A stretch of 55,632 nt of DNA, from IMG/VR virus record IMGVR_UViG_3300037510_000248, positions 1-55,632 of that record. The stretch is one strand, 5' to 3'. This document shows positions 1 to 55,632 of the stretch, piece after piece. The notes beneath the pieces are model-generated. The model ran no database searches, had not been told where the DNA came from, and was given only the letters and a program-made list of their open reading frames with translations. The stretch is from a virus. Its lineage: Duplodnaviria; Caudoviricetes. The translations under genes were made by a program, and so were the position numbers. Numbering within the stretch: the first letter of the stretch is position 1; each line of letters starts with the position of its first letter.

Positions 1-169
1 GATCCGCCAGCAAGTGGAGGATCGGATACAGGCACTTACTGAGCTATCTCAGCAGCGTGGAATGTCTAAAGAGGATCGTGCTAATTTGAAGAGTGAGATT
101 TCGGAGTTAAAACAAAGCATCGGCAAAGGATGGCAACGTTCGTTCGATATGATCAGTGGGGACTGGTAG
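1..169 (+). CDS. 3' end of a truncated CDS (...IRQQVEDRIQALTELSQQRGMSKEDRANLKSEISELKQSIGKGWQRSFDMISGDW*)
   Basis: Open frame from position 2 to TAG at 167-169. Confidence 0.55.
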   Translation, partial: IRQQVEDRIQALTELSQQRGMSKEDRANLKSEISELKQSIGKGWQRSFDMISGDW

Positions 170-244
170 TGGTGTCCTCGCAGAGATTCGAACTCTGATC
201 TGCGTTTTAGGAGAACGCGGCTCTATCCATTGAGCTACGAGAAC
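170..244 (-). tRNA. tRNA-Arg(CCT)
   Basis: Reverse complement folds as a cloverleaf: GTTCTCG/CGAGGAC acceptor, GCTC-AATGGATA-GAGC D arm, GCGTT-CTCCTAA-AACGC anticodon arm, CAGAG-TTCGAAT-CTCTG T arm, encoded ACCA. Confidence 0.93.
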
Positions 245-285
245 GAAACGTTAAAAAACCTTAACCGACCTGATAATCACACTTT

Positions 286-525
286 AGAACACACACGCGA
301 TTGAGCAGGGAGAACACACACGGAACATACGGCATTGGAATGCGGCGCAGGGTGTATGAGATACGGAACTGAGACGGGGTTTAGGAAATCCCTCTTCCGC
401 CTGATCTGAACTGATCAGCCCCCAAACAACACCCCGCTTTCCGCGTCCTACTGCGTTTTTCTCTCTTCCGTGTGTGTCTCAAATGATCTGCATGAGTCTG
501 GTCAAGAACACACATAAGAACACAG
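286..525. repeat. AGAACACAC(ACG) repeats; putative integrase arm-type sites / att region
   Basis: Copies at 286-297, 311-322, 505-515, 517-525 and an inverted copy at 468-480 in a non-coding region next to the tRNA. Confidence 0.55.
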
Positions 526-582
526 CCCCGCCCGCGCCGACCGCGACCGCGCTGGGGCACGATGACGAACGAAGGACGAGCG

Positions 583-840
583 ATGAAGATCGAAGATTTT
601 GAGTATTCACCCAAAGCAGCAGCGGACAGCGCAGCCCGCACCGTTGACCCCAAGGCGGCTGCGCGCCTCGCACAGGCCCGCGCCGAGTCGCAGCGGCTCG
701 CACGCCAGATCAGCGCCGACGAGCGCGCACGGACGCAGTCGCTGGAGACAGAGGCCGATGTCGCAAAGGCGCTGCTGAAGCTGCAGGCAGTCACGGGTGT
801 GAAGGTTGGGATTGAGCGGAAGCGGGGAAAGCAGAGATGA
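583..840 (+). CDS. Hypothetical phage protein
   Basis: RBS (GAAGGA) before ATG; stop overlaps next start (ATGA). Confidence 0.7.
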   Translation: MKIEDFEYSPKAAADSAARTVDPKAAARLAQARAESQRLARQISADERARTQSLETEADVAKALLKLQAVTGVKVGIERKRGKQR

Positions 841-1256
841 CAGTATATGAATCAATGACTGTTGAAGAGTATCGCGAGCACACCAAGCGAGCGAAGTACG
901 GCAACACGAAGATCGAGATTGACGGCTGGGAGTTCGATAGCTTGGCCGAGGGCGAGCGCTACAAACAACTGAAGCTTATTCAGCTCTCAGGTCAGATTGA
1001 GGATTTGACCTGTCACCCGACCTACGAACTCCAGCCCGCGTTCCGCGATCAGCGCGGCGTGAAGCACCGGGCGATCACGTATGAGGCCGACTTCCGCTAC
1101 ACGGAGTTTCGTACAGGCGGGCCGCAGGTTGGCATCGATGTGGTTGAGGATGTCAAAGGCGCACGAACGAAAGAGTTCAGGCTGAAGGAAAAGTTATTCC
1201 GCTTTCGGTATCCTCATTTTGATTTACGGTTGATAGAAGTTGGCGACACGCAATGA
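837..1256 (+). CDS. DUF1064-family PD-(D/E)XK nuclease-like protein
   Basis: KYGN..K..DG..FDS..E..RY, Y.ADF.Y, VEDVKG..T..F.LK.KLF motifs. Confidence 0.88.
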   Translation: MTVYESMTVEEYREHTKRAKYGNTKIEIDGWEFDSLAEGERYKQLKLIQLSGQIEDLTCHPTYELQPAFRDQRGVKHRAITYEADFRYTEFRTGGPQVGIDVVEDVKGARTKEFRLKEKLFRFRYPHFDLRLIEVGDTQ

Positions 1257-1355
1257 GTCGCCCCGAGTCGCGCTGGACCGAGGCGGCGCTGCTGCTCGTG
1301 GCGGCGTGCGGCGGGGATGTGCGGGAGTATCGGTTTAGCTGAGAGGAGTAGGGTG

Positions 1356-1718
1356 ATGGAAGAATGGCTTTCAAGCGGCGCGTATCTGCCGCCTGTGCTT
1401 CGTGACTTCCACGATACGAAGCGGATATTCAGGATTGTGGGCGAAATGGTCGCACGCCGTCAGGCGAAAGAGAAGGACGCGTACGACCGCATGCTTTTCG
1501 ACCTTCCCAACTGGGTATCCGCCCAGATTTATGTTGTTGACTTCTTTTTATGGTTCATGGCACGGCGCGGCTTCACACTCCAGCGCAGTCGTGTGAAGCT
1601 GGATTTTGTGGATATCCGAGAAGATATAAAGGCACTCGACGCACGCGAGTTCGCAGATCTGAAGGCTATGATTGAATCTGATCGGCAGAAGGACAGCGAC
1701 AAAGCAAAGACGCTGTAA
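1356..1718 (+). CDS. Conserved hypothetical phage protein
   Basis: GAGGAG RBS; YLP..LRDFHD.K..F and YVVD.FLWFMARRG.TLQRSR motifs typical of a phage family. Confidence 0.75.
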   Translation: MEEWLSSGAYLPPVLRDFHDTKRIFRIVGEMVARRQAKEKDAYDRMLFDLPNWVSAQIYVVDFFLWFMARRGFTLQRSRVKLDFVDIREDIKALDAREFADLKAMIESDRQKDSDKAKTL

Positions 1719-1727
1719 GGAGCGCCC

Positions 1728-1952
1728 ATGGGATCGCAACGCGCCGCACAGGAACGCGCCGCACGCAAGCAGGCCGAGGCCGAGGCGAACCACCTCCGCA
1801 AGCGGCACTACCGATCGGCAGCCGCCGCCCGCCGTGTGATGCGCAGTATCCCCGGCGATGGCTATCATCGTAACGTGTATCAATGTCCGATTTGCGGTGA
1901 CTGGCTGTTCGGACACGCGCCGGGCTGTGAACGCAATGTCAACACCCGCTGA
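1728..1952 (+). CDS. Small basic Zn-ribbon protein
   Basis: AAGGAG RBS; KR.Y.S...A and Y.CPICG.W..GH. Confidence 0.7.
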   Translation: MGSQRAAQERAARKQAEAEANHLRKRHYRSAAAARRVMRSIPGDGYHRNVYQCPICGDWLFGHAPGCERNVNTR

Positions 1953-2014
1953 CCAGCGCGGATCGGCGGCGGGCGGCGGGGATGTGCGCGAGTATCGTTT
2001 AGCTGAGAGAGGAA

Positions 2015-2263
2015 ATGGACATGAGAGATGATGTTGGTACAAAGACCGCGAGAGAACGCCATGAGGCGACATATCAGCAACTGTGCGTATTGTGCGCCGC
2101 CCTCGCACCGTTCGCCCGATGGTCGGCGCTCATGCTGGCACAGATGGCCGCTCGCGACGCGCCGATGCGTGACGCCGATATCGTAGTGAAGCTCGATGAC
2201 GTGGCGCTGACCGTCGCGGATCTGCGGCGGGCGGCGGACGCGGGCGGGCGAAACGATAATTGA
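2015..2263 (+). CDS. Hypothetical protein
   Basis: ORF in operon context with RBS. Confidence 0.55.
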   Translation: MDMRDDVGTKTARERHEATYQQLCVLCAALAPFARWSALMLAQMAARDAPMRDADIVVKLDDVALTVADLRRAADAGGRNDN

Positions 2264-2296
2264 AAGCTGAAAAGCAGAAAGAGCGAGAGCACGACC

Positions 2297-3298
2297 ATGC
2301 AGAACTCGTCGATCGAATGGACGGATCACACCTTCAATCCCTGGTGGGGCTGTATCAAAGTATCGCCGGGGTGCGAGCACTGCTATGCGGAGACGTTGGC
2401 GAATCGGTACGGGCACAACGTGTGGGGCCCAGCGAAAACGACCGATCGGCGGATGATGTCGGCAAACTATTGGAAGCAGCCGCTCAAATGGGATAAGCAA
2501 GCCGCAACCGAAGGCATACGCCGTCGTGTGTTTTGTGCCTCAATGGCAGACGTGTTTGAGGAGCACCCGCAACTGGAATGGCCGCGCACAAACTTGTGGG
2601 GACTGATCGAAACAACTCCGCACCTTGATTGGCTGCTCCTGACCAAGCGACCGGAGAACGTTCTCAAGATGCTTTCACCGCTCTGGAATGGGCGCATGCC
2701 TGACAACGTGTGGCTGGGCACCTCAGTTGAAAACCAGGAACAAGCCGACAAGCGCATCCCGCACTTGCTACGCACGCCTGCCAAGGTGCGGTTCCTGAGC
2801 TGTGAGCCGCTATTGGGGGCACTCGACTTGAACAAGGCTGCTTGGGGATTGGGACAGCCTCAATACCCCATCGATATTCAGGCGGGCATGATTGATCCGC
2901 GTGGAGATACCGAAAGTTGGGATAGCGGTTTTACGCCGCTGCGCGCGATTGATTGGGTGATTGCAGGTGGCGAGAGCGGCCACGGCGCACGCCCGATCCG
3001 CAAGGAATGGGCGCAATGCTTGCAAATGGACTGCGAACGCGCAGGGGTTGCCTTTTTCTTCAAACAGTGGGGCGAGTACGTGCCAGCATGGTCAAATGAT
3101 GGTGAACCATTTTCACTTGATAACGGGGCCGCGTTCGACCCTGGTGAAACGTGGCCACATCCCCGCATTCATGTATGGGATAGCGGACGGGTGCCACACA
3201 CCGAGGATTTGTATTACTGCAATGCTTCGTTGCGCGTTGGCAAGCACGCCGCCGGTCGCCTGCTCAATGGCCGCACATGGGATCAGTTCCCGCAATGA
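2297..3298 (+). CDS. Phage Gp37/Gp68 (DUF5131) radical-SAM-like protein
   Basis: SSIEWTDHTFNPWWGCIKVSPGCEHCYA, FCASMADVF, LLLTKRPE, FLSCEPLLG, AGGESG, FFFKQWG. Confidence 0.92.
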   Translation: MQNSSIEWTDHTFNPWWGCIKVSPGCEHCYAETLANRYGHNVWGPAKTTDRRMMSANYWKQPLKWDKQAATEGIRRRVFCASMADVFEEHPQLEWPRTNLWGLIETTPHLDWLLLTKRPENVLKMLSPLWNGRMPDNVWLGTSVENQEQADKRIPHLLRTPAKVRFLSCEPLLGALDLNKAAWGLGQPQYPIDIQAGMIDPRGDTESWDSGFTPLRAIDWVIAGGESGHGARPIRKEWAQCLQMDCERAGVAFFFKQWGEYVPAWSNDGEPFSLDNGAAFDPGETWPHPRIHVWDSGRVPHTEDLYYCNASLRVGKHAAGRLLNGRTWDQFPQ

Positions 3299-3430
3299 CC
3301 CGCTCGCCCGATGGCCCGCCGTGCCCACGCTGTACGCAGCCCACGCCGACCGTGCGCTGCCGCTGGGATGGTGTCGCCTGCTGGCTGTGCTGGCGGTGTG
3401 GCGGGTTCTGGAAACAATGAAGAAGGAACG

Positions 3431-3682
3431 ATGACAAGTGAGCAATTAGTGCGAGCGACCTGGCACCACAACGGGTCGAACACATGGATATTGAAAGAAC
3501 GACTAAGAGACGGCGGGGCTATTTTGGCAACTATCACCGAGCGGCGCTACCCAGCAAACGCCACGCCAGACAGCAGTAGGTTTTATGGGTATTTATGGGA
3601 GGTCGGATCACGGTTCGGTGTTACACCGTGGCGATACCAGGCCATGCGCCGCGTCCGCGCGGCACTGAGAGATTCGATATGA
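3431..3682 (+). CDS. Hypothetical protein
   Basis: GAAGGA RBS; ATGA coupling to next gene. Confidence 0.6.
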
Positions 3683-3999
3683 CCGAACACGACCTCAAAG
3701 TCGCCCCCGAACACTTCGCATCGCTCTGGGACGGCACGAAGACCGCTGAGCTGCGCAAGGATGATCGCGGCTTCGCGGTTGGCGATACGCTGCTGCTGTG
3801 CGAATATGACAATGATAAGGCTATTCAGCTTTTCGCGGATGCAGACATTGAGCTTGATATTGATGAGGCGTGGGCGGTTGCACGCCCGCAAGCCTACACT
3901 GGCCGCACCCTCTGCCGCCGCATCACGCACATCCTGCGCGGCGGGCCGTGGCTCAATGCGGGCTACGTCATGCTGAGCTTAGGAGGGGATCTCGCATGA
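3679..3999 (+). CDS. ASCH/PUA-like (DUF3850) protein
   Basis: HDLK..PEHF....[22 protein letters not shown] ... GYVMLSL. Confidence 0.85.
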
Positions 4000-4292
4000 A
4001 CTTAGAAGAGACAAAGATACGAACAGCGTATCACTTCGATCACCCGCAAGTCGGAGATCGTTTTCACGAGATGTATTCGTTTTGGGTGCATGTCGTGCTC
4101 GTCACTCCTGATCGGATAGTTGTGGAGGAGTACTGTCCGCCGTGTGCTATCCCCACCGATGCGAAGGTGCGCATTTTTAACTCCCATAACGAGTTCCGCG
4201 CAGCATATGGATACATGACGCAACCAGGACCGTGGGTGTATTACTGTGATAGTACGGCTCCCGTCGATCACTGGACGGGGGCGCCCTCATGA
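3996..4292 (+). CDS. Hypothetical protein
   Basis: AGGAGG RBS; ATGA coupling. Confidence 0.65.
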
Positions 4293-4774
4293 GCACTGAA
4301 GTTGAGCTTTCCACTGCCGACACGATCACCGACCTCCGCGCCCGCCTGGCTGCCGCCGAGAGCACGGTCGCCCTCTGGCGCGACGCCGGCACCGCGCTGC
4401 TGCACGGGCATCCCTCGGACGAGGAAGAGGCACAGGTGGCGATGGTGCGCCTGCTGCGCGACCCGGCGGCGGGCGCGGGGGAGCTGGCGCGGCTCAGGAG
4501 GGAGTTGGCGGCAGCGCTTGCCGATTACGCGATGCTGCGGGCGGTCGCACGTATGTGTTTTCAAGAAGACGCCAGCGAAGACAGCATGTTGCGGCTATGG
4601 AACATTGCGGCAATGGTCGATCATCCCGGCGCGCCGCTGAACATTCGATTTAATCGTGCGCTGGCGGTCGTCGCAGCCGCACGCACGCACGACAACGGCA
4701 CCATTGATGACGCACTGTTCGCCTACGATGCGCCGCTGAAAGAGAAAAGCAATGATGACACAACAACAACGTGA
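4289..4774 (+). CDS. Hypothetical helical protein
   Basis: Translationally coupled ORF. Confidence 0.65.
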   Translation: MSTEVELSTADTITDLRARLAAAESTVALWRDAGTALLHGHPSDEEEAQVAMVRLLRDPAAGAGELARLRRELAAALADYAMLRAVARMCFQEDASEDSMLRLWNIAAMVDHPGAPLNIRFNRALAVVAAARTHDNGTIDDALFAYDAPLKEKSNDDTTTT

Positions 4775-5027
4775 CTACCTTCGGCGTACCGCTGACGCCG
4801 CCAGCGCTGCCGATATGGATGTCGCGCTCGGCTGGAACGTGGTACTGGCGCTGCTTGACGCGCTTGACCAGGCCGAGACCGCCCGCAAAGCCGCTATCGC
4901 ACGCGGCGCGGCCGACCACGCGGTCGCAGTGGCCGCGCGACTCTTGGCAGCAGGCCCCGACAGCACCGCCTGGGGGCGCCTGTACGCCGCGCTGGCGGTG
5001 GCAGACAAGGCAGAAGCCCCACGATGA
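4752..5027 (+). CDS. Hypothetical protein (Ead/Ea22-like 'VLALLDAL' segment)
   Basis: Coupled ORF; weak motif resemblance. Confidence 0.55.
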   Translation: MMTQQQRDYLRRTADAASAADMDVALGWNVVLALLDALDQAETARKAAIARGAADHAVAVAARLLAAGPDSTAWGRLYAALAVADKAEAPR

Positions 5028-5064
5028 CCCCACGGTGCCAGCAGGGCGGGCGGCGTGGAGCGTT

Positions 5065-5093
5065 TTGACAGGCGAGTCGGGCGGGTGTAGAAT
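5065..5093 (+). promoter_or_regulatory. Sigma70-type promoter of the membrane-protein operon
   Basis: TTGACA-17 bp-TAGAAT; TGTCA/TGACA/TGCCA repeats downstream could be operators. Confidence 0.8.
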
Positions 5094-5130
5094 GTCGGTG
5101 TCACAACGGTTATGCCAGAAAGGAGGACAT

Positions 5131-5328
5131 ATGACAGACACGCCCGCCGATCCTGAGGAGTGGATCGATATTGATGAGGCGGTGCGGCGCACGGGGCTTT
5201 CGAAGCGCACGCTGAACCGGCACAAGGCCGCGAAATCGGTTGAGACGCAGGTTATCGAAGCAGAGTTTCGCCAGCGCCAGCGCCGCACGCTGTTTAAGGT
5301 ATCGACCCTTCCATTGGCGAAATCGTAA
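5131..5328 (+). CDS. Small HTH DNA-binding protein, probable operon autoregulator
   Basis: AAGGAGG RBS; WIDIDEAVRRTGLSKRTLNR HTH. Confidence 0.8.
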   Translation: MTDTPADPEEWIDIDEAVRRTGLSKRTLNRHKAAKSVETQVIEAEFRQRQRRTLFKVSTLPLAKS

Positions 5329-5409
5329 TGGCCCGAGCGCGTTGCAACCGCGCCCGAGCCGGGTGATCTTCGAACCGTGTAGCAGTTATCAGATCGGAGA
5401 AAGTATACT

Positions 5410-5958
5410 ATGAAACGCAACCTCCCACACGACCGCTATTATCATGTCTACCGCTCAAGCGACGAGCCACGCCGGGGCAACCTCCTGAGCACGCTGCTGG
5501 TCCTCATCCTGATCGTGGTCGCGGTCTTCCTGGGCATCGGCGCGCTGCCCTACGCCCAGAAGGCGCTGAGCAGCTATGCGCCCGCGCCAACCACCGTCAT
5601 CATTGCCACGCAACGCCCAATCACAACCGGCGGCGGGCGCACCACCACCAACCCCGCGCCAGCCGCCGCGCCGATCAGCAACCCGAACGTGGCCAATAGT
5701 GACGCCGAGGCCGATGCGCTGTACGCGACGGCGGTTGCCGCCCAGAGCGCGCCCGCGCCCGACCCAAACGCGTACAACCCCGACAAGCCCGCGCTGCCGG
5801 CCGCGATTGTTCTTCCGACGATCAGCGCGGCACAGGCCGAGAGCTACGCCAATCGCGGATCGGGCGGCTGTGCCGAGGGGCAGGTGTTCGTGCCCCGCGT
5901 CGGATGTCACACGCCGGGCAGCGGTGGTGCGATGCCGGGATCAGTGGGTGCGCCATGA
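5410..5958 (+). CDS. Single-pass membrane protein with Pro/Ala/Thr-rich extracellular region
   Basis: Hydrophobic run LLSTLLVLILIVVAVFLGIGAL; C-terminal C..GQVFVPRVGC. Confidence 0.8.
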   Translation: MKRNLPHDRYYHVYRSSDEPRRGNLLSTLLVLILIVVAVFLGIGALPYAQKALSSYAPAPTTVIIATQRPITTGGGRTTTNPAPAAAPISNPNVANSDAEADALYATAVAAQSAPAPDPNAYNPDKPALPAAIVLPTISAAQAESYANRGSGGCAEGQVFVPRVGCHTPGSGGAMPGSVGAP

Positions 5959-6143
5959 CCATCACGCACTGCCATTTTTGTGGAAACAACCACAGCGACT
6001 GGGATGAGGGTGTCGAAAAATGGCAGTGCCGTATGTGTTCCTTTCGCATCCCTGTCGCGCATCTGTGGCAGTGGTGCTGGGTGAAAGATCGACCGAATCC
6101 GCCAAAGCCGATTGTACAGTTGACTATGTGGGAGGGGCTATGA
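5955..6143 (+). CDS. Small Zn-ribbon protein
   Basis: CHFC...CRMC; ATGA coupling. Confidence 0.6.
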   Translation: MTITHCHFCGNNHSDWDEGVEKWQCRMCSFRIPVAHLWQWCWVKDRPNPPKPIVQLTMWEGL

Positions 6144-6595
6144 ATACGTTGTATATCCTTGGAGGCATCGTGGTGGTGCTGGTGCTCTTCGCACTCGGTC
6201 GTCGGCAGTCTGATGAGACACTAACCGAGTATACGGGATGGGACGATAGCGGCTATGAGCCGCCTGCACACACAGACTGGTCACTTTCGCATCCAAGTAG
6301 CCCTGCGCCGCGTTTTGAGGCTGGGCAAGCTTATATCTGGGAGCAGATTGAAGATCTATTGTGGGCCTATGGCTATACTCGCGATGAGATCAAGAAGCAG
6401 TGGAACCATAACTATATCGAGATTTGGCGCGACGGGCTGCATGCGGAGTTCGATGGATCGATGGGGCAGTGTCGGGACGATGGCGAACTGCTGTATGTCT
6501 GCTACGATTTCGACCCAAACGCCGATACCAGCAAGTCAGACCGCTGGCGGCGCGCGCCAAATGAAGATGAGCGGCGCAATGCGGTGTGGCGATGA
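6140..6595 (+). CDS. N-terminally anchored membrane protein
   Basis: GGAGG RBS; N-terminal TM helix. Confidence 0.75.
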   Translation: MNTLYILGGIVVVLVLFALGRRQSDETLTEYTGWDDSGYEPPAHTDWSLSHPSSPAPRFEAGQAYIWEQIEDLLWAYGYTRDEIKKQWNHNYIEIWRDGLHAEFDGSMGQCRDDGELLYVCYDFDPNADTSKSDRWRRAPNEDERRNAVWR

Positions 6596-7632
6596 CCCGC
6601 TCGCTGCATTTCATCGCGATCGTGGTGCTCGCTGGCGGCTTTGCGGCGCTACGCCTCCTAGCCGCGCAGCCCGAGCCAGCAAGTGCCACGACACAGGCCG
6701 TTGCCGATGTCGCCCCAATCGGCGTGCTCCAGAGCGTGCCCAGCTTGAGCGCAGCGCAGATCGACACCATCCTAGCAGGCTACGACTCACCAGCAACTGG
6801 CAGCGGGCGCGATTTCTACGACCTTGGCGTGCAGTATGGTATCGACCCGGCCTACGCGCTCGCGTTCTTTGTACATGAGAGCACGGCAGGAACCAACCTA
6901 AACTGGGATGGGATGAAGCCCGATGGCTCGACCACGCACGATATTGGGAATATCAGCTGTGCGGGCTATCCGACCTGCTACGGGCGCTGGCGCGACTATG
7001 CCGATTGGAAGACCGGGATTGACGATTGGTACCGCCTGATCAACGATGAATACATCGGCGGGCGCGGTTTCTCCACGGTCGATCAGGTCATTCCTGTCTA
7101 CGCGCCGTCGATCGAGAATGATGTGGACGGCTACACGAATGCAGTGTCCGCGCTGGTGGGGCAGTGGCGAGCTGAGTATGGGCAGCAGCCTGCACACGCA
7201 GACATCGCCAGCAACCCGATCGCAATCGGCGGCGATGACTGCGGCACCAACGTGCAGGTGGCACTAGAGGCCAGCGGCGGCGCACTCCAGGACGTACAGA
7301 TCCGGCCAGGTGAGACCTTCAGCTTTAACGCGACAATGGGCGATCCTGGACGTATCCCCTATCGGACGTGCGCGGGCGTGCCAGGGGGCAATTGGTGCAA
7401 CTTGGCAGCCCGCTACGCGCAGGTGAGCCGCGCGCTCGGGCTGATGCCGCAGTTCCAAGATCACGGCGTCGGGGATTTGGGCGGTGGACCTGAGAACTCC
7501 GTTGCTATCTGGAATGAGGGCGGGCGCGCTGGCGGGCAGGACTTGCAGATTACGAACACGCTGACGCGTCCGGTGCGTTTTCAGGCAATCATAGAGGGCG
7601 GCAGCGTGATGATTATGGGAGGTGTGGAATGA
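6592..7632 (+). CDS. Exported peptidoglycan hydrolase: glucosaminidase/lysozyme-like domain + VanW-like domain
   Basis: Signal/TM; YGIDPAYALAFFVHESTAG, Y.DW..GI.DW, VYAP; C-terminal PGETFSFN..G...GG.WC.LA...DLQITN. Confidence 0.75.
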   Translation: MTRSLHFIAIVVLAGGFAALRLLAAQPEPASATTQAVADVAPIGVLQSVPSLSAAQIDTILAGYDSPATGSGRDFYDLGVQYGIDPAYALAFFVHESTAGTNLNWDGMKPDGSTTHDIGNISCAGYPTCYGRWRDYADWKTGIDDWYRLINDEYIGGRGFSTVDQVIPVYAPSIENDVDGYTNAVSALVGQWRAEYGQQPAHADIASNPIAIGGDDCGTNVQVALEASGGALQDVQIRPGETFSFNATMGDPGRIPYRTCAGVPGGNWCNLAARYAQVSRALGLMPQFQDHGVGDLGGGPENSVAIWNEGGRAGGQDLQITNTLTRPVRFQAIIEGGSVMIMGGVE

Positions 7633-8273
7633 CCGATAAGATGAGCAAGCTCGAAAAACTCGCGCTGTCGTCGGCGGTGAGCGGCGCGGTGTTTAATGTC
7701 TTTCTGTACGGTATTGGCGCGACGCTCGCTAGTGCTGGACAGGGCACGCCGCTATTTGCGGTGCGTGTTGGCGCGGCTATCCTTCAGGCGGCTGCGTTCG
7801 ATCTGGTGGCAATTGCGACTGTGATGGGCATGCGCCATGGTCGGCGCGGGCGCTGGAGCATGATCACCGCCTTCGCGTCGGCACTCGTGTCGGCGGCGAT
7901 CGCGCTGGACGTGGCGGGGGTGCTGGCGATGCCCTGGTTGCACGCGGCCAATGCCCTGATCGTACTGGCATTCACGTTGCATCTGTTGACGCCGCCGAAG
8001 GAGCGCCGTGCGCCACAACTGCGCCGGCTCGTGCGCCGCCTGTGCGCCACGGTGCGCCATGAGCGCGCCACAGCGGACCAGTTAGCGGCTCAGTTGCGCC
8101 ACACACACGAGCAGGTGCGCCAGCTTGAGGCCCGCCCGCGCCAGAGTGGCCCAACCGAAGTGATCGTGATTGGTGAGAAGCAATACAGTGTGCGCCAGAT
8201 TGCGCGCATCACCAGCACCGCGCCAACGACCTTGCGCCGCCAGTTGGCACTACTTGAAACAGTGGAGGACTAG
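7629..8273 (+). CDS. Multi-TM protein with coiled coil and C-terminal HTH (SpdB/DUF2637-like architecture)
   Basis: About 4 TM segments; C-terminal YSVRQIARITSTAPTTLRRQL. Confidence 0.75.
   Translation: MTDKMSKLEKLALSSAVSGAVFNVFLYGIGATLASAGQGTPLFAVRVGAAILQAAAFDLVAIATVMGMRHGRRGRWSMITAFASALVSAAIALDVAGVLAMPWLHAANALIVLAFTLHLLTPPKERRAPQLRRLVRRLCATVRHERATADQLAAQLRHTHEQVRQLEARPRQSGPTEVIVIGEKQYSVRQIARITSTAPTTLRRQLALLETVED
8009..8239 (+). repeat. Intragenic YGCGCCR heptamer array (12 copies, 6 exact TGCGCCA)
   Basis: Copies at 8009, 8020, 8032, 8043, 8053, 8064, 8095, 8116, 8137, 8191, 8219, 8233; they fall in all three codon phases. Confidence 0.75.
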
Positions 8274-8276
8274 CAT

Positions 8277-8632
8277 ATGTGGACTGTTGTTGCCATGCTC
8301 TTATGGATGTCCGTGATCGGTTTGTTTTTGTCGTTTCTGTGTCATTGGCGGTTTCAACGAATGATGGAGCCGCCAATACCCAGGCATACTGCACCACGGA
8401 AAGAAACGCGATACGATAGGATGCGGCGTAATGGCGGCTCACATACCCAAGAAGAATGGATCAGCCTTTGCATTCCGTACAAGGGCCAGTGTCCGTGCTG
8501 TAGACGTAAGCGGGCGTTAACGAAAGACCACATTATCCCTGTTGCGTGGGCGGCGCGGATTCTATAGATAACATCCAGCCGTTATGCAGATCCTGCAACT
8601 CGAAAAAGGGGACAAAAACAATTGTGTACTGA
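8277..8632 (+). pseudogene. TM-anchored HNH endonuclease with 1-nt frameshift
   Basis: [15 protein letters not shown], then [20 protein letters not shown] in another frame; one extra G at TGGG (8547-8550) restores the frame. Confidence 0.85.
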
Positions 8633-8753
8633 TCAGCAGAGCGATGCGCAGAAACGCGCCGGCCAATGCCCGCATTGTTTCAAGCCCGTCACGCCAAACA
8701 ATCGCGCGCGCCATATTCAGACGTGCCCAGCACGCCTAGGAGGGAGTTAAATC

Positions 8754-9296
8754 ATGGCACTACGACATCGCGCCGGCCATGCGCCGGTTCGCAGTGAACC
8801 GCTAGAGAATGGGCAGCCGCGTGAGGAGCGCCGCCCACAGACGAAGCCGCAGGGCAGCCTTTATGCGCTCAGTCTGGTTTTGCTGGCGTTCGGTATCCTT
8901 GGATGGCTGGCCGGCGGCAAGTATACGGTTGAGGGCTGGGTGGTTGCGCTGAACATGTTCGCACGATGGATCGGCGTGGAGCAACAGCTGATTGTGCCGC
9001 GCGGTTGGTGGTTGGTCGGAGCGGTGGCGGCGTCGGGACTAATCTACTCGCGCGTCGAGATGCTGGCGTTGCGCAACACTGTCCAGCGGATGCCCGCGTT
9101 CTGGATCGGCTGGCTACTGATTGTTGCGACCGATGTGGGGTCAACGCTGATCGGCGTGCTCAACCCGCCCGCCGACGCCGCACCCGTCCTCCTGCAGCTC
9201 GCAAAGCTGATCCCAATGGCGATCGTATGGGCGCTGCTCTTGACCTTCGTTCCTGAATGGCTTATCCTATCGGCAACACGTATCTTCAGGAGGTAA
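8754..9296 (+). CDS. Multi-pass membrane protein
   Basis: GGAGGGAG RBS; about 4 hydrophobic helices. Confidence 0.8.
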   Translation: MALRHRAGHAPVRSEPLENGQPREERRPQTKPQGSLYALSLVLLAFGILGWLAGGKYTVEGWVVALNMFARWIGVEQQLIVPRGWWLVGAVAASGLIYSRVEMLALRNTVQRMPAFWIGWLLIVATDVGSTLIGVLNPPADAAPVLLQLAKLIPMAIVWALLLTFVPEWLILSATRIFRR

Positions 9297-9299
9297 GTC

Positions 9300-9851
9300 A
9301 TGGTCGATCTCGCGCTGATAGCTTATAGTCTGATTGCTGCGATTGGCATGGGAGTTGCGATCGTTCTCGTGACCAATCGCGCCACATGGCTGCCGATGAT
9401 CGGCAGCGCAGTGTCAAGGGTTTCCGATGTGTGGGCGGATACCTTGGAGCGTGGGCGGCGACAAAAAGCACAGCGTGAGCGACTGTATGGCTATGATGCT
9501 ATGTCAAGTTCAGAACTGGTTCGCGACGCCGGTCGAACCAGTTCGGCGGGCGGGTCTACTGGTTCGCGGAATCTGGTTCCTGGGCAGCAGAACCAGCTCG
9601 AACCAGCAGAACCAGAGGATCGCGAACCAGACCGCGAATCGTTCGCGCGGCAGCTCGCAAAAGAGGAATTAATCATCCTCCTTGCGGTGCAACGGAACGA
9701 GGATGGCGGGTATCTCTACTCAGCGAATCAGATTACAAGTTTTGTTGGCGGCGCGGCCCAACCGATCAAGGCCACGATCGCAAACGTGCGTGGCAAGAAG
9801 GAAACACCCCCGCCCGCCAAAGCGCTGCATCGCCCGCTCAACGGCTGGTAG
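9300..9851 (+). CDS. N-terminal TM protein with C-terminal HTH-like domain
   Basis: AGGAGG RBS; TM helix; YSANQITSFVGG. Confidence 0.75.
   Translation: MVDLALIAYSLIAAIGMGVAIVLVTNRATWLPMIGSAVSRVSDVWADTLERGRRQKAQRERLYGYDAMSSSELVRDAGRTSSAGGSTGSRNLVPGQQNQLEPAEPEDREPDRESFARQLAKEELIILLAVQRNEDGGYLYSANQITSFVGGAAQPIKATIANVRGKKETPPPAKALHRPLNGW
9513..9644. repeat. Intragenic GAACCAG/CTGGTTC heptamer array (8 copies, both orientations)
   Basis: CTGGTTC at 9516, 9559, 9573; GAACCAG at 9535, 9590, 9600, 9609, 9624. Confidence 0.85.
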
Positions 9852-9861
9852 TCCCACCGCC

Positions 9862-9890
9862 CGCCCCGGCCCTCCACGGTCGGGGCGTTC
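9862..9890 (+). terminator. Probable terminator of the membrane operon
   Basis: CGCCCCGGCC-ctccac-GGTCGGGGCG hairpin, weak U tail. Confidence 0.5.
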
Positions 9891-9993
9891 CTATGTCCGG
9901 ACCAGCGGCAGCCACCGTCGCCCCGGCCGCTGCGCGGGTGCCGCCACCTCCCCCGGCGTGCGTACGTACTCTATCGTCTTTTTACGATAGATG

Positions 9994-10035
9994 CTTGACT
10001 TCTATTTGAATTATGATATAATCAAATTAGTCAAG
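9994..10035 (+). promoter_or_regulatory. Promoter with overlapping inverted-repeat operator (moron)
   Basis: TTGACT-16 bp-TATAAT with extended TG; CTTGACT..TTTGA / TCAAA..AGTCAAG dyad. Confidence 0.75.
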
Positions 10036-10061
10036 AAAGCGCGTATGAAGGGAACAAAGCA

Positions 10062-10394
10062 ATGACTGTTCAAGCACTCGGACTGACGTACAAGGACATG
10101 ATCGACGCGGCGGCGGTAGAGACACTCAATACTGAAGTCAAGGCGATGCTTGAGTCGAAACACGGACAAATGAGCGCCGAAGATGCCATCGAAGCCGTAG
10201 GCGACAGCTGGGGGTTCGTGCTGATTGAGCGCGACAACGAAGCGGCGCTTATTCGCAATGCCGATGGGCAGTACGCAACAGTTTGGTATGAGTCGGCGTA
10301 CGGGCAGGCGATGTCGGTCTACACAACACAGCAATATGACGCAGACGCGGTTGGGTTCGACAATCAAACACTCGGTTGGGGCGAGACTGAATAA
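10062..10394 (+). CDS. Acidic hypothetical protein (moron gene 1)
   Basis: RBS; own promoter. Confidence 0.75.
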   Translation: MTVQALGLTYKDMIDAAAVETLNTEVKAMLESKHGQMSAEDAIEAVGDSWGFVLIERDNEAALIRNADGQYATVWYESAYGQAMSVYTTQQYDADAVGFDNQTLGWGETE

Positions 10395-10633
10395 TGGCAG
10401 GAGTAAAGGGGAAAAGCGGCGGCTCGCGTAGTGAGGCGGGCCGCCCACCGACATCCATTACGTTCCGCCTCGGTGATGCCATCGCCATGCGCTACGGCCA
10501 CAATACGCCGCTGGAGGTCGGAGAGGTTGTCGAGATGCATCGCGGCATCCCCCGCACGGTCGTTATTCAGATGCGTAATGGCGAGAAGGTTTGGATTTTA
10601 ATCGAGACGCCTGCAAGCCCTGATCAATCGTGA
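10394..10633 (+). CDS. Small DNA-binding protein with GGxRxxAGRP motif (moron gene 2)
   Basis: MAGVKGKSGGSRSEAGRPP; TAATG coupling. Confidence 0.7.
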   Translation: MAGVKGKSGGSRSEAGRPPTSITFRLGDAIAMRYGHNTPLEVGEVVEMHRGIPRTVVIQMRNGEKVWILIETPASPDQS

Positions 10634-11005
10634 TCAGGGCTTGCGTATCAGTGGTAGATAGATACCCTCATGGCGAATTGCCGCCGGTGCCCGCTCGCCC
10701 GGCCCCCTGACCCACGCCCGCGCCGTGAGCGCGCCTGACTGTACGATGACCGTTGCGAGTCCCGGCGCCGCGCCTTCTGCGCGCAGCTGCGCCTCGCGCG
10801 CGTCCGTGCCCACCACGGTGTATTGAAACGCCGCGCCCCAGCCCGCAGGCGGGAACACGTGGACCACGCGCGGGGCGTCGGTGACGACGGTGATGGTCAG
10901 CAGCGCCGTGCTCGCGCCGTCTGCCTGACGGGTGAAGGCGGAGAGGCGCGGAGGCTCGGCTGGGGGCATGAAGAGCGCTAGCACAATAATGATGAGCAGG
11001 TTCAT
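10634..11005 (-). CDS. Exported protein with C-terminal IYLPLI motif
   Basis: Hydrophobic N-terminus MNLLIIIVLALF; ends GIYLPLIRKP. Confidence 0.7.
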   Translation of the reverse strand: MNLLIIIVLALFMPPAEPPRLSAFTRQADGASTALLTITVVTDAPRVVHVFPPAGWGAAFQYTVVGTDAREAQLRAEGAAPGLATVIVQSGALTARAWVRGPGERAPAAIRHEGIYLPLIRKP

Positions 11006-11526
11006 CGCGCCCCCTGCACAAACGCTACCGCAATCTGGGCATGGCCAGCGTCGTTCGGATGCACCTGGTCGGCAATCGTGTTGAGCGGATCGAACGCCGC
11101 TGACGCCGCCACATGGCGCACGCCGGTCATCGCATGGATGACCGCGTTGATCGCCACCACCGCCGCATCCGACCCGCGATCGAACGGCGGATACAGGGCA
11201 TAGGCAGCGGGCCGCATGCGCAGGCAATCCCCGAGCAACACAGTCGCGCCATACTGCCCCATTACGGCAATCGCGTGCGTGAGCGTGGTGCGATAGGTCA
11301 CGAGATTGACGCCGTAGCGCATATCGTTGAAGCCCGTGAGCAGTAGCGCGACATCCCCCTTTTTGACCGGCACAATCGGCTGCTGTGCCAGGCGTGTACC
11401 GCCGATGGCGCGGTTGTCGAGGGTGAGCCCCAGCGCGCGGGCGACAATGGCGGCGTAGCTCGTGCTGGGCACGCTGGCCCCCGCCCCGCGTGTGATGCTG
11501 TCGCCGAAACAGATCAATTTAGGCAA
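11002..11526 (-). CDS. SGNH/GDSL hydrolase (esterase)
   Basis: FGDSIT, G.ND, DQVHPN..GH catalytic blocks. Confidence 0.9.
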   Translation of the reverse strand: MPKLICFGDSITRGAGASVPSTSYAAIVARALGLTLDNRAIGGTRLAQQPIVPVKKGDVALLLTGFNDMRYGVNLVTYRTTLTHAIAVMGQYGATVLLGDCLRMRPAAYALYPPFDRGSDAAVVAINAVIHAMTGVRHVAASAAFDPLNTIADQVHPNDAGHAQIAVAFVQGAR

Positions 11527-12007
11527 TGCGGTAGTGCCCCTTGACGCGCCAGTCTCCGACGATCAATTCACTGGCAAGCAGTGTCGTCGGCGCGAGGTTG
11601 TCCCCCGATTTCAGCACATTCATACTTTGCCCCGTATTGCTGATTTGCATTGCGACTTGCGTATACCCCGCCGCGACATTCGCTGACCAGAAGAGGCAAT
11701 CCGCCCCGCCAGCAATGAGCATTGTGGCATCGGCCACCGCTGCATACGGAAAGCCCGCAAGCAGGAGGTTGCCCGTAGGCGGCGTGCCAATCGCCGTGAT
11801 GACGATACGCCCGTTAAAAAAGAGGAGGCTCCCCAAGCGCTGCCATTCGATCAGGGTGGCGTTCGCCGTATACGTGAAGGTGCCGGCAGTGCCGGAGCCA
11901 ACCCATGAGGGGGCGAACGTGCCTGCCTCCACGAAGGTTTCGTAGGCTAGCAGAAAGCTTGCGAGTGGCTTCCTGAGATTATAGGCAAGTTGATCGAAGT
12001 CACTCAT
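11519..12007 (-). CDS. Tail fibre / receptor-binding-type protein
   Basis: E.GTF.P, W.R.G.L.F, L.GFPY motifs typical of fibre C-terminal domains. Confidence 0.65.
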   Translation of the reverse strand: MSDFDQLAYNLRKPLASFLLAYETFVEAGTFAPSWVGSGTAGTFTYTANATLIEWQRLGSLLFFNGRIVITAIGTPPTGNLLLAGFPYAAVADATMLIAGGADCLFWSANVAAGYTQVAMQISNTGQSMNVLKSGDNLAPTTLLASELIVGDWRVKGHYRIA

Positions 12008-12570
12008 GATGAGATCCTTGGCAAAAATATGCGCTTACAGGGGTGCCCAATGTACTCCAATGTGCGACAGCCCACAAACCCCCTCTGCCACGCGGCATTA
12101 TGCCAACACATAATATCGGGGTGGCCGCACGCGCCCGGCGTGTCGTACCAGTCCGGCAGATGGAAAAGTTCGTGCCCCAGTTCGTGCGCGATCACCGCGT
12201 CCAGGTTGTCGCCCTGGAACGTCACCCAGATCGCGTGATTGTACTCCTGCGACCGTCCGACATCACCCTTCGGGAGCCGCGCATCGCTCACGGTGTTGTC
12301 CATCACAAAAATCGTGATCGGTCCCTCGGGGCTCATCAGCGACAGCGCCCACGACAGATCGGTGTAGGCGTCGCCGGTCGGTGTGTAGATCGTTGTAGAG
12401 ACGATCGCGAGGTCAGCATACGCCTGCCAGAAGTCCGCTGCTGCGGTGATCGCCGCCTGTGCCTGTGCCGCACGCACGCCGCTGTACGCCTCGCCTAGTG
12501 GCTCCACGAATACCACATGGACCGGGCGCGGCGGCGTGAGCAGGGAGAGGATGAAAATGAATGCTGTCAT
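12004..12570 (-). CDS. Exported metzincin-like metallopeptidase with C-terminal IFLP motif
   Basis: AHELGHELFHLPD plus DIM Met-turn; N-terminal hydrophobic segment; ends RIFLPRISS. Confidence 0.75.
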   Translation of the reverse strand: MTAFIFILSLLTPPRPVHVVFVEPLGEAYSGVRAAQAQAAITAAADFWQAYADLAIVSTTIYTPTGDAYTDLSWALSLMSPEGPITIFVMDNTVSDARLPKGDVGRSQEYNHAIWVTFQGDNLDAVIAHELGHELFHLPDWYDTPGACGHPDIMCWHNAAWQRGFVGCRTLEYIGHPCKRIFLPRISS

Positions 12571-13400
12571 GTTGGTTCCTGAATAAATCCCGTCCACCCC
12601 TTGTGTTGTTTATGCTCACCCTTAAGCACTCGCCAGACGGCAGATATAGTTAAATTATATTGTCGTGCAAAACGCCCTGGATAAATAACGTTTGCATAGA
12701 TTTCCCCAGTTGGCGAGATAAAGGTGTATTTCGGTATGGATGGTGGTGTTTGGGGTTCCGATCCATTAACCCACCCTGTCCACCCCTCAGTATGATCGCG
12801 CTCACCGCGTAATACCATGCGCAAAAGATTCTCATGAAGATTGTGATCGCGCGCAAAAGCACTCATATTGATGATGTTTGGGTAACGCGTCATGTCGGGG
12901 GCGATGATGGTATATACTTTCCCACCTGATTGTGCTAACGCGTTTTGTTCTATCTGCACAGGTGTAAGCTTTCTTCCTTTGAGCGCTATGCTTATTTTAG
13001 TGCGGTGCTCAGCGGGCATTGGCCCAAGACGGATTCCCTTACGGATTTCCGATGCATGTTGCTTCGTTTCTTCGCTATGCCTAAAACCGAAACTACTCCC
13101 CGCTGTGCGAAGATTATTATATATAGCAGTTATTGGGCGATTGGCAAACATTTCATCTAACCATTTTTGCTCTGATACAAGTAGGTTTTCCGGAATTGCG
13201 ATCTCTTCTAAAACCTCAAAGGCGAATGCGTTTTCACCATATTTGTTCCATGCGCGTTGGAAATGCGGAGAATGGTGCTCTCCTCTTCGGAGGTCGTATC
13301 GATGACATCTCCATCGCTGTTGAATGCTTACGGCGCTACCAATGTAAATGCAACCTCGTGGTCCGTGAATAGCGTAGATTCCCATTTGTGGTATACTCAT
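12567..13400 (-). CDS. GIY-YIG homing endonuclease with NUMOD3-type repeats
   Basis: GIYAI...IYIGS...R; HSEETK, EHRTKISIALKG; lower GC than flanks. Confidence 0.9.
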   Translation of the reverse strand: MSIPQMGIYAIHGPRGCIYIGSAVSIQQRWRCHRYDLRRGEHHSPHFQRAWNKYGENAFAFEVLEEIAIPENLLVSEQKWLDEMFANRPITAIYNNLRTAGSSFGFRHSEETKQHASEIRKGIRLGPMPAEHRTKISIALKGRKLTPVQIEQNALAQSGGKVYTIIAPDMTRYPNIINMSAFARDHNLHENLLRMVLRGERDHTEGWTGWVNGSEPQTPPSIPKYTFISPTGEIYANVIYPGRFARQYNLTISAVWRVLKGEHKQHKGWTGFIQEPT

Positions 13401-13426
13401 GATCGTCGCTCCTATACAGCGGCTGT

Positions 13427-13480
13427 GTCGGCGTGGTGTTGATAGCACCACGCCGACTTTCCAATGCTTTAATTATACCA
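13427..13480 (-). promoter_or_regulatory. Own promoter (TGGTATAAT) and 5' hairpin of the GIY-YIG gene
   Basis: GTCGGCGTGGTG/CACCACGCCGAC 12-bp stem at 13427-13457; extended -10 at ~13472-13480. Confidence 0.6.
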
Positions 13481-13519
13481 CCTAACGTCCATTTGTGGCA
13501 TTACAATCAGGTAAATAAG

Positions 13520-14644
13520 TCATCTCAGTAGCGCGAGTCTTGCATCAATGGGGTCCCAAGAACTGGGTTCCAGTGTGCAGCCAACTTGCCCTTCGGAAAT
13601 TGTGCAGGTGACTCGCCCCACATACTTGCGCGAGGCGGAGTCGGGCGCACCCGCAACTGGCCCCACATCCATTAGGTTCACAACTTGCGCCATCGCATTC
13701 GGTCGCACGTTCCAGGGTTGAACCACAGCGCGTCCTGAATTGTAGATTCGGGCATCCCCGGCAAATTCCTGATATGTGATGACCGTAGGCGTTGCCCCCG
13801 CCCATGGTTGCACGTAGAATTTGCGGTTCTCATAGACGCCCCACGTGATCGGGTTTGTGCCATCACCTTGATTTAATAGGGATTCGATCTTTTCGCGGAT
13901 GGTTGTATTCGCTGGTATCAACTGTGTGGCCTGATTTGACACCGCTGTAATGTTCGCGGTGCTCGTATCGATGAAGGCGTTGAGCGCTGCCGCTGTGCTG
14001 AGCAACGTCCCTACCTGCGTCGTGATAACCGCATCGCTTGTCGTGCTTAGGCTCGTGATTACATCCCCTAATGTCGTATACCACCCTGCGAAGTTCAACG
14101 TGACGGAGATGTCGCCCGAATCGCCGGTCATCGCCTGTGTGGCCTCGTTGGAACGTGGGTAGGCCGATGCTGCTAAGACAATCGCGGCTTTGTTTGCTGC
14201 CGAGGTTGCCGTACTCGCATCGAGGGATACAACGCGATCTTTCACTCCGTAAATCGTTTGACTCCCTGCATTACTCACGCTGGAGGTCGTTCCCTGCGTG
14301 CCCAGCACCGTCGTATACACGCATCGGACGCGATTGCACATCGCGTCCAAACTGACAGAGGCAACCTTCTGTCCGATGCGTACGGAGATTCCCACACACC
14401 GTCCTTCCCAAACGCGCTCGGCGTCGGGCGAGTCCACTTCGATGGTGCGTGCCAAGCCGTTTTGAATCCAGTTTAGAGCATCATCTAACGTCGCCTTGAA
14501 TGTGACTTGACAGCTTTCCATCCCACATTGATCAGTAAGAGAGTGCTGATAACTGTCGATCTTGCCAGCGATGTTGCCAATGTAAAATCCGCCGGGAATA
14601 CCACCCAACCCTGGCTCATAACAATGCACGGAGAGAGCGATCAT
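13520..14644 (-). CDS. Minor tail / baseplate hub protein
   Basis: Second gene after TMP; VWEG, NRV, SQ..YG motifs. Confidence 0.7.
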   Translation of the reverse strand: MIALSVHCYEPGLGGIPGGFYIGNIAGKIDSYQHSLTDQCGMESCQVTFKATLDDALNWIQNGLARTIEVDSPDAERVWEGRCVGISVRIGQKVASVSLDAMCNRVRCVYTTVLGTQGTTSSVSNAGSQTIYGVKDRVVSLDASTATSAANKAAIVLAASAYPRSNEATQAMTGDSGDISVTLNFAGWYTTLGDVITSLSTTSDAVITTQVGTLLSTAAALNAFIDTSTANITAVSNQATQLIPANTTIREKIESLLNQGDGTNPITWGVYENRKFYVQPWAGATPTVITYQEFAGDARIYNSGRAVVQPWNVRPNAMAQVVNLMDVGPVAGAPDSASRKYVGRVTCTISEGQVGCTLEPSSWDPIDARLALLR

Positions 14645-16032
14645 GTTGCACCTCGTAGGGTATGCCACAGCGGCGCGTGAGTTGCGGTGACCGGCGCGGT
14701 GTCGGCCGCTGTATACGTGTAGGTATTCCGCACCCACGCCAGATAAAGCGCGGTGTTGGGGTAATAGCGGGGCGCTTGCCCACGCAGGAGATGCACCGCA
14801 CTAAAGGTAGTTCCATCCGAGCTTGCTCCAACGATCGGCGGCGCAATCGGGAGAACTGGCGCACTCGTGCGCTCTTGGAACGAGAGCGTGCGCACATCAC
14901 CAAAAAAGGGGATGGTCACCGCCTCGGCCATTCCCCATGTCAGGTATGAAATAACATGCATGCTCGCATAGGTGACCGTCGCCGATCCGCCGGTGGAACT
15001 GCGCTGATACACCGTAACCGCAAGTACGGTCGTGATGGGGTAGTTCATCGCCCGAAAAGGCGAAAGGTCAACCGCCCCCATATCGAGGATGTTGGCAGCG
15101 GCGGCGACGGGAGGCGTAATCCATGGCGATGTATAGACGGGGGTCGCTGTGGTGTCGCCCGCCCGCACCTGAATGCGTAGTTGCGTGAGGGTATTTACGG
15201 TCGTGAGGATCAGCATAATCCGCACCTTGACGGCTGCGTACGCATAGGCTTCGTTTGCTAGGATATTGGACGCCGTGGCAATACTGACGCCTGTTGTACT
15301 AGACGTACTATATGCCCCCGCCCCTGCGGTATCCGCGATCCGCTCAAGCACTGTGCCCATCCAGAGGCGTTGATAGGTGTTGGTCGCACCGCCGTTCCAT
15401 TTGATGTTGAGTGGACTGCCCTCATTAATCATGTCCCCGCCGCCCGTGGTGTAAGCGCGGATTGTGCCGTTGGTCATGGTGACCGCGTTGATAAGGGTTT
15501 CTCCTGAAGATAAACGCCCCCCAAACGGCTTCTTGCGCCAGGTCACCACAGCACGTATCACAGCATGTCCCGCTGTAGTTAATCCCGCCTCATCGTTCAG
15601 AAAGCGATAGTCTTCTTGGACATCCGCCCCAAGGATCTCAAAATACACTGCATTACTTGCCCCATTCGGCTGTTCTGCAAGGATACACGGCGTAGTAAAA
15701 AGCGCTGTGTTCAGGATTTGACGGAGTTGGATCAACAGGAAAATAGCGTTATCATATGTTGTGGCCCTGCACTGAATCGTGATGGTTTCGGTCTGGTTGC
15801 CGTACGTGGTATACAGCGCGTTCGCGCCGTCGCTGATTGGCGCGCCACCACCATAAACCTCTTGACGTAGAGGCGCGAGGGGCGTATAGGGCACGCCCGC
15901 TGTCGAGTTCATCCCGATCTCATACGGCGATGTTGCGACGCTTGTCCAAGGCGATCCTGACCCTGTATATTCCCCGCCGCCTTCGATATAGTAGTTGACG
16001 CCGCCCGAAATGAGGCGTGATTGCTTTGCCAT
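14641..16032 (-). CDS. Distal tail protein (Dit-like, extended)
   Basis: Directly after TMP; beta-rich, Thr/Gly-rich. Confidence 0.7.
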   Translation of the reverse strand: MAKQSRLISGGVNYYIEGGGEYTGSGSPWTSVATSPYEIGMNSTAGVPYTPLAPLRQEVYGGGAPISDGANALYTTYGNQTETITIQCRATTYDNAIFLLIQLRQILNTALFTTPCILAEQPNGASNAVYFEILGADVQEDYRFLNDEAGLTTAGHAVIRAVVTWRKKPFGGRLSSGETLINAVTMTNGTIRAYTTGGGDMINEGSPLNIKWNGGATNTYQRLWMGTVLERIADTAGAGAYSTSSTTGVSIATASNILANEAYAYAAVKVRIMLILTTVNTLTQLRIQVRAGDTTATPVYTSPWITPPVAAAANILDMGAVDLSPFRAMNYPITTVLAVTVYQRSSTGGSATVTYASMHVISYLTWGMAEAVTIPFFGDVRTLSFQERTSAPVLPIAPPIVGASSDGTTFSAVHLLRGQAPRYYPNTALYLAWVRNTYTYTAADTAPVTATHAPLWHTLRGAT

Positions 16033-19000
16033 TATTTATGCATCCCTGTGCGTGCGTTGAGTTTCTGAATGACGAGATCGGCAAGTTGATTCATATTCAT
16101 GCCTGGTGTCCCCACGACAGAACCAGGTTGAAAGTTAATAATGGTGTCGCCGCCCCGCGAAGCCCCCCCCAGCAGTGCGGCACTTTGCTGCGCCAGTCCT
16201 GCCGCCGCTGGCTGAATGTCGCCGAACGGCACCGCCGCCAGCTTGATCAGCGCCTCGCTCTGCGCCGCCAGTGCCTGCGTCGTAATCCCCAATGCCGCGA
16301 TGTCGCCAGCCGGAATGGTGGCCGCCACCGCGCCCAATCGCTTGGCAACCGCCAGCGTTTGCAGTGTGCTCTTCTCAAAGGATGCGAGCGCTTTGGCGTC
16401 AAGCCCGTAGTCGCCCGACTTCAGCGCCTCAAAGAACAGCAAGCCATCCTTGAACGCACCGAACGTCGTGCCGACCGCCTCAGCGTAGCTCTTGCCCGCC
16501 GCGAGTCCGTCCGTGCTGTAGGTCGATGCCGCTTTGACCAGCCCGTCTGCGATGCGCTTGGCGTCCTTGGCGACGAGCGCGATCTGCGCATTGCTCGGGC
16601 TTTGATAGTCGGTGAACAGATCGCGGGTCAGCCCGCTCACGTCCTTGATCACGCCCACGCCCGCGCCGACCGTGCTCTCCCAGTCTTGGAGCGCCGTGCT
16701 CTGGGCCTCGGTGCTTGGCACGAGCTGCGACTGCACAATGCCGGTCACGCGCCGTGCATCGCTCGCCAGGCGCTGCACATCCGCCACCGCCAGCGGCGTG
16801 CTGGCGTTCTCGCGAATGGTTTTACTCAGGTCGGACACATCCTTGATCGTGCCGACCGCCGCGCCCTCGGCGTCGGCCCAATTCTGCATCGCTGTGGCTT
16901 GTGCCTCCGTCGTCGGCGTGAGCGTGCCGGTGACGATCGCGGTCACACGCCGGGCGTCGTTCGCCAGTTGGGTCACGCGCCGCAGATCGAGCGGCAGCGC
17001 CGCGTCCTCTTGGAGCGTCTTGCTGAGATCGCTTACATCTTTGATGACCGACACACCTGCGCCAACCGCATCGCTCCACGTTTGCAGCGCGTTCGCCTGG
17101 TCCTCAGTCGTCGGCGTGAGCGTCGCCTGCACAATCGCCGTGACGCGCTGCGCATCGGAGGCGAGCCGCTGCACCAGCGGCAGACTGATCGGCGCGCTGG
17201 CGTTGTCTTGCAAGGTCTTGCCGAGCTCCGATGTGGCCTTCACAATGTCGATCGAAGCCGACGCGGCGTCGTGATACAGCGTGAAGGCTTGCGCCTGTGC
17301 CTGGGTGAGCGGCAAAACGGTGCCCTGCACAATCGCCGTGACCTGATTGGCGTCGCGCGCGAGAGCCCGCACGGCGTCCAGATCCGGCGCGGGCAAGATC
17401 GCCTCCGACATCGCCTTACGGAGATCGGCCACGTCCTTGAGGATCGCCACGCTGGTACTCACGCCATCGGCAAAGCGCGACAACTGATCGCCCTGCGCTT
17501 CCGAGATCGGCACGAGCTGTGCTTGCACGATCCCAAGAAACAGTGCGGCGCGATTTGCCAGCCCCTCAATGAGCCCGACATTAAACGGCTGATCGTTCAT
17601 CGCGTCCGACAGGTCGTGTCGCAGCCCGGCCACATCACCAAGAATCGAGATCGCATCCTTGGCGGCACTCACGTAGAGCGAGAACGCCTCGCTCTGCTTC
17701 TTCGTGGTCGGCACGAGGTTGCTTTGCACGATTTGCAAAAAAAGTGCGCCGCGTTGCGACAGTCCTTGGATGAGTCCGATGTTGAACGGCTGCTGATTGG
17801 CCGCCGCCTCCAGATCGCCGCGCAACTTGATCAGGTCAGAGAGCAGCGCGATCACATCTCGTTGCTGTTCAATCTGGCTTTTGATCGCGTCCGCTTGCTT
17901 GCTGGCGTTGACTTTCTTGGTGCCTTCGTTCGAGCCAACGGCGACCGGCGTGGTGTAGCCCCCGCCCGCGTCCAACACGCCACCACCGGCCATCTTGACC
18001 ATGCCCGCCCCGACCGTGGTGGTGCCGCGCCCGCCGACCGGCGTGACGGTGACGATCTCGCGCCCGCCAGGATTGTCGCCGACCGTCAGCGTGGTTGGCC
18101 CATTGCTCATGAACGTGCCGCCACCGGCCGCCTTCGTGCCACCGCCTGAGGAACCCCCACCCCCAACACTGGTACTGCCCTGCTGATTGATATGCACCGT
18201 GACGGTCACGTCTTTCGGAATCGAATTAACCGCATCGCCGATCTTCTTCAGGTTGTTTGACCCTTGATCGCCGGCCGTGCCCGTCGCCTTGATGATACTA
18301 TCGGACATCCGTTGCGCGTGTCCGATCGCCACGTTGGCGGCGTCTTGCGCCGACGCAATGATCTCGTCGTGCTCTTTCTCACGCTGTTGCTTCTTTAGGT
18401 CCGCGAGCACGTTCGCCTGCGCGACCTCGCGATCAGACTGCTCTTGGATTGCCTTCTGGGCCTCTTCATATTGCTTTTGGAGGGCGGCCTGTAGTTCGGG
18501 GTTCTTGCCCAGTTCGGCCTGCTTCTCGTAGTAGGCCTTATCGAGATCTTCCTGTTCTTGATTGGCCTTTTCGCGGATCTGAAGGATAGTCTCCGCGCTC
18601 TCCGCGTCACCCTCTTCGGCCTTCTTGCGCGCCTCTTCGGCGTTGGCTTCGGATCGTTTGCGTGCGTCCGCTTCGGCCCGCTCGCGATCGTTGAGCTTGC
18701 GCGCCTCATCAGGCGTGTGCTTGCCGAACAGGTCGAGGTCGTCAACCTCGTTGCTCACGCGGCGGTTGCCCGCCGTATTGGCGATGGAGTTCGCAAGCTT
18801 GCGCTTGTTTTCCAGTTGCTGTTCGGCGTACTTTTCGTCTAGATCCGCAAGCTTCTTGTCGCGATCGCGGACGATGGACTGGATCTTCTCGGAGGTATTG
18901 CCCTCCAGGGTTTCAAGCCGGTTGGCGGTTTTCGCGGCGCTGCCTGCACGCCCTGCCCCGCCCTTTTCTTGTGCCTGTATGAGCTTGGTTTGCGCGTTAA

Positions 19001-20792
19001 TGGCTTCGACTGACTCGGCCCCGTATGTTTTGACCGCCGCGTCATATTGCTTTTGGAGTTCGGCTTTTTTGGCAGCCGTCGTGCCGGTCGCAATGATCTG
19101 CTGGCTTCGCGCGGTTTTGATAGCAGTGGCGTTGGCATCGGAGGCGGCGCGCATCTCGGTGGCATCACTCGAATCCCCCCGCCCCATGCGCCCTGCCGCG
19201 CGGTTGGCGGCGATGGTCGCACCCGCGCTCTTGATATTGGCCTGGTTATTGAAGGCGATCATGGCGTTGGTCGCCTCGTTCGCCCGCAGCCGCGCCTGAA
19301 TAAGCTGTGCAAGCAGCGGATCAATCTTGCCTGCCATCACGAGCGCGGCCACGCCGCCCGCGTCGATATTCGGATTGAGCGCCATAAAGGCGGATACGGC
19401 AGCATTGGTCTCAGCCGTCAGCAACTGTGTCTTCAGCGCGACTTCCTGCTTGGCCGCGGCATCAGCCAGCGACACCTGGACGGATTGCTCGGTCACGGAG
19501 GTCACGGCAAGGTACTCAGCCGCGTGCGCCTGGAGGGCAGCAGTAGCCGTGTTCGTTGCTGTTGTGCCGTCGTTGATGGCGGTTGACGTGGCGACGACCG
19601 CACCCGCAAGCTCCCATGATCCGCCCGATGCAGTTGCCTGTGCCGTGTTGAACGCGTAGGTACCGTCCGCTAAGGCAACGACGGTACTTCCCAACTGATC
19701 GAGTCCATCGATCAGTTGCTCCGTCGCCTCAAAGGTTTGATTGGCTTGGCTTGCCATCTGCCCCAGGCCGCCCGCAATAAAAGAGCCGAAACTGTTCTTG
19801 GCGTTCTCGACATTGGTTTGCAGGCGGGCGATTTGGGTCGCGTTCGTTTCTGCCGCGCCGCCCGTTTTGGCAATGATGTCGGTGCCCGCTGCCATCACGG
19901 CGTTGAGCGTGGCCTGCTGTTGCTCCGTCCGCGAGAGCTGATCGGGCGTTTTGCCGATTGATTTCGCGTACGTTTCAAAGGCCCCGGCTGCATCCAGCGT
20001 GATCTTGGCGTTGTCGATAATTTGGGGCGACCCGCGCGCGATACCCTTGACCAGCGAGTCGAACACGAAGCCGATGTCGTCACCGCTCGCCTGCGCACTC
20101 GCACGCGCGATCTCCAGCAGGCGCGGCAGTTCTTTGGCCAGTGTGCCGCCGGTCAAGAGGATGCCCGAGTTCGCGGATTGGATCAGATCGGCATCCGACA
20201 CGGTGCCCTGTGCCGCCGCCCGTAGGCTGGTCAGCAGCGCGTCACCCGTCGTGTGGGCCGACACTGCGAGGCTGTCGAATGACTTGCGCGTCGCGTCGAT
20301 CTTTGATGACGCGACGCCAAGATCAATCGCTGCCTGAAAACCTTTCACTGCCGCTGTGGCCACCGCCGCCGGACCGACGACCCCCATTAAGCTAGATTTG
20401 ACCTGATCGATCGCCGCTGTGCCGAAGGAGTCAAGGGTGCGAGGGAGCGCCGGGCCAAGCCCGCCATCTCTGAGGCCTTTTTGCGCCTGCACCAGCCGTT
20501 CAGCGTCCTTGATGGCCTGAAGCTCCAGCTGATCAATTTGCTTGAGGGTGGCGGCAGCCTGACCAGGCGGGAGCGCGGTCATCGTTTGAAGCGCAGTCTG
20601 GAGTCGCTTCGCGCCGGCCGTGGGTTGCCCCATCGCCGCGTCCAGGCGTGCGAGGTTCTGCGCGGTGGTGAGTGCCGAGCGCGCGGCTGCCTGCTGGGTT
20701 TTATCCAGCTGATCAAAGGCCTGAACCGCTGTCTTGACCGCAGCCGTGTCAGTCTTCGTGCGGATCGTGATGTTGGATGTGCGATCGGGCAT
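16032..20792 (-). CDS. Tape measure protein
   Basis: 1586 aa Ala-rich helical protein; tape-measure core (GTVSDADL, SLVKGIARGSPQIIDN); position. Confidence 0.92.
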   Translation of the reverse strand: MPDRTSNITIRTKTDTAAVKTAVQAFDQLDKTQQAAARSALTTAQNLARLDAAMGQPTAGAKRLQTALQTMTALPPGQAAATLKQIDQLELQAIKDAERLVQAQKGLRDGGLGPALPRTLDSFGTAAIDQVKSSLMGVVGPAAVATAAVKGFQAAIDLGVASSKIDATRKSFDSLAVSAHTTGDALLTSLRAAAQGTVSDADLIQSANSGILLTGGTLAKELPRLLEIARASAQASGDDIGFVFDSLVKGIARGSPQIIDNAKITLDAAGAFETYAKSIGKTPDQLSRTEQQQATLNAVMAAGTDIIAKTGGAAETNATQIARLQTNVENAKNSFGSFIAGGLGQMASQANQTFEATEQLIDGLDQLGSTVVALADGTYAFNTAQATASGGSWELAGAVVATSTAINDGTTATNTATAALQAHAAEYLAVTSVTEQSVQVSLADAAAKQEVALKTQLLTAETNAAVSAFMALNPNIDAGGVAALVMAGKIDPLLAQLIQARLRANEATNAMIAFNNQANIKSAGATIAANRAAGRMGRGDSSDATEMRAASDANATAIKTARSQQIIATGTTAAKKAELQKQYDAAVKTYGAESVEAINAQTKLIQAQEKGGAGRAGSAAKTANRLETLEGNTSEKIQSIVRDRDKKLADLDEKYAEQQLENKRKLANSIANTAGNRRVSNEVDDLDLFGKHTPDEARKLNDRERAEADARKRSEANAEEARKKAEEGDAESAETILQIREKANQEQEDLDKAYYEKQAELGKNPELQAALQKQYEEAQKAIQEQSDREVAQANVLADLKKQQREKEHDEIIASAQDAANVAIGHAQRMSDSIIKATGTAGDQGSNNLKKIGDAVNSIPKDVTVTVHINQQGSTSVGGGGSSGGGTKAAGGGTFMSNGPTTLTVGDNPGGREIVTVTPVGGRGTTTVGAGMVKMAGGGVLDAGGGYTTPVAVGSNEGTKKVNASKQADAIKSQIEQQRDVIALLSDLIKLRGDLEAAANQQPFNIGLIQGLSQRGALFLQIVQSNLVPTTKKQSEAFSLYVSAAKDAISILGDVAGLRHDLSDAMNDQPFNVGLIEGLANRAALFLGIVQAQLVPISEAQGDQLSRFADGVSTSVAILKDVADLRKAMSEAILPAPDLDAVRALARDANQVTAIVQGTVLPLTQAQAQAFTLYHDAASASIDIVKATSELGKTLQDNASAPISLPLVQRLASDAQRVTAIVQATLTPTTEDQANALQTWSDAVGAGVSVIKDVSDLSKTLQEDAALPLDLRRVTQLANDARRVTAIVTGTLTPTTEAQATAMQNWADAEGAAVGTIKDVSDLSKTIRENASTPLAVADVQRLASDARRVTGIVQSQLVPSTEAQSTALQDWESTVGAGVGVIKDVSGLTRDLFTDYQSPSNAQIALVAKDAKRIADGLVKAASTYSTDGLAAGKSYAEAVGTTFGAFKDGLLFFEALKSGDYGLDAKALASFEKSTLQTLAVAKRLGAVAATIPAGDIAALGITTQALAAQSEALIKLAAVPFGDIQPAAAGLAQQSAALLGGASRGGDTIINFQPGSVVGTPGMNMNQLADLVIQKLNARTGMHK
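16550..17880 (-). repeat. About 7 tandem 66-aa (198-bp) repeats in the TMP C-terminal region
   Basis: Recurring LA.DA.RVT.IV...L.P.T..Q...L...V..IKDV.DL unit. Confidence 0.85.
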
Positions 20793-21172
20793 TAGGCGCG
20801 CCCCTCAATCAGCGCGATCAGCGCGTCTTCCATATCGGTCGCGGTCTGGTCGATGATCGCCTGCCCCTCGCTGATCGTGCGGCCTGCGAAGTCGTGCGCC
20901 GCCCCGCGATCGGCCTCAATGTCGGCGTAGATGCGCGAGGACGTGACGCGCGCCTCAAACGTCCCGCTGCTCACATCAAACGGGCCCTCCACGAAAAGCG
21001 AGTCGCGCAAGTTGCCTTTTTTCACATGTACGACCGACCGCGCCACGCGCAGCAGCCCGCGCGCGCCCCGCACGTTGATGGCGCGCAGCTTCGCGCCAGC
21101 CTTCTGGTCAACGGAACGCAGATCGGCAATGAGCGCAGGTAGATCAGACAGATACTCGGTGTCAAGCGCCAT
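20792..21172 (-). CDS. HK97 gp10-like tail completion protein
   Basis: V.V..GNLRDSL and YA..E motifs. Confidence 0.6.
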   Translation of the reverse strand: MALDTEYLSDLPALIADLRSVDQKAGAKLRAINVRGARGLLRVARSVVHVKKGNLRDSLFVEGPFDVSSGTFEARVTSSRIYADIEADRGAAHDFAGRTISEGQAIIDQTATDMEDALIALIEGRA

Positions 21173-21865
21173 ATTTGCTCAGATCCATGCCGGTCGATCC
21201 GGCGGTTGTTTGCTGCATATCGGCGATGGCCCGCTCAATCACGTTGTGCGCGGCTAAGGTCAGGTACTCGCGCTCCATCAGGATCGGCGTAATCTCCGAT
21301 GGCAGACGATGCAACTGTTTGATGCACATAGATACAAACCAGTACTCATCGGTCGCCTCGCGCGCAAACAGTTCGGCATCCGTCAGGTCGTCGTCGGTGC
21401 GCTCCAGCAATTCCAGCGCCCGCCGCCTGACGGCGTTTTCCTCAATCCCGTCGAGGGGGTCAATGCCTTCATCGCGGGTTAGCTCGATAACCTTTTTTTT
21501 AGTGCCTCATCCACATGTCCGCTGAACGCGCGGATCTCTGCCGCCACCATCGCGACATCCGCCCACAGCCCATCACGATCGGGGAAGTCCAGCACAGCGG
21601 TTTCGCTCCAGATAGGCGTGCCATCGTCGCCGATCACGCCAGTTGCGAAGCACGCCACGTCCCACGCGGCGATGTTGACCAGGCCGGGATCGGGCGCGTC
21701 GGGGGCAAGGTCGGGCGGGCGCGGCACCGCAGCGTACGCGGTCGTAGAGCGCCACTGGGCGCGGCTCAGTTCGCGGATGGTGAGCGCGCCGCCGAACGAT
21801 TCGGCGATGACCTCTTTGGTCTGCGGCGCAATCGCTGCCAAGATTTCGTCTTTGGTGCGTGGCAT
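21162..21865 (-). CDS. Tail assembly chaperone G (21479-21865) and -1 frameshift product GT (to 21162)
   Basis: Slippery CTA AAA AAA AGG (T8 on + strand at 21493-21500) near the G stop; open -1 frame continues. Confidence 0.85.
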
Positions 21866-21962
21866 GTATGAACGATCCCTTCATTCGCCCGAACAAAAAC
21901 CGTGCGGCAGGGGATCGGGATCTTCCCTCTTCGGCGCGTCCGCCTAGCCGCACGTTCACCCC

Positions 21963-22382
21963 TTACAGCGCCACGCCCGCCTTGATGATCGCCACATCAG
22001 CGTTGGCCAGCACCATCGTGTACGACTCTTCCACGGTCTTCCCAAGGTCCATGTCGAGCCCGTCCATGCCCAGATAGCACTGACCACGGATGTAGTTCAG
22101 CGTGTCGGCCTTGTCGGGGTAGGCCATGAAATACTCGCTGATGCGATTGAGCGCCATCGCCATCAGGGTGGAGTTCGTGGTTTGGTACCACGCCGTCAGC
22201 TTGGCCTTGAAGTCCGATAGGCCGGGAATGTAGCTCTTGAACTGATCGCCGTGTGAGGTGTCCTCGCTGAAATCCGTGGTCAGCGACGGGTTGAAGCCGT
22301 GTGTCTTACTGACCAGCACATACGTGCCGCCCAGCGTGTTACAGAGATACAGGCCAGCGTTTCGGGTATTTTTGGTCGCCAT
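21963..22382 (-). CDS. Major tail tube protein
   Basis: EDTSHGDQFKSYIPGLSD motif; position before chaperones. Confidence 0.85.
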   Translation of the reverse strand: MATKNTRNAGLYLCNTLGGTYVLVSKTHGFNPSLTTDFSEDTSHGDQFKSYIPGLSDFKAKLTAWYQTTNSTLMAMALNRISEYFMAYPDKADTLNYIRGQCYLGMDGLDMDLGKTVEESYTMVLANADVAIIKAGVAL

Positions 22383-22423
22383 CGGTGTCTAGCCTCCTGT
22401 GGTGTGGTAGCTGGAACGTCCAG

Positions 22424-23497
22424 CTAGTCCATAATGGTTTCGAGGATATACTTCGCCCGCAGCCCCCAGTGATGTGGCTGTACGGCCTCGTGTTGCGCCT
22501 GCTGCGCTCGCTCACGTGCGTCGTCGTGCGTCAGCCAGTAGCGCAGCTCACGCCGTAAGCTCGCGCTGTCCCACGCGCGGAAGGTGGCCGCGCTGTCGCC
22601 GTAGACATCACGCACCTCGGGCCGCTCATCATCGATCAGCATGAAGCCGCCGACCGCCGGGATCTCATACGCACGCGGGCCGAGGCTTTCCGATCCGGCG
22701 CTCACGACCTCGCCGCCCTCGATCGTGCCCATCTGCCGGTGCAAATTAAGTGCAACCTTGGCCGAGCGATGCCAGGCGCTAGTGTGGTCGTTTGGAATGG
22801 CTCCCTCCGTCCAGCGGTCGCCGCGCGCGAAGTCGGATGCGCCGTGCTCGGCATCCAAGTCCAGCCCCCAGAGCGTGCCGTGAATGGTGTGGTTGATGCC
22901 CGTCCAATCCACGCCCGCAAGCAGTCGCTTGCGCTCGGGGAAGCCACCGCCGACGAAGGTCACATCACATGCCTTATCAGGATCGGTGGCGCACAGTTGG
23001 TGCGTCACAGGGTTCCATGCGTGCGGCAGATAGAACGCGCGGGTGAGATCGGCGAAGCGCGCCACACTGGTGCGCTCATTGGTGAACCAATGACTATAGG
23101 CAGGCGCGATGGCGCGCTCGTGTGTGTCAAAGTAGGGCGACTCGGTACCGAAGCACACAACCGGGATGTTCAGCTTACGCAGCACCTCGACGCGGCTGGG
23201 TGGGAACATGAGGCCGTTCACCACAATGACCGCATCCACGGCGTTGTCGAGCGCGACCGTGACGGCATCCGCGCTGGCGACGAACATGCAGAACTCGTGC
23301 ATGCGCTGCGCCTCGGCGTCGGTGAATGTTTCGTGCTTAATGGCCGCGTTTGCCATCGCCGTGAAGGGCCGCAGCATCTCGCCCCACGCGAACGGCACGA
23401 CCTCCACGCCCGCCCACGTGAGGCCGGCGCACATGCCGTCGAACACGTCGGAGGTGCTGTGATTTTGTCCTGGGTGGATGACCATTACCTTTGTCAC
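22424..23497 (-). CDS. GT-B glycosyltransferase (CgeB/Glyco_trans_1_2-like)
   Basis: TESPY, FTNE, YLPHA, DVTFVG..FPER, K.ALNLHR, PRAYEIPA.GGF. Confidence 0.88.
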   Translation of the reverse strand: MTKVMVIHPGQNHSTSDVFDGMCAGLTWAGVEVVPFAWGEMLRPFTAMANAAIKHETFTDAEAQRMHEFCMFVASADAVTVALDNAVDAVIVVNGLMFPPSRVEVLRKLNIPVVCFGTESPYFDTHERAIAPAYSHWFTNERTSVARFADLTRAFYLPHAWNPVTHQLCATDPDKACDVTFVGGGFPERKRLLAGVDWTGINHTIHGTLWGLDLDAEHGASDFARGDRWTEGAIPNDHTSAWHRSAKVALNLHRQMGTIEGGEVVSAGSESLGPRAYEIPAVGGFMLIDDERPEVRDVYGDSAATFRAWDSASLRRELRYWLTHDDARERAQQAQHEAVQPHHWGLRAKYILETIMD

Positions 23498-23736
23498 GAT
23501 GCCTTGTCCCTTAGTAGAGTAACCATGTCGCGAAACTCTGGGTCGGATGCCATTTCTTGTGTTAGCTCTTTTGCAAGAAGGATGCAGTACTGTGCCTTTT
23601 CCACAATCGCCGCCAATGCCTCCACAAACTGCACATTAACGAGATCGGTGCGGGGACTGTCGCCACTCGCGTTGTCATGCGCCTGTTCATATTCCGCGAT
23701 GAGATGCTTTAATGTTTCTGTGAGTGGCGTACTCAT
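23494..23736 (-). CDS. Small hypothetical protein
   Basis: Coupled ORF with lower GC. Confidence 0.55.
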   Translation of the reverse strand: MSTPLTETLKHLIAEYEQAHDNASGDSPRTDLVNVQFVEALAAIVEKAQYCILLAKELTQEMASDPEFRDMVTLLRDKAS

Positions 23737-24248
23737 CCGTCGATCTCCCCATCGGGTGCGTCGCTCTCACACAGCACCGTCAGTTGTATCCGCTGCGCAA
23801 AGTGCGAGGCATCGGCGAGACCTGGCCCGTTCGTGCCGGTCGCCGTGCGCCGGATCATGAGCGGCGGCGTGGTACTGGAGATCTGCATCGACCGCACACC
23901 TGTTGCATTATTGAGGCGCCGATACGGCCGCAGATAGTCCTTGACCGCCTCGGTCAGTGTCTTCAGCCCCTGTTTCAACGCCGCATCGCCCGCTGCGCCC
24001 GTGCTGCGCTTCTGACAAATCCACAGGCTGATCGTGTGTTGCTCCTGGTACTCATCATGTGCGCCGTAGTCGTTGATCTCGACCGCCTCGATCGTATCGT
24101 CGCCCATCTCCACGAACGCCGATGTCGGCGCGGTATCGATGATCGTCCAATCATCGACGACGCTGTTCGCCACCGTGAACGTCGCGCCCGCGTTGTAGGC
24201 GCGCAGCAGGGTCAGGACGGCGGCTTCGGCGGTGAGGTAGGTGGTCAT
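23733..24248 (-). CDS. Tail terminator-like protein
   Basis: Size, position and pattern. Confidence 0.6.
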   Translation of the reverse strand: MTTYLTAEAAVLTLLRAYNAGATFTVANSVVDDWTIIDTAPTSAFVEMGDDTIEAVEINDYGAHDEYQEQHTISLWICQKRSTGAAGDAALKQGLKTLTEAVKDYLRPYRRLNNATGVRSMQISSTTPPLMIRRTATGTNGPGLADASHFAQRIQLTVLCESDAPDGEIDG

Positions 24249-24655
24249 CGCCGCACACTCACGGTAAACCACAGTGCCCGCACGTTCATGGTCAGCGCCA
24301 TATCCGGCTGCTCTTTCGGGCTGGACGCTAATGCCGTAAACGTGTTCGCCAGCCAATCGTGTGGATAACACGCCATAATCAGCGGCACCAGGCCATTCAG
24401 CCGCCGATAGCCATACAGCGGGCTATCGATCAACCACCAACCGAACGGCAGATCGTAGGCATCGCCCGGCGTCGGCTCAATCGCGCCGCCCTCAAAGGCG
24501 ATCAGTGGCGCGGTCGGCAACGCGCCCTTCAGCTTCAGCACATCGATCACGCTGGGCGCTCCGCCGAGCGCGGCCCGCAGACTCGCGCCCGCGCCGTCCG
24601 TCGCAAGGCGCGCATAGGCGGCCGCGTAGATCGCTTGTGGGTCGGGGGCGGACAT
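24245..24655 (-). CDS. Second tail terminator/neck-like protein
   Basis: QAIY..L..D..LRA.LG motif; AGGAG RBS. Confidence 0.6.
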   Translation of the reverse strand: MSAPDPQAIYAAAYARLATDGAGASLRAALGGAPSVIDVLKLKGALPTAPLIAFEGGAIEPTPGDAYDLPFGWWLIDSPLYGYRRLNGLVPLIMACYPHDWLANTFTALASSPKEQPDMALTMNVRALWFTVSVRR

Positions 24656-25206
24656 AGCCACTCCTGTGCATTGTGATAGGTCAGCGCCTCATTCACGAAT
24701 TGAAACGCATCCGGCTTCGCGCGATACAGCGTGTTCAGCCACTCGCCATCCGCGCACGTGCCGACCGGCCATGGAAACTCTTGCGCGAACCAATGCCACA
24801 GCACGACTTGCCCGCCGTCCACGCCGCCCGGGCGCATGTTCTGCGGCTGCGCGCGTAGCAGACCGTGTGCAACCTCGGGGTACTGGCAATCGAACACGAA
24901 CGCGCCGACATCCGACGATGCGCCATCGACCAGTTCGCCGAGGCGCTTCGGCAGATCGGGATGCAGCAGATTGTCGTCGTCTAGCCACATCACCCAGCCA
25001 TCGCGCACGCCCTTCATCAGATCGGTCGCCCAGGCCGACCGGCGCTCGTTGATCGGCTCCGGCTCATACGGGTAGTAGGCGATGACATGCCGAATCTCCC
25101 AGCCGTGCGGCGTTGTGGCGCGCTGGATGGACTCAGCGGTACGGATGGCCCCCTCGGGGCGCACGGTGGCGGTCAGGAGGGTGAGCAGTTCGTTATTGCG
25201 GATCAT
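24547..25206 (-). CDS. GT-A (GT2-like) glycosyltransferase
   Basis: [28 protein letters not shown]. Confidence 0.8.
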
Positions 25207-25730
25207 ATCCGCCTCCCGCGCACGCCCGCGATCGTCGCCCCCGCAGGCACGTCCTGATCGACCAAGGCCCCTGCGCCAATCGTCGCGCCGTCGCCAATCC
25301 ACACGCCTGGCAACAGGACGGCCCCGGCGCCAATCAGGACATCATTGCCGATCGTCGGCGGCTGCAAGCGCCCCTCCGCAAACGGCAGACGCGGCGCGGG
25401 ATCGTTTGCCATCGTGACATTTGGCCCGATGAAGCAGCGCGCGCCGATGATTGCCTTGCCCGTGATGTGAGCGCCGTCCATGATGACCGTCCCCGCGCCG
25501 ATGTGCGCCTCATAGGAGATGGTGACCAGGCGCCCGATCCGCACGCCCGCCTCCAGCACACAGCCGACGTAGATATTCGACCCATCCCCGATCAGGCAGC
25601 CGTCGCCGAGCACACAGCCAGCGTAGATGACCGCGCCATGTCCGATGTGGACATCCGCGCCGATCGATGCATCAGGCCACTCGGCGATCGGACGGCTGGT
25701 GTAGCCGAGTGCGGGGCGGGCGTTGATCAT
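25203..25730 (-). CDS. Hexapeptide-repeat (left-handed beta-helix) sugar acyltransferase
   Basis: Repeated IG.... hexapeptides; FIGPNV...ND; [13 protein letters not shown]. Confidence 0.9.
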
Positions 25731-26092
25731 GCGGGCACCTGTGTCAGATCGGCCGGAATGAGCTGAAAGCCCTGGCTCGTGTCAGGCTGCCCCGTCACGA
25801 TGAAGGCGATGGTTCCATTGGTATACACATCGTTGACCAGAATATCCACATCGATTGCCGCCACGCCCCAGTAGGGCGATGCGAAGATCGGCACGGCGGG
25901 CTGCGCGGTCATCTGCTTGACCATGCCGTTTTCCAAAAACGCAATCGTGCGACTACTGAGTGTGCTGATCGTCGGCGCGGTGGCGGGAGTGCCGCCCGTC
26001 GCCCGTCGCCCGGTCCATGCGCTGCCGCCGGTGCCAAACGCACGCCCGATGCGTAGGGCAGCGCGGTAGAGTGTCCGTTGTGTGCTGGTCAT
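25727..26092 (-). CDS. Head closure / head-tail joining protein
   Basis: Position; DI.VND motif. Confidence 0.6.
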
Positions 26093-26646
26093 TGGCTCAG
26101 CCATCCCAGTCGCGCATAGGCGGCTGCGCGTTGCATCGTGTACGTTGGCGCACCGCTGACGCTCTTGCCAATCGAGAAGGTCAAGCCCGACACGGATTCG
26201 CCTGTGCCGCTCGTGGCGGGTTGCTCCACGCCGATCCGTACCAGCTCCGTCAGCACGCTCTTGCGCAACACCGTGTCATCCGCAGGCACATACACGACCG
26301 TTGCCCGATAGCCCCAATGCCCCGCGCCGTTTGGCCCGGTCGGCACACGCTGAATACGCCCCTCCTCATTCCAGATCAGATAGTCGCCCGCGACCAGTGT
26401 GACCGGCGCGGTATCGCCCAAAAACAGGTATTCAGTGATGCTCGTCACGCTCACGATCGCCCGCTTCAGATACAGGCTCGCCACCCGCCGCCCCGACACG
26501 GTTTCGGTTTGCGGGCCGGGATAGTTCGGCCCAAAGCGCCGCACCAGCTCAGCCTCCTCTGCGTCGATCACGCTTTGCAGCGCGGCGTCAGTCAGATCAA
26601 GGCCAATGCCAAGCGCCTGAAGGTCGGCGGGCGTGAGCAGGCTCAT
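26089..26646 (-). CDS. Head-to-tail adaptor
   Basis: MSLLT.ADL..L, L...I.SVTSI, V.Y motifs. Confidence 0.75.
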   Translation of the reverse strand: MSLLTPADLQALGIGLDLTDAALQSVIDAEEAELVRRFGPNYPGPQTETVSGRRVASLYLKRAIVSVTSITEYLFLGDTAPVTLVAGDYLIWNEEGRIQRVPTGPNGAGHWGYRATVVYVPADDTVLRKSVLTELVRIGVEQPATSGTGESVSGLTFSIGKSVSGAPTYTMQRAAAYARLGWLSQ

Positions 26647-26972
26647 TAGTTCCCCCGGCGATGCAGCAGAGCGGTCACGTTAATGGTGCCGGTACCATAG
26701 GTCGAGATGCGCGCGCGAATAAGCGCCAGCCCCGAGCAATCCAGCAGGAAAAGCCCATCCGCCGTTGTGGTCAACGCCAGCGTGCCCGTGGTCGTCGGGG
26801 CCAGCCGAATGCCGACCCAGTTCGTGCCGTCGATCGAGGCTTCCCACGTGATCGTGTCGCCGTTGACGCCCTGCACCTGGAAGCCCGCCGCGTCGTAATT
26901 TGACACATCGGCAGCGACGCCGTTGCCCAACGCAACGGCGGCCGCCTGCATCGTGACGCGCTGGCTGCTCAC
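26646..26972 (-). CDS. Small beta-sandwich virion accessory/decoration protein
   Basis: EASIDGTNW and IRAR motifs. Confidence 0.55.
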   Translation of the reverse strand: MSSQRVTMQAAAVALGNGVAADVSNYDAAGFQVQGVNGDTITWEASIDGTNWVGIRLAPTTTGTLALTTTADGLFLLDCSGLALIRARISTYGTGTINVTALLHRRGN

Positions 26973-27430
26973 TGCGCGCCTGACTGCGCCGCCTTCGCAG
27001 CGTCGGCCTTGGCCTTGTCCGCAGCCGCCTTATCGGCCCTGGCTTTCTCTTTTGCCGCATCAGCCGCAGCCTTCTCGTCAACCTTGGCCTGCTCTGCCGC
27101 CGCGTCGTGCGCGGTCTCCTCATCGGCTTGGCGCACGACATGCGGGTCGCTGTCGCCGCGCTGGTCCTCAGTTGCTTGGCGAGTATCGCCCTGCAATGCC
27201 ACGATCTGCGGCACGCGGTCGGCGATCTGTTTTGCCGTGCGCTGGTCGTCGCCGGCGTAGTACTTCGTAGCCTGCTCGGCAACTTCGTCGTCCGACAGCG
27301 GGAACGCCTTGGCCGCGCCAGCCTCGATCAGCTGATCGGCCACGCCCTGATCGACATGGATGACCTGCCCCTTGGTGTAGGACTCTTCGCCCTTATCGCC
27401 GCGATGGTCGCGGAGGAATCGAACGCGCAT
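26969..27430 (-). CDS. Capsid-associated accessory protein with Ala/Lys-rich tail
   Basis: MRVRFL..., YTKGQ, ADQLIEAGAA. Confidence 0.6.
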   Translation of the reverse strand: MRVRFLRDHRGDKGEESYTKGQVIHVDQGVADQLIEAGAAKAFPLSDDEVAEQATKYYAGDDQRTAKQIADRVPQIVALQGDTRQATEDQRGDSDPHVVRQADEETAHDAAAEQAKVDEKAAADAAKEKARADKAAADKAKADAAKAAQSGAQ

Positions 27431-27476
27431 AGGGATGCTCCTCTCTGAAAACAAACGCCAGCAGATACTAGGCGGG

Positions 27477-27878
27477 CTAGCCCAGCACAATGAACTCGAT
27501 TTCGACGTACGCTTGACCGGCGGCAGTAGAAGCAACGCCCGTATGGCGCACACTAATCATGGTGTTCGCTGCCATGCTTGTCGCTGCCGCCTTCAACGTC
27601 ATCGCAGTAACAGCTCCGACCGTTTTGGCGTTTTCATAGTTTGTCGCCGCTACAAGCTCAGCACCGCCAACCGTCGTGCCGACCTGCGCCGTGCCCGCTG
27701 CGACCGTGCCCGCCGTCGCGTCCACATACACGATGCGCGCCGATTTGATGCTAATTGGCTGCGACACGTACAGCAAAACGTCATCGATCGTGGTGCCTGA
27801 ACCATTATCCAGATTGAACCACACCGACTTAACCACCTGTCGGCGCATGTCCCCGCGTGGAATGTACAGATCGCTCAT
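27477..27878 (-). CDS. Capsid decoration protein
   Basis: Directly after MCP; Thr/Ala-rich beta protein. Confidence 0.6.
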   Translation of the reverse strand: MSDLYIPRGDMRRQVVKSVWFNLDNGSGTTIDDVLLYVSQPISIKSARIVYVDATAGTVAAGTAQVGTTVGGAELVAATNYENAKTVGAVTAMTLKAAATSMAANTMISVRHTGVASTAAGQAYVEIEFIVLG

Positions 27879-27934
27879 GAGGTATCTCCACAGGAGGGGC
27901 CGGTATGCCCCTCCTGATCTTTACACGCTACCGA

Positions 27935-29446
27935 CTAAACCCCCACGTTGTAGGCTTCGGCGCTCGCCTCAGTGTCGCGCTGTGCCAAGCCCACGCGGGC
28001 GGTGGCGACGATCTGCATGGCGTCGGCGTCGGGGAAGTCTTGGATCTTCATGGTCATGCGGCGCTTGTAGCCGAGCAACCACTGATCGAAGCGCACGGCC
28101 AGAAACGCGCCGGTCGTGTTGTTCGCGGGGGTGGTGCGATCGACCTTTCCCGCTGTGTTTGCCTTGCGGACCGCGCTCTGAAAGTGCATGAAGGCCGACA
28201 CGTACACGGGATAGCCCCAGATCGAGGTCAGCACGCCGCTTTCGATCGTGGCGTTACTGAACACGTCCTTGGTCTTCACGCTCGCCAGCTCCAGGGATTT
28301 CCAGCCGACGTTCAGATCGAGGATGAACGCCACCTTGGTTCGGTCGAGGGCGTTCAGGCCCGCCGCGCCCATCAGCTTGATAATCGCCAGGAAGGTGCCG
28401 TCCGTCAGCGTGCCGCCCGCGTCGAGCTTGTTCGCGACGGTCGTCACGAGTGGCGACTTGCGAAAGCCGTTGAACAGCAAGAACAGGTCGGTCGCGGCGG
28501 GCGTGCCGCCGATGTCATTGATGTTCGTGGTGGCGCTGGCGTCGGTGTCGCCGTCGATCACGGTCGCCTCCAGGTTCTCCGCGCCGGATGTCTCCAGTTG
28601 CTGGCGCAACTGCGCGGCCCACGGCACGAAGCTATCTTCCTCAAGCTCGCCTGAGTAGATCACCCGCGCGGCCATCTTCGCAACCGTCAGCGTGCGGTTG
28701 TCGGTGGCAAGCTTGGAGCTTGGGATCGTCGCATCGGGCCGCAGCGTGGTCGCGTTGGTGCCGGTCGTCTGCGCGACCTTGTACCACGTCGGATCGGCCG
28801 CCTCCAAGGGAATGATGATCGACTCGCTGCCTTGTGGCACTTCGATGGTCGGGATGCGGGCCACGATGTCCGACCCAGCGCGGATGCGCGGCCAGATGCG
28901 ACGCGAGTACTCCACGCCGACCCACTCATCGCCGAAGCCGGCCTGTGTGCTGTAATCCAGCTCGTTGGCCTTCATGGCGTTGGTGACATCGGCGGGGTCG
29001 ATGCCGGCCGCTTTGAGGTCGCGGCGCGCCTCGTCGCCCATCTCGCTCTTGTCCTCGGCGATGCGTAGCGCAAGGGCCTTGAGCAGATCCTGGCTCACGC
29101 CAAACTCGCTCTTCTGCTGGCGCTTGGCCGTGTCGAGTACGCCCGCCGCAAAGGCCAGATCTTCCACGCCCAGACCGTCGAACTTCGCGGTGCTGGTGTA
29201 GTGCATCTGCGCGGGGGCTTGGCCGGGCGTGATGCCGCCCTGTGGCTGTCCAGCGTCGGCGACCGGCAGGCGACGACCGCGCGCCAGTTCTTTAGCCTGC
29301 ATTTTGAGGGCGTTGGTCACGGCCTCATCGATCTTGGCCTGCTCGGCAGCGATGCGATCGGCATCGGCCTGACGCTGATCATCGATCTCTTTTTGTGCCG
29401 ACAGCAGCGTGTCGCGCACCATGGTCTGGAGCTCTTCGGGTGTCAT
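27935..29446 (-). CDS. HK97-fold major capsid protein with N-terminal scaffold domain
   Basis: G.EWV, K.AA...S.EL.EDS, IDGD, FNG.R, IWGYPV; N-terminal coiled coil. Confidence 0.92.
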   Translation of the reverse strand: MTPEELQTMVRDTLLSAQKEIDDQRQADADRIAAEQAKIDEAVTNALKMQAKELARGRRLPVADAGQPQGGITPGQAPAQMHYTSTAKFDGLGVEDLAFAAGVLDTAKRQQKSEFGVSQDLLKALALRIAEDKSEMGDEARRDLKAAGIDPADVTNAMKANELDYSTQAGFGDEWVGVEYSRRIWPRIRAGSDIVARIPTIEVPQGSESIIIPLEAADPTWYKVAQTTGTNATTLRPDATIPSSKLATDNRTLTVAKMAARVIYSGELEEDSFVPWAAQLRQQLETSGAENLEATVIDGDTDASATTNINDIGGTPAATDLFLLFNGFRKSPLVTTVANKLDAGGTLTDGTFLAIIKLMGAAGLNALDRTKVAFILDLNVGWKSLELASVKTKDVFSNATIESGVLTSIWGYPVYVSAFMHFQSAVRKANTAGKVDRTTPANNTTGAFLAVRFDQWLLGYKRRMTMKIQDFPDADAMQIVATARVGLAQRDTEASAEAYNVGV

Positions 29447-30510
29447 GTCGTCCTCGTGGTGTGTGTGCCGAGCAGCGCGCCGACCACCTGTGCGGTGATG
29501 ATACGCGCCGCCTCGTCGGGCGAAATATCAGCTATGTCCGCTGCCGGATCGCCCGCGCTCACCCCATCGCCTGGGGTCTCTGGCGGCGCACCGTGTGCGG
29601 TGAGTATCGTGGCCGGAAGGTCTAAGCCTTCCGAAAGGTAGAGGGCTTTCAGGACCGGCGCGGCCACGCTGTGGAGATTGGCCGGCGCGCGGTTGGGGGC
29701 ATAGTCCCATGCCGAGATTTCGGCCAGCGGCCAGTAGGTCAGCTCACCATCCGGCTGCTTGCGAATGAGATGCCCGATCGTGCCGGGCGACACGACGCAC
29801 GCGCTCTTTTGCGCGCTGTCCCATTGCAGATCGGCGAACTTGGTGTTCTTGAGCTTGTAGGTGAGGTAGTGCCCGTCCGTGCCCACGCGGCGGCTGACAA
29901 ACGCGCCGGTCACCGCAGGCTTGCCCATCTTCTTACCGTTGGCGTCGAAGCCGTGATAGTAGAGCAGCGGCGGCGCGGGGAAATTGTCGGGGTCAAAATC
30001 GGTGCGCGGGCTGAAGTACTCGTTATGCGAATCCTTGCCCGCCTTGTGCCCGTAGTAGCTGACCTTGACTTCTAGGAGGCGCTCACCAACCGCCTTCATG
30101 CTGGCGTAGGGGGCGGCTGTGCTGGCGTCACTGTCAAGTACGCCCGCTTTTGCGCCGTTCGCACTGATCGGCTGCCACACTTCCTCGACCTGCACCCAGC
30201 TATCGCGTGCGGCCAGCGTCACCGCCCCGGTTGCATCCATGCTATAGTCGGCGCGGTAGTACGCCTCAGGCTGCCCACTCTGACAGACCTCGATCACCAC
30301 GTAGGTATCGAAGGTTTCTTCGATGCAGCAGTAGCCATCCATCGGCATGACTGCCGTGCTGTACACCGCGCGTGCGACGACCTCTAACTGATCGTTGAGC
30401 GACATGTCGGCCTTGGCACTCGGATCGGCGTTCCCGACCAGGGCGTCGGCGTGCTCTTTGATCGCGCGGATGCGGGCCATGTTTGCGCGGCTGATCTTCT
30501 TGCCTGCCAT
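29443..30510 (-). CDS. Prohead protease / maturation protein
   Basis: Position between portal and MCP; KD..EYF...TDF, LYYHG, SPG, W.L.EIS, PAN. Confidence 0.75.
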   Translation of the reverse strand: MAGKKISRANMARIRAIKEHADALVGNADPSAKADMSLNDQLEVVARAVYSTAVMPMDGYCCIEETFDTYVVIEVCQSGQPEAYYRADYSMDATGAVTLAARDSWVQVEEVWQPISANGAKAGVLDSDASTAAPYASMKAVGERLLEVKVSYYGHKAGKDSHNEYFSPRTDFDPDNFPAPPLLYYHGFDANGKKMGKPAVTGAFVSRRVGTDGHYLTYKLKNTKFADLQWDSAQKSACVVSPGTIGHLIRKQPDGELTYWPLAEISAWDYAPNRAPANLHSVAAPVLKALYLSEGLDLPATILTAHGAPPETPGDGVSAGDPAADIADISPDEAARIITAQVVGALLGTHTTRTT

Positions 30511-30613
30511 AGGGATAAGCTCCATTTTTGAGCAAACAAAAAGGCCCATCCGCGTATGCGGTGGGCCGGTGGCCTAGGAAGGCTCACAGGTTACGTATAT
30601 GTACTTCAGGAGT

Positions 30614-30640
30614 AGTATAGCACAAACGTCAAGAATCGGT
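30614..30640 (-). promoter_or_regulatory. Internal promoter for head genes (TGCTATACT)
   Basis: Extended -10 upstream of protease; hairpin at ~30543-30567. Confidence 0.5.
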
Positions 30641-30641
30641 A

Positions 30642-30767
30642 TTATCTACGCGGTTGATACTCACTAGGTTGAATAGTCAACGCACCACGCATGCGCAATT
30701 CGTCATCAACCATCGCGACAAGCTGAAGGAGGAGGCGTCGTATTAGTTGTAGCTTCGCGATCGTCAT
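30642..30767 (-). CDS. 41-aa helical peptide after portal
   Basis: GAGG RBS; MTIAKLQLIRRLLLQLVAMVDDELRMRG...; below ORF-track cutoff. Confidence 0.55.
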   Translation of the reverse strand: MTIAKLQLIRRLLLQLVAMVDDELRMRGALTIQPSEYQPRR

Positions 30768-30771
30768 GGTG

Positions 30772-32280
30772 CTACCCCTCCTCAAACGCCGCGCGCACGT
30801 CCGCTGCCGACGATGCCCGCTTCAGGCTCGCGCGGATCTGCATCGCGTCGTCATCACTCAGATAGTCGGGATCGAACACCACATCAGCGGGCAACCGCCC
30901 CGCCGCCATGCCCTTGATCACCTTGCGTTCCCAACGCTCGCGGTCAAGCCGCTTCTGCGCCGTGGCAAGCGCATCGGGCGCGGGCGGCTGCTGTCCCAGT
31001 TGCAACGGGGCGGGTGGTGGTGGCTTGTCGGCGGGGTTGCGCGTGTCGGTCATGCCCTGCCCAATCTCCGCCGGCAGCAGCGCGCCACGATCGTCGCCGA
31101 GCGCCTTGTCCTGATAGTACTTCTTGCGCACCTCATCGACCGTGTGCGTCTTGCTGTACTCGGCCTGCTCTTTTAGCTCAATCTCCGTATCGACCCGCCG
31201 CACGTCCTCAAATGCACCGACGAGCCCGCCGCCGTAGGCCGGCAACAGCTTCTGGGTAATCTTCTTGCCGATCGAGAACGTCTGCGGGTAGACCGCCATG
31301 CTCAGAAACGTATCCTTACCCGCCGTGCTGTTCGCCTCGGTCGCGTTGATCGCGAGCACACTCGCCAGTCCGGGCGCAAGCCGCGCAAAGATCTCTTCCA
31401 TCGTGAAACGGCGCTGCTCTAGGTATTGAATCTCGACCTGCGTGAGTTGCGTCGTAATCCACTGCACACCACCCGCCCCCACGCCACGCAGGCGCATCAC
31501 ACGATTGTTTTTCGTGCCACCATGTTGCTCGCTCCAGTCGGCCGCGATGCGCTTCCAGCGGGGGTCATCGATCGCCTCCGCAAAGGCCAGGATACCCGCA
31601 CCTTTCACATTGTCTTTGCCGTAGAAATTCGCGTTAAACTGCTGGGCCGCAAGATCGCCGGTCGAGTCGATGGCGAGCGCCTGCACGGCCGACAGCCCCA
31701 CATACTGGTTGAGCGGGTTGAACGTCTTGAAGTGGACGACCTCCCACGGCTCTAGGGGGATGGGCGTGCTATAGCCGGCGTGGTAGAGGTACCCGCGCAC
31801 GCTCATATCGCCCGCCGGGATGGGCTGGATCTTGTTGCTGGGGATAATCCAGATCTCATCCGGCGGCGCATCTTCGCTCGCGCGATTGAGCCACCAATAG
31901 CAGTTGCCGGTGATGCGCTTCCAGCTGACCGTTGCCTCGAAAAACTCACTCTGATCCTGCTCGGCGTTGGGATGCTCCAACAACATTTCGAATGGATGAT
32001 CCTCGATCGCCGATAGCCCCGACCGCGTGCGCTGCGACACGCTGAATGGTGTCGAAGCGACGGCCTCGCTGACCATGCTGACCGCGATCTGAATCCAGCT
32101 CAGATTGGCGTACAGCGTGCTTTGTCGCTCGGCAATTGACGGGTCAGGAATATCCCAGCGCTCGCTCATGGAGTTGGCGCGCAGCCGACCGGGCGGGCGT
32201 GCGGGCGGGCCGACCTTTGCACCAGAGAGGACAGCGGCGCGCGATTGGATGCGATCAAACAGGGGCATATGTACACTCAC
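30772..32280 (-). CDS. Portal protein (HK97 family)
   Basis: HP...LL..PN, GN.YW, EVVHFK..NP..Y.GLS. Confidence 0.93.
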   Translation of the reverse strand: MSVHMPLFDRIQSRAAVLSGAKVGPPARPPGRLRANSMSERWDIPDPSIAERQSTLYANLSWIQIAVSMVSEAVASTPFSVSQRTRSGLSAIEDHPFEMLLEHPNAEQDQSEFFEATVSWKRITGNCYWWLNRASEDAPPDEIWIIPSNKIQPIPAGDMSVRGYLYHAGYSTPIPLEPWEVVHFKTFNPLNQYVGLSAVQALAIDSTGDLAAQQFNANFYGKDNVKGAGILAFAEAIDDPRWKRIAADWSEQHGGTKNNRVMRLRGVGAGGVQWITTQLTQVEIQYLEQRRFTMEEIFARLAPGLASVLAINATEANSTAGKDTFLSMAVYPQTFSIGKKITQKLLPAYGGGLVGAFEDVRRVDTEIELKEQAEYSKTHTVDEVRKKYYQDKALGDDRGALLPAEIGQGMTDTRNPADKPPPPAPLQLGQQPPAPDALATAQKRLDRERWERKVIKGMAAGRLPADVVFDPDYLSDDDAMQIRASLKRASSAADVRAAFEEG

Positions 32281-32462
32281 TCATCGCTCTCGACCTCCAC
32301 ATACACGATCTGCGGCTCCACGCGCCCGCGCCCGAGCTGATAGCCCCGCACAACCGCCTCAATCATCACGCCGACCACGTAGCCGATGGCCAGCGGTATC
32401 CACGAGAGCACTTCGGCGATGAGTGCCACGAGGAGCAGCGCCCATCGGCGCGCGCGGCTCAT
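32277..32462 (-). CDS. Small membrane protein between terminase and portal
   Basis: Hydrophobic; coupled ORF. Confidence 0.6.
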   Translation of the reverse strand: MSRARRWALLLVALIAEVLSWIPLAIGYVVGVMIEAVVRGYQLGRGRVEPQIVYVEVESDE

Positions 32463-34030
32463 GGCAGGAAGTCCACGAGATCCGCGCCGGAGGGCAGTCC
32501 AAGTACCTCACGCGCCCGCTGGCGGGCCATGCTCAGGCACACCGCAAGGTCAATCTTCAGCGCGTACGTGCGCTTCACAATGCGCAGCTTGCGGCTCTCG
32601 CTATCCACCTTGCGGTTGGCGTTGCTGAGGTGTGCCCGTAGCGCTGCGTTGCCATCGTGCGCGGTCATCCGCGTCGTGATCTCGTCGTACAGCCCTTTAT
32701 CCGCCACCAGTCGATCCGGTCCCTGGTGGAACGGCTCACACGGTGCCGGGAACGCGGGAAACACCAGCGGGTGTGCTTTTGCCGTGTCGGCGGCGCGATA
32801 CAGCGTGGCGGGCTTCTTCAGGCGCATGATCAGTTGCCCAAGCAGGAACGGGTCGTACGCCAGTTGACTGATCGCATGCGCCTGCCCCAGTTCGCGCAGG
32901 TCAATCTCGATCTCGTTGAAGTCAAGTGGCGCGCCCTTGCTCGGCACATACGGGCGCACGTAGCGCACCGCCAGCCGTGCGGCGTCGGCCGGGTGCGCGG
33001 ATACCATGAGACTGGCAAAGGTATCGTTGCTCTCCGCGCCATCCAGCGCCAGCACGCAGGGCGTGTGCCCATTGAGCGGCGGCAACAGCTCTTGGCAGGC
33101 ATCCCAGAGTGCGATATCCGGCAGGAAGGTATCGACCTCGGTCGCCTCGAAGGCTTCGTCTGCGGTGGCGGGGTACTCCTGCTTCATCAGCGAGCTATCG
33201 ACCGCATCCGCCTCGACCGCCGCATACCATGCCGCATCACGTCCGGGGCGGGATTGCCAGGGCAGAAAGCGGAACGCGAAGCGGCTTGCGCCGGCGATGG
33301 CACGCTGACACAGGTCGTAGAAGAGATTCGTCTTGCCCTTCGCCGTGCTCAGGATAATCATCGCACCGCCGCCATCCACCGTGGGCTTGACCGCCGTATA
33401 GAGTGACCGTGCCCAGCGGTTCTTAGCAAACTCATCGAGCACCACGAGCGAGGCGGTGTAGCTCGACCCCGCATCCTGGCTGGTGGGTAGGCTCTGCACG
33501 TGCGACCCGTTCGCCCACGCCATGTCGGTCGTGTTCTCCTTCACCAGCGCCGGCAGCGTGGCGCGCAACTTGTCGGAGAGTCGCCAGTACATCACGTTTA
33601 CCCGCCGCAGCAACTCATTCGCTTCAACCTGTCCAATCGAGAACATCAGCACGACGCGGCCAGGGCGATACAGACACAGCCACAGCACGTAAGCGCACAC
33701 CAGCCACGAGATGCCGAGCTGGCGGGCCTTCAGGATGAACAGCAGGCGCTCACTCACGATATCGGCCAGCAGGTCGCGTTGCGCGTCCCACATGTGAAAC
33801 GGCATGGTCGCAAGGGCGTCGCTGTCCTGATCCGGCTGCGCATCGTCAATGATGACCTCGTGCTGAATGAACGCGGCCACATCATTGACGTACGGAGACG
33901 GCGGCGGCTGTGTCACCGCCCGCGCCCGCGCCGCTAACGCCGGGTCGGCCTCAAGGCGCTGCTTGGCCAGCTGCGACAGCAACGACCCGCGCGTATTCGT
34001 CTTCGGATAAGGTTTGCTTGAGAGCGTCAA
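32459..34030 (-). CDS. terL: Terminase large subunit
   Basis: LKARQLGISW Walker A, VVLDEFA Walker B, LST coupling motif, QEYP, LDGA, YDPF, KIDLAV. Confidence 0.93.
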   Translation of the reverse strand: MTLSSKPYPKTNTRGSLLSQLAKQRLEADPALAARARAVTQPPPSPYVNDVAAFIQHEVIIDDAQPDQDSDALATMPFHMWDAQRDLLADIVSERLLFILKARQLGISWLVCAYVLWLCLYRPGRVVLMFSIGQVEANELLRRVNVMYWRLSDKLRATLPALVKENTTDMAWANGSHVQSLPTSQDAGSSYTASLVVLDEFAKNRWARSLYTAVKPTVDGGGAMIILSTAKGKTNLFYDLCQRAIAGASRFAFRFLPWQSRPGRDAAWYAAVEADAVDSSLMKQEYPATADEAFEATEVDTFLPDIALWDACQELLPPLNGHTPCVLALDGAESNDTFASLMVSAHPADAARLAVRYVRPYVPSKGAPLDFNEIEIDLRELGQAHAISQLAYDPFLLGQLIMRLKKPATLYRAADTAKAHPLVFPAFPAPCEPFHQGPDRLVADKGLYDEITTRMTAHDGNAALRAHLSNANRKVDSESRKLRIVKRTYALKIDLAVCLSMARQRAREVLGLPSGADLVDFLP

Positions 34031-34499
34031 GGAATTTCTCGATTTCCTGATGGCTGATGTCGATCTTCTCCACGAACAGCCCGTGGTGCTTGCCGATCAG
34101 CGCGAGCGCCGCTTGGGCGTCGTACAGTTCGACCGTGACCTTCTCCTCCGTGACCTCTTTGATCGTGCGCTTGCTGACTGTCACCTTGTGCAGCAGGTTC
34201 AGCGGCTTGTCGTCGCCCAGATCGAAGCCGTGCAGCTCGCCATCAGGGCTACGGCGCATGAACGGCGCGATCGAGCCGCGCGCGTGCTCCGAGAGGCGGA
34301 CCAGCACCTCATCGGCGCTCATCTTCAGCTTGGTCAGACGGGCTTGGATGGCTTCTTGAACGTTAACTTCTGTTAACATCCGCGACGCCTGCTCTTTGGC
34401 GGTCTTCTCCGAGTAGCCCGCGAGCCGCGCGGCCTCTGCGCCATTCCAGGTCGTCAGGTAGTGCTCGATGAAGGCTAGTTGTTTTGTTGAGAGTGTCAC
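33951..34499 (-). CDS. terS: Terminase small subunit
   Basis: KQLAFIEHYL..WNGAEAARLAGYSEKTAKEQASRML; ALALIGKHHGLF. Confidence 0.92.
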   Translation of the reverse strand: MTLSTKQLAFIEHYLTTWNGAEAARLAGYSEKTAKEQASRMLTEVNVQEAIQARLTKLKMSADEVLVRLSEHARGSIAPFMRRSPDGELHGFDLGDDKPLNLLHKVTVSKRTIKEVTEEKVTVELYDAQAALALIGKHHGLFVEKIDISHQEIEKFLDALKQTLSEDEYARVVAVAAGQAAP

Positions 34500-35546
34500 G
34501 TCAGATCTATACTCACTTGCGATGTCTCGTCATCCGGCCAAGGCACTATCGGAGGCTGTCCGCGCTTTGCTCTCTCACAGTTGCGAATATGCAACATATC
34601 TTTTCGATGCCAGAAGCACCCCACGATTATGCCGCACACGCCGCACTCAATCGGACTGTTGGTGTCGCGCCCGTGAACCTCCATGCAGGTCGCGCAGATC
34701 GGCTGTTCAGTCATCGGTACCGCCTCCAAAGCTCAATCCCGACCGCCAGCCACCACGCGCCAGCCCACAGCGCCGACCACGCCAGCAGTGCGAGCCAGCG
34801 CCAGCCGCCGCGTCTCATTGGGCAAACACCGACACACCAGGGTCGTTGTAAAGCGTGTAGGTCTCTCCCTTGGGGGATGTTGTACTCGTGCAGGTCACGA
34901 TGATCGGACCCCACATCGGTGGGGCGATCGGTACCCATCGTGTGGGATACACCCAATATGGCGGCTCACCCGTAGGCGGATACAGCGGCTCGCACGGCAC
35001 AGCGGCGGGGCTGCACTGCACGCATTTCTGCACAGTCGGTGCCCATACCGTGCTGCACACTGGGCACTGCCATCCTAGGTTCGGTGTTTTTGCATTCATT
35101 GAATCCCCACCATCACAACACCACGTTCGGCCACTGCGTCCCGTGGATCGCGCGGGCCTCGGTCAGCGTGCCAGCCATCAAACGCTCGACAAAATCCTGC
35201 GCGTCGGACAGGGCGCGGAAGTCAGGCCAGCAGTGCAGCCCCACCCCTTCACGTTCGAAGGAGATAAACACGCCATAGTGCCCGGTTCCATCCGCGTTCC
35301 AGGATACCGTTCCCTCGCGGGTGACAATATCCTCATTGGTCACACGACTCACGCCATCACACATGCGGATCTGCATCCACCACCACACATCCACGCGGCG
35401 GGGCTGGGTCCATCTCAGGGTGGCGCTTTTCTCAATGCGCGGCGTCTCACTCACGGCATTGCTCCATAGATCAGTTTCGCCAGCGCGAACACGACCACGA
35501 ACAGCAGCGCCAGCAGTGCGATCGTGGAGAGGCGCGGGCGGGTCAT
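34496..35546 (-). other. Cluster of small coupled ORFs (Zn-finger and TM peptides; possible holin among them)
   Basis: e.g. 34815-35099 (WQCPVC), 34496-34714 (CxxC pairs), short hydrophobic peptides starting at 34818 and 35546. Confidence 0.5.
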
Positions 35547-36148
35547 GAGAACCACCACACATATACCACACGCGCCGCCACTAACAGGACCGCCACGAAG
35601 ATAAGGATTAAAAGCCAGCGTATCCCGCCAAAGCTCCGTGCGACCTGTTCATTCGTTGCTTCAAGTGCGGTATCGAAGCCGGTCATCCGCTCGTCGTGCT
35701 CTTCCTGGCGCTCTTTTCGGACGGTCAGTTCTTGTGTGTGCCGTTCCTCTGCGGTCGCCTCAATTCGCACCACCTGCTCAGCGATAGAATCGATTTTCTC
35801 TGTCGTTTGTGTCCGCCACTCAAGGGCTACCGCTTGCGACTGTTTCACTGCTGTCACTTCGTCGCGCATCATCGCGACATCTTGCAGGGCATTGAGCGTC
35901 GTCTGAAAGAGAAAGTAATCATCTTCGGCACGACGTTTAATCAATCCGGATATTTCGTCAGGAAGCTCCGGTTCAAGCACGAGCTTGAGCGCGCGAATCT
36001 TCTTCCGGATTGTCTCCGCGTCCAACACGACATAGGGCGGCGTGTCGTCCCCTTGCCGCTCAATCTGCAACTCACGAATACGGAGGGTTTGCTCATTGAT
36101 CGCAAGGAGGTTATGTGCATGCGCGATCTCCTCGTCACTGAGCGCCAT
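35543..36148 (-). CDS. Coiled-coil protein with C-terminal TM (lysis region)
   Basis: GGAG RBS; C-terminal hydrophobic helix. Confidence 0.7.
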   Translation of the reverse strand: MALSDEEIAHAHNLLAINEQTLRIRELQIERQGDDTPPYVVLDAETIRKKIRALKLVLEPELPDEISGLIKRRAEDDYFLFQTTLNALQDVAMMRDEVTAVKQSQAVALEWRTQTTEKIDSIAEQVVRIEATAEERHTQELTVRKERQEEHDERMTGFDTALEATNEQVARSFGGIRWLLILIFVAVLLVAARVVYVWWFS

Positions 36149-36449
36149 CGCCCGTTTCTCCGACCGACCGCGCCTGCAACGTCTCGACATCGGCGCGGAG
36201 CACTGTCACGGCATCCCAGATCTGGCGCTCCTGAGCTTCGCGTTGCCCCTGGTCCTGCGCCATGTCGTAGCGAATCGCGTCGATCGCCTCATTAAATTGC
36301 ACCTGCATCTGCCCGAATGTGATGCCCCAGTTGTTATTCTGCTGGTTCAACTGGGTCTCAAACTGACTCGCCAGCAGTTCCAGCTGGGTGCGCAGCTCGG
36401 GGTCGCTCACCTGCGCCGCGATAGTTCGGATCGTCGTTGAAGGGTTCAC
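36135..36449 (-). CDS. Coiled-coil hypothetical protein
   Basis: GAGG RBS; GTG start. Confidence 0.6.
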   Translation of the reverse strand: MNPSTTIRTIAAQVSDPELRTQLELLASQFETQLNQQNNNWGITFGQMQVQFNEAIDAIRYDMAQDQGQREAQERQIWDAVTVLRADVETLQARSVGETGDGAQ

Positions 36450-36648
36450 AATGCCTCATAAGGTGCTCGTGGAACGAACGGGTACGATTACAAGAGCGGC
36501 GGTCGATCGCGCCAGGTCTCCGGCTTCGGCGGCGGTGCGGGTGGCTGCTGCGCCGGCTGTGTCAGCACATCACACAGCGCCTTCGTCATCCCCACGCCGC
36601 CCGGTGTCGCGGCCACGCGAGCCATGTAGGCGATGTATTCTTCGGTGG

Positions 36649-36885
36649 TCATAGCGTTCCCTTTGTGCGCACATACACGGCGTTGTAGGACACGCCGAGC
36701 TGCTCAACAATCTGCGTCCGCGCCATGTCTCCGCTTGCCCACAGCGCGCGGATCTGCGTGTCGAGCTTGGGGCTGATGCGGCGGCGGGCGATGAACGGCA
36801 CCTGCACAACGGGCGCAGGCGCGCCGGTCTCAAGTCGCAGGCAGCGCTCGACCATGGCGATGTAGGCGGCACGGCTGATCGTCAT
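36649..36885 (-). CDS. Small HTH protein
   Basis: MARTQIVEQLGVSYNAVY. Confidence 0.65.
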   Translation of the reverse strand: MTISRAAYIAMVERCLRLETGAPAPVVQVPFIARRRISPKLDTQIRALWASGDMARTQIVEQLGVSYNAVYVRTKGTL

Positions 36886-37589
36886 GTCGTCAGCCCCTTC
36901 ATATCGACAAAGCCCAATCCACTCGCAAGATGCCCCGCGCCGTCGGCGTAGAGCGCGTCAACGGCAACGGCGTCGCCGGTCGCGAGGTAGCCCGCCGTGG
37001 GGCCGGTCAAGCTCTGGGCCTGATAGACCGGCAGGCCGCGTACCGTGTAGTGCTGCACCACAGGCAACGGGGGCGGTGGACTGACCAGGGCATCGCGCCA
37101 GTCGATAAAAGCAACATGGCTCCAGTCAGTCGGATCGATTTTGCGCTTGTAGGGACCCGGAAGCGCGATCTGCCCGTGCGTATCGATCGCGGCGGGCGCG
37201 ATGCCGTACATATCAGTCAGCCACAGGAGCAGCCAGCCGAGCGCGTTCTGTTGCACCGCCGGCCACGTCTCGCCTTTGGCGTGCAAGCACTCAATACCGA
37301 TCGAGTGCTGATTGTCGTACGCAACTCTCGCGTTGCCTGCGTGCCACGCCGCGAACGCACGCGGATCAAGAAACTGGATAATCTCGCCGCCGCGCCCGAT
37401 CAAGAAGTGGGCCGATACCTTCGGCGTCGTGTAGAGATACAGCGCCGCGTTGTTGAGCGACTGCCCGATCGTGCCCTCGGTCGAATGGACGACGATCGCG
37501 GTCGGGGGCGCGGTGCGGCGTTCGTAGCCATGATTGACTGGATACGCGGCAGTCTTGTTGTAGCTCGTGACATCGATCGAGAACGTCAT
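36882..37589 (-). CDS. Endolysin, N-acetylmuramoyl-L-alanine amidase (Amidase_2) with SH3-like C-terminus
   Basis: IVVHST, SAHFLI, AWHAG, SIGIE, H...K.DP. Confidence 0.92.
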   Translation of the reverse strand: MTFSIDVTSYNKTAAYPVNHGYERRTAPPTAIVVHSTEGTIGQSLNNAALYLYTTPKVSAHFLIGRGGEIIQFLDPRAFAAWHAGNARVAYDNQHSIGIECLHAKGETWPAVQQNALGWLLLWLTDMYGIAPAAIDTHGQIALPGPYKRKIDPTDWSHVAFIDWRDALVSPPPPLPVVQHYTVRGLPVYQAQSLTGPTAGYLATGDAVAVDALYADGAGHLASGLGFVDMKGLTT

Positions 37590-37843
37590 CCCCACACCGC
37601 CTCTCCCGCGCACGCGCAGCCCGGCGCGGCAAAGCGCGGCCACACGCCGTGCTTCAGGTAGTACTCAGTCGCACGCACGCCGTAAAGCGTTCGTATGAGC
37701 GCGAGGTCAGAGACATCCGGGGCGGGCAGAGGGTCAAAGCGATGCGGGGAGAAGGGGAGAAGCGCGGGGGCAACGTCAAGAGGCCGGCTCAGATCGAGTC
37801 GGGCGGATCGGCGGCTGCGGTTGTCGGATGGTGCCATGCTCAT
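37586..37843 (-). CDS. Hypothetical protein, first gene of late operon
   Basis: ORF between late promoter and endolysin. Confidence 0.5.
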   Translation of the reverse strand: MSMAPSDNRSRRSARLDLSRPLDVAPALLPFSPHRFDPLPAPDVSDLALIRTLYGVRATEYYLKHGVWPRFAAPGCACAGEAVWG

Positions 37844-37871
37844 TTCTGAGCGGTGGGTGTTTCGCCATCTC

Positions 37872-37900
37872 AGTGTAGCACGAGGTATTACGGAATGCAA
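37872..37900 (-). promoter_or_regulatory. Late operon promoter
   Basis: TTGCAT-17 bp-TACACT with extended TG. Confidence 0.65.
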
Positions 37901-37950
37901 ATGACAATTCCGCTATATCGTAGGCAGAACGTTTGTTGCTACGATATATA

Positions 37951-38081
37951 TGCTATACTGTACGAAACAGATCAGGGCCTGCGGTGGGTGTTTCGCACAC
38001 GTCTCGCCGTATGGCCCTGATTGCGTGGGCACAGCAACGCCCCTCCGAGTGACACTCGGAGGGGCGTTGCTGTGCCCGTTT
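37951..38081 (+). ncRNA. Putative small structured RNA with its promoter
   Basis: TGCTATACT -10 at 37951-37959; long hairpin ATCAGGGCC...GGCCCTGAT (37971-38021); then terminator hairpin. Confidence 0.45.
38027..38077. terminator. Perfect 24-bp inverted repeat, probable bidirectional terminator
   Basis: GGGCACAGCAACGCCCCTCCGAGT-gac-ACTCGGAGGGGCGTTGCTGTGCCC. Confidence 0.8.
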
Positions 38082-38092
38082 GGCGTGGGCGT

Positions 38093-38169
38093 TGGTGGAT
38101 CATGACGGAGTTGCACCGCCGTCGTGCGGAGGGGCGCTCCGCATGCTCTGGCTGTTGAGCTATAAAACC
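38093..38169 (-). ncRNA. tRNA-like element C (non-canonical cloverleaf, CCA end)
   Basis: GCTC-AACAGCCA-GAGC D arm; TGCGG-AGCGCCCCT-CCGCA anticodon arm; GGCGG-TGCAACT-CCGTC T arm; ACCA; mismatched acceptor stem. Confidence 0.7.
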
Positions 38170-38170
38170 G

Positions 38171-38262
38171 TGGTACCGGGTTTATCCTACGCCCAGCTAT
38201 GGAGTCGAACCACGCAAACTACCCGGCCAACTCTAACCGTTGAGTTATCCAATGACGTAGGA
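38171..38262 (-). ncRNA. tRNA-like element B (D arm + T loop, no anticodon arm, CCA end)
   Basis: TAACTC-AACGGTTA-GAGT; GTGG-TTCGACT-CCAT; GCCGGGT pairs with terminal ACCCGGT-ACCA. Confidence 0.55.
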
Positions 38263-38268
38263 CTCTGC

Positions 38269-38348
38269 TGGTGGAGCACGAAGGAATTGAACCTTCACAC
38301 CGTCGTCCCCTGCTTTTTTAAGGCCTTGGGTCGGTCGTCCTATGCCCC
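38269..38348 (-). ncRNA. tRNA-like element A (G3:U70 Ala-type acceptor, intact T arm, CCA end)
   Basis: GGGGCAT/GTGCTCC-ACCA; GAAGG-TTCAATT-CCTTC; no canonical D or anticodon stems. Confidence 0.7.
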
Positions 38349-38468
38349 GTGTGCCACTCCACTGGAAAGATCCCAGCGAGCGGCATGACTACCTGCAGCG
38401 CCAGTCGGGGCGTAACACCCCGCGCTGGAATCGCCGCACGCATAGTCTAGCATGGCGGGTGGGCGGCG

Positions 38469-38891
38469 TCAAGAACCGGATAACAAAAGCATTTTTGGAT
38501 ACAGCTCTATCAGTTCCGGTGCGGCGACCTGGGCGGCGGTACGTCCATCCGGTAGCACGGCGTATTGAAAGAACGCCGCCCGCACGCCGTGAACTTTCGC
38601 GCTCACGCACTTGGCTTTCACGTCGTGATAGAGCATCGTGGCGGCCTGGATTTTCGCCGCCCGCTCGTTCTTCGTTTTGCTCGGCAGCACGGGCCACACA
38701 GCGCGGAATGTGTCGTCACCAAACGCAAATTCAAGCATAAACGCGGCGCGCCCGCCCTGGTTGCCGAACGCTTCGCTCACGACCTCACCGCCCGCCGCTC
38801 GGATCTCTGCCTTCGTTTTGTCGATCCACGTATCCGGCGCGCTGGTGCCGGTCTTCCAATAATTCACGTTTTCGGCGTAGAGCTCTTCCAT
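38469..38891 (-). CDS. Conserved hypothetical phage protein
   Basis: AAAGGAG RBS; QAA..LY..VKAK and AF..Y..LPDGRT motifs. Confidence 0.75.
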   Translation of the reverse strand: MEELYAENVNYWKTGTSAPDTWIDKTKAEIRAAGGEVVSEAFGNQGGRAAFMLEFAFGDDTFRAVWPVLPSKTKNERAAKIQAATMLYHDVKAKCVSAKVHGVRAAFFQYAVLPDGRTAAQVAAPELIELYPKMLLLSGS

Positions 38892-38939
38892 CCCTGAATC
38901 TCCTTTCGTTGCGTGTCCCAATTCCGCCCGCCGCTCCGT

Positions 38940-39620
38940 TCAATCTCGTAAGCCCCTCCCTTCTGCCGCGCGCCCTGGTTCAGCGTGATCAGGGCGTTGC
39001 TGTGTCGAGCGGGGCTTATGCCACGGCTTGAAAGCGCGCAGGGCGTCAATCGCAGGCCATTCACCAGTAAACGTGATCGCGCGATCGTCAATCGTAAGAA
39101 ACGCGGGCGGCTTCTCCGTCGGCCAGTGCAAATTGAGGAGCAATGCTGTTTTCGGAAGGGGCAATCCCATTCCTGCTTGGAGTTCGCGCCATGCGTTCTC
39201 GTGTACATGTATCCACTCCTGCATGGCATCGATCCCGCCTTCCTGGTGCGAACGTGACGAGTAAATATGCACGTCAAACGCAAAGATCGCCTCATACAGA
39301 AACGCAATTGCACCAGGTACGGGCGGGTCGGGAATGACGGTCGCGCCTTTCCATCCTGATGAATAAGAATGCAGTACACCGTCGAAGTCCACACAAAGAA
39401 TAGGCTTACTGACTGCATTAGTCATAGGAATCTCCTCTATCGTTAATTGACAACCATAAACACGCAGAAGTTTTTCGAGCGACTCCAACGACGGCGACGC
39501 CACCCCGCGCTCGATTTCTGAGATAAACGAAACCGATAGCCCCGACCATTTTGCGACATCCGCAAGCCGTAGCTTGCGTCCTTTGCGTGCCAACCGCAAC
39601 AACGGTGCTAGCTCGCTCAT
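38940..39620 (-). CDS. XRE HTH fused in frame to a HAD-family phosphatase (PNK/phosphatase-like)
   Basis: LADVAKWSGLSVSFISEIERG; CVDFDGVLH, SSR, EKP, IDDRA; internal GAGGAG RBS + ATG at 39425. Confidence 0.8.
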   Translation of the reverse strand: MSELAPLLRLARKGRKLRLADVAKWSGLSVSFISEIERGVASPSLESLEKLLRVYGCQLTIEEIPMTNAVSKPILCVDFDGVLHSYSSGWKGATVIPDPPVPGAIAFLYEAIFAFDVHIYSSRSHQEGGIDAMQEWIHVHENAWRELQAGMGLPLPKTALLLNLHWPTEKPPAFLTIDDRAITFTGEWPAIDALRAFKPWHKPRSTQQRPDHAEPGRAAEGRGLRD

Positions 39621-40080
39621 CGCTCTCCTCGCTTCCCTCGTAATCGCCGCCCGGCCATCGCGCCCGGCGTGCTGACGAACGTCGGCAGCAGCTCGACCGC
39701 GCCGCCCGCTTTCCACACAACGGTAAAATAGCCGCCGCAATAACGGCAAAGCACCGTATCGCCGGTCACGCGGCTGGCGAGGTCGCGCGGGGCCTGGCAG
39801 TGCGGGCAGGGGTGGGTGGTGGTGGGGTTGGTCATAACGGCAGCACCTCCTGCTGTGCGACTGGCGGCGCGCACACCGCACAATCCGATCGCCAATTATC
39901 GCGCACATACTGACATGTCACTCGGTCAACCGTGTAGCCCTGCCCAATGGCCCATGCCGCCTCTTTCGCGTTGTCGGCGCGGTGGTATGGCTCGTCTACG
40001 GCTGCCCACACAAAACAGCCGCACGCCTTACGGGCGATGTATGCCATCGGCTCAACCTCGGTGGTGGTATGCTCGCTCAT
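39617..40080 (-). other. Two small Cys-rich ORFs (39617-39835, 39832-40080)
   Basis: CxxC pairs; ATGA coupling. Confidence 0.55.
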
Positions 40081-40994
40081 CCCTCCCATCCTTCCTGCGG
40101 CTCATCGCCCGCCGCAATCCGTGCGCTCTCGCTGATCGACCACGCAACAATGCCATCAAGCGCCGCCTCGATCGCCTCTGCCCACGGCTTCCGACACCAG
40201 TGTGCCAGAATATACTCTTTCGTCGGCACGCTCGCGCTGACCATCGGCGCAATCTCCTTGGTCTGCCCGCCGCTGCCGCGCGCGACCTCCGCCCCGGCTG
40301 TGAGCGCAATCGCCACGGCGTAGTACGGCACGTCGATCGGCGGCTTCTGCATGTTCGCGCGGATCGGGTTCACGGCGTCGAGCACGTCGTAGTGCGCGAT
40401 CAGGGCGCTCAGCAGATCGCCGGTCAGCGTGCTCTTGAGCGTCAGCGTCAGCGGCTCGTGATAGCCGACCGCCAGTAGCTCTTGGACGTACACGCGTGCC
40501 CGGAGCACGCTCTGGCGGCGGCCATCCTCCAGCGTCCGCCAGCCGAACGCGATGCCATAGCGGGTCGCATCGTCGCGCATCTCGCTCATACTCTGAATGC
40601 CGGTGCAGGCGACGAACAGCGATGCGCACGGCAGCGCCCAGTGCGTGACGAGGTTGCCCTGCCCGTGCTTGATGACGACCGGCGTGAAGCTGGCGCGGCT
40701 GAGCGCATCGTCCAGCTCGGCGTCCTTGCCCGCCTCGATCAACCAACCGGCGTACAGCGTACGCTCCTTGGTTTGTAAGCCGGTCGCCCACTGGAGCGGC
40801 GGCGTGGTCACGACCGGCTGCGGGCGGCGGGCTGGGCCGCGCGTGAACGCCACGGGCTCGCGCTCCGCCAGCAGCCGGTCGGCGGCGGGCTCGGCGTGGG
40901 CGTCGTCCGCGGTGATCGGGCCGGGCAGTTCGGCGTAGGGGTGCGCGGTATTCGTGCGTGCGTTGGGACGGGTGACGGATTTGAGATCGGTCAT
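40077..40994 (-). CDS. Hypothetical protein, possibly ssDNA-binding/recombination
   Basis: Large early-left ORF with acidic C-terminus; function is inference only. Confidence 0.6.
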   Translation of the reverse strand: MTDLKSVTRPNARTNTAHPYAELPGPITADDAHAEPAADRLLAEREPVAFTRGPARRPQPVVTTPPLQWATGLQTKERTLYAGWLIEAGKDAELDDALSRASFTPVVIKHGQGNLVTHWALPCASLFVACTGIQSMSEMRDDATRYGIAFGWRTLEDGRRQSVLRARVYVQELLAVGYHEPLTLTLKSTLTGDLLSALIAHYDVLDAVNPIRANMQKPPIDVPYYAVAIALTAGAEVARGSGGQTKEIAPMVSASVPTKEYILAHWCRKPWAEAIEAALDGIVAWSISESARIAAGDEPQEGWEG

Positions 40995-41030
40995 GGGGTG
41001 CTCGCTTTCTTGAAAGGCAGTATACATCAG

Positions 41031-41519
41031 CTAGGTCAAATACAACACGGTGTTCTTCTCGTTCCTGGCTTTGCTGTCCAGGATGCGCCGCTCAGCGGCG
41101 ACCAACATCGTGTCCAGGCAGCGCCCGCCCGGCTGCACGCACGCGGTCGCGGTCAGCCCCACGGCTGCCAGCCGCGCCGCCGCGATGTCGAGCACGTGGT
41201 CGGCGCTACCAGACGGGCAACTCAGCACCAGTTCGTCGCCGCCGCGCTTCACAACAATGATGCCATCGGTCATGCGGAACGCGATCCACACGCTGCGCAT
41301 ATGGTCATCGGCGGCGGTGTGTCCGTGCGCCGTGTTGTGTGCCTTGAAGTTGTCAATGTCCAGCAGGATCAAATCGCGGCGACGGCGGTCGTAACGCACG
41401 AGTGGCAAGCCAGCGGCGGCGGTCAAGATGCCATAGTTCGGGTCGCGTGCTAGGTAGCGCAGCGCGACCAGCAGGGCCAGGATGATCTCGGTTTGCAGGA
41501 GTGCGATGATGATGTACAA
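41031..41519 (-). CDS. Membrane-anchored GGDEF-domain protein (diguanylate cyclase-like)
   Basis: N-terminal TM; D..YG.L; LLDIDNFKAHN..HGH..AD; RGGDEL; A.....SK...KN. Confidence 0.85.
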   Translation of the reverse strand: MYIIIALLQTEIILALLVALRYLARDPNYGILTAAAGLPLVRYDRRRRDLILLDIDNFKAHNTAHGHTAADDHMRSVWIAFRMTDGIIVVKRGGDELVLSCPSGSADHVLDIAAARLAAVGLTATACVQPGGRCLDTMLVAAERRILDSKARNEKNTVLYLT

Positions 41520-41543
41520 TGCAGTAGGCCTTTCAGGAGGCTT

Positions 41544-41590
41544 AGGCGGCGCGACACGAAACTTTGGTAGGGGACGTGTCGCACCGCCGA
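41544..41590 (-). promoter_or_regulatory. GC-rich hairpin upstream of the GGDEF gene
   Basis: GGCGGTGCGACACG...CGTGTCGCGCCGCC stem with CTACCAAAG in the loop. Confidence 0.5.
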
Positions 41591-41593
41591 TTC

Positions 41594-43839
41594 TTACGTC
41601 TCGGGTCCGTCGTCGATGAGTCCGCCGCGCGTCAGGGCTTTCCGCAGCGCAGCGAGGGTGGCAGGGTCGGCGTGCGGGCGCACGGCGGGCGGTGGCGGCG
41701 CGGGGGCCGGACGGCCCGTTTTGGCCTCCGCGATTGCGCGGATCTGGTCAGCGTGCGTGGGCGGGTCATTCGGCATGGGGCGCTCCTGTGGGCTTCTTCA
41801 ACGTTTCGATCGCGGCAGCGAACGCGTCACCGCGCTTCATGCCTTTGGTCTGCATCAACATCCGCGCGCGGTTCAGCACGCGCTGTTCGTCGGTCAATGG
41901 CTCTTGTTTCACGTATCTACTCCGCTTGTCATATCAATTGGTCTGGCGCGCCGGCGGGGCCATCCCCGCGCCCGCTGCGAGCCCCGGCGCACCTGCGATG
42001 GGTGGCTAGGTGGGGTCGGCGTATAACTGCTGCTTAGCCTTTCGGTACGCCGCGATAATAACGGCGCGATGTTCGGCACTCTCTGATGCCTGCTTCATTT
42101 GAAACATATGCTTGCCCCAACTGATCTCAAACTTTGGGTCGTTCAGTGAACTGAGCAACCAGTTGATGCCACTCATACGGTAGTACGCCTGATTAAATGC
42201 CTCCGCGCGCCCGTCGTTCACGGCGGTTTCTATGATGGTCATCAGTACGCTTGTGATGCTTTTACCGTAGAGAAACTCAACTGGAGAAAGCCGCTCGTCT
42301 GCCATCATCATTTCCTTTTCAACATCTAATCGTTCACGCCGCCCGCCCGCCGCTGCTGCGCCCGCATCGTGTCCAGCGCCTGCGCCGTGCGCGCGAGGGC
42401 CGCGTGGAAGCGCTCGTGGGCGTCGGTGAGCACCCGCGGCTCGGGGCGTGCGGGGGTTGAGTGCTCGCAGCGGGTGCCGTAGATCGTTCTCATGAGCCTG
42501 CCTCAACAATCAGTGCGCTGCGCGGCTCCATTGCGGCGATAATGCGCCACGGACAGACAACCCTAGTGCCGAGCCGCACGTACGATGCATCGTTACACAC
42601 ACCTGCGAGGAATAGGTCACGAGATTCGTTGTTCTCGAAATCGAATACATCCCGTCGTTCAAGCGTTGCTGTCCATCCGCGATCCTCGCACACCTGCGCG
42701 ATAGCTGACCAGCGCTCACCGGGATAGGTTGTCCAGATCTGTGCTGAGTCGTTGACCGTGATGCGGTATGTGGTGCTGTCACTCATTCGTACACACTTTC
42801 CGGCTCCACTGACCACACCACCTGCGTGAGCTGCCACACCCGCACGTCCTCGTCGTCACAGATGATCAACCGCCCGCCATCGTTGACCACGTGCGCCGGG
42901 AGATGCATGTTCCGCGCGAGGTCGGCGGCGAGCTGCTGGGCGGCGTCGAGGGTCAGCGGCGGGTTGTGGAGGATGGATCGCGCAGCGGTGTCGCCGTGCC
43001 GCGTGGCCGTGGCGATGAGCTCCGCCGCGCGGTCGGCGATGGTGGTGGTGGTCGGAAGGATGAGCATGGCGCGGGCCTCCTACTTAGTTAACATCCAAGG
43101 GCGGATGCTTTTGGCTTTGTTGAGTGCGCCGGCCTTTGTCTTCCGAATCCACTGAAAATAGCTGGTCTTCTTGCCGTTGAAAATGACGTAGGGAAGCCAT
43201 GCGCCGCTGGGGCGCTGTTCCGCGCCATACTCGATCTCTTCACTCATGATTATTTTGCTCCTTTGATTGCGATGTAGCACAGACCCTTTGCCATCGCCTG
43301 CGCCACGGCGTCGGGAATGCCGAACTTCTTTGCCGCCTCGTATTTGTCCTGCTCCGTGATGGTCTGGATGATGATTGTCCGCTTGCGCGTTGTGTGGGTG
43401 AGTTGATCGTCAATCATGGCCAGCATTACACTTCCCCGAACGTGTGATAATCCGTGCCTGGCGTGAATGGCGCCGGGCCGTCCTCTGCCTTGAGTGCTTC
43501 GGCCATCGTCTTGCCCGCGCGGAGGGCGGACATCATCCGCTGAATCCGCTCGGCGGCGTCCTGGCCCTTCGCCCTGCGCGCCGGCCCGTAGTGGTAGCTG
43601 GGGGTGCTCTGACGCTCCAGCGCCTCATCGCCCATGCGGCTCATCTACTTGCTCGCTTTCTTGAATGCGTCGGCCATCGCCTTCGCCTCGTCCACACGAC
43701 CCTCGGCCAGTTTCACCTGGATCGCCAGTAGCACCGTGCGCGGGTCTAGCTGCGCGACCTCGCGGCTGGCCTCGTCAGCGGCGAAGCGCTGGGCGGCGTC
43801 GGCGGCGTCGGTGTGGCGGCGGAGGAGCGGTGCGGTCAT
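41594..43839 (-). other. Early-left operon small hypothetical ORFs (41594-41776, 42006-42311, 42490-42786, 42783-43067, 43080-43247, 43250-43426, 43426-43644, 43645-43839)
   Basis: Tightly packed, mostly coupled ORFs downstream of PL. Confidence 0.6.
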
Positions 43840-43872
43840 GGTCGTGGGCCTTTCGGGTGATGGGTGTGTACT

Positions 43873-43917
43873 GCAACTTGTTACACATAGTATACAGCAA
43901 CTAGTTGCGTATGTCAA
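43873..43917 (-). promoter_or_regulatory. PL-like early promoter with CI operator
   Basis: TTGACA-17 bp-TATACT; palindrome GCAACTAGTTGC at 43897-43908; weaker site at 43873-43884. Confidence 0.85.
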
Positions 43918-43970
43918 GCAAGAATTTGCGCTTTTGAGGCTGATCCGAGGGCCAATTTTGGGCACAACAA

Positions 43971-44000
43971 AGCCCCTGATCGATTAGTCGATCAGGGGCT
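43971..44000 (-). terminator. Intrinsic terminator after immunity-region genes
   Basis: AGCCCCTGATCGA-ttag-TCGATCAGGGGCT followed by a T-rich tail on the - strand. Confidence 0.8.
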
Positions 44001-44069
44001 ATAGCGGAAGGGTCATCGCGCGCCGACCTTGCACATCAGCGCACTAGGCCATCGGGTTAGGGGACGGCG

Positions 44070-44510
44070 CTACTCTTTGCGCTCGGCACCCAGCGCAGCA
44101 TAGGTCGCCGCACTCGTAATGAGCGGCTTCTGGCAGTGCTTGCAGGTGGTCGCGTCCGATCGCACTCCACCGTTGCAAGCTGAGCACACAAACCCGCCCG
44201 CGCCGTTTGGTACCACCCGCGCCACGTTGCTCGGCAGTTCGATCGCCTCAACCGGCTGGTGACAGAAGCGGCAGATCGTCGCCTCGGGGCGGATCATCTC
44301 ACCACAGTGCGGGCATTTCTTCGCCTGCCCGGCCGCCAGCTGCTGCTGCTCAATCGCAACCGGATTTGGTTTCGTGACGAGTGCCAGTACCACGCCAATC
44401 GGGCCAAGCAACGCGCCGATAAGCCCGCCGGTCACTGGACTGCCGCCCTTACCTTGATAAATTGCAGCACTCACGATAATGCAAACAACCCAGATAATAA
44501 GATAAATCAT
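44070..44510 (-). CDS. Membrane protein with double Zn-ribbon (lysogen-expressed, possible exclusion factor)
   Basis: 2 TM, LLGPIG; KKCPHCGE.I..EATICRFC repeated. Confidence 0.8.
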   Translation of the reverse strand: MIYLIIWVVCIIVSAAIYQGKGGSPVTGGLIGALLGPIGVVLALVTKPNPVAIEQQQLAAGQAKKCPHCGEMIRPEATICRFCHQPVEAIELPSNVARVVPNGAGGFVCSACNGGVRSDATTCKHCQKPLITSAATYAALGAERKE

Positions 44511-44769
44511 CGATTCCCTCCATGCTTCATTGCCTATCGCCGGGAATACTACCGCCGTGTGTAGTGAGGTCGAGCATACGCACAGGCTTTGCGTCGGAAA
44601 TATCCTGACACTGATCCTTGACCGTTAGGCCAATCTCATGATATGCTTTCCCGACCTTCTCGGATTTCCGCTCTAGCGCCTGGCGCGGTTGTGCGCCGAT
44701 CGCGCGCCTCTGGACTCCGTGCCGCGCCTCGCACGCCGCCCACCGACGCTATCCCCAAGAGGATCACCG

Positions 44770-45003
44770 ATGATGCTGCGTCTCTTCGTAGGCCACGCCC
44801 TCTTCCTTGCGGCTGGGGTCGCCTCTGTTTGTTTGGATAGCCTGATCTACCGAATTACGTGCGTTCTCATCTTGGTTGCGTTTAGGATCTGGTGGACGAG
44901 ATCATTGCTCGTAAAGACCGCCCAAATACAGCTCGATCGGAGCGAGCATACAATTGACCTCGTTATTGCGAGGCTGATCGGCGGCCATCTAGATATGCCA
45001 TAA
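44770..45003 (+). CDS. Small membrane protein convergent with and overlapping the cI 3' end
   Basis: AAGAGG RBS; two hydrophobic segments; candidate promoter at 44618-44647. Confidence 0.45.
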   Translation: MMLRLFVGHALFLAAGVASVCLDSLIYRITCVLILVAFRIWWTRSLLVKTAQIQLDRSEHTIDLVIARLIGGHLDMP

Positions 45004-45436
45004 CCATATCAAGTACCGCTGGGTCGGTCTGTGCATCAGCGCGCAACTGCTGAATGACCTGACCCAGCTTCACCGGATCGTCTTCACCCTTTGCAACCAC
45101 ATACTCTATCTTTTCTCGTATACGTGTAACCTGTGCTTGCTGCTCGGGCGTAAATCGCACCCAGTCACGCGCCATTTGCGTGGCCTGTTCCTCGGATGCG
45201 TTCTCAAAACTACCCAAGTGGTCAAAGGCACCACCCAGAAACTTGATTGCGCGAATAAGGGCAGGTGCTTTTATATCTTTTATCGTGTTGCCCGCCTCCC
45301 ATGCAATATAGGTTCGACGCGCCACATGTATAGCGTCAGCCACAACATCTTGGCTTAAATTTCGTTCCGATCGAAGCGTCCTGATATAGGCACGCACCGC
45401 ATTCGACTCAGCCATACCAATCCTCAGTATTTCCAT
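44963..45436 (-). CDS. cI: CI-like XRE repressor
   Basis: LRSERNLSQDVVADAIHVARRTYIAWEAG; divergent from cro; no S24 peptidase domain evident. Confidence 0.85.
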   Translation of the reverse strand: MEILRIGMAESNAVRAYIRTLRSERNLSQDVVADAIHVARRTYIAWEAGNTIKDIKAPALIRAIKFLGGAFDHLGSFENASEEQATQMARDWVRFTPEQQAQVTRIREKIEYVVAKGEDDPVKLGQVIQQLRADAQTDPAVLDMVMAYLDGRRSASQ

Positions 45437-45465
45437 AGAGACCCCCCCTTCATCATAGCACTTAC

Positions 45466-45539
45466 GCAACTATTTGCATAGTGCATGTTCCTGCTTGACA
45501 ACTGCAATTTCATGCTGTATCATAGGTGCAACTACTTGC
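45466..45539 (+). promoter_or_regulatory. PR promoter and OR operators
   Basis: TTGACA(45495)-17 bp-TATCAT; GCAACTATTTGC, GCAATTTCATGC, GCAACTACTTGC. Confidence 0.85.
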
Positions 45540-45554
45540 GAGAGGAAAGCAACT

Positions 45555-45797
45555 ATGAACACGAAACAGCACCCCTGGCCGAACTTCAGAAATGCACTCT
45601 TGGATCTTGCTCCGACGAACCGAGAGCGTGCCGAGATGCTTGGCTGCTCTGAGCGCACTGTCGCCTACTACCTCAGCGGACTGATGCTGCCTCCTGTCGA
45701 GAAGGTCAAGCGCTACCCCTCGCTTGATCGTGCGCTTACTCTTGATGTTGCTCCACATATCGATCATGCCGCCCCCGCCGAATCGGTGGCGGCATGA
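45555..45797 (+). CDS. cro: Cro-like HTH protein
   Basis: GAGG RBS; TNRERAEMLGCSERTVAYYLSG. Confidence 0.8.
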   Translation: MNTKQHPWPNFRNALLDLAPTNRERAEMLGCSERTVAYYLSGLMLPPVEKVKRYPSLDRALTLDVAPHIDHAAPAESVAA

Positions 45798-46120
45798 TCG
45801 ATCTCCACATCACATCGGGCATTTACTGCCTGATCAACAAGGTCAATCTCAAGATGTATATCGGGCAGTCGCGCAACATCGAATCCCGCGTGTATGGGCA
45901 TATTGCGCAGCTCATCAATGGGCTACATCCCACCGCAGCATTGCAGGCGGATTGGGACAGACTCGGCGCAGATGCCTTTGAAGCGCAGGTGCTCGTCGTT
46001 GAAACGAGCAAGGCCCAGCGCGAAAAGATTGAAGAAATTTTCATTCACGCCTATCAAGCACTTGACCCGAGTTTTGGCTACAACCTGCCGAAAGGCCGAA
46101 CCCGTCAGCAACCCATTTGA
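45794..46120 (+). CDS. Stand-alone GIY-YIG nuclease domain
   Basis: SGIYCLIN...MYIGQS.NI..R ... E ... GYN. Confidence 0.88.
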   Translation: MIDLHITSGIYCLINKVNLKMYIGQSRNIESRVYGHIAQLINGLHPTAALQADWDRLGADAFEAQVLVVETSKAQREKIEEIFIHAYQALDPSFGYNLPKGRTRQQPI

Positions 46121-46162
46121 GCAGCAGCCCGACGCCGAACCCGTCGCCGTCTGAGCAGTACC

Positions 46163-46388
46163 AGGAGACCCATCGCTATGAACGATCACTTCCCATTCAG
46201 CCTATTCGATGCCGACTTCTATCGCGGCTGGCTGCCGCGCAGCAATCCGTACGGGCGCATCGGCGTGCGTGGCTTCACATTCATCGCCTCGCCCAAAGCC
46301 AAGCAGCGCAAGCGCTCGGCGGCCAAGGCGGCGCGACGGAACACCCAGCACGCCCGCCGATTGACGAAGTAGGAGACCCATCGCTATG
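46163..46388 (+). repeat. 18-bp exact direct repeat AGGAGACCCATCGCTATG (RBS+start) flanking ORF 46178-46372
   Basis: Copies at 46163-46180 and 46371-46388. Confidence 0.9.
46178..46372 (+). CDS. Small basic hypothetical protein
   Basis: AGGAG RBS. Confidence 0.6.
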   Translation: MNDHFPFSLFDADFYRGWLPRSNPYGRIGVRGFTFIASPKAKQRKRSAAKAARRNTQHARRLTK

Positions 46389-46622
46389 CAGCATGCCATT
46401 GAGGCCATCGAGCGCATCACCGCCCGGCGGCGGGTCATCACGGACGCGCATCTGTTCGCGCTGGCGGATGTCGCGTTCTTCGAGCGCCTCATCACGGCGC
46501 GGATGGAGATCGCGCTGCTGGAGCGGGTGGGACGACCAATCGCCGCACGGACGCTGCGCGAGCAGGTGCTGTGCGAGCTTGAGGCGTGGCTGATGCCAAA
46601 GGAGACTACACATGTATCGTAA
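46386..46622 (+). CDS. Hypothetical protein
   Basis: AGGAG RBS. Confidence 0.6.
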   Translation: MQHAIEAIERITARRRVITDAHLFALADVAFFERLITARMEIALLERVGRPIAARTLREQVLCELEAWLMPKETTHVS

Positions 46623-46776
46623 AGAAATCATCTATGACCGCGAGACTCGCGACTACGCGATGTACCTGGATGGCGAGCTGGTTGGCTTCGCGCGCACGTA
46701 CAGCGACGCCGATGCCACGCTCGATCAGCTGATCGCAGAGTTGGCGACCGCGCACACGTTCAAGGAGTCGGCATGA
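46612..46776 (+). CDS. 54-aa protein MYRKEIIYDRETRDYAMYLDGELVGFARTY...
   Basis: AAGGAG RBS; below ORF-track cutoff; recalled resemblance to a conserved Chloroflexales small protein. Confidence 0.7.
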   Translation: MYRKEIIYDRETRDYAMYLDGELVGFARTYSDADATLDQLIAELATAHTFKESA

Positions 46777-47030
46777 AGCGCGCCGCCTGCATCAAGCACT
46801 ACGGCACCGCTGTCTCTGATCGTCGCGTGCGTCAGGTCTGGGCGGCGCTCACCGCCAACCCGCACGCGTCGATACAGGAGATCGCGCAGCAGCTGGACTA
46901 TCGCGCGCCGGGATGCATCCACGCCGCGCTGCACATGCTGCGCGACATGGGCTACATTGCCTTCGACAATCGGGCGGTGCGCGCCAGGACGGTGATTGTG
47001 CCGTTCCATGTGTCCAGGACGGATTCGTAA
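46773..47030 (+). CDS. LexA-like winged-HTH protein
   Basis: SIQEIAQQL....IH.AL..L..MGYI....RAR. Confidence 0.75.
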   Translation: MKRAACIKHYGTAVSDRRVRQVWAALTANPHASIQEIAQQLDYRAPGCIHAALHMLRDMGYIAFDNRAVRARTVIVPFHVSRTDS

Positions 47031-47105
47031 GGTACGACCAAGCCTAGCATACGCGATTGCGCCGCCCCGCTCAAGCCAAACCATACACGATAAGGGGACG
47101 TTTCT

Positions 47106-47423
47106 ATGCACCCAACGCGAACAAGTGTTGTACTCGACTGCGCACTGATCACTACCACCAGCGCCTGGGCCTTCTGGCTGGCGCGACACAAAGCGTTTGA
47201 ACCCGACTTCACCTGGGTGCAGGTGGTCGGCGGCACGCTGGTTTGCCTTGCGCACGCACAAGCACAAGGCGCGCTGAACGGCGGCGACTGGCAAGCGCAG
47301 CAGTGGCGGGTCGTACGGTCGTTCATCGTCGGCGGCACACCAATCATTATCGGGGAGATTGCCCAATGGCTGGCGCGGCCCGGTGAGCGTGCGCGCGTCC
47401 TGCGCGATTTTCCGGAGGGCTAG
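47106..47423 (+). CDS. Small membrane protein
   Basis: AAGGGG RBS; hydrophobic segments. Confidence 0.65.
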   Translation: MHPTRTSVVLDCALITTTSAWAFWLARHKAFEPDFTWVQVVGGTLVCLAHAQAQGALNGGDWQAQQWRVVRSFIVGGTPIIIGEIAQWLARPGERARVLRDFPEG

Positions 47424-47426
47424 ACA

Positions 47427-47642
47427 ATGGCACGAACGCGACGATGGCCAGACGATGCAGAACAGGAACGAGCAGACGCCATCGCCTATTTTGAGGATCT
47501 TGCCAAGCTTGGACGGACGATCGAGGCACAGGCGCGGGTCGATCCCGTTCTTGTCGAGAAGCTTGCCGTGAAGGTTCAGCTGGCCGCCGCCTATGGCAAG
47601 CACATCTTGGAGATGGCGCGGCCAACCAAAAGTACAGAGTAA
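47427..47642 (+). CDS. Hypothetical protein
   Basis: GGAGG RBS. Confidence 0.6.
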   Translation: MARTRRWPDDAEQERADAIAYFEDLAKLGRTIEAQARVDPVLVEKLAVKVQLAAAYGKHILEMARPTKSTE

Positions 47643-47708
47643 CACGAAGCCACGCGGCGCGTGAACGCCCGTGGCACGGCCCACAAGCGACTACTGAGGA
47701 GTCAACCA

Positions 47709-48581
47709 ATGAACACCAACAGTATACCCGACCTGAGCGATTCACTGGAGCGGTACCTGCGCGAGATCGGCGAATGGCCGCTGCTCACCGCTCCCGAGGA
47801 GCGTGCGCTGAGTCTCCGCATGCGGGCGACGGAGCTGGTCGACGGGACGCGCGTGCCCACCGCCGACGCGACCACTGCCCGCCACGAACTGACCACGCGC
47901 AACCTCCGACTGGTGGTCAGCATCGCGAAAAAGTACGTGAACAACGGACTGGCGCTGCTCGACCTGATCCAGGAGGGGAATTTGGGCCTGATGCGGGCGG
48001 TAGAGAAATTCAACCCCGGCGCGGGCTGGCGGTTCTCGACCTATGCCACCTGGTGGATTCGCCAGTCGGTGACGCGCGCCCTGGCCGAACAGGGCCGTAC
48101 CATCCGGCTGCCGGTGCATATGAGCGAATCGGTTGAGCGCGCCAAGCGCGCCGTCAGCCGCTTCGATCACCCGCCGACGGTCGCAGAACTGGCCGAGGCG
48201 CTCGGCTGCTCCGTTGTCAAAGTTCGGCAGCTGCAGGCGGCGTGCAAAGACGTGCGGAGCTTAGAGGAGGCGTTCGGGCATGTCGATGAGCCGCAGACGC
48301 TCGGAGAGCGCATCGCCGCGCCGCAGGAGGACTTCACCGACGCGCCAGCCTTGGCCGACCTGCGGGCGCACCTCGAAACGGCGCTCAGCACGCTCCCGGA
48401 GCGTGCGCGGAACATCATGCGCTATCGCTACGGGCTCGACGACGGCGAGTTTCGCACGCTGGAGGATACCGGACGGCGGTTTCGCATGACCAGGGAACGC
48501 GCCCGTCAGATCGAGGCCCTATCCAAGAAGGCGTTGCAGGCGTCGTGCGGCGAGCTGCGTTCGTTCCTAGAGGCGGCGTAA
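47709..48581 (+). CDS. RpoD/RpoS-like sigma70 factor (regions 1.2-4)
   Basis: YLREIG..PLLT..EE; NLRLVVSIAKKY; DLIQEGNLGLMRAVEKF; RFSTYATWWIRQ; RTIRLPVH; TRERARQIE. Confidence 0.95.
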   Translation: MNTNSIPDLSDSLERYLREIGEWPLLTAPEERALSLRMRATELVDGTRVPTADATTARHELTTRNLRLVVSIAKKYVNNGLALLDLIQEGNLGLMRAVEKFNPGAGWRFSTYATWWIRQSVTRALAEQGRTIRLPVHMSESVERAKRAVSRFDHPPTVAELAEALGCSVVKVRQLQAACKDVRSLEEAFGHVDEPQTLGERIAAPQEDFTDAPALADLRAHLETALSTLPERARNIMRYRYGLDDGEFRTLEDTGRRFRMTRERARQIEALSKKALQASCGELRSFLEAA

Positions 48582-48952
48582 TGACAAAGCTCAATCCAAC
48601 TCCACCCATTCAGGATTTGATTGACGCCTACGAGGCCGGTGCAACCATCCGCCAAATCGCGAAGCAGTTCGGCGGGTCATTCCAAAATGTCAATATCCGC
48701 CTGATCAATGCAGGCGTGCAAATGCGGCCAGCGTCCAGGCAGCGCGTTCTTCCTGATAGGACGTGCCCAACGTGCGGAACGGTGTTTCGTCCACGCCATA
48801 GCCAACAGCGCCACTGCCGCGTGGAGTGTATTCGCTCCAAGGATACCTGTAAACGCGGGCATCCGCTCACGGAAAACAACCGCTATCACTTCCCATCGGC
48901 GCACTCGCGCTGCAAGCTCTGCTCGCGGATGCGCCAGCGAGGCGAAATATGA
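48581..48952 (+). CDS. HTH + Zn-finger protein (homing-endonuclease-associated domains)
   Basis: TIRQIAKQFG; CPTCG; CKRGH...C..C. Confidence 0.7.
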   Translation: MTKLNPTPPIQDLIDAYEAGATIRQIAKQFGGSFQNVNIRLINAGVQMRPASRQRVLPDRTCPTCGTVFRPRHSQQRHCRVECIRSKDTCKRGHPLTENNRYHFPSAHSRCKLCSRMRQRGEI

Positions 48953-49203
48953 AAGAGATCCCCGCCATCGCCCGCCCGCTGTTCAACGTCGGACGGCTCT
49001 ACGCCCGCTACAAGGCAGGCGAGATTAGCGAACGCGCGTACCTCCAAGTGCTCGGCCACGACAGTTGCGCGACGCTGCACTGTGCGACGCCCGCCACGGA
49101 GTACATCGAGGCGCGGCACTACTGCGATGTCTGCGCGGCGCGCGTGCGGCGGCAGCTGGACGATGTGGCAGGGCTGCCGTTTGATGACACGAGGACGCGA
49201 TGA
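48949..49203 (+). CDS. Small Cys-containing hypothetical protein
   Basis: Coupled ORF. Confidence 0.55.
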   Translation: MKEIPAIARPLFNVGRLYARYKAGEISERAYLQVLGHDSCATLHCATPATEYIEARHYCDVCAARVRRQLDDVAGLPFDDTRTR

Positions 49204-49434
49204 GAGCCTATCGCCCGTCGATTTCGGCTCGGCTGGACTGGGCCATCACCTGCATGGAAAGCACGCGCGGCTGGCGACGCCGGTACTGGCAGTTGGTCAA
49301 GCGCCTGTACGAATCGTGGATATGAAACGCCGTCGATCTTGCTCTCGCTTTCGTCTTGCGGGCGCGCTGCTGTGTATTGGCTGTATGACCAGTCATATTC
49401 AAAGAGCGCGCCTCTCCCGTTATAGGATTGCACG

Positions 49435-51639
49435 ATGACCGCTCCATCACTTCTCAATACAGCGCTTCACTATGCTCAGCAATTCGGCTGGGCGGTGCAT
49501 CCGGTCAATATTAAAAAGGCTCCGATCACCAAGCACGGGCGCAACGATGCGACCACTGAGGAGCCTGTCATCCGACGCATGTTCCGCGAAGGCGCACAAA
49601 TCGGGGTTGCCACCGGCACGGAAAGCGGTTTGTTTGTGCTTGATGTCGATTATGACGAAAAGCGCGGCATTAACGGTTACGAAACACTTGAATACCTCGA
49701 AAAAAAGTACGGCAAACTCCCGATAACTCCACACCAGCGCACCGGGCGCGGTGGCACACAATACCTGTTTAAGTATGTGGATGGTCTCAAGAACAGCGCG
49801 AGCGCCAAGGAGATCGGCGCAGGCATCGACACGCGCGGCGCTGGTGGCTACATCGTGGCCGCCCCGAGCCACAATACGAATGGCCCATATGAATGGATCG
49901 TCAGCCCCGATGATACGCCGCTGGCAGATGTGCCTCCGTGGCTGATTGAGTTGTGTACCAAGCCCAAGCAGACCACGCCAGCAGGCACCACAACCGCCAC
50001 GGGCGACGATCGGGCCTACTGTCTCAAGATGCTTGGACAAGCGGTCGCACGCTGCGCCACTGCGCCCGATGGACAGAAGCACGATACGCTGCTGAAGATG
50101 GCAACCTGGATGGGCGGGCTGATACCGGCGATCTCGGAACTGGAGATTGAAAACGCCTTATTCTCTGCGGTCGCGCTCGTGGCCGACGACCCCGAAGGTG
50201 CCCGCAAAACCATTCGCGACGGGATCGCCTATGGCAAAACGAAGCCGATCACGCCACCCCCGCCGCGCGAGAAACCAGCAACGAAAGAGCGGGTCGATAC
50301 TGCGACCGGCGAAATTCTTGAAGCAAAACCAGAGTACATCATTGACTGGCGCGCGCAGGGTGTGACGCTGGCCGACCTGCAATATAAGCACTTCGAACCC
50401 GAGCGCTGGATTATTGAGGGCATCTTGCCAGAAGGGGCCTGCCTGTTCGCCGCAAAGTATAAGAGCAAGAAGTCATGGATGAGCTTGGCGCTCGGCGTGG
50501 CGATCGCAATGGGCGGTAAGGCACTGGGGCGTTTGAACGTGGTACAGGGCGATGTGCTGTATCTCGACCTGGAAGGCCGACAGCAGCGTATCCAGAAGCG
50601 CACACGGGCCATGCTCGGCGTGCGGCAAACGGCCTGGCCGGATAACTTCCACATCTTCACCAAATGGACGCAGGGCGAAGAAGGACTGACCGACCTAGAG
50701 CATTGGTTGATGGCACACCCGAATGCCGCCATGGTCGTGGTCGACGTGCTCGCCAGCTTCCGGCGCCCGATGAATAAGCAAGAAGAGTTCTACCGCTACG
50801 ATCGCGATACGGTCGACCCGATTAACGCGCTGGGGGAAAAGTATCACGTGGCGATCGTGCTCGTGCATCACTTCAATAAGGGCAAGCACGACGACATCAT
50901 GGATAGCATCACCGGCTCATCGGGCCTGCCCAGCGCGGTCAACACGATGTGGGCGCTCAGGCGCGATGTCAATGACAGCAGTATTCAGGTGCTCGAGCTG
51001 CGCGGGCGCGATCTAGAGAATGACGATCCGCTCGCGTTGAAGTGGGATAGCTATCTCAATCAGCATGTGATTGAGGGACCGGCGAATGAGGTGGCAATCA
51101 GTACCGAGCGGCGCGCCATTCTGAATGTCCTTGCCGATGACGAACAACACACACCGAAGGATATTGCGACCGCGCTCGGTAAGCCCGTCACTGCTGTGCA
51201 GTTCCTGCTGCGCCGTTTATTGAATGAGGGCGTAGTCGACAAGGTTGGTTACGGGAAATATGCGATTGTCGCTCAGAGTACTCAGACCCCTCAGAGTACT
51301 CAGACCCCTCAGAGTACTCAGACTTCGGAAGAGAACGATACCAACTCTGAGGGGGACTCTGAGACTCTGAGTGGCATACAGACACCCCCTCAGAGTTGTT
51401 TAGGCCTTTCTAAAGCCGTAAACGCCAACTCTGAGTACTCTGAGGGGTTTGATAAGGGGCTCGCCGATCGGCTCAAAAAAGCCGCATCACCGTTCCCGCA
51501 ACTCTCAACAACTGATTGGGGCTCACTTCGGTCTTTTTTGCGGAGTAACAACGAGAAGGACCAAGAGATCGCGCAGACACGCTGCGTAGCCTATGGCGTC
51601 GACTATGAGCAAGCACGGAGGGAAGCCAATGCAACCTAA
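49435..51639 (+). CDS. Bifunctional primase-polymerase + AAA_25/RepA-like helicase + wHTH
   Basis: GWAVHPV, IGVATG..SGLFVLDVD, TGRGG, DTRGAGGYIVAAPS; VLYLDLE, VVVD, LVHH..K, GS. Confidence 0.92.
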   Translation: MTAPSLLNTALHYAQQFGWAVHPVNIKKAPITKHGRNDATTEEPVIRRMFREGAQIGVATGTESGLFVLDVDYDEKRGINGYETLEYLEKKYGKLPITPHQRTGRGGTQYLFKYVDGLKNSASAKEIGAGIDTRGAGGYIVAAPSHNTNGPYEWIVSPDDTPLADVPPWLIELCTKPKQTTPAGTTTATGDDRAYCLKMLGQAVARCATAPDGQKHDTLLKMATWMGGLIPAISELEIENALFSAVALVADDPEGARKTIRDGIAYGKTKPITPPPPREKPATKERVDTATGEILEAKPEYIIDWRAQGVTLADLQYKHFEPERWIIEGILPEGACLFAAKYKSKKSWMSLALGVAIAMGGKALGRLNVVQGDVLYLDLEGRQQRIQKRTRAMLGVRQTAWPDNFHIFTKWTQGEEGLTDLEHWLMAHPNAAMVVVDVLASFRRPMNKQEEFYRYDRDTVDPINALGEKYHVAIVLVHHFNKGKHDDIMDSITGSSGLPSAVNTMWALRRDVNDSSIQVLELRGRDLENDDPLALKWDSYLNQHVIEGPANEVAISTERRAILNVLADDEQHTPKDIATALGKPVTAVQFLLRRLLNEGVVDKVGYGKYAIVAQSTQTPQSTQTPQSTQTSEENDTNSEGDSETLSGIQTPPQSCLGLSKAVNANSEYSEGFDKGLADRLKKAASPFPQLSTTDWGSLRSFLRSNNEKDQEIAQTRCVAYGVDYEQARREANAT
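51272..51447. repeat. Iterons / putative replication origin within the primase-helicase gene
   Basis: CTCAGAGTACTCAGACCC x3 (51272-51323), further CTCTGAG/CTCAGAG copies, inverted copy at 51429-51447. Confidence 0.8.
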
Positions 51640-51798
51640 CACCACCGCCCGCCCGCCGCTCACCTTCGCCAGCCCGATCGCCTGCGCCTACTGGCGCACC
51701 GAGGTCGCGCTGGGCTGCACCGTGGCGCTGGCTCAGCTGCGTCGGATCGTGGAAGAGCGTGGCGCCGACTACGCGGCGACGGTGCGGGGGCTGGAGCG

Positions 51799-52530
51799 AT
51801 GAGGCCATTAACATTTGGTTCGTTATTTGCAGGCATCGGCGGAATTGATCTCGGATTAGAGCGATCTGGTATGGAATGCACATTCCAAGTGGAGATTGAC
51901 GACTATGCAACACGCGTCCTTGCCAAGCACTGGCCAAACGTTCCTCGATTCCGCGATGTGCGCGAATGTGGCGCTCACAACCTTCCGTGCGTCGATGTCC
52001 TTGCGGGTGGGTTCCCGTGCCAAGACATTAGCGCCGCTGGCAAAAAGGCCGGAATTAATGGAACGAGGTCCGGATTGTGGCGTGAATACGCCCGACTCAT
52101 TGGCGAGCTACGACCCCGCTACGTGCTCGTGGAGAACGTCGCAGACTTGCTTGTTCGGGGGATGGGAAGAGTACTCGGCGACCTTTCCGCGCTCGGGTAC
52201 GATGCGGAGTGGTCAGTTATATCAGCGTGCGCTCTGGGTGCCCCACATACACGAGAGCGCATGTTCATCATTGCCAACCTTGACTGTTGTTTCAGCCGAG
52301 CACCCCGGCAGAATCAGGATCAAACCAGATCAACAAGATTGTCTGTCAGCAGCCGTTGCGCGCCGAGATGGGCATTTGATTGGTGGGCAACTGAACCCCG
52401 AGTGGACAGCATGGTTTATGGGGTTTCCGGCATTGTGGACCGACTTAGAGGACTAGGAAACGCCGTCGTACCACAATGCGCCGAGCTTGTTGGCAGAATG
52501 ATTGTTACACACTACGAGGCTTCTCTATGA
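51799..52530 (+). CDS. dcm: C5-cytosine DNA methyltransferase, alpha-type subunit (lacks motif IX)
   Basis: FAGIGG, GFPCQD, ENV, GAPH.RER, LGNAVVP. Confidence 0.92.
   Translation: MRPLTFGSLFAGIGGIDLGLERSGMECTFQVEIDDYATRVLAKHWPNVPRFRDVRECGAHNLPCVDVLAGGFPCQDISAAGKKAGINGTRSGLWREYARLIGELRPRYVLVENVADLLVRGMGRVLGDLSALGYDAEWSVISACALGAPHTRERMFIIANLDCCFSRAPRQNQDQTRSTRLSVSSRCAPRWAFDWWATEPRVDSMVYGVSGIVDRLRGLGNAVVPQCAELVGRMIVTHYEASL
51896..52456 (+). CDS. Overlapping alternative-frame beta subunit of the C5-MTase (start uncertain)
   Basis: Nested ORF ends GQLNPEWTAWFMGFPALWT (motif IX-like). Confidence 0.7.
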   Translation: MTTMQHASLPSTGQTFLDSAMCANVALTTFRASMSLRVGSRAKTLAPLAKRPELMERGPDCGVNTPDSLASYDPATCSWRTSQTCLFGGWEEYSATFPRSGTMRSGQLYQRALWVPHIHESACSSLPTLTVVSAEHPGRIRIKPDQQDCLSAAVARRDGHLIGGQLNPEWTAWFMGFPALWTDLED

Positions 52531-53558
52531 CCACCACCACCGACCTCATCGCCCGCTGCGCCCAACGCGGCTGGGCCGTGCAGCCCGATGGCGACGGCTG
52601 GGAACTGCGCGGGAACGGCGCGCCGGCTGCCTTCGGAAGCACGGCGAGCCTCGTGGCGTGGCTGGAGCGGCAGGAGCGGGCGGCGGCGCGGGCGGTCGAG
52701 GATGGGGCGGGAGAGGCGCGGGATGAGGCGATGCAAAAACCGATGAAGCCGATTCTTAAGTATCCAGGAAGCAAGGCGCGTGTTGCGGAGTGGGTGGTGT
52801 CGCATTTCCCCGCACATACGCACTATGTTGAGCCGTATTTCGGCAGCGGGGTTGTGTTGTTTAACAAGCCGCTCGCCAAGCATGAAATTATCAATGATCT
52901 GTCAGGCGATGTATGCAATCTCTTTCGCGTTATTCGCGACGACGGAGATCGGCTTGCGGCCCTAATCGAGATGACGCCATGGTCGCGCGAAGAGTATGAC
53001 GCAAGTTCCGCCCCCACTGAAAGCCCCATGGAACGCGCTCGCCGTTTTCTTGTGAACACATGGCAAATGCACGGAACACGAACCCATGAAAACAGCAAAA
53101 ACCAAGGGTGGCGACAAGTTGGCTTTCGTGGAGAGGCAACAACCGTAGACCTTTGGCGCAAATTGCCAGCACGCCTGTTGCACGTGACAAAGCGCCTGCA
53201 GCACACCGAGATAGAGAATTGTCCTGCACTCGATCTTATCGGGCGGTACTCTGGCGAAAACGTCGTGCTGTATTGCGACCCACCCTATGTGCTTTCGACT
53301 CGTAGCCATGCCATTTACGCACATGAAATGACCGACGCTGATCACAGTGCTTTACTCGATGCACTCGATGCGCATCCTGGTCCCGTCGTACTCAGTGGCT
53401 ATCGTTGCCCGCTCTACGATGACCGCCTTGGTCATTGGCAGGCGCATGAGCGTACGACTCAGGCCGAAAAAGGCAACACACGCACCGAAGTACTGTGGCT
53501 CAATCAGGTGTGCGTTGATCGGCTTGGTTATGGGCCTATGTTCGAGGTGCCCTCATGA
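52527..53558 (+). CDS. dam: Dam-like (D12 class) N6-adenine methyltransferase; core begins ~52731-52743
   Basis: ILKYPGSK, YVEPYFGSG, EIINDL, YCDPPY, VLSGY, EVLWLN. Confidence 0.92.
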   Translation: MTTTTDLIARCAQRGWAVQPDGDGWELRGNGAPAAFGSTASLVAWLERQERAAARAVEDGAGEARDEAMQKPMKPILKYPGSKARVAEWVVSHFPAHTHYVEPYFGSGVVLFNKPLAKHEIINDLSGDVCNLFRVIRDDGDRLAALIEMTPWSREEYDASSAPTESPMERARRFLVNTWQMHGTRTHENSKNQGWRQVGFRGEATTVDLWRKLPARLLHVTKRLQHTEIENCPALDLIGRYSGENVVLYCDPPYVLSTRSHAIYAHEMTDADHSALLDALDAHPGPVVLSGYRCPLYDDRLGHWQAHERTTQAEKGNTRTEVLWLNQVCVDRLGYGPMFEVPS

Positions 53559-53740
53559 CCGACTGCCCCCACTGCTGGACGCCGGAGGCCACCGCGCGCG
53601 CCGCTGAGCACGCCGCCCGCGTGGCACGCGAGGTTGCGGCGGCGCGGGAGGCCTGGGCGGCGCGGGCGCTGCTGGCGCGGCTGCTGAGTGGGCCGACGGA
53701 TGCGGAGATGAAACAACACGCGAAGGACGGTGTACAATGA
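53555..53740 (+). CDS. Small hypothetical protein
   Basis: Coupled ORF. Confidence 0.5.
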   Translation: MTDCPHCWTPEATARAAEHAARVAREVAAAREAWAARALLARLLSGPTDAEMKQHAKDGVQ

Positions 53741-54093
53741 GCGAACCCGATGAGACCGTGACCCTGCAACGCGCCTGTATCGAACTGGGCGGCGACAAGC
53801 CCTACAGTGAGCCGACCGTGCGGCGGATGATTCGCGACCACGCAATCGACGCCTACGGAGCCGGACGCTTGCTCAGGATCAGCATGGACAGTATTCGCGA
53901 TTATAAGGCCGGGAGGCGTACATGGCACCGAAGCACGAGCGCCGCGCACGCGGCACAGGCACCATCCAGCGGCAACCAGACGGGTCGTGGATCGCCCGCA
54001 CGAGCGACAAGAGCCGATCAGGTCGTTTTCCTCACGGATCGGCGGGCTACCGGGAAGCCGAAGAAGCGCTCGAAACCTGGAACCGCTCCGTAA
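53737..54093 (+). CDS. xis: Excisionase / recombination directionality factor
   Basis: HTH_17-like TLQRAC.ELG...SEPTVRRMI...LRI; overlaps int start. Confidence 0.75.
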   Translation: MSEPDETVTLQRACIELGGDKPYSEPTVRRMIRDHAIDAYGAGRLLRISMDSIRDYKAGRRTWHRSTSAAHAAQAPSSGNQTGRGSPARATRADQVVFLTDRRATGKPKKRSKPGTAP

Positions 54094-55142
54094 GAGCCGG
54101 ACGCGACCCCAAAGACTCGCGCCAGCGCACGCGCGATTTCCTGTCAGATTGGCTCACGACCGTGTGCAAGCCGCCGAAGGTTCAGCCGAGTACTGCCGCT
54201 TTTTACAAACGCCATTGTGAGTACGCTACCACGCACATTGGTGATATTGCCCTCGAAGTGCTCGACGCGCGGGCGATCGAGATGATGCAGGGCAAGCTGG
54301 CCGACGATGGGCTCTCGGCGCGCTCGATCAACCACGTCAAGGCAGTGCTCCGCAACGCGCTCAATGTCGCGAAGCGCTGGGGGCTGATTACGACCAATCC
54401 AGCCGAGACCATCCCCGATTGGCCGGTTGACGCCGTGAGCGGCACGGTACTCACACCCGCGCAGGTGGCGATCCTGTTGCACGCGGTCGAGGGCATGCGC
54501 CACGAGGCACTGTATCACGTTGCGCTGATGCTTGGCCCCCGGCGCGGCGAGCTGCTGGCGTTGCGCTGCGAGGATATCCACGATGATGTGCTGTCAATTG
54601 AACAAACCATCAAAGAGGGCGAGGGGCGCGCGACCGTAATCGGGATCGTCAAATCCAAAGAGGCGCGTGATCTGCCGCTTACTCCCGACCTCCAGGAGCG
54701 GTTAGCGCGCCGCGTGAAGGAAGTAGCCACCGAGGCGCGTATCGCGCAGCAGCGCGCCGCTGAGCAGGCCACACGCGACGGAAAACCCATCCCCATCATT
54801 CACTGGAACCCGCTCGGGCTGCTGTTTTGTTCTGAGGCCGGCACGCCGATCCAACTGTCGAACTTCAATCGCAGCTTTGGGTATCTCATTACCCGCATCA
54901 ACAAGCAGCTGCGCAGAGAGCACGCCCCCGATGCGCTGCTGCTGCCCGCCGATCTCACCCCGCACGATTTGCGCCGCACCGCGCTCACTGACCTGGCTGC
55001 GCATGGCGAAGCCAAGGCCGTGCAGAACATCGCCGGCCACGCCGACATCGATACCACGATGCGCCTCTACGCCCGCCGACGTATGACCGCGATGCGCGCG
55101 GCCGTGGATGCGATGGAAGAGAGCAGGAGGACAGGGACTTGA
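53922..55142 (+). CDS. int: Tyrosine integrase
   Basis: N-terminal RRARGTGTI arm domain; GPRRGE (R), K, HDLRR, AGH, TTMRLY catalytic residues. Confidence 0.95.
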   Translation: MAPKHERRARGTGTIQRQPDGSWIARTSDKSRSGRFPHGSAGYREAEEALETWNRSVRAGRDPKDSRQRTRDFLSDWLTTVCKPPKVQPSTAAFYKRHCEYATTHIGDIALEVLDARAIEMMQGKLADDGLSARSINHVKAVLRNALNVAKRWGLITTNPAETIPDWPVDAVSGTVLTPAQVAILLHAVEGMRHEALYHVALMLGPRRGELLALRCEDIHDDVLSIEQTIKEGEGRATVIGIVKSKEARDLPLTPDLQERLARRVKEVATEARIAQQRAAEQATRDGKPIPIIHWNPLGLLFCSEAGTPIQLSNFNRSFGYLITRINKQLRREHAPDALLLPADLTPHDLRRTALTDLAAHGEAKAVQNIAGHADIDTTMRLYARRRMTAMRAAVDAMEESRRTGT

Positions 55143-55148
55143 CATGCG

Positions 55149-55191
55149 TGGTATACTGGTGATTGACGGAGGTGTACAGAGGGTGTATAAT
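55149..55191 (+). promoter_or_regulatory. Promoter(s) and GGTGTA(C/T)A repeats upstream of the RHH gene
   Basis: TGGTATACT at 55149-55157; TTGACG-17 bp-TATAAT at 55163-55191. Confidence 0.6.
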
Positions 55192-55372
55192 GGAACGTAA
55201 GCAGATACGGCTCGATGAGCAGTCCGAAACAGACCTGGAACTGATCAGGAGGCACTACGGACTAACGACCCGATCCGCCGCTATCCGGTTCGCGCTCCGC
55301 GAAGTTGCGCGACTTATAGAGGCACAACATGCCACGCAAGAAAATCCCGTACAGCGTCCCCCCACGACCTAG
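55190..55372 (+). CDS. Ribbon-helix-helix regulator
   Basis: KQIRLDE...L..I...YGL..RSAAIRFAL. Confidence 0.75.
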   Translation: MERKQIRLDEQSETDLELIRRHYGLTTRSAAIRFALREVARLIEAQHATQENPVQRPPTT

Positions 55373-55632
55373 TGGGCACTTTGTTTATACCTTGGCATGG
55401 CCCAACGGGGATGTGTTCTACGTCGGCAAGGGCAAGGGCGACAGGGCCGAGACACATCTAAAAGAAGCAAGCCGTCGCGATTGCTACTGTAACAAGTGCC
55501 GCGCTATTCATCGAATATGGGATAAGCGCCAGCAAGTTCAGATAAGCTATGTATTCGAGACAGACGATCCGAAGATTGCACTGCGCAAAGAGACGGAGCT
55601 TATCAAGTCACTGGGATATACAGGGACGCTCA
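55329..55632 (+). CDS. GIY-YIG family protein (truncated by window end)
   Basis: FVYTL...VFYVGKGKGDR...H ... ALRKETELI...GTL. Confidence 0.8.
   Translation, partial: MPRKKIPYSVPPRPSGHFVYTLAWPNGDVFYVGKGKGDRAETHLKEASRRDCYCNKCRAIHRIWDKRQQVQISYVFETDDPKIALRKETELIKSLGYTGTL

What the first reader, a model, noticed from the sequence alone, without database searches (positions are those of the whole stretch)
5065..9890. Self-contained membrane/cell-wall/DNA-binding operon resembling a plasmid 'spread' module inside a tailed phage
Seen: consensus promoter, HTH autoregulator, mostly TM-containing ORFs, an exported glucosaminidase-VanW hydrolase, a TM-HNH, two TM+HTH proteins and a closing hairpin, all separate from the lysis cassette at 36-37 kb. 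Known: Streptomyces conjugative plasmids use operons of membrane Spd proteins for intramycelial spreading. Inference: a module that tethers phage DNA to the membrane or septum and moves or partitions it between cells of a filamentous Chloroflexota host. No TraB/FtsK or VirB4 ATPase is visible in the window, so it would be ATPase-less or borrow a host translocase. Best candidate for an undescribed system.
Basis: partly seen in the sequence, partly recalled or inferred. Interest (0 to 1): 0.82.

Follow-up and report, generated by a model that had tools for sequence, protein, structure and literature searches.

The report
Membrane-anchored DNA-binding gene cluster in phage
An uncultured temperate phage, probably of Chloroflexia bacteria, carries a tightly packed run of membrane, cell-wall and DNA-binding genes, of which three with no known relatives are conserved in related phages and probably hold DNA at the cell membrane.

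Summary
The gene run is real. A TTGACA-N17-TAGAAT promoter at 5065-5093 precedes ten close-packed + strand ORFs. Seven of the ten carry predicted membrane helices, against 8 of 76 ORFs elsewhere in the window. They include an exported glucosaminidase/VanW-like hydrolase (E), a 4TM-coiled-coil-HTH protein (F), a polytopic protein (H) and a TM-plus-HTH-like protein (I).

Only part of the run is a conserved system. In 20 related loci, tblastn finds F in 16, H in 9 and I in 3. It finds the other seven ORFs, hydrolase included, in none. All 10 F loci with enough downstream DNA show F, then a polytopic protein, then a TM-HTH protein.

The HNH gene is a frameshifted remnant of an F-like 4TM-HNH-HTH paralogue.

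No Spd/DUF2637, FtsK or VirB4 homology was found, and F, H and I have no match in 72,556 plasmids. No Pfam family, defence model or solved fold matches F, H or I.

Best reading (about 0.3): a docking platform that holds phage DNA at the membrane, as phi29 p16.7 does. One relative has a ParM-like gene inside the cluster. Rivals: SNIPE-like exclusion of incoming DNA (0.22), an unrelated mosaic of genes (0.2), cell-to-cell spread (0.08). The function is unproven.

The parts
5065..5093 (+). Sigma-70-type promoter-like site, TTGACA-17 nt-TAGAAT.
   Evidence: 11 of 12 consensus matches. An AGGAGG-type ribosome site follows before the ATG at 5131.
5131..5328 (+). A: 65-aa putative HTH protein, excisionase/regulator-like.
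   Evidence: phrog_66 excisionase and transcriptional regulator, E = 0.0054. No Pfam or meaningful NCBIfam hit. 0 of 20 related loci.
5410..5958 (+). B: bitopic membrane protein. One TM helix at residues 25-43, then a Pro/Ala-rich tail ending with two Cys.
   Evidence: No family hit. Proteins of the same build, without detectable sequence similarity, lie in the cluster in L012, L013, L016, L017, L020 and L021.
5955..6143 (+). C: 62-aa CxxC...CxxC zinc-ribbon-like protein.
   Evidence: Weak hits only: zf-Sec23_Sec24 at 0.0018 and a Lar-like PHROG at 0.069. ATGA overlaps with B and D. L013 has a true Lar_restr_allev protein upstream of its F (8e-10).
6140..6595 (+). D: 151-aa protein with an N-terminal TM helix and a domain with no known relatives.
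   Evidence: No family hit. 0 of 20 loci.
6592..7632 (+). E: exported or membrane-anchored two-domain peptidoglycan hydrolase. N-terminal glucosaminidase-type domain and C-terminal VanW-like domain.
   Evidence: The Glu in the conserved HES motif is invariant in 18 aligned sequences. Relatives carry M23, NlpC/P60 or VanW at the C-terminus instead. A 51-kb contig of another run matches 5477-7107 at about 91% and then diverges.
7629..8273 (+). F: core gene. Four TM helices, a coiled-coil helix and a C-terminal HTH.
   Evidence: 89 homologues, none with a Pfam domain. 177 cluster representatives at E <= 1e-3. Alignment A1 gives invariant Asp58, His105, His118 and Arg203-Arg204. Model pLDDT 71.9. 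No solved fold matched.
8277..8632 (+). G: frameshifted remnant of an F-like paralogue, consisting of one TM helix plus an HNH nuclease domain.
   Evidence: P0279 and P0382 (4TM-HNH-HTH) align to 8304/8361-8558 in frame 3 and to 8537/8549-8629 in frame 2 (E = 4e-16 and 3e-15). Pfam HNH at 0.0039 for the first half alone.
8622..8750 (+). G2: 42-aa Cys-rich ORF. It is doubtful that this is a gene.
   Evidence: ORF listing only. No family hit. 0 of 20 loci.
8754..9296 (+). H: core gene. A polytopic membrane protein with 4-5 helices.
   Evidence: 50 homologues, none with a Pfam domain. Alignment A2 gives invariant Ser14, Ser99, Glu102, Asp127 and Thr131, and a conserved N-terminal V-R-S-E-x-L motif. 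Model pLDDT 85.9. No fold match: Foldseek best E = 1.9, VIA best Z = 6.6.
9300..9851 (+). I: core gene. N-terminal TM helix, variable acidic linker and a C-terminal HTH-like domain of about 55 aa.
   Evidence: Alignment A4 of 11 positional homologues. Atlas structure rows to HTH_38, HTH_7 and Sigma70_r4 clusters, all below the tool's bar. Always lies directly after H.
9862..9887 (+). GC-rich stem-loop of 10 bp after the stop codon of I, without a U tract.
   Evidence: Centroid fold. Not called as a terminator. The z-score of the 151-nt stretch is -1.56.
9995..10022 (+). Next promoter-like site, TTGACT-16-TATAAT with TG. It marks the right boundary of the unit.
   Evidence: 11 of 12 matches.

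Best explanation
The stretch is one close-packed transcription unit at the end of the phage's early arm, on the same strand as the replication genes. Only three or four of its genes form a conserved system.

The core genes are:
- F: four membrane helices, a coiled coil and an HTH.
- H: a polytopic membrane protein with invariant Ser, Glu, Asp and Thr.
- I: one membrane helix, an acidic linker and an HTH-like domain.
- Usually a B-type bitopic protein with a Pro-rich tail.

Proposed mechanism: F and I sit in the cytoplasmic membrane with their DNA-binding domains in the cytoplasm. Basic residues follow their last helices, which supports this orientation. Together with H they form a docking platform that holds phage DNA at the membrane while it is replicated or segregated. 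The models are phi29 p16.7/p1 and the membrane-directed DNA of prophage CGP3.

The hydrolase E, the Zn-ribbon C, D and the HNH remnant G are lineage-specific additions.

Shown: gene order, membrane and HTH architecture, conservation and synteny, and the absence of known-family membership.
Inferred: topology, DNA binding, complex formation and purpose.
For: - Architecture: F is 4TM-coiled coil-HTH. Family members hit HTH_23 and Sigma70_r4_2.
- Synteny: all 10 F loci with at least 750 nt downstream have a polytopic protein followed directly by a TM + HTH-like protein on the same strand (L002, L003, L005, L007, L008, L009, L012, L013, L020, L021).
- The family diverges with the phage lineage from 93% down to about 25% identity, which is core-like behaviour.
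- Position: the cluster lies downstream of, and on the same strand as, the primase-helicase, methylase and integrase genes.
- In L013 a ParM-like gene (phrog_691 partition protein, 5e-17; ParM/StbA in the PDB at 0.046) and a 74-aa ORF lie between F and H-I.
- Precedents, from passages read: phi29 p16.7 and p1 anchor replicating DNA to the membrane (PMC4974454). CGP3 AlpAC pushes phage DNA to the membrane and is an early gene pair (PMC4446434).
Against: - DNA binding and complex formation are not shown.
- 6 of 150 F-family representatives carry a nuclease between the anchor and the HTH: 4 with T5orf172/MUG113 and 2 with HNH. Free GIY-YIG or HNH genes sit between F and H in L007 and in the window. 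A nuclease is odd for a tether of the phage's own DNA.
- In L016 and L019 the H-I pair lies next to the integrase and before the tail genes, a place typical of accessory or lysogeny genes.
- No repeat array that could act as a binding site or centromere lies near the cluster, either in the window or in L013.
- The ParM link is seen in 1 of 20 loci only.
- L016, L017 and L019 have H-I without a detectable F.
Confidence: 0.3

Rival explanations
1. Superinfection exclusion or defence at the membrane. The membrane-anchored DNA-binding proteins, and nuclease-bearing paralogues such as the ancestor of G, intercept foreign DNA as it enters. The membrane tether keeps them away from the host chromosome, as in SNIPE.
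For: - F-family variants are built as 4TM-T5orf172/MUG113(-HTH) (P0301, P0314, P0352, P0396) or as 4TM-HNH-HTH (P0279, P0382).
- Their nuclease parts hit the PADLOC models PD-Lambda-1 and PDC-S57, at 3e-6 to 4e-9 in the best case, P0301.
- P0279's anchor is 49% identical to F (1e-28).
- GIY-YIG and HNH genes occupy the F-H slot.
- H (31% identity) diverges much faster than F (70%) between the window and L002.
- The unit has its own 11/12 promoter and sits between the integrase and the tail-gene end.
- SNIPE is a TM-anchored DNA-binding GIY-YIG nuclease that cuts phage DNA during injection (PMC13190303, passages read).
Against: - The window's B, D, E, F, H and I hit no PADLOC model apart from one chance-level row.
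- 144 of 150 family representatives have no nuclease.
- The only nuclease in the window is broken.
- The cluster is present throughout a diverged lineage, unlike patchy morons.
- The nucleases in the slot could be ordinary homing endonucleases. The window has another GIY-YIG/NUMOD gene at 12567-13451.
- That the PD-Lambda-1 model stands for SNIPE is my recollection, not a tool result.
Confidence: 0.22
2. No single system. This is an ordinary mosaic of early-arm genes that happen to encode membrane proteins. F and I would be membrane-tethered transcription regulators or have unrelated roles, and H-I would be an independent pair.
For: - 7 of the 10 ORFs (A, B, C, D, E, G, G2) have no detectable counterpart in 20 related loci.
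- The content between F and H varies: nothing, HNH, GIY-YIG, DUF5662, or ParM plus three ORFs.
- Close packing and overlapping stops are usual in phage operons.
- H-I occurs without F in 3 loci.
Against: - The order F, then polytopic protein, then TM-HTH recurs in 10 of 10 informative F loci.
- Membrane proteins are strongly enriched in the region.
- B-type proteins recur in the cluster in 6 loci.
Confidence: 0.2
3. One reading: the module moves phage DNA between cells of a filament, as Streptomyces Spd proteins do. E opens septal wall, B spans it, H forms a channel, and F and I hold the DNA.
For: - It accounts for every component class, including the exported hydrolase and the Pro-rich protein.
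- SpdB2 is a four-TM, coiled-coil, dsDNA-binding and peptidoglycan-binding pore former. It is encoded in translationally coupled operons of diverse genes. [quoted passage not shown]
- Relatives of the hydrolase, and one H locus (an Oscillochloris MAG), point to filamentous Chloroflexia as hosts.
Against: - No DUF2637 or other similarity to plasmid proteins.
- No FtsK/TraB or VirB4-type ATPase.
- The hydrolase is absent from all 20 related loci.
- The prior for this in a tailed phage is low.
Confidence: 0.08
4. A second lysis cassette. E would be a signal-anchored endolysin released from the membrane, and the small membrane proteins would be holins or pinholins.
For: - E has an Ala/Gly-rich N-terminal hydrophobic segment and a conserved catalytic Glu.
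- The amidase region has no obvious holin except a tail-anchored 215-aa protein.
Against: - The genes lie on the early arm behind a sigma-70-type promoter.
- F and I carry HTH domains.
- E is not linked to F-H-I in relatives.
- No holin family hit in PHROGs or Pfam.
Confidence: 0.04

Closest known systems
Bacillus phage phi29 p16.7 (with p1), the membrane organiser of phage DNA replication
   Same: It is an early phage protein that anchors replicating phage DNA to the membrane (PMC4974454). From my own knowledge, p16.7 is built as a TM helix, a coiled coil and a C-terminal DNA-binding domain, the same order as in F and I.
   Different: F has four TM helices and an HTH of the resolvase/sigma-r4 type. 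Two anchored proteins plus a polytopic partner are conserved here. The phage replicates with a primase-helicase, not by protein priming. tblastn of F and H against 50,697 phage records found nothing.
Streptomyces plasmid Spd spread operon (SpdB2, SpdB3, Spd79 with TraB)
   Same: Translationally coupled operon of diverse small membrane proteins. SpdB2 has four TM helices and a coiled coil, and it binds dsDNA and peptidoglycan (PMC4447253).
   Different: No sequence similarity was detected. There is no TraB/FtsK translocase and no GntR-type regulator. The cluster is found in phage contigs, not in plasmids.
SNIPE, a membrane-bound GIY-YIG nuclease that cuts phage DNA during injection
   Same: A membrane anchor, a cytoplasmic DNA-binding part and a nuclease (PMC13190303). 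Six F-family variants repeat this plan with T5orf172/MUG113 or HNH domains.
   Different: The window's F has no nuclease and no DUF4041, and it has four TM helices rather than one. The core proteins have no PADLOC hit.
Corynebacterium prophage CGP3 AlpC/AlpA
   Same: An early prophage actin-like protein and its adaptor bring phage DNA to the membrane (PMC4446434). L013 has a ParM-like gene and a small ORF inside the cluster.
   Different: The window itself has no actin-like gene. No membrane receptor is known for AlpAC. No alpS-like repeats were found.
Modular glucosaminidase autolysins of Chloroflexales (for gene E only)
   Same: The N-terminal domain of E is 60-70% identical to proteins named glucosaminidase in Chloroflexus, Roseiflexus and Chloroploca.
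   Different: The C-terminal domain is exchanged among relatives: M23, NlpC/P60 or VanW. Here the gene is phage-borne and on the early arm.

Membership tests
Streptomyces Spd / SpdB2-type spread proteins | Sequence membership.
   No DUF2637 match in the six-frame window at E <= 1. 0 of 19 and 0 of 44 F-family members hit it. No tblastn match of F, H or I in 72,556 plasmids. No SpdB2 sequence was compared directly.
Streptomyces Spd / SpdB2-type spread proteins | Partnership with a TraB (FtsK-like) DNA translocase. | tested here: not met
   No PF01580 or PF12846 match in the 55.6-kb record. CheckV rates the record 53% complete, so a gene outside it cannot be excluded.
Streptomyces Spd / SpdB2-type spread proteins | Integral membrane protein with four TM helices and a coiled coil that binds dsDNA and peptidoglycan and forms pores. 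| not testable with these tools
   F has four predicted TM helices, a coiled coil and an HTH. Binding and pore formation need biochemistry.
Streptomyces Spd / SpdB2-type spread proteins | Operon of translationally coupled small genes. | tested here: met
   ATGA overlaps at B/C, C/D, D/E and E/F, and 3-nt gaps at F/G and H/I. This is also common in phage operons.
SNIPE / PD-Lambda-1-type membrane-bound nuclease | N-terminal membrane anchor. | tested here: met
   Four hydrophobic helices in F and one in G.
SNIPE / PD-Lambda-1-type membrane-bound nuclease | DUF4041 DNA-binding domain. | tested here: not met
   No DUF4041 hit in F or in the 19 + 44 family members scanned.
SNIPE / PD-Lambda-1-type membrane-bound nuclease | Intact C-terminal GIY-YIG nuclease. 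| tested here: not met
   F has none. G is an HNH, and it is frameshifted. Only 4 of 150 family representatives carry T5orf172/MUG113. Their nuclease parts hit PD-Lambda-1 models, at 3e-6 in the best case.
phi29 p16.7-type membrane anchor of phage DNA | TM anchor, coiled coil and C-terminal DNA-binding domain, encoded among early genes. | tested here: met
   This holds for F at the level of architecture only. The feature list for p16.7 is partly recalled and partly from PMC4974454. No homology is claimed or found.
Glycoside hydrolase 73-type glucosaminidase (gene E, N-domain) | Pfam Glucosaminidase domain with a conserved catalytic Glu. | tested here: inconclusive
   The window protein scores 18.3 bits against a cut-off of 30.2. 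Many close homologues carry PF01832. The profile matches N-acetylglucosaminidase 5wqw at 2.3e-4. Glu96 is invariant in 18 sequences.
VanW domain (gene E, C-domain) | Pfam PF04294 match. | tested here: inconclusive
   21 bits against a cut-off of 27, covering 29 of 130 profile positions. Full-length homologues P0011 and P0099 carry PF04294.
HNH endonuclease (gene G) | Intact HNH motif in one reading frame. | tested here: not met
   The motif is split between frame 3 (to 8558) and frame 2 (from about 8549). The only run that spans this place may be the source of the assembly, so a sequencing error cannot be excluded.
ParMRC / AlpAC actin-type DNA positioning | Actin-like ATPase with an adaptor and centromere repeats. 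| tested here: not met
   None in the window. The relative L013 has a ParM-like gene (5e-17 to phrog_691), but no repeat array was found beside it.

The most novel reading that the evidence does not exclude
The conserved B-F-H-I proteins, joined in this phage by an exported wall hydrolase and in one relative by a ParM-like filament, form an envelope-spanning conduit. It would pass phage or prophage DNA across the septa of a filamentous Chloroflexia host without virions. This would be a phage counterpart of Streptomyces Spd-mediated spreading that works without an FtsK-type motor.
Probability: 0.08. Interest if true: 0.9.

Novelty: new variant of a known kind. Interest (0 to 1): 0.5.

Why it matters
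F, H and I are families without any annotation, Pfam domain or solved fold. F has 177 cluster representatives and H has 50 homologues. They form a syntenic membrane cluster in a lineage of uncultured temperate phages, probably of Chloroflexia.

If they dock phage DNA at the membrane, they would extend the phi29 p16.7 and CGP3 AlpAC theme to primase-dependent tailed phages, and would supply the missing membrane receptor.

If they exclude incoming DNA, the F anchor would be a new carrier for membrane-tethered nucleases of the SNIPE type.

In either case the 4TM-nuclease-HTH variants give a testable handle on how phages use the membrane to separate their own DNA from foreign DNA.

Tried and rejected
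- Single-protein and profile scans of IMG/VR with E and F found nothing. A GTDB genome scan with the F profile also found nothing.
- Pfam, PHROGs, NCBIfam and PADLOC gave no usable hit for B, D, F, H or I.
- Fold searches gave no clear match. For H, Foldseek PDB best E = 1.9 and VIA-wide best Z = 6.6, which is within noise for helical bundles. For F, Foldseek best E = 1.2.
- The ESM Atlas search for H gave only leads under 0.9, including a YWFCY cluster at 0.86 that I do not use.
- Complex prediction on H + I gave no verdict, with score 0.00 against a mark of 0.32. I count this neither for nor against binding.
- No RNA run holding the stretch is listed, so expression could not be read.
- Laying contigs of four DNA runs could not check the frameshift independently. 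Only the probable source run spans it.
- I took the 250-aa L017 protein upstream of H for ParB-like by eye. Pfam found nothing, so I dropped the claim.
- The 4TM + Zn-ribbon protein of L019 is not a demonstrable F relative (hhalign probability 27%). The 'H2' proteins of L012 and L021 are not demonstrable H relatives (probability 4.7%), although they share the N-terminal motif and the position.
- No tandem or dispersed repeat array lies near the cluster.
- Relatives cannot be drawn for a virus record.

Full report
**What the window is.** The window is a 55,632-bp IMG/VR virus record, linear, with a CheckV completeness estimate of 53%. Pfam places terminase, portal, capsid, an Amidase_2 lysin, a 1,585-aa probable tape measure, a glycosyltransferase, a GDSL esterase and a GIY-YIG/NUMOD endonuclease on the - strand between about 10.6 and 45.5 kb. 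A Prim-Pol/AAA_25 primase-helicase, a D12 methylase, a tyrosine integrase, DUF5131 and DUF3850 lie on the + strand from 46 kb through the record end to 10.6 kb. The finding therefore lies at the far end of the early arm, on the same strand as the replication genes. It sits just before the point where the two arms converge, which is marked by a perfect 14-bp inverted repeat at 10613-10644.

**The observation.** A TTGACA-17-TAGAAT site at 5065-5093 (11 of 12) precedes a ribosome site and the ATG at 5131. Ten + strand ORFs follow without gaps:

| ORF | Coordinates | Size |
|---|---|---|
| A | 5131-5328 | 65 aa |
| B | 5410-5958 | 182 aa |
| C | 5955-6143 | 62 aa |
| D | 6140-6595 | 151 aa |
| E | 6592-7632 | 346 aa |
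| F | 7629-8273 | 214 aa |
| G | 8277-8632 | broken |
| G2 | 8622-8750 | 42 aa |
| H | 8754-9296 | 180 aa |
| I | 9300-9851 | 183 aa |

Four junctions are ATGA overlaps. A second 11/12 promoter-like site at 9995-10022 starts the next unit. Hydrophobic TM-like segments occur in 7 of the 10 ORFs and in 0 of 7 flanking ORFs. In a crude ORF set for the whole window the figures are 7 of 7 inside against 8 of 76 outside (Fisher p = 1.5e-6). That set used ORFs of at least 60 aa on the strand expected from the genome map, which drops A, C and G2. The clustering of membrane proteins is therefore real. The hairpin after I (9862-9887) exists but has no U tract and is not statistically remarkable.

**Individual genes.**
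- E has only sub-threshold Pfam hits (VanW 2.4e-4, Glucosaminidase 4e-3). It belongs to a large family of 565 hits. The N-terminal domain is 60-70% identical to proteins named glucosaminidase in Chloroflexus, Roseiflexus and Chloroploca. In relatives the C-terminal half is replaced by M23, NlpC/P60 or VanW domains. A family profile matches a solved N-acetylglucosaminidase (2.3e-4), and a Glu in the HES motif is invariant.
- F has four helices, a 40-residue helix and a small C-terminal HTH. Its own HTH hits are weak (HTH_7 at 0.015), but relatives hit HTH_23 and Sigma70_r4_2 at 1e-6 to 5e-7.
- H models confidently (pLDDT 85.9) as a bundle of four to five helices. It has invariant Ser99, Glu102, Asp127 and Thr131 and a conserved N-terminal V-R-S-E-x-L motif.
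- I has an N-terminal helix, a variable acidic linker and a C-terminal domain of about 55 residues. The only evidence that this domain is an HTH is an Atlas structure lead below that tool's bar.
- A has one weak PHROG hit to excisionase/regulator (0.0054). C is a CxxC...CxxC protein with chance-level hits.

**The HNH gene is a remnant.** The HNH motif of G stops in frame 3 and continues in frame 2 from about 8549. Two F-family proteins, P0382 and P0279, are built as 4TM-HNH-HTH. P0279's membrane domain is 49% identical to F (1e-28). Its fourth helix plus HNH domain aligns to G across the two frames (4e-16); P0382 does the same (3e-15). G is therefore best read as the decayed C-terminal part of a tandem F-like paralogue, not as a free homing endonuclease. 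The only run whose contig spans this place may be the source of the assembly, so an assembly error is not excluded.

**What is conserved.** F has 89 homologues in the word-indexed search and 177 cluster representatives at E <= 1e-3 in the exhaustive profile search, all without Pfam domains. H has 50 homologues. I fetched 20 related loci: 14 metagenome loci, 5 IMG/VR loci and 1 contig from an Oscillochloris MAG. tblastn of the ten module proteins and seven flanking proteins against all 20 finds F in 16, H in 9 and I in 3. It finds everything else, hydrolase included, in 0.

Ten F loci have at least 750 nt downstream. In all ten, a polytopic membrane protein followed directly by a TM + C-terminal-helical protein lies on the same strand within about 3.2 kb (L002, L003, L005, L007, L008, L009, L012, L013, L020, L021). 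In five of them H is detectable by sequence. In the others the assignment rests on position, helices and the shared N-terminal motif.

B-type proteins, with one helix and a Pro-rich tail, recur in the cluster in L012, L013, L016, L017, L020 and L021 by architecture only. In L020 the four genes B-F-H-I are contiguous. H-I occurs without a detectable F in L016, L017 and L019.

The slot between F and H varies between loci:
- empty in L002-L005 and L008;
- the HNH remnant in the window;
- a GIY-YIG gene in L007 (Pfam 5e-6);
- DUF5662 in L009;
- in L013, a B-type protein, a ParM-like gene (phrog_691 partition protein, 5e-17) and two small ORFs.

A 51-kb contig in another run shares 5477-7107 (B, C, D and the first half of E) at about 91% and then diverges, which fits the domain swapping seen in E. 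So B-E travel together in the nearest kin, and F-H-I travel together across the wider lineage.

**Tests of the spread idea.**
- DUF2637 is absent from the window and from 0 of 19 and 0 of 44 F-family members.
- F, H and I have no tblastn match in 72,556 plasmids. F and H have none in 50,697 phage records.
- FtsK/SpoIIIE and AAA_10 are absent.
- Membership of the Spd family is therefore not supported.
- The functional analogy stands as an analogy. SpdB2 is a four-TM, coiled-coil protein that binds dsDNA and peptidoglycan, and its authors already suggested that phage-borne homologues might spread phage DNA (PMC4447253, passages read).

**Nuclease variants.** Of the 150 listed representatives, 4 carry a T5orf172/MUG113 domain and 2 carry an HNH domain between the anchor and the HTH. 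The T5orf172 parts hit the PADLOC models PD-Lambda-1 and PDC-S57. P0301's anchor is about 40% identical to HTH-only members of the L013 subfamily, so the insertion is recent. This repeats the plan of SNIPE, which has a TM anchor, a DNA-binding part and a GIY-YIG nuclease and cuts DNA as it enters (PMC13190303, passages read). It is the main argument for an exclusion role. Against it: 144 of 150 members have no nuclease, the core proteins hit no defence model, and the cluster behaves like a lineage-wide core.

**Verdict on mechanism.** I rank a membrane docking platform for phage DNA first (about 0.3). The reasons are:
- the TM-coiled coil-HTH plan of F and the TM-linker-HTH plan of I;
- their constant pairing with H;
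- their place among early genes on the replication-gene strand;
- the ParM-like insert in L013;
- the precedents of phi29 p16.7/p1 (PMC4974454) and CGP3 AlpAC, which pushes phage DNA to the membrane (PMC4446434).

Exclusion of incoming DNA comes second (0.22). An unrelated mosaic of genes is third (0.2), then cell-to-cell spread (0.08) and lysis (0.04). The remainder is unassigned. No step beyond architecture and synteny has been shown.

**Limits.**
- Most related loci are short contigs, and the long contigs that hold close homologues could not be read.
- No expression data exist.
- The complex prediction gave no verdict.
- Host assignment to Chloroflexia rests on the relatives of E and on one MAG contig. 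The runs that hold the phage are soil and rhizosphere metagenomes.
- Supplementary files of the papers were not consulted.

Noticed in passing
window 51272-51323: A perfect 18-bp unit repeated 2.9 times, near the 3' end of the primase-helicase gene (49435-51639). It may be an iteron array or replication origin.
   Followed up: no
window 10613-10644: A perfect 14-bp inverted repeat with a 4-nt loop, exactly where the + and - strand arms converge. It is a likely bidirectional terminator.
   Followed up: partly
window 5966-5979 / 6016-6029: A perfect 14-nt inverted repeat, 36 nt apart, inside the small Zn-ribbon gene C. It overlaps the two CxxC-coding stretches and could form an RNA hairpin.
   Followed up: no
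window 12567-13451 (-): A GIY-YIG plus NUMOD/I-HmuI-like homing-endonuclease-type gene among the tail-distal genes. It shows that free-standing endonucleases are active in this genome.
   Followed up: no
window 35543-37643 (-): The Amidase_2 lysin is followed by small ORFs and a 215-aa coiled-coil protein with a C-terminal TM helix. No classical holin is evident.
   Followed up: partly
window 38940-39908 (-): A 322-aa HTH_3/HTH_31 protein with a long extra C-terminal part. It is a candidate repressor and lies on the same strand as the late genes.
   Followed up: no
window 11002-11526 and 22424-23497 (-): A GDSL-type esterase near the tail-fibre end and a glycosyltransferase amid the structural genes. 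They may relate to surface polysaccharide recognition or modification.
   Followed up: no
L019 2627-3886 (-): The Oscillochloris MAG contig carries a second, divergent set: a Cro/cI-like HTH, a 154-aa polytopic protein and a 162-aa TM + helical-tail protein. It lies opposite the integrase, in addition to the H-I pair at 7790-8870.
   Followed up: partly
L013 11335-12518: A ParM-like gene (phrog_691, 5e-17) plus a 74-aa ORF lie between F and H-I in a 47-kb contig. That contig also has cI/Cro-like genes and a DnaB/AAA_25 helicase. No integrase was seen in the 20 kb held, so it may be a plasmid-prophage.
   Followed up: partly
F-family proteins P0310, P0320, P0344: The coiled coil between the anchor and the HTH varies from about 40 to about 200 residues among family members, so the HTH is held at very different distances from the membrane.
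   Followed up: no
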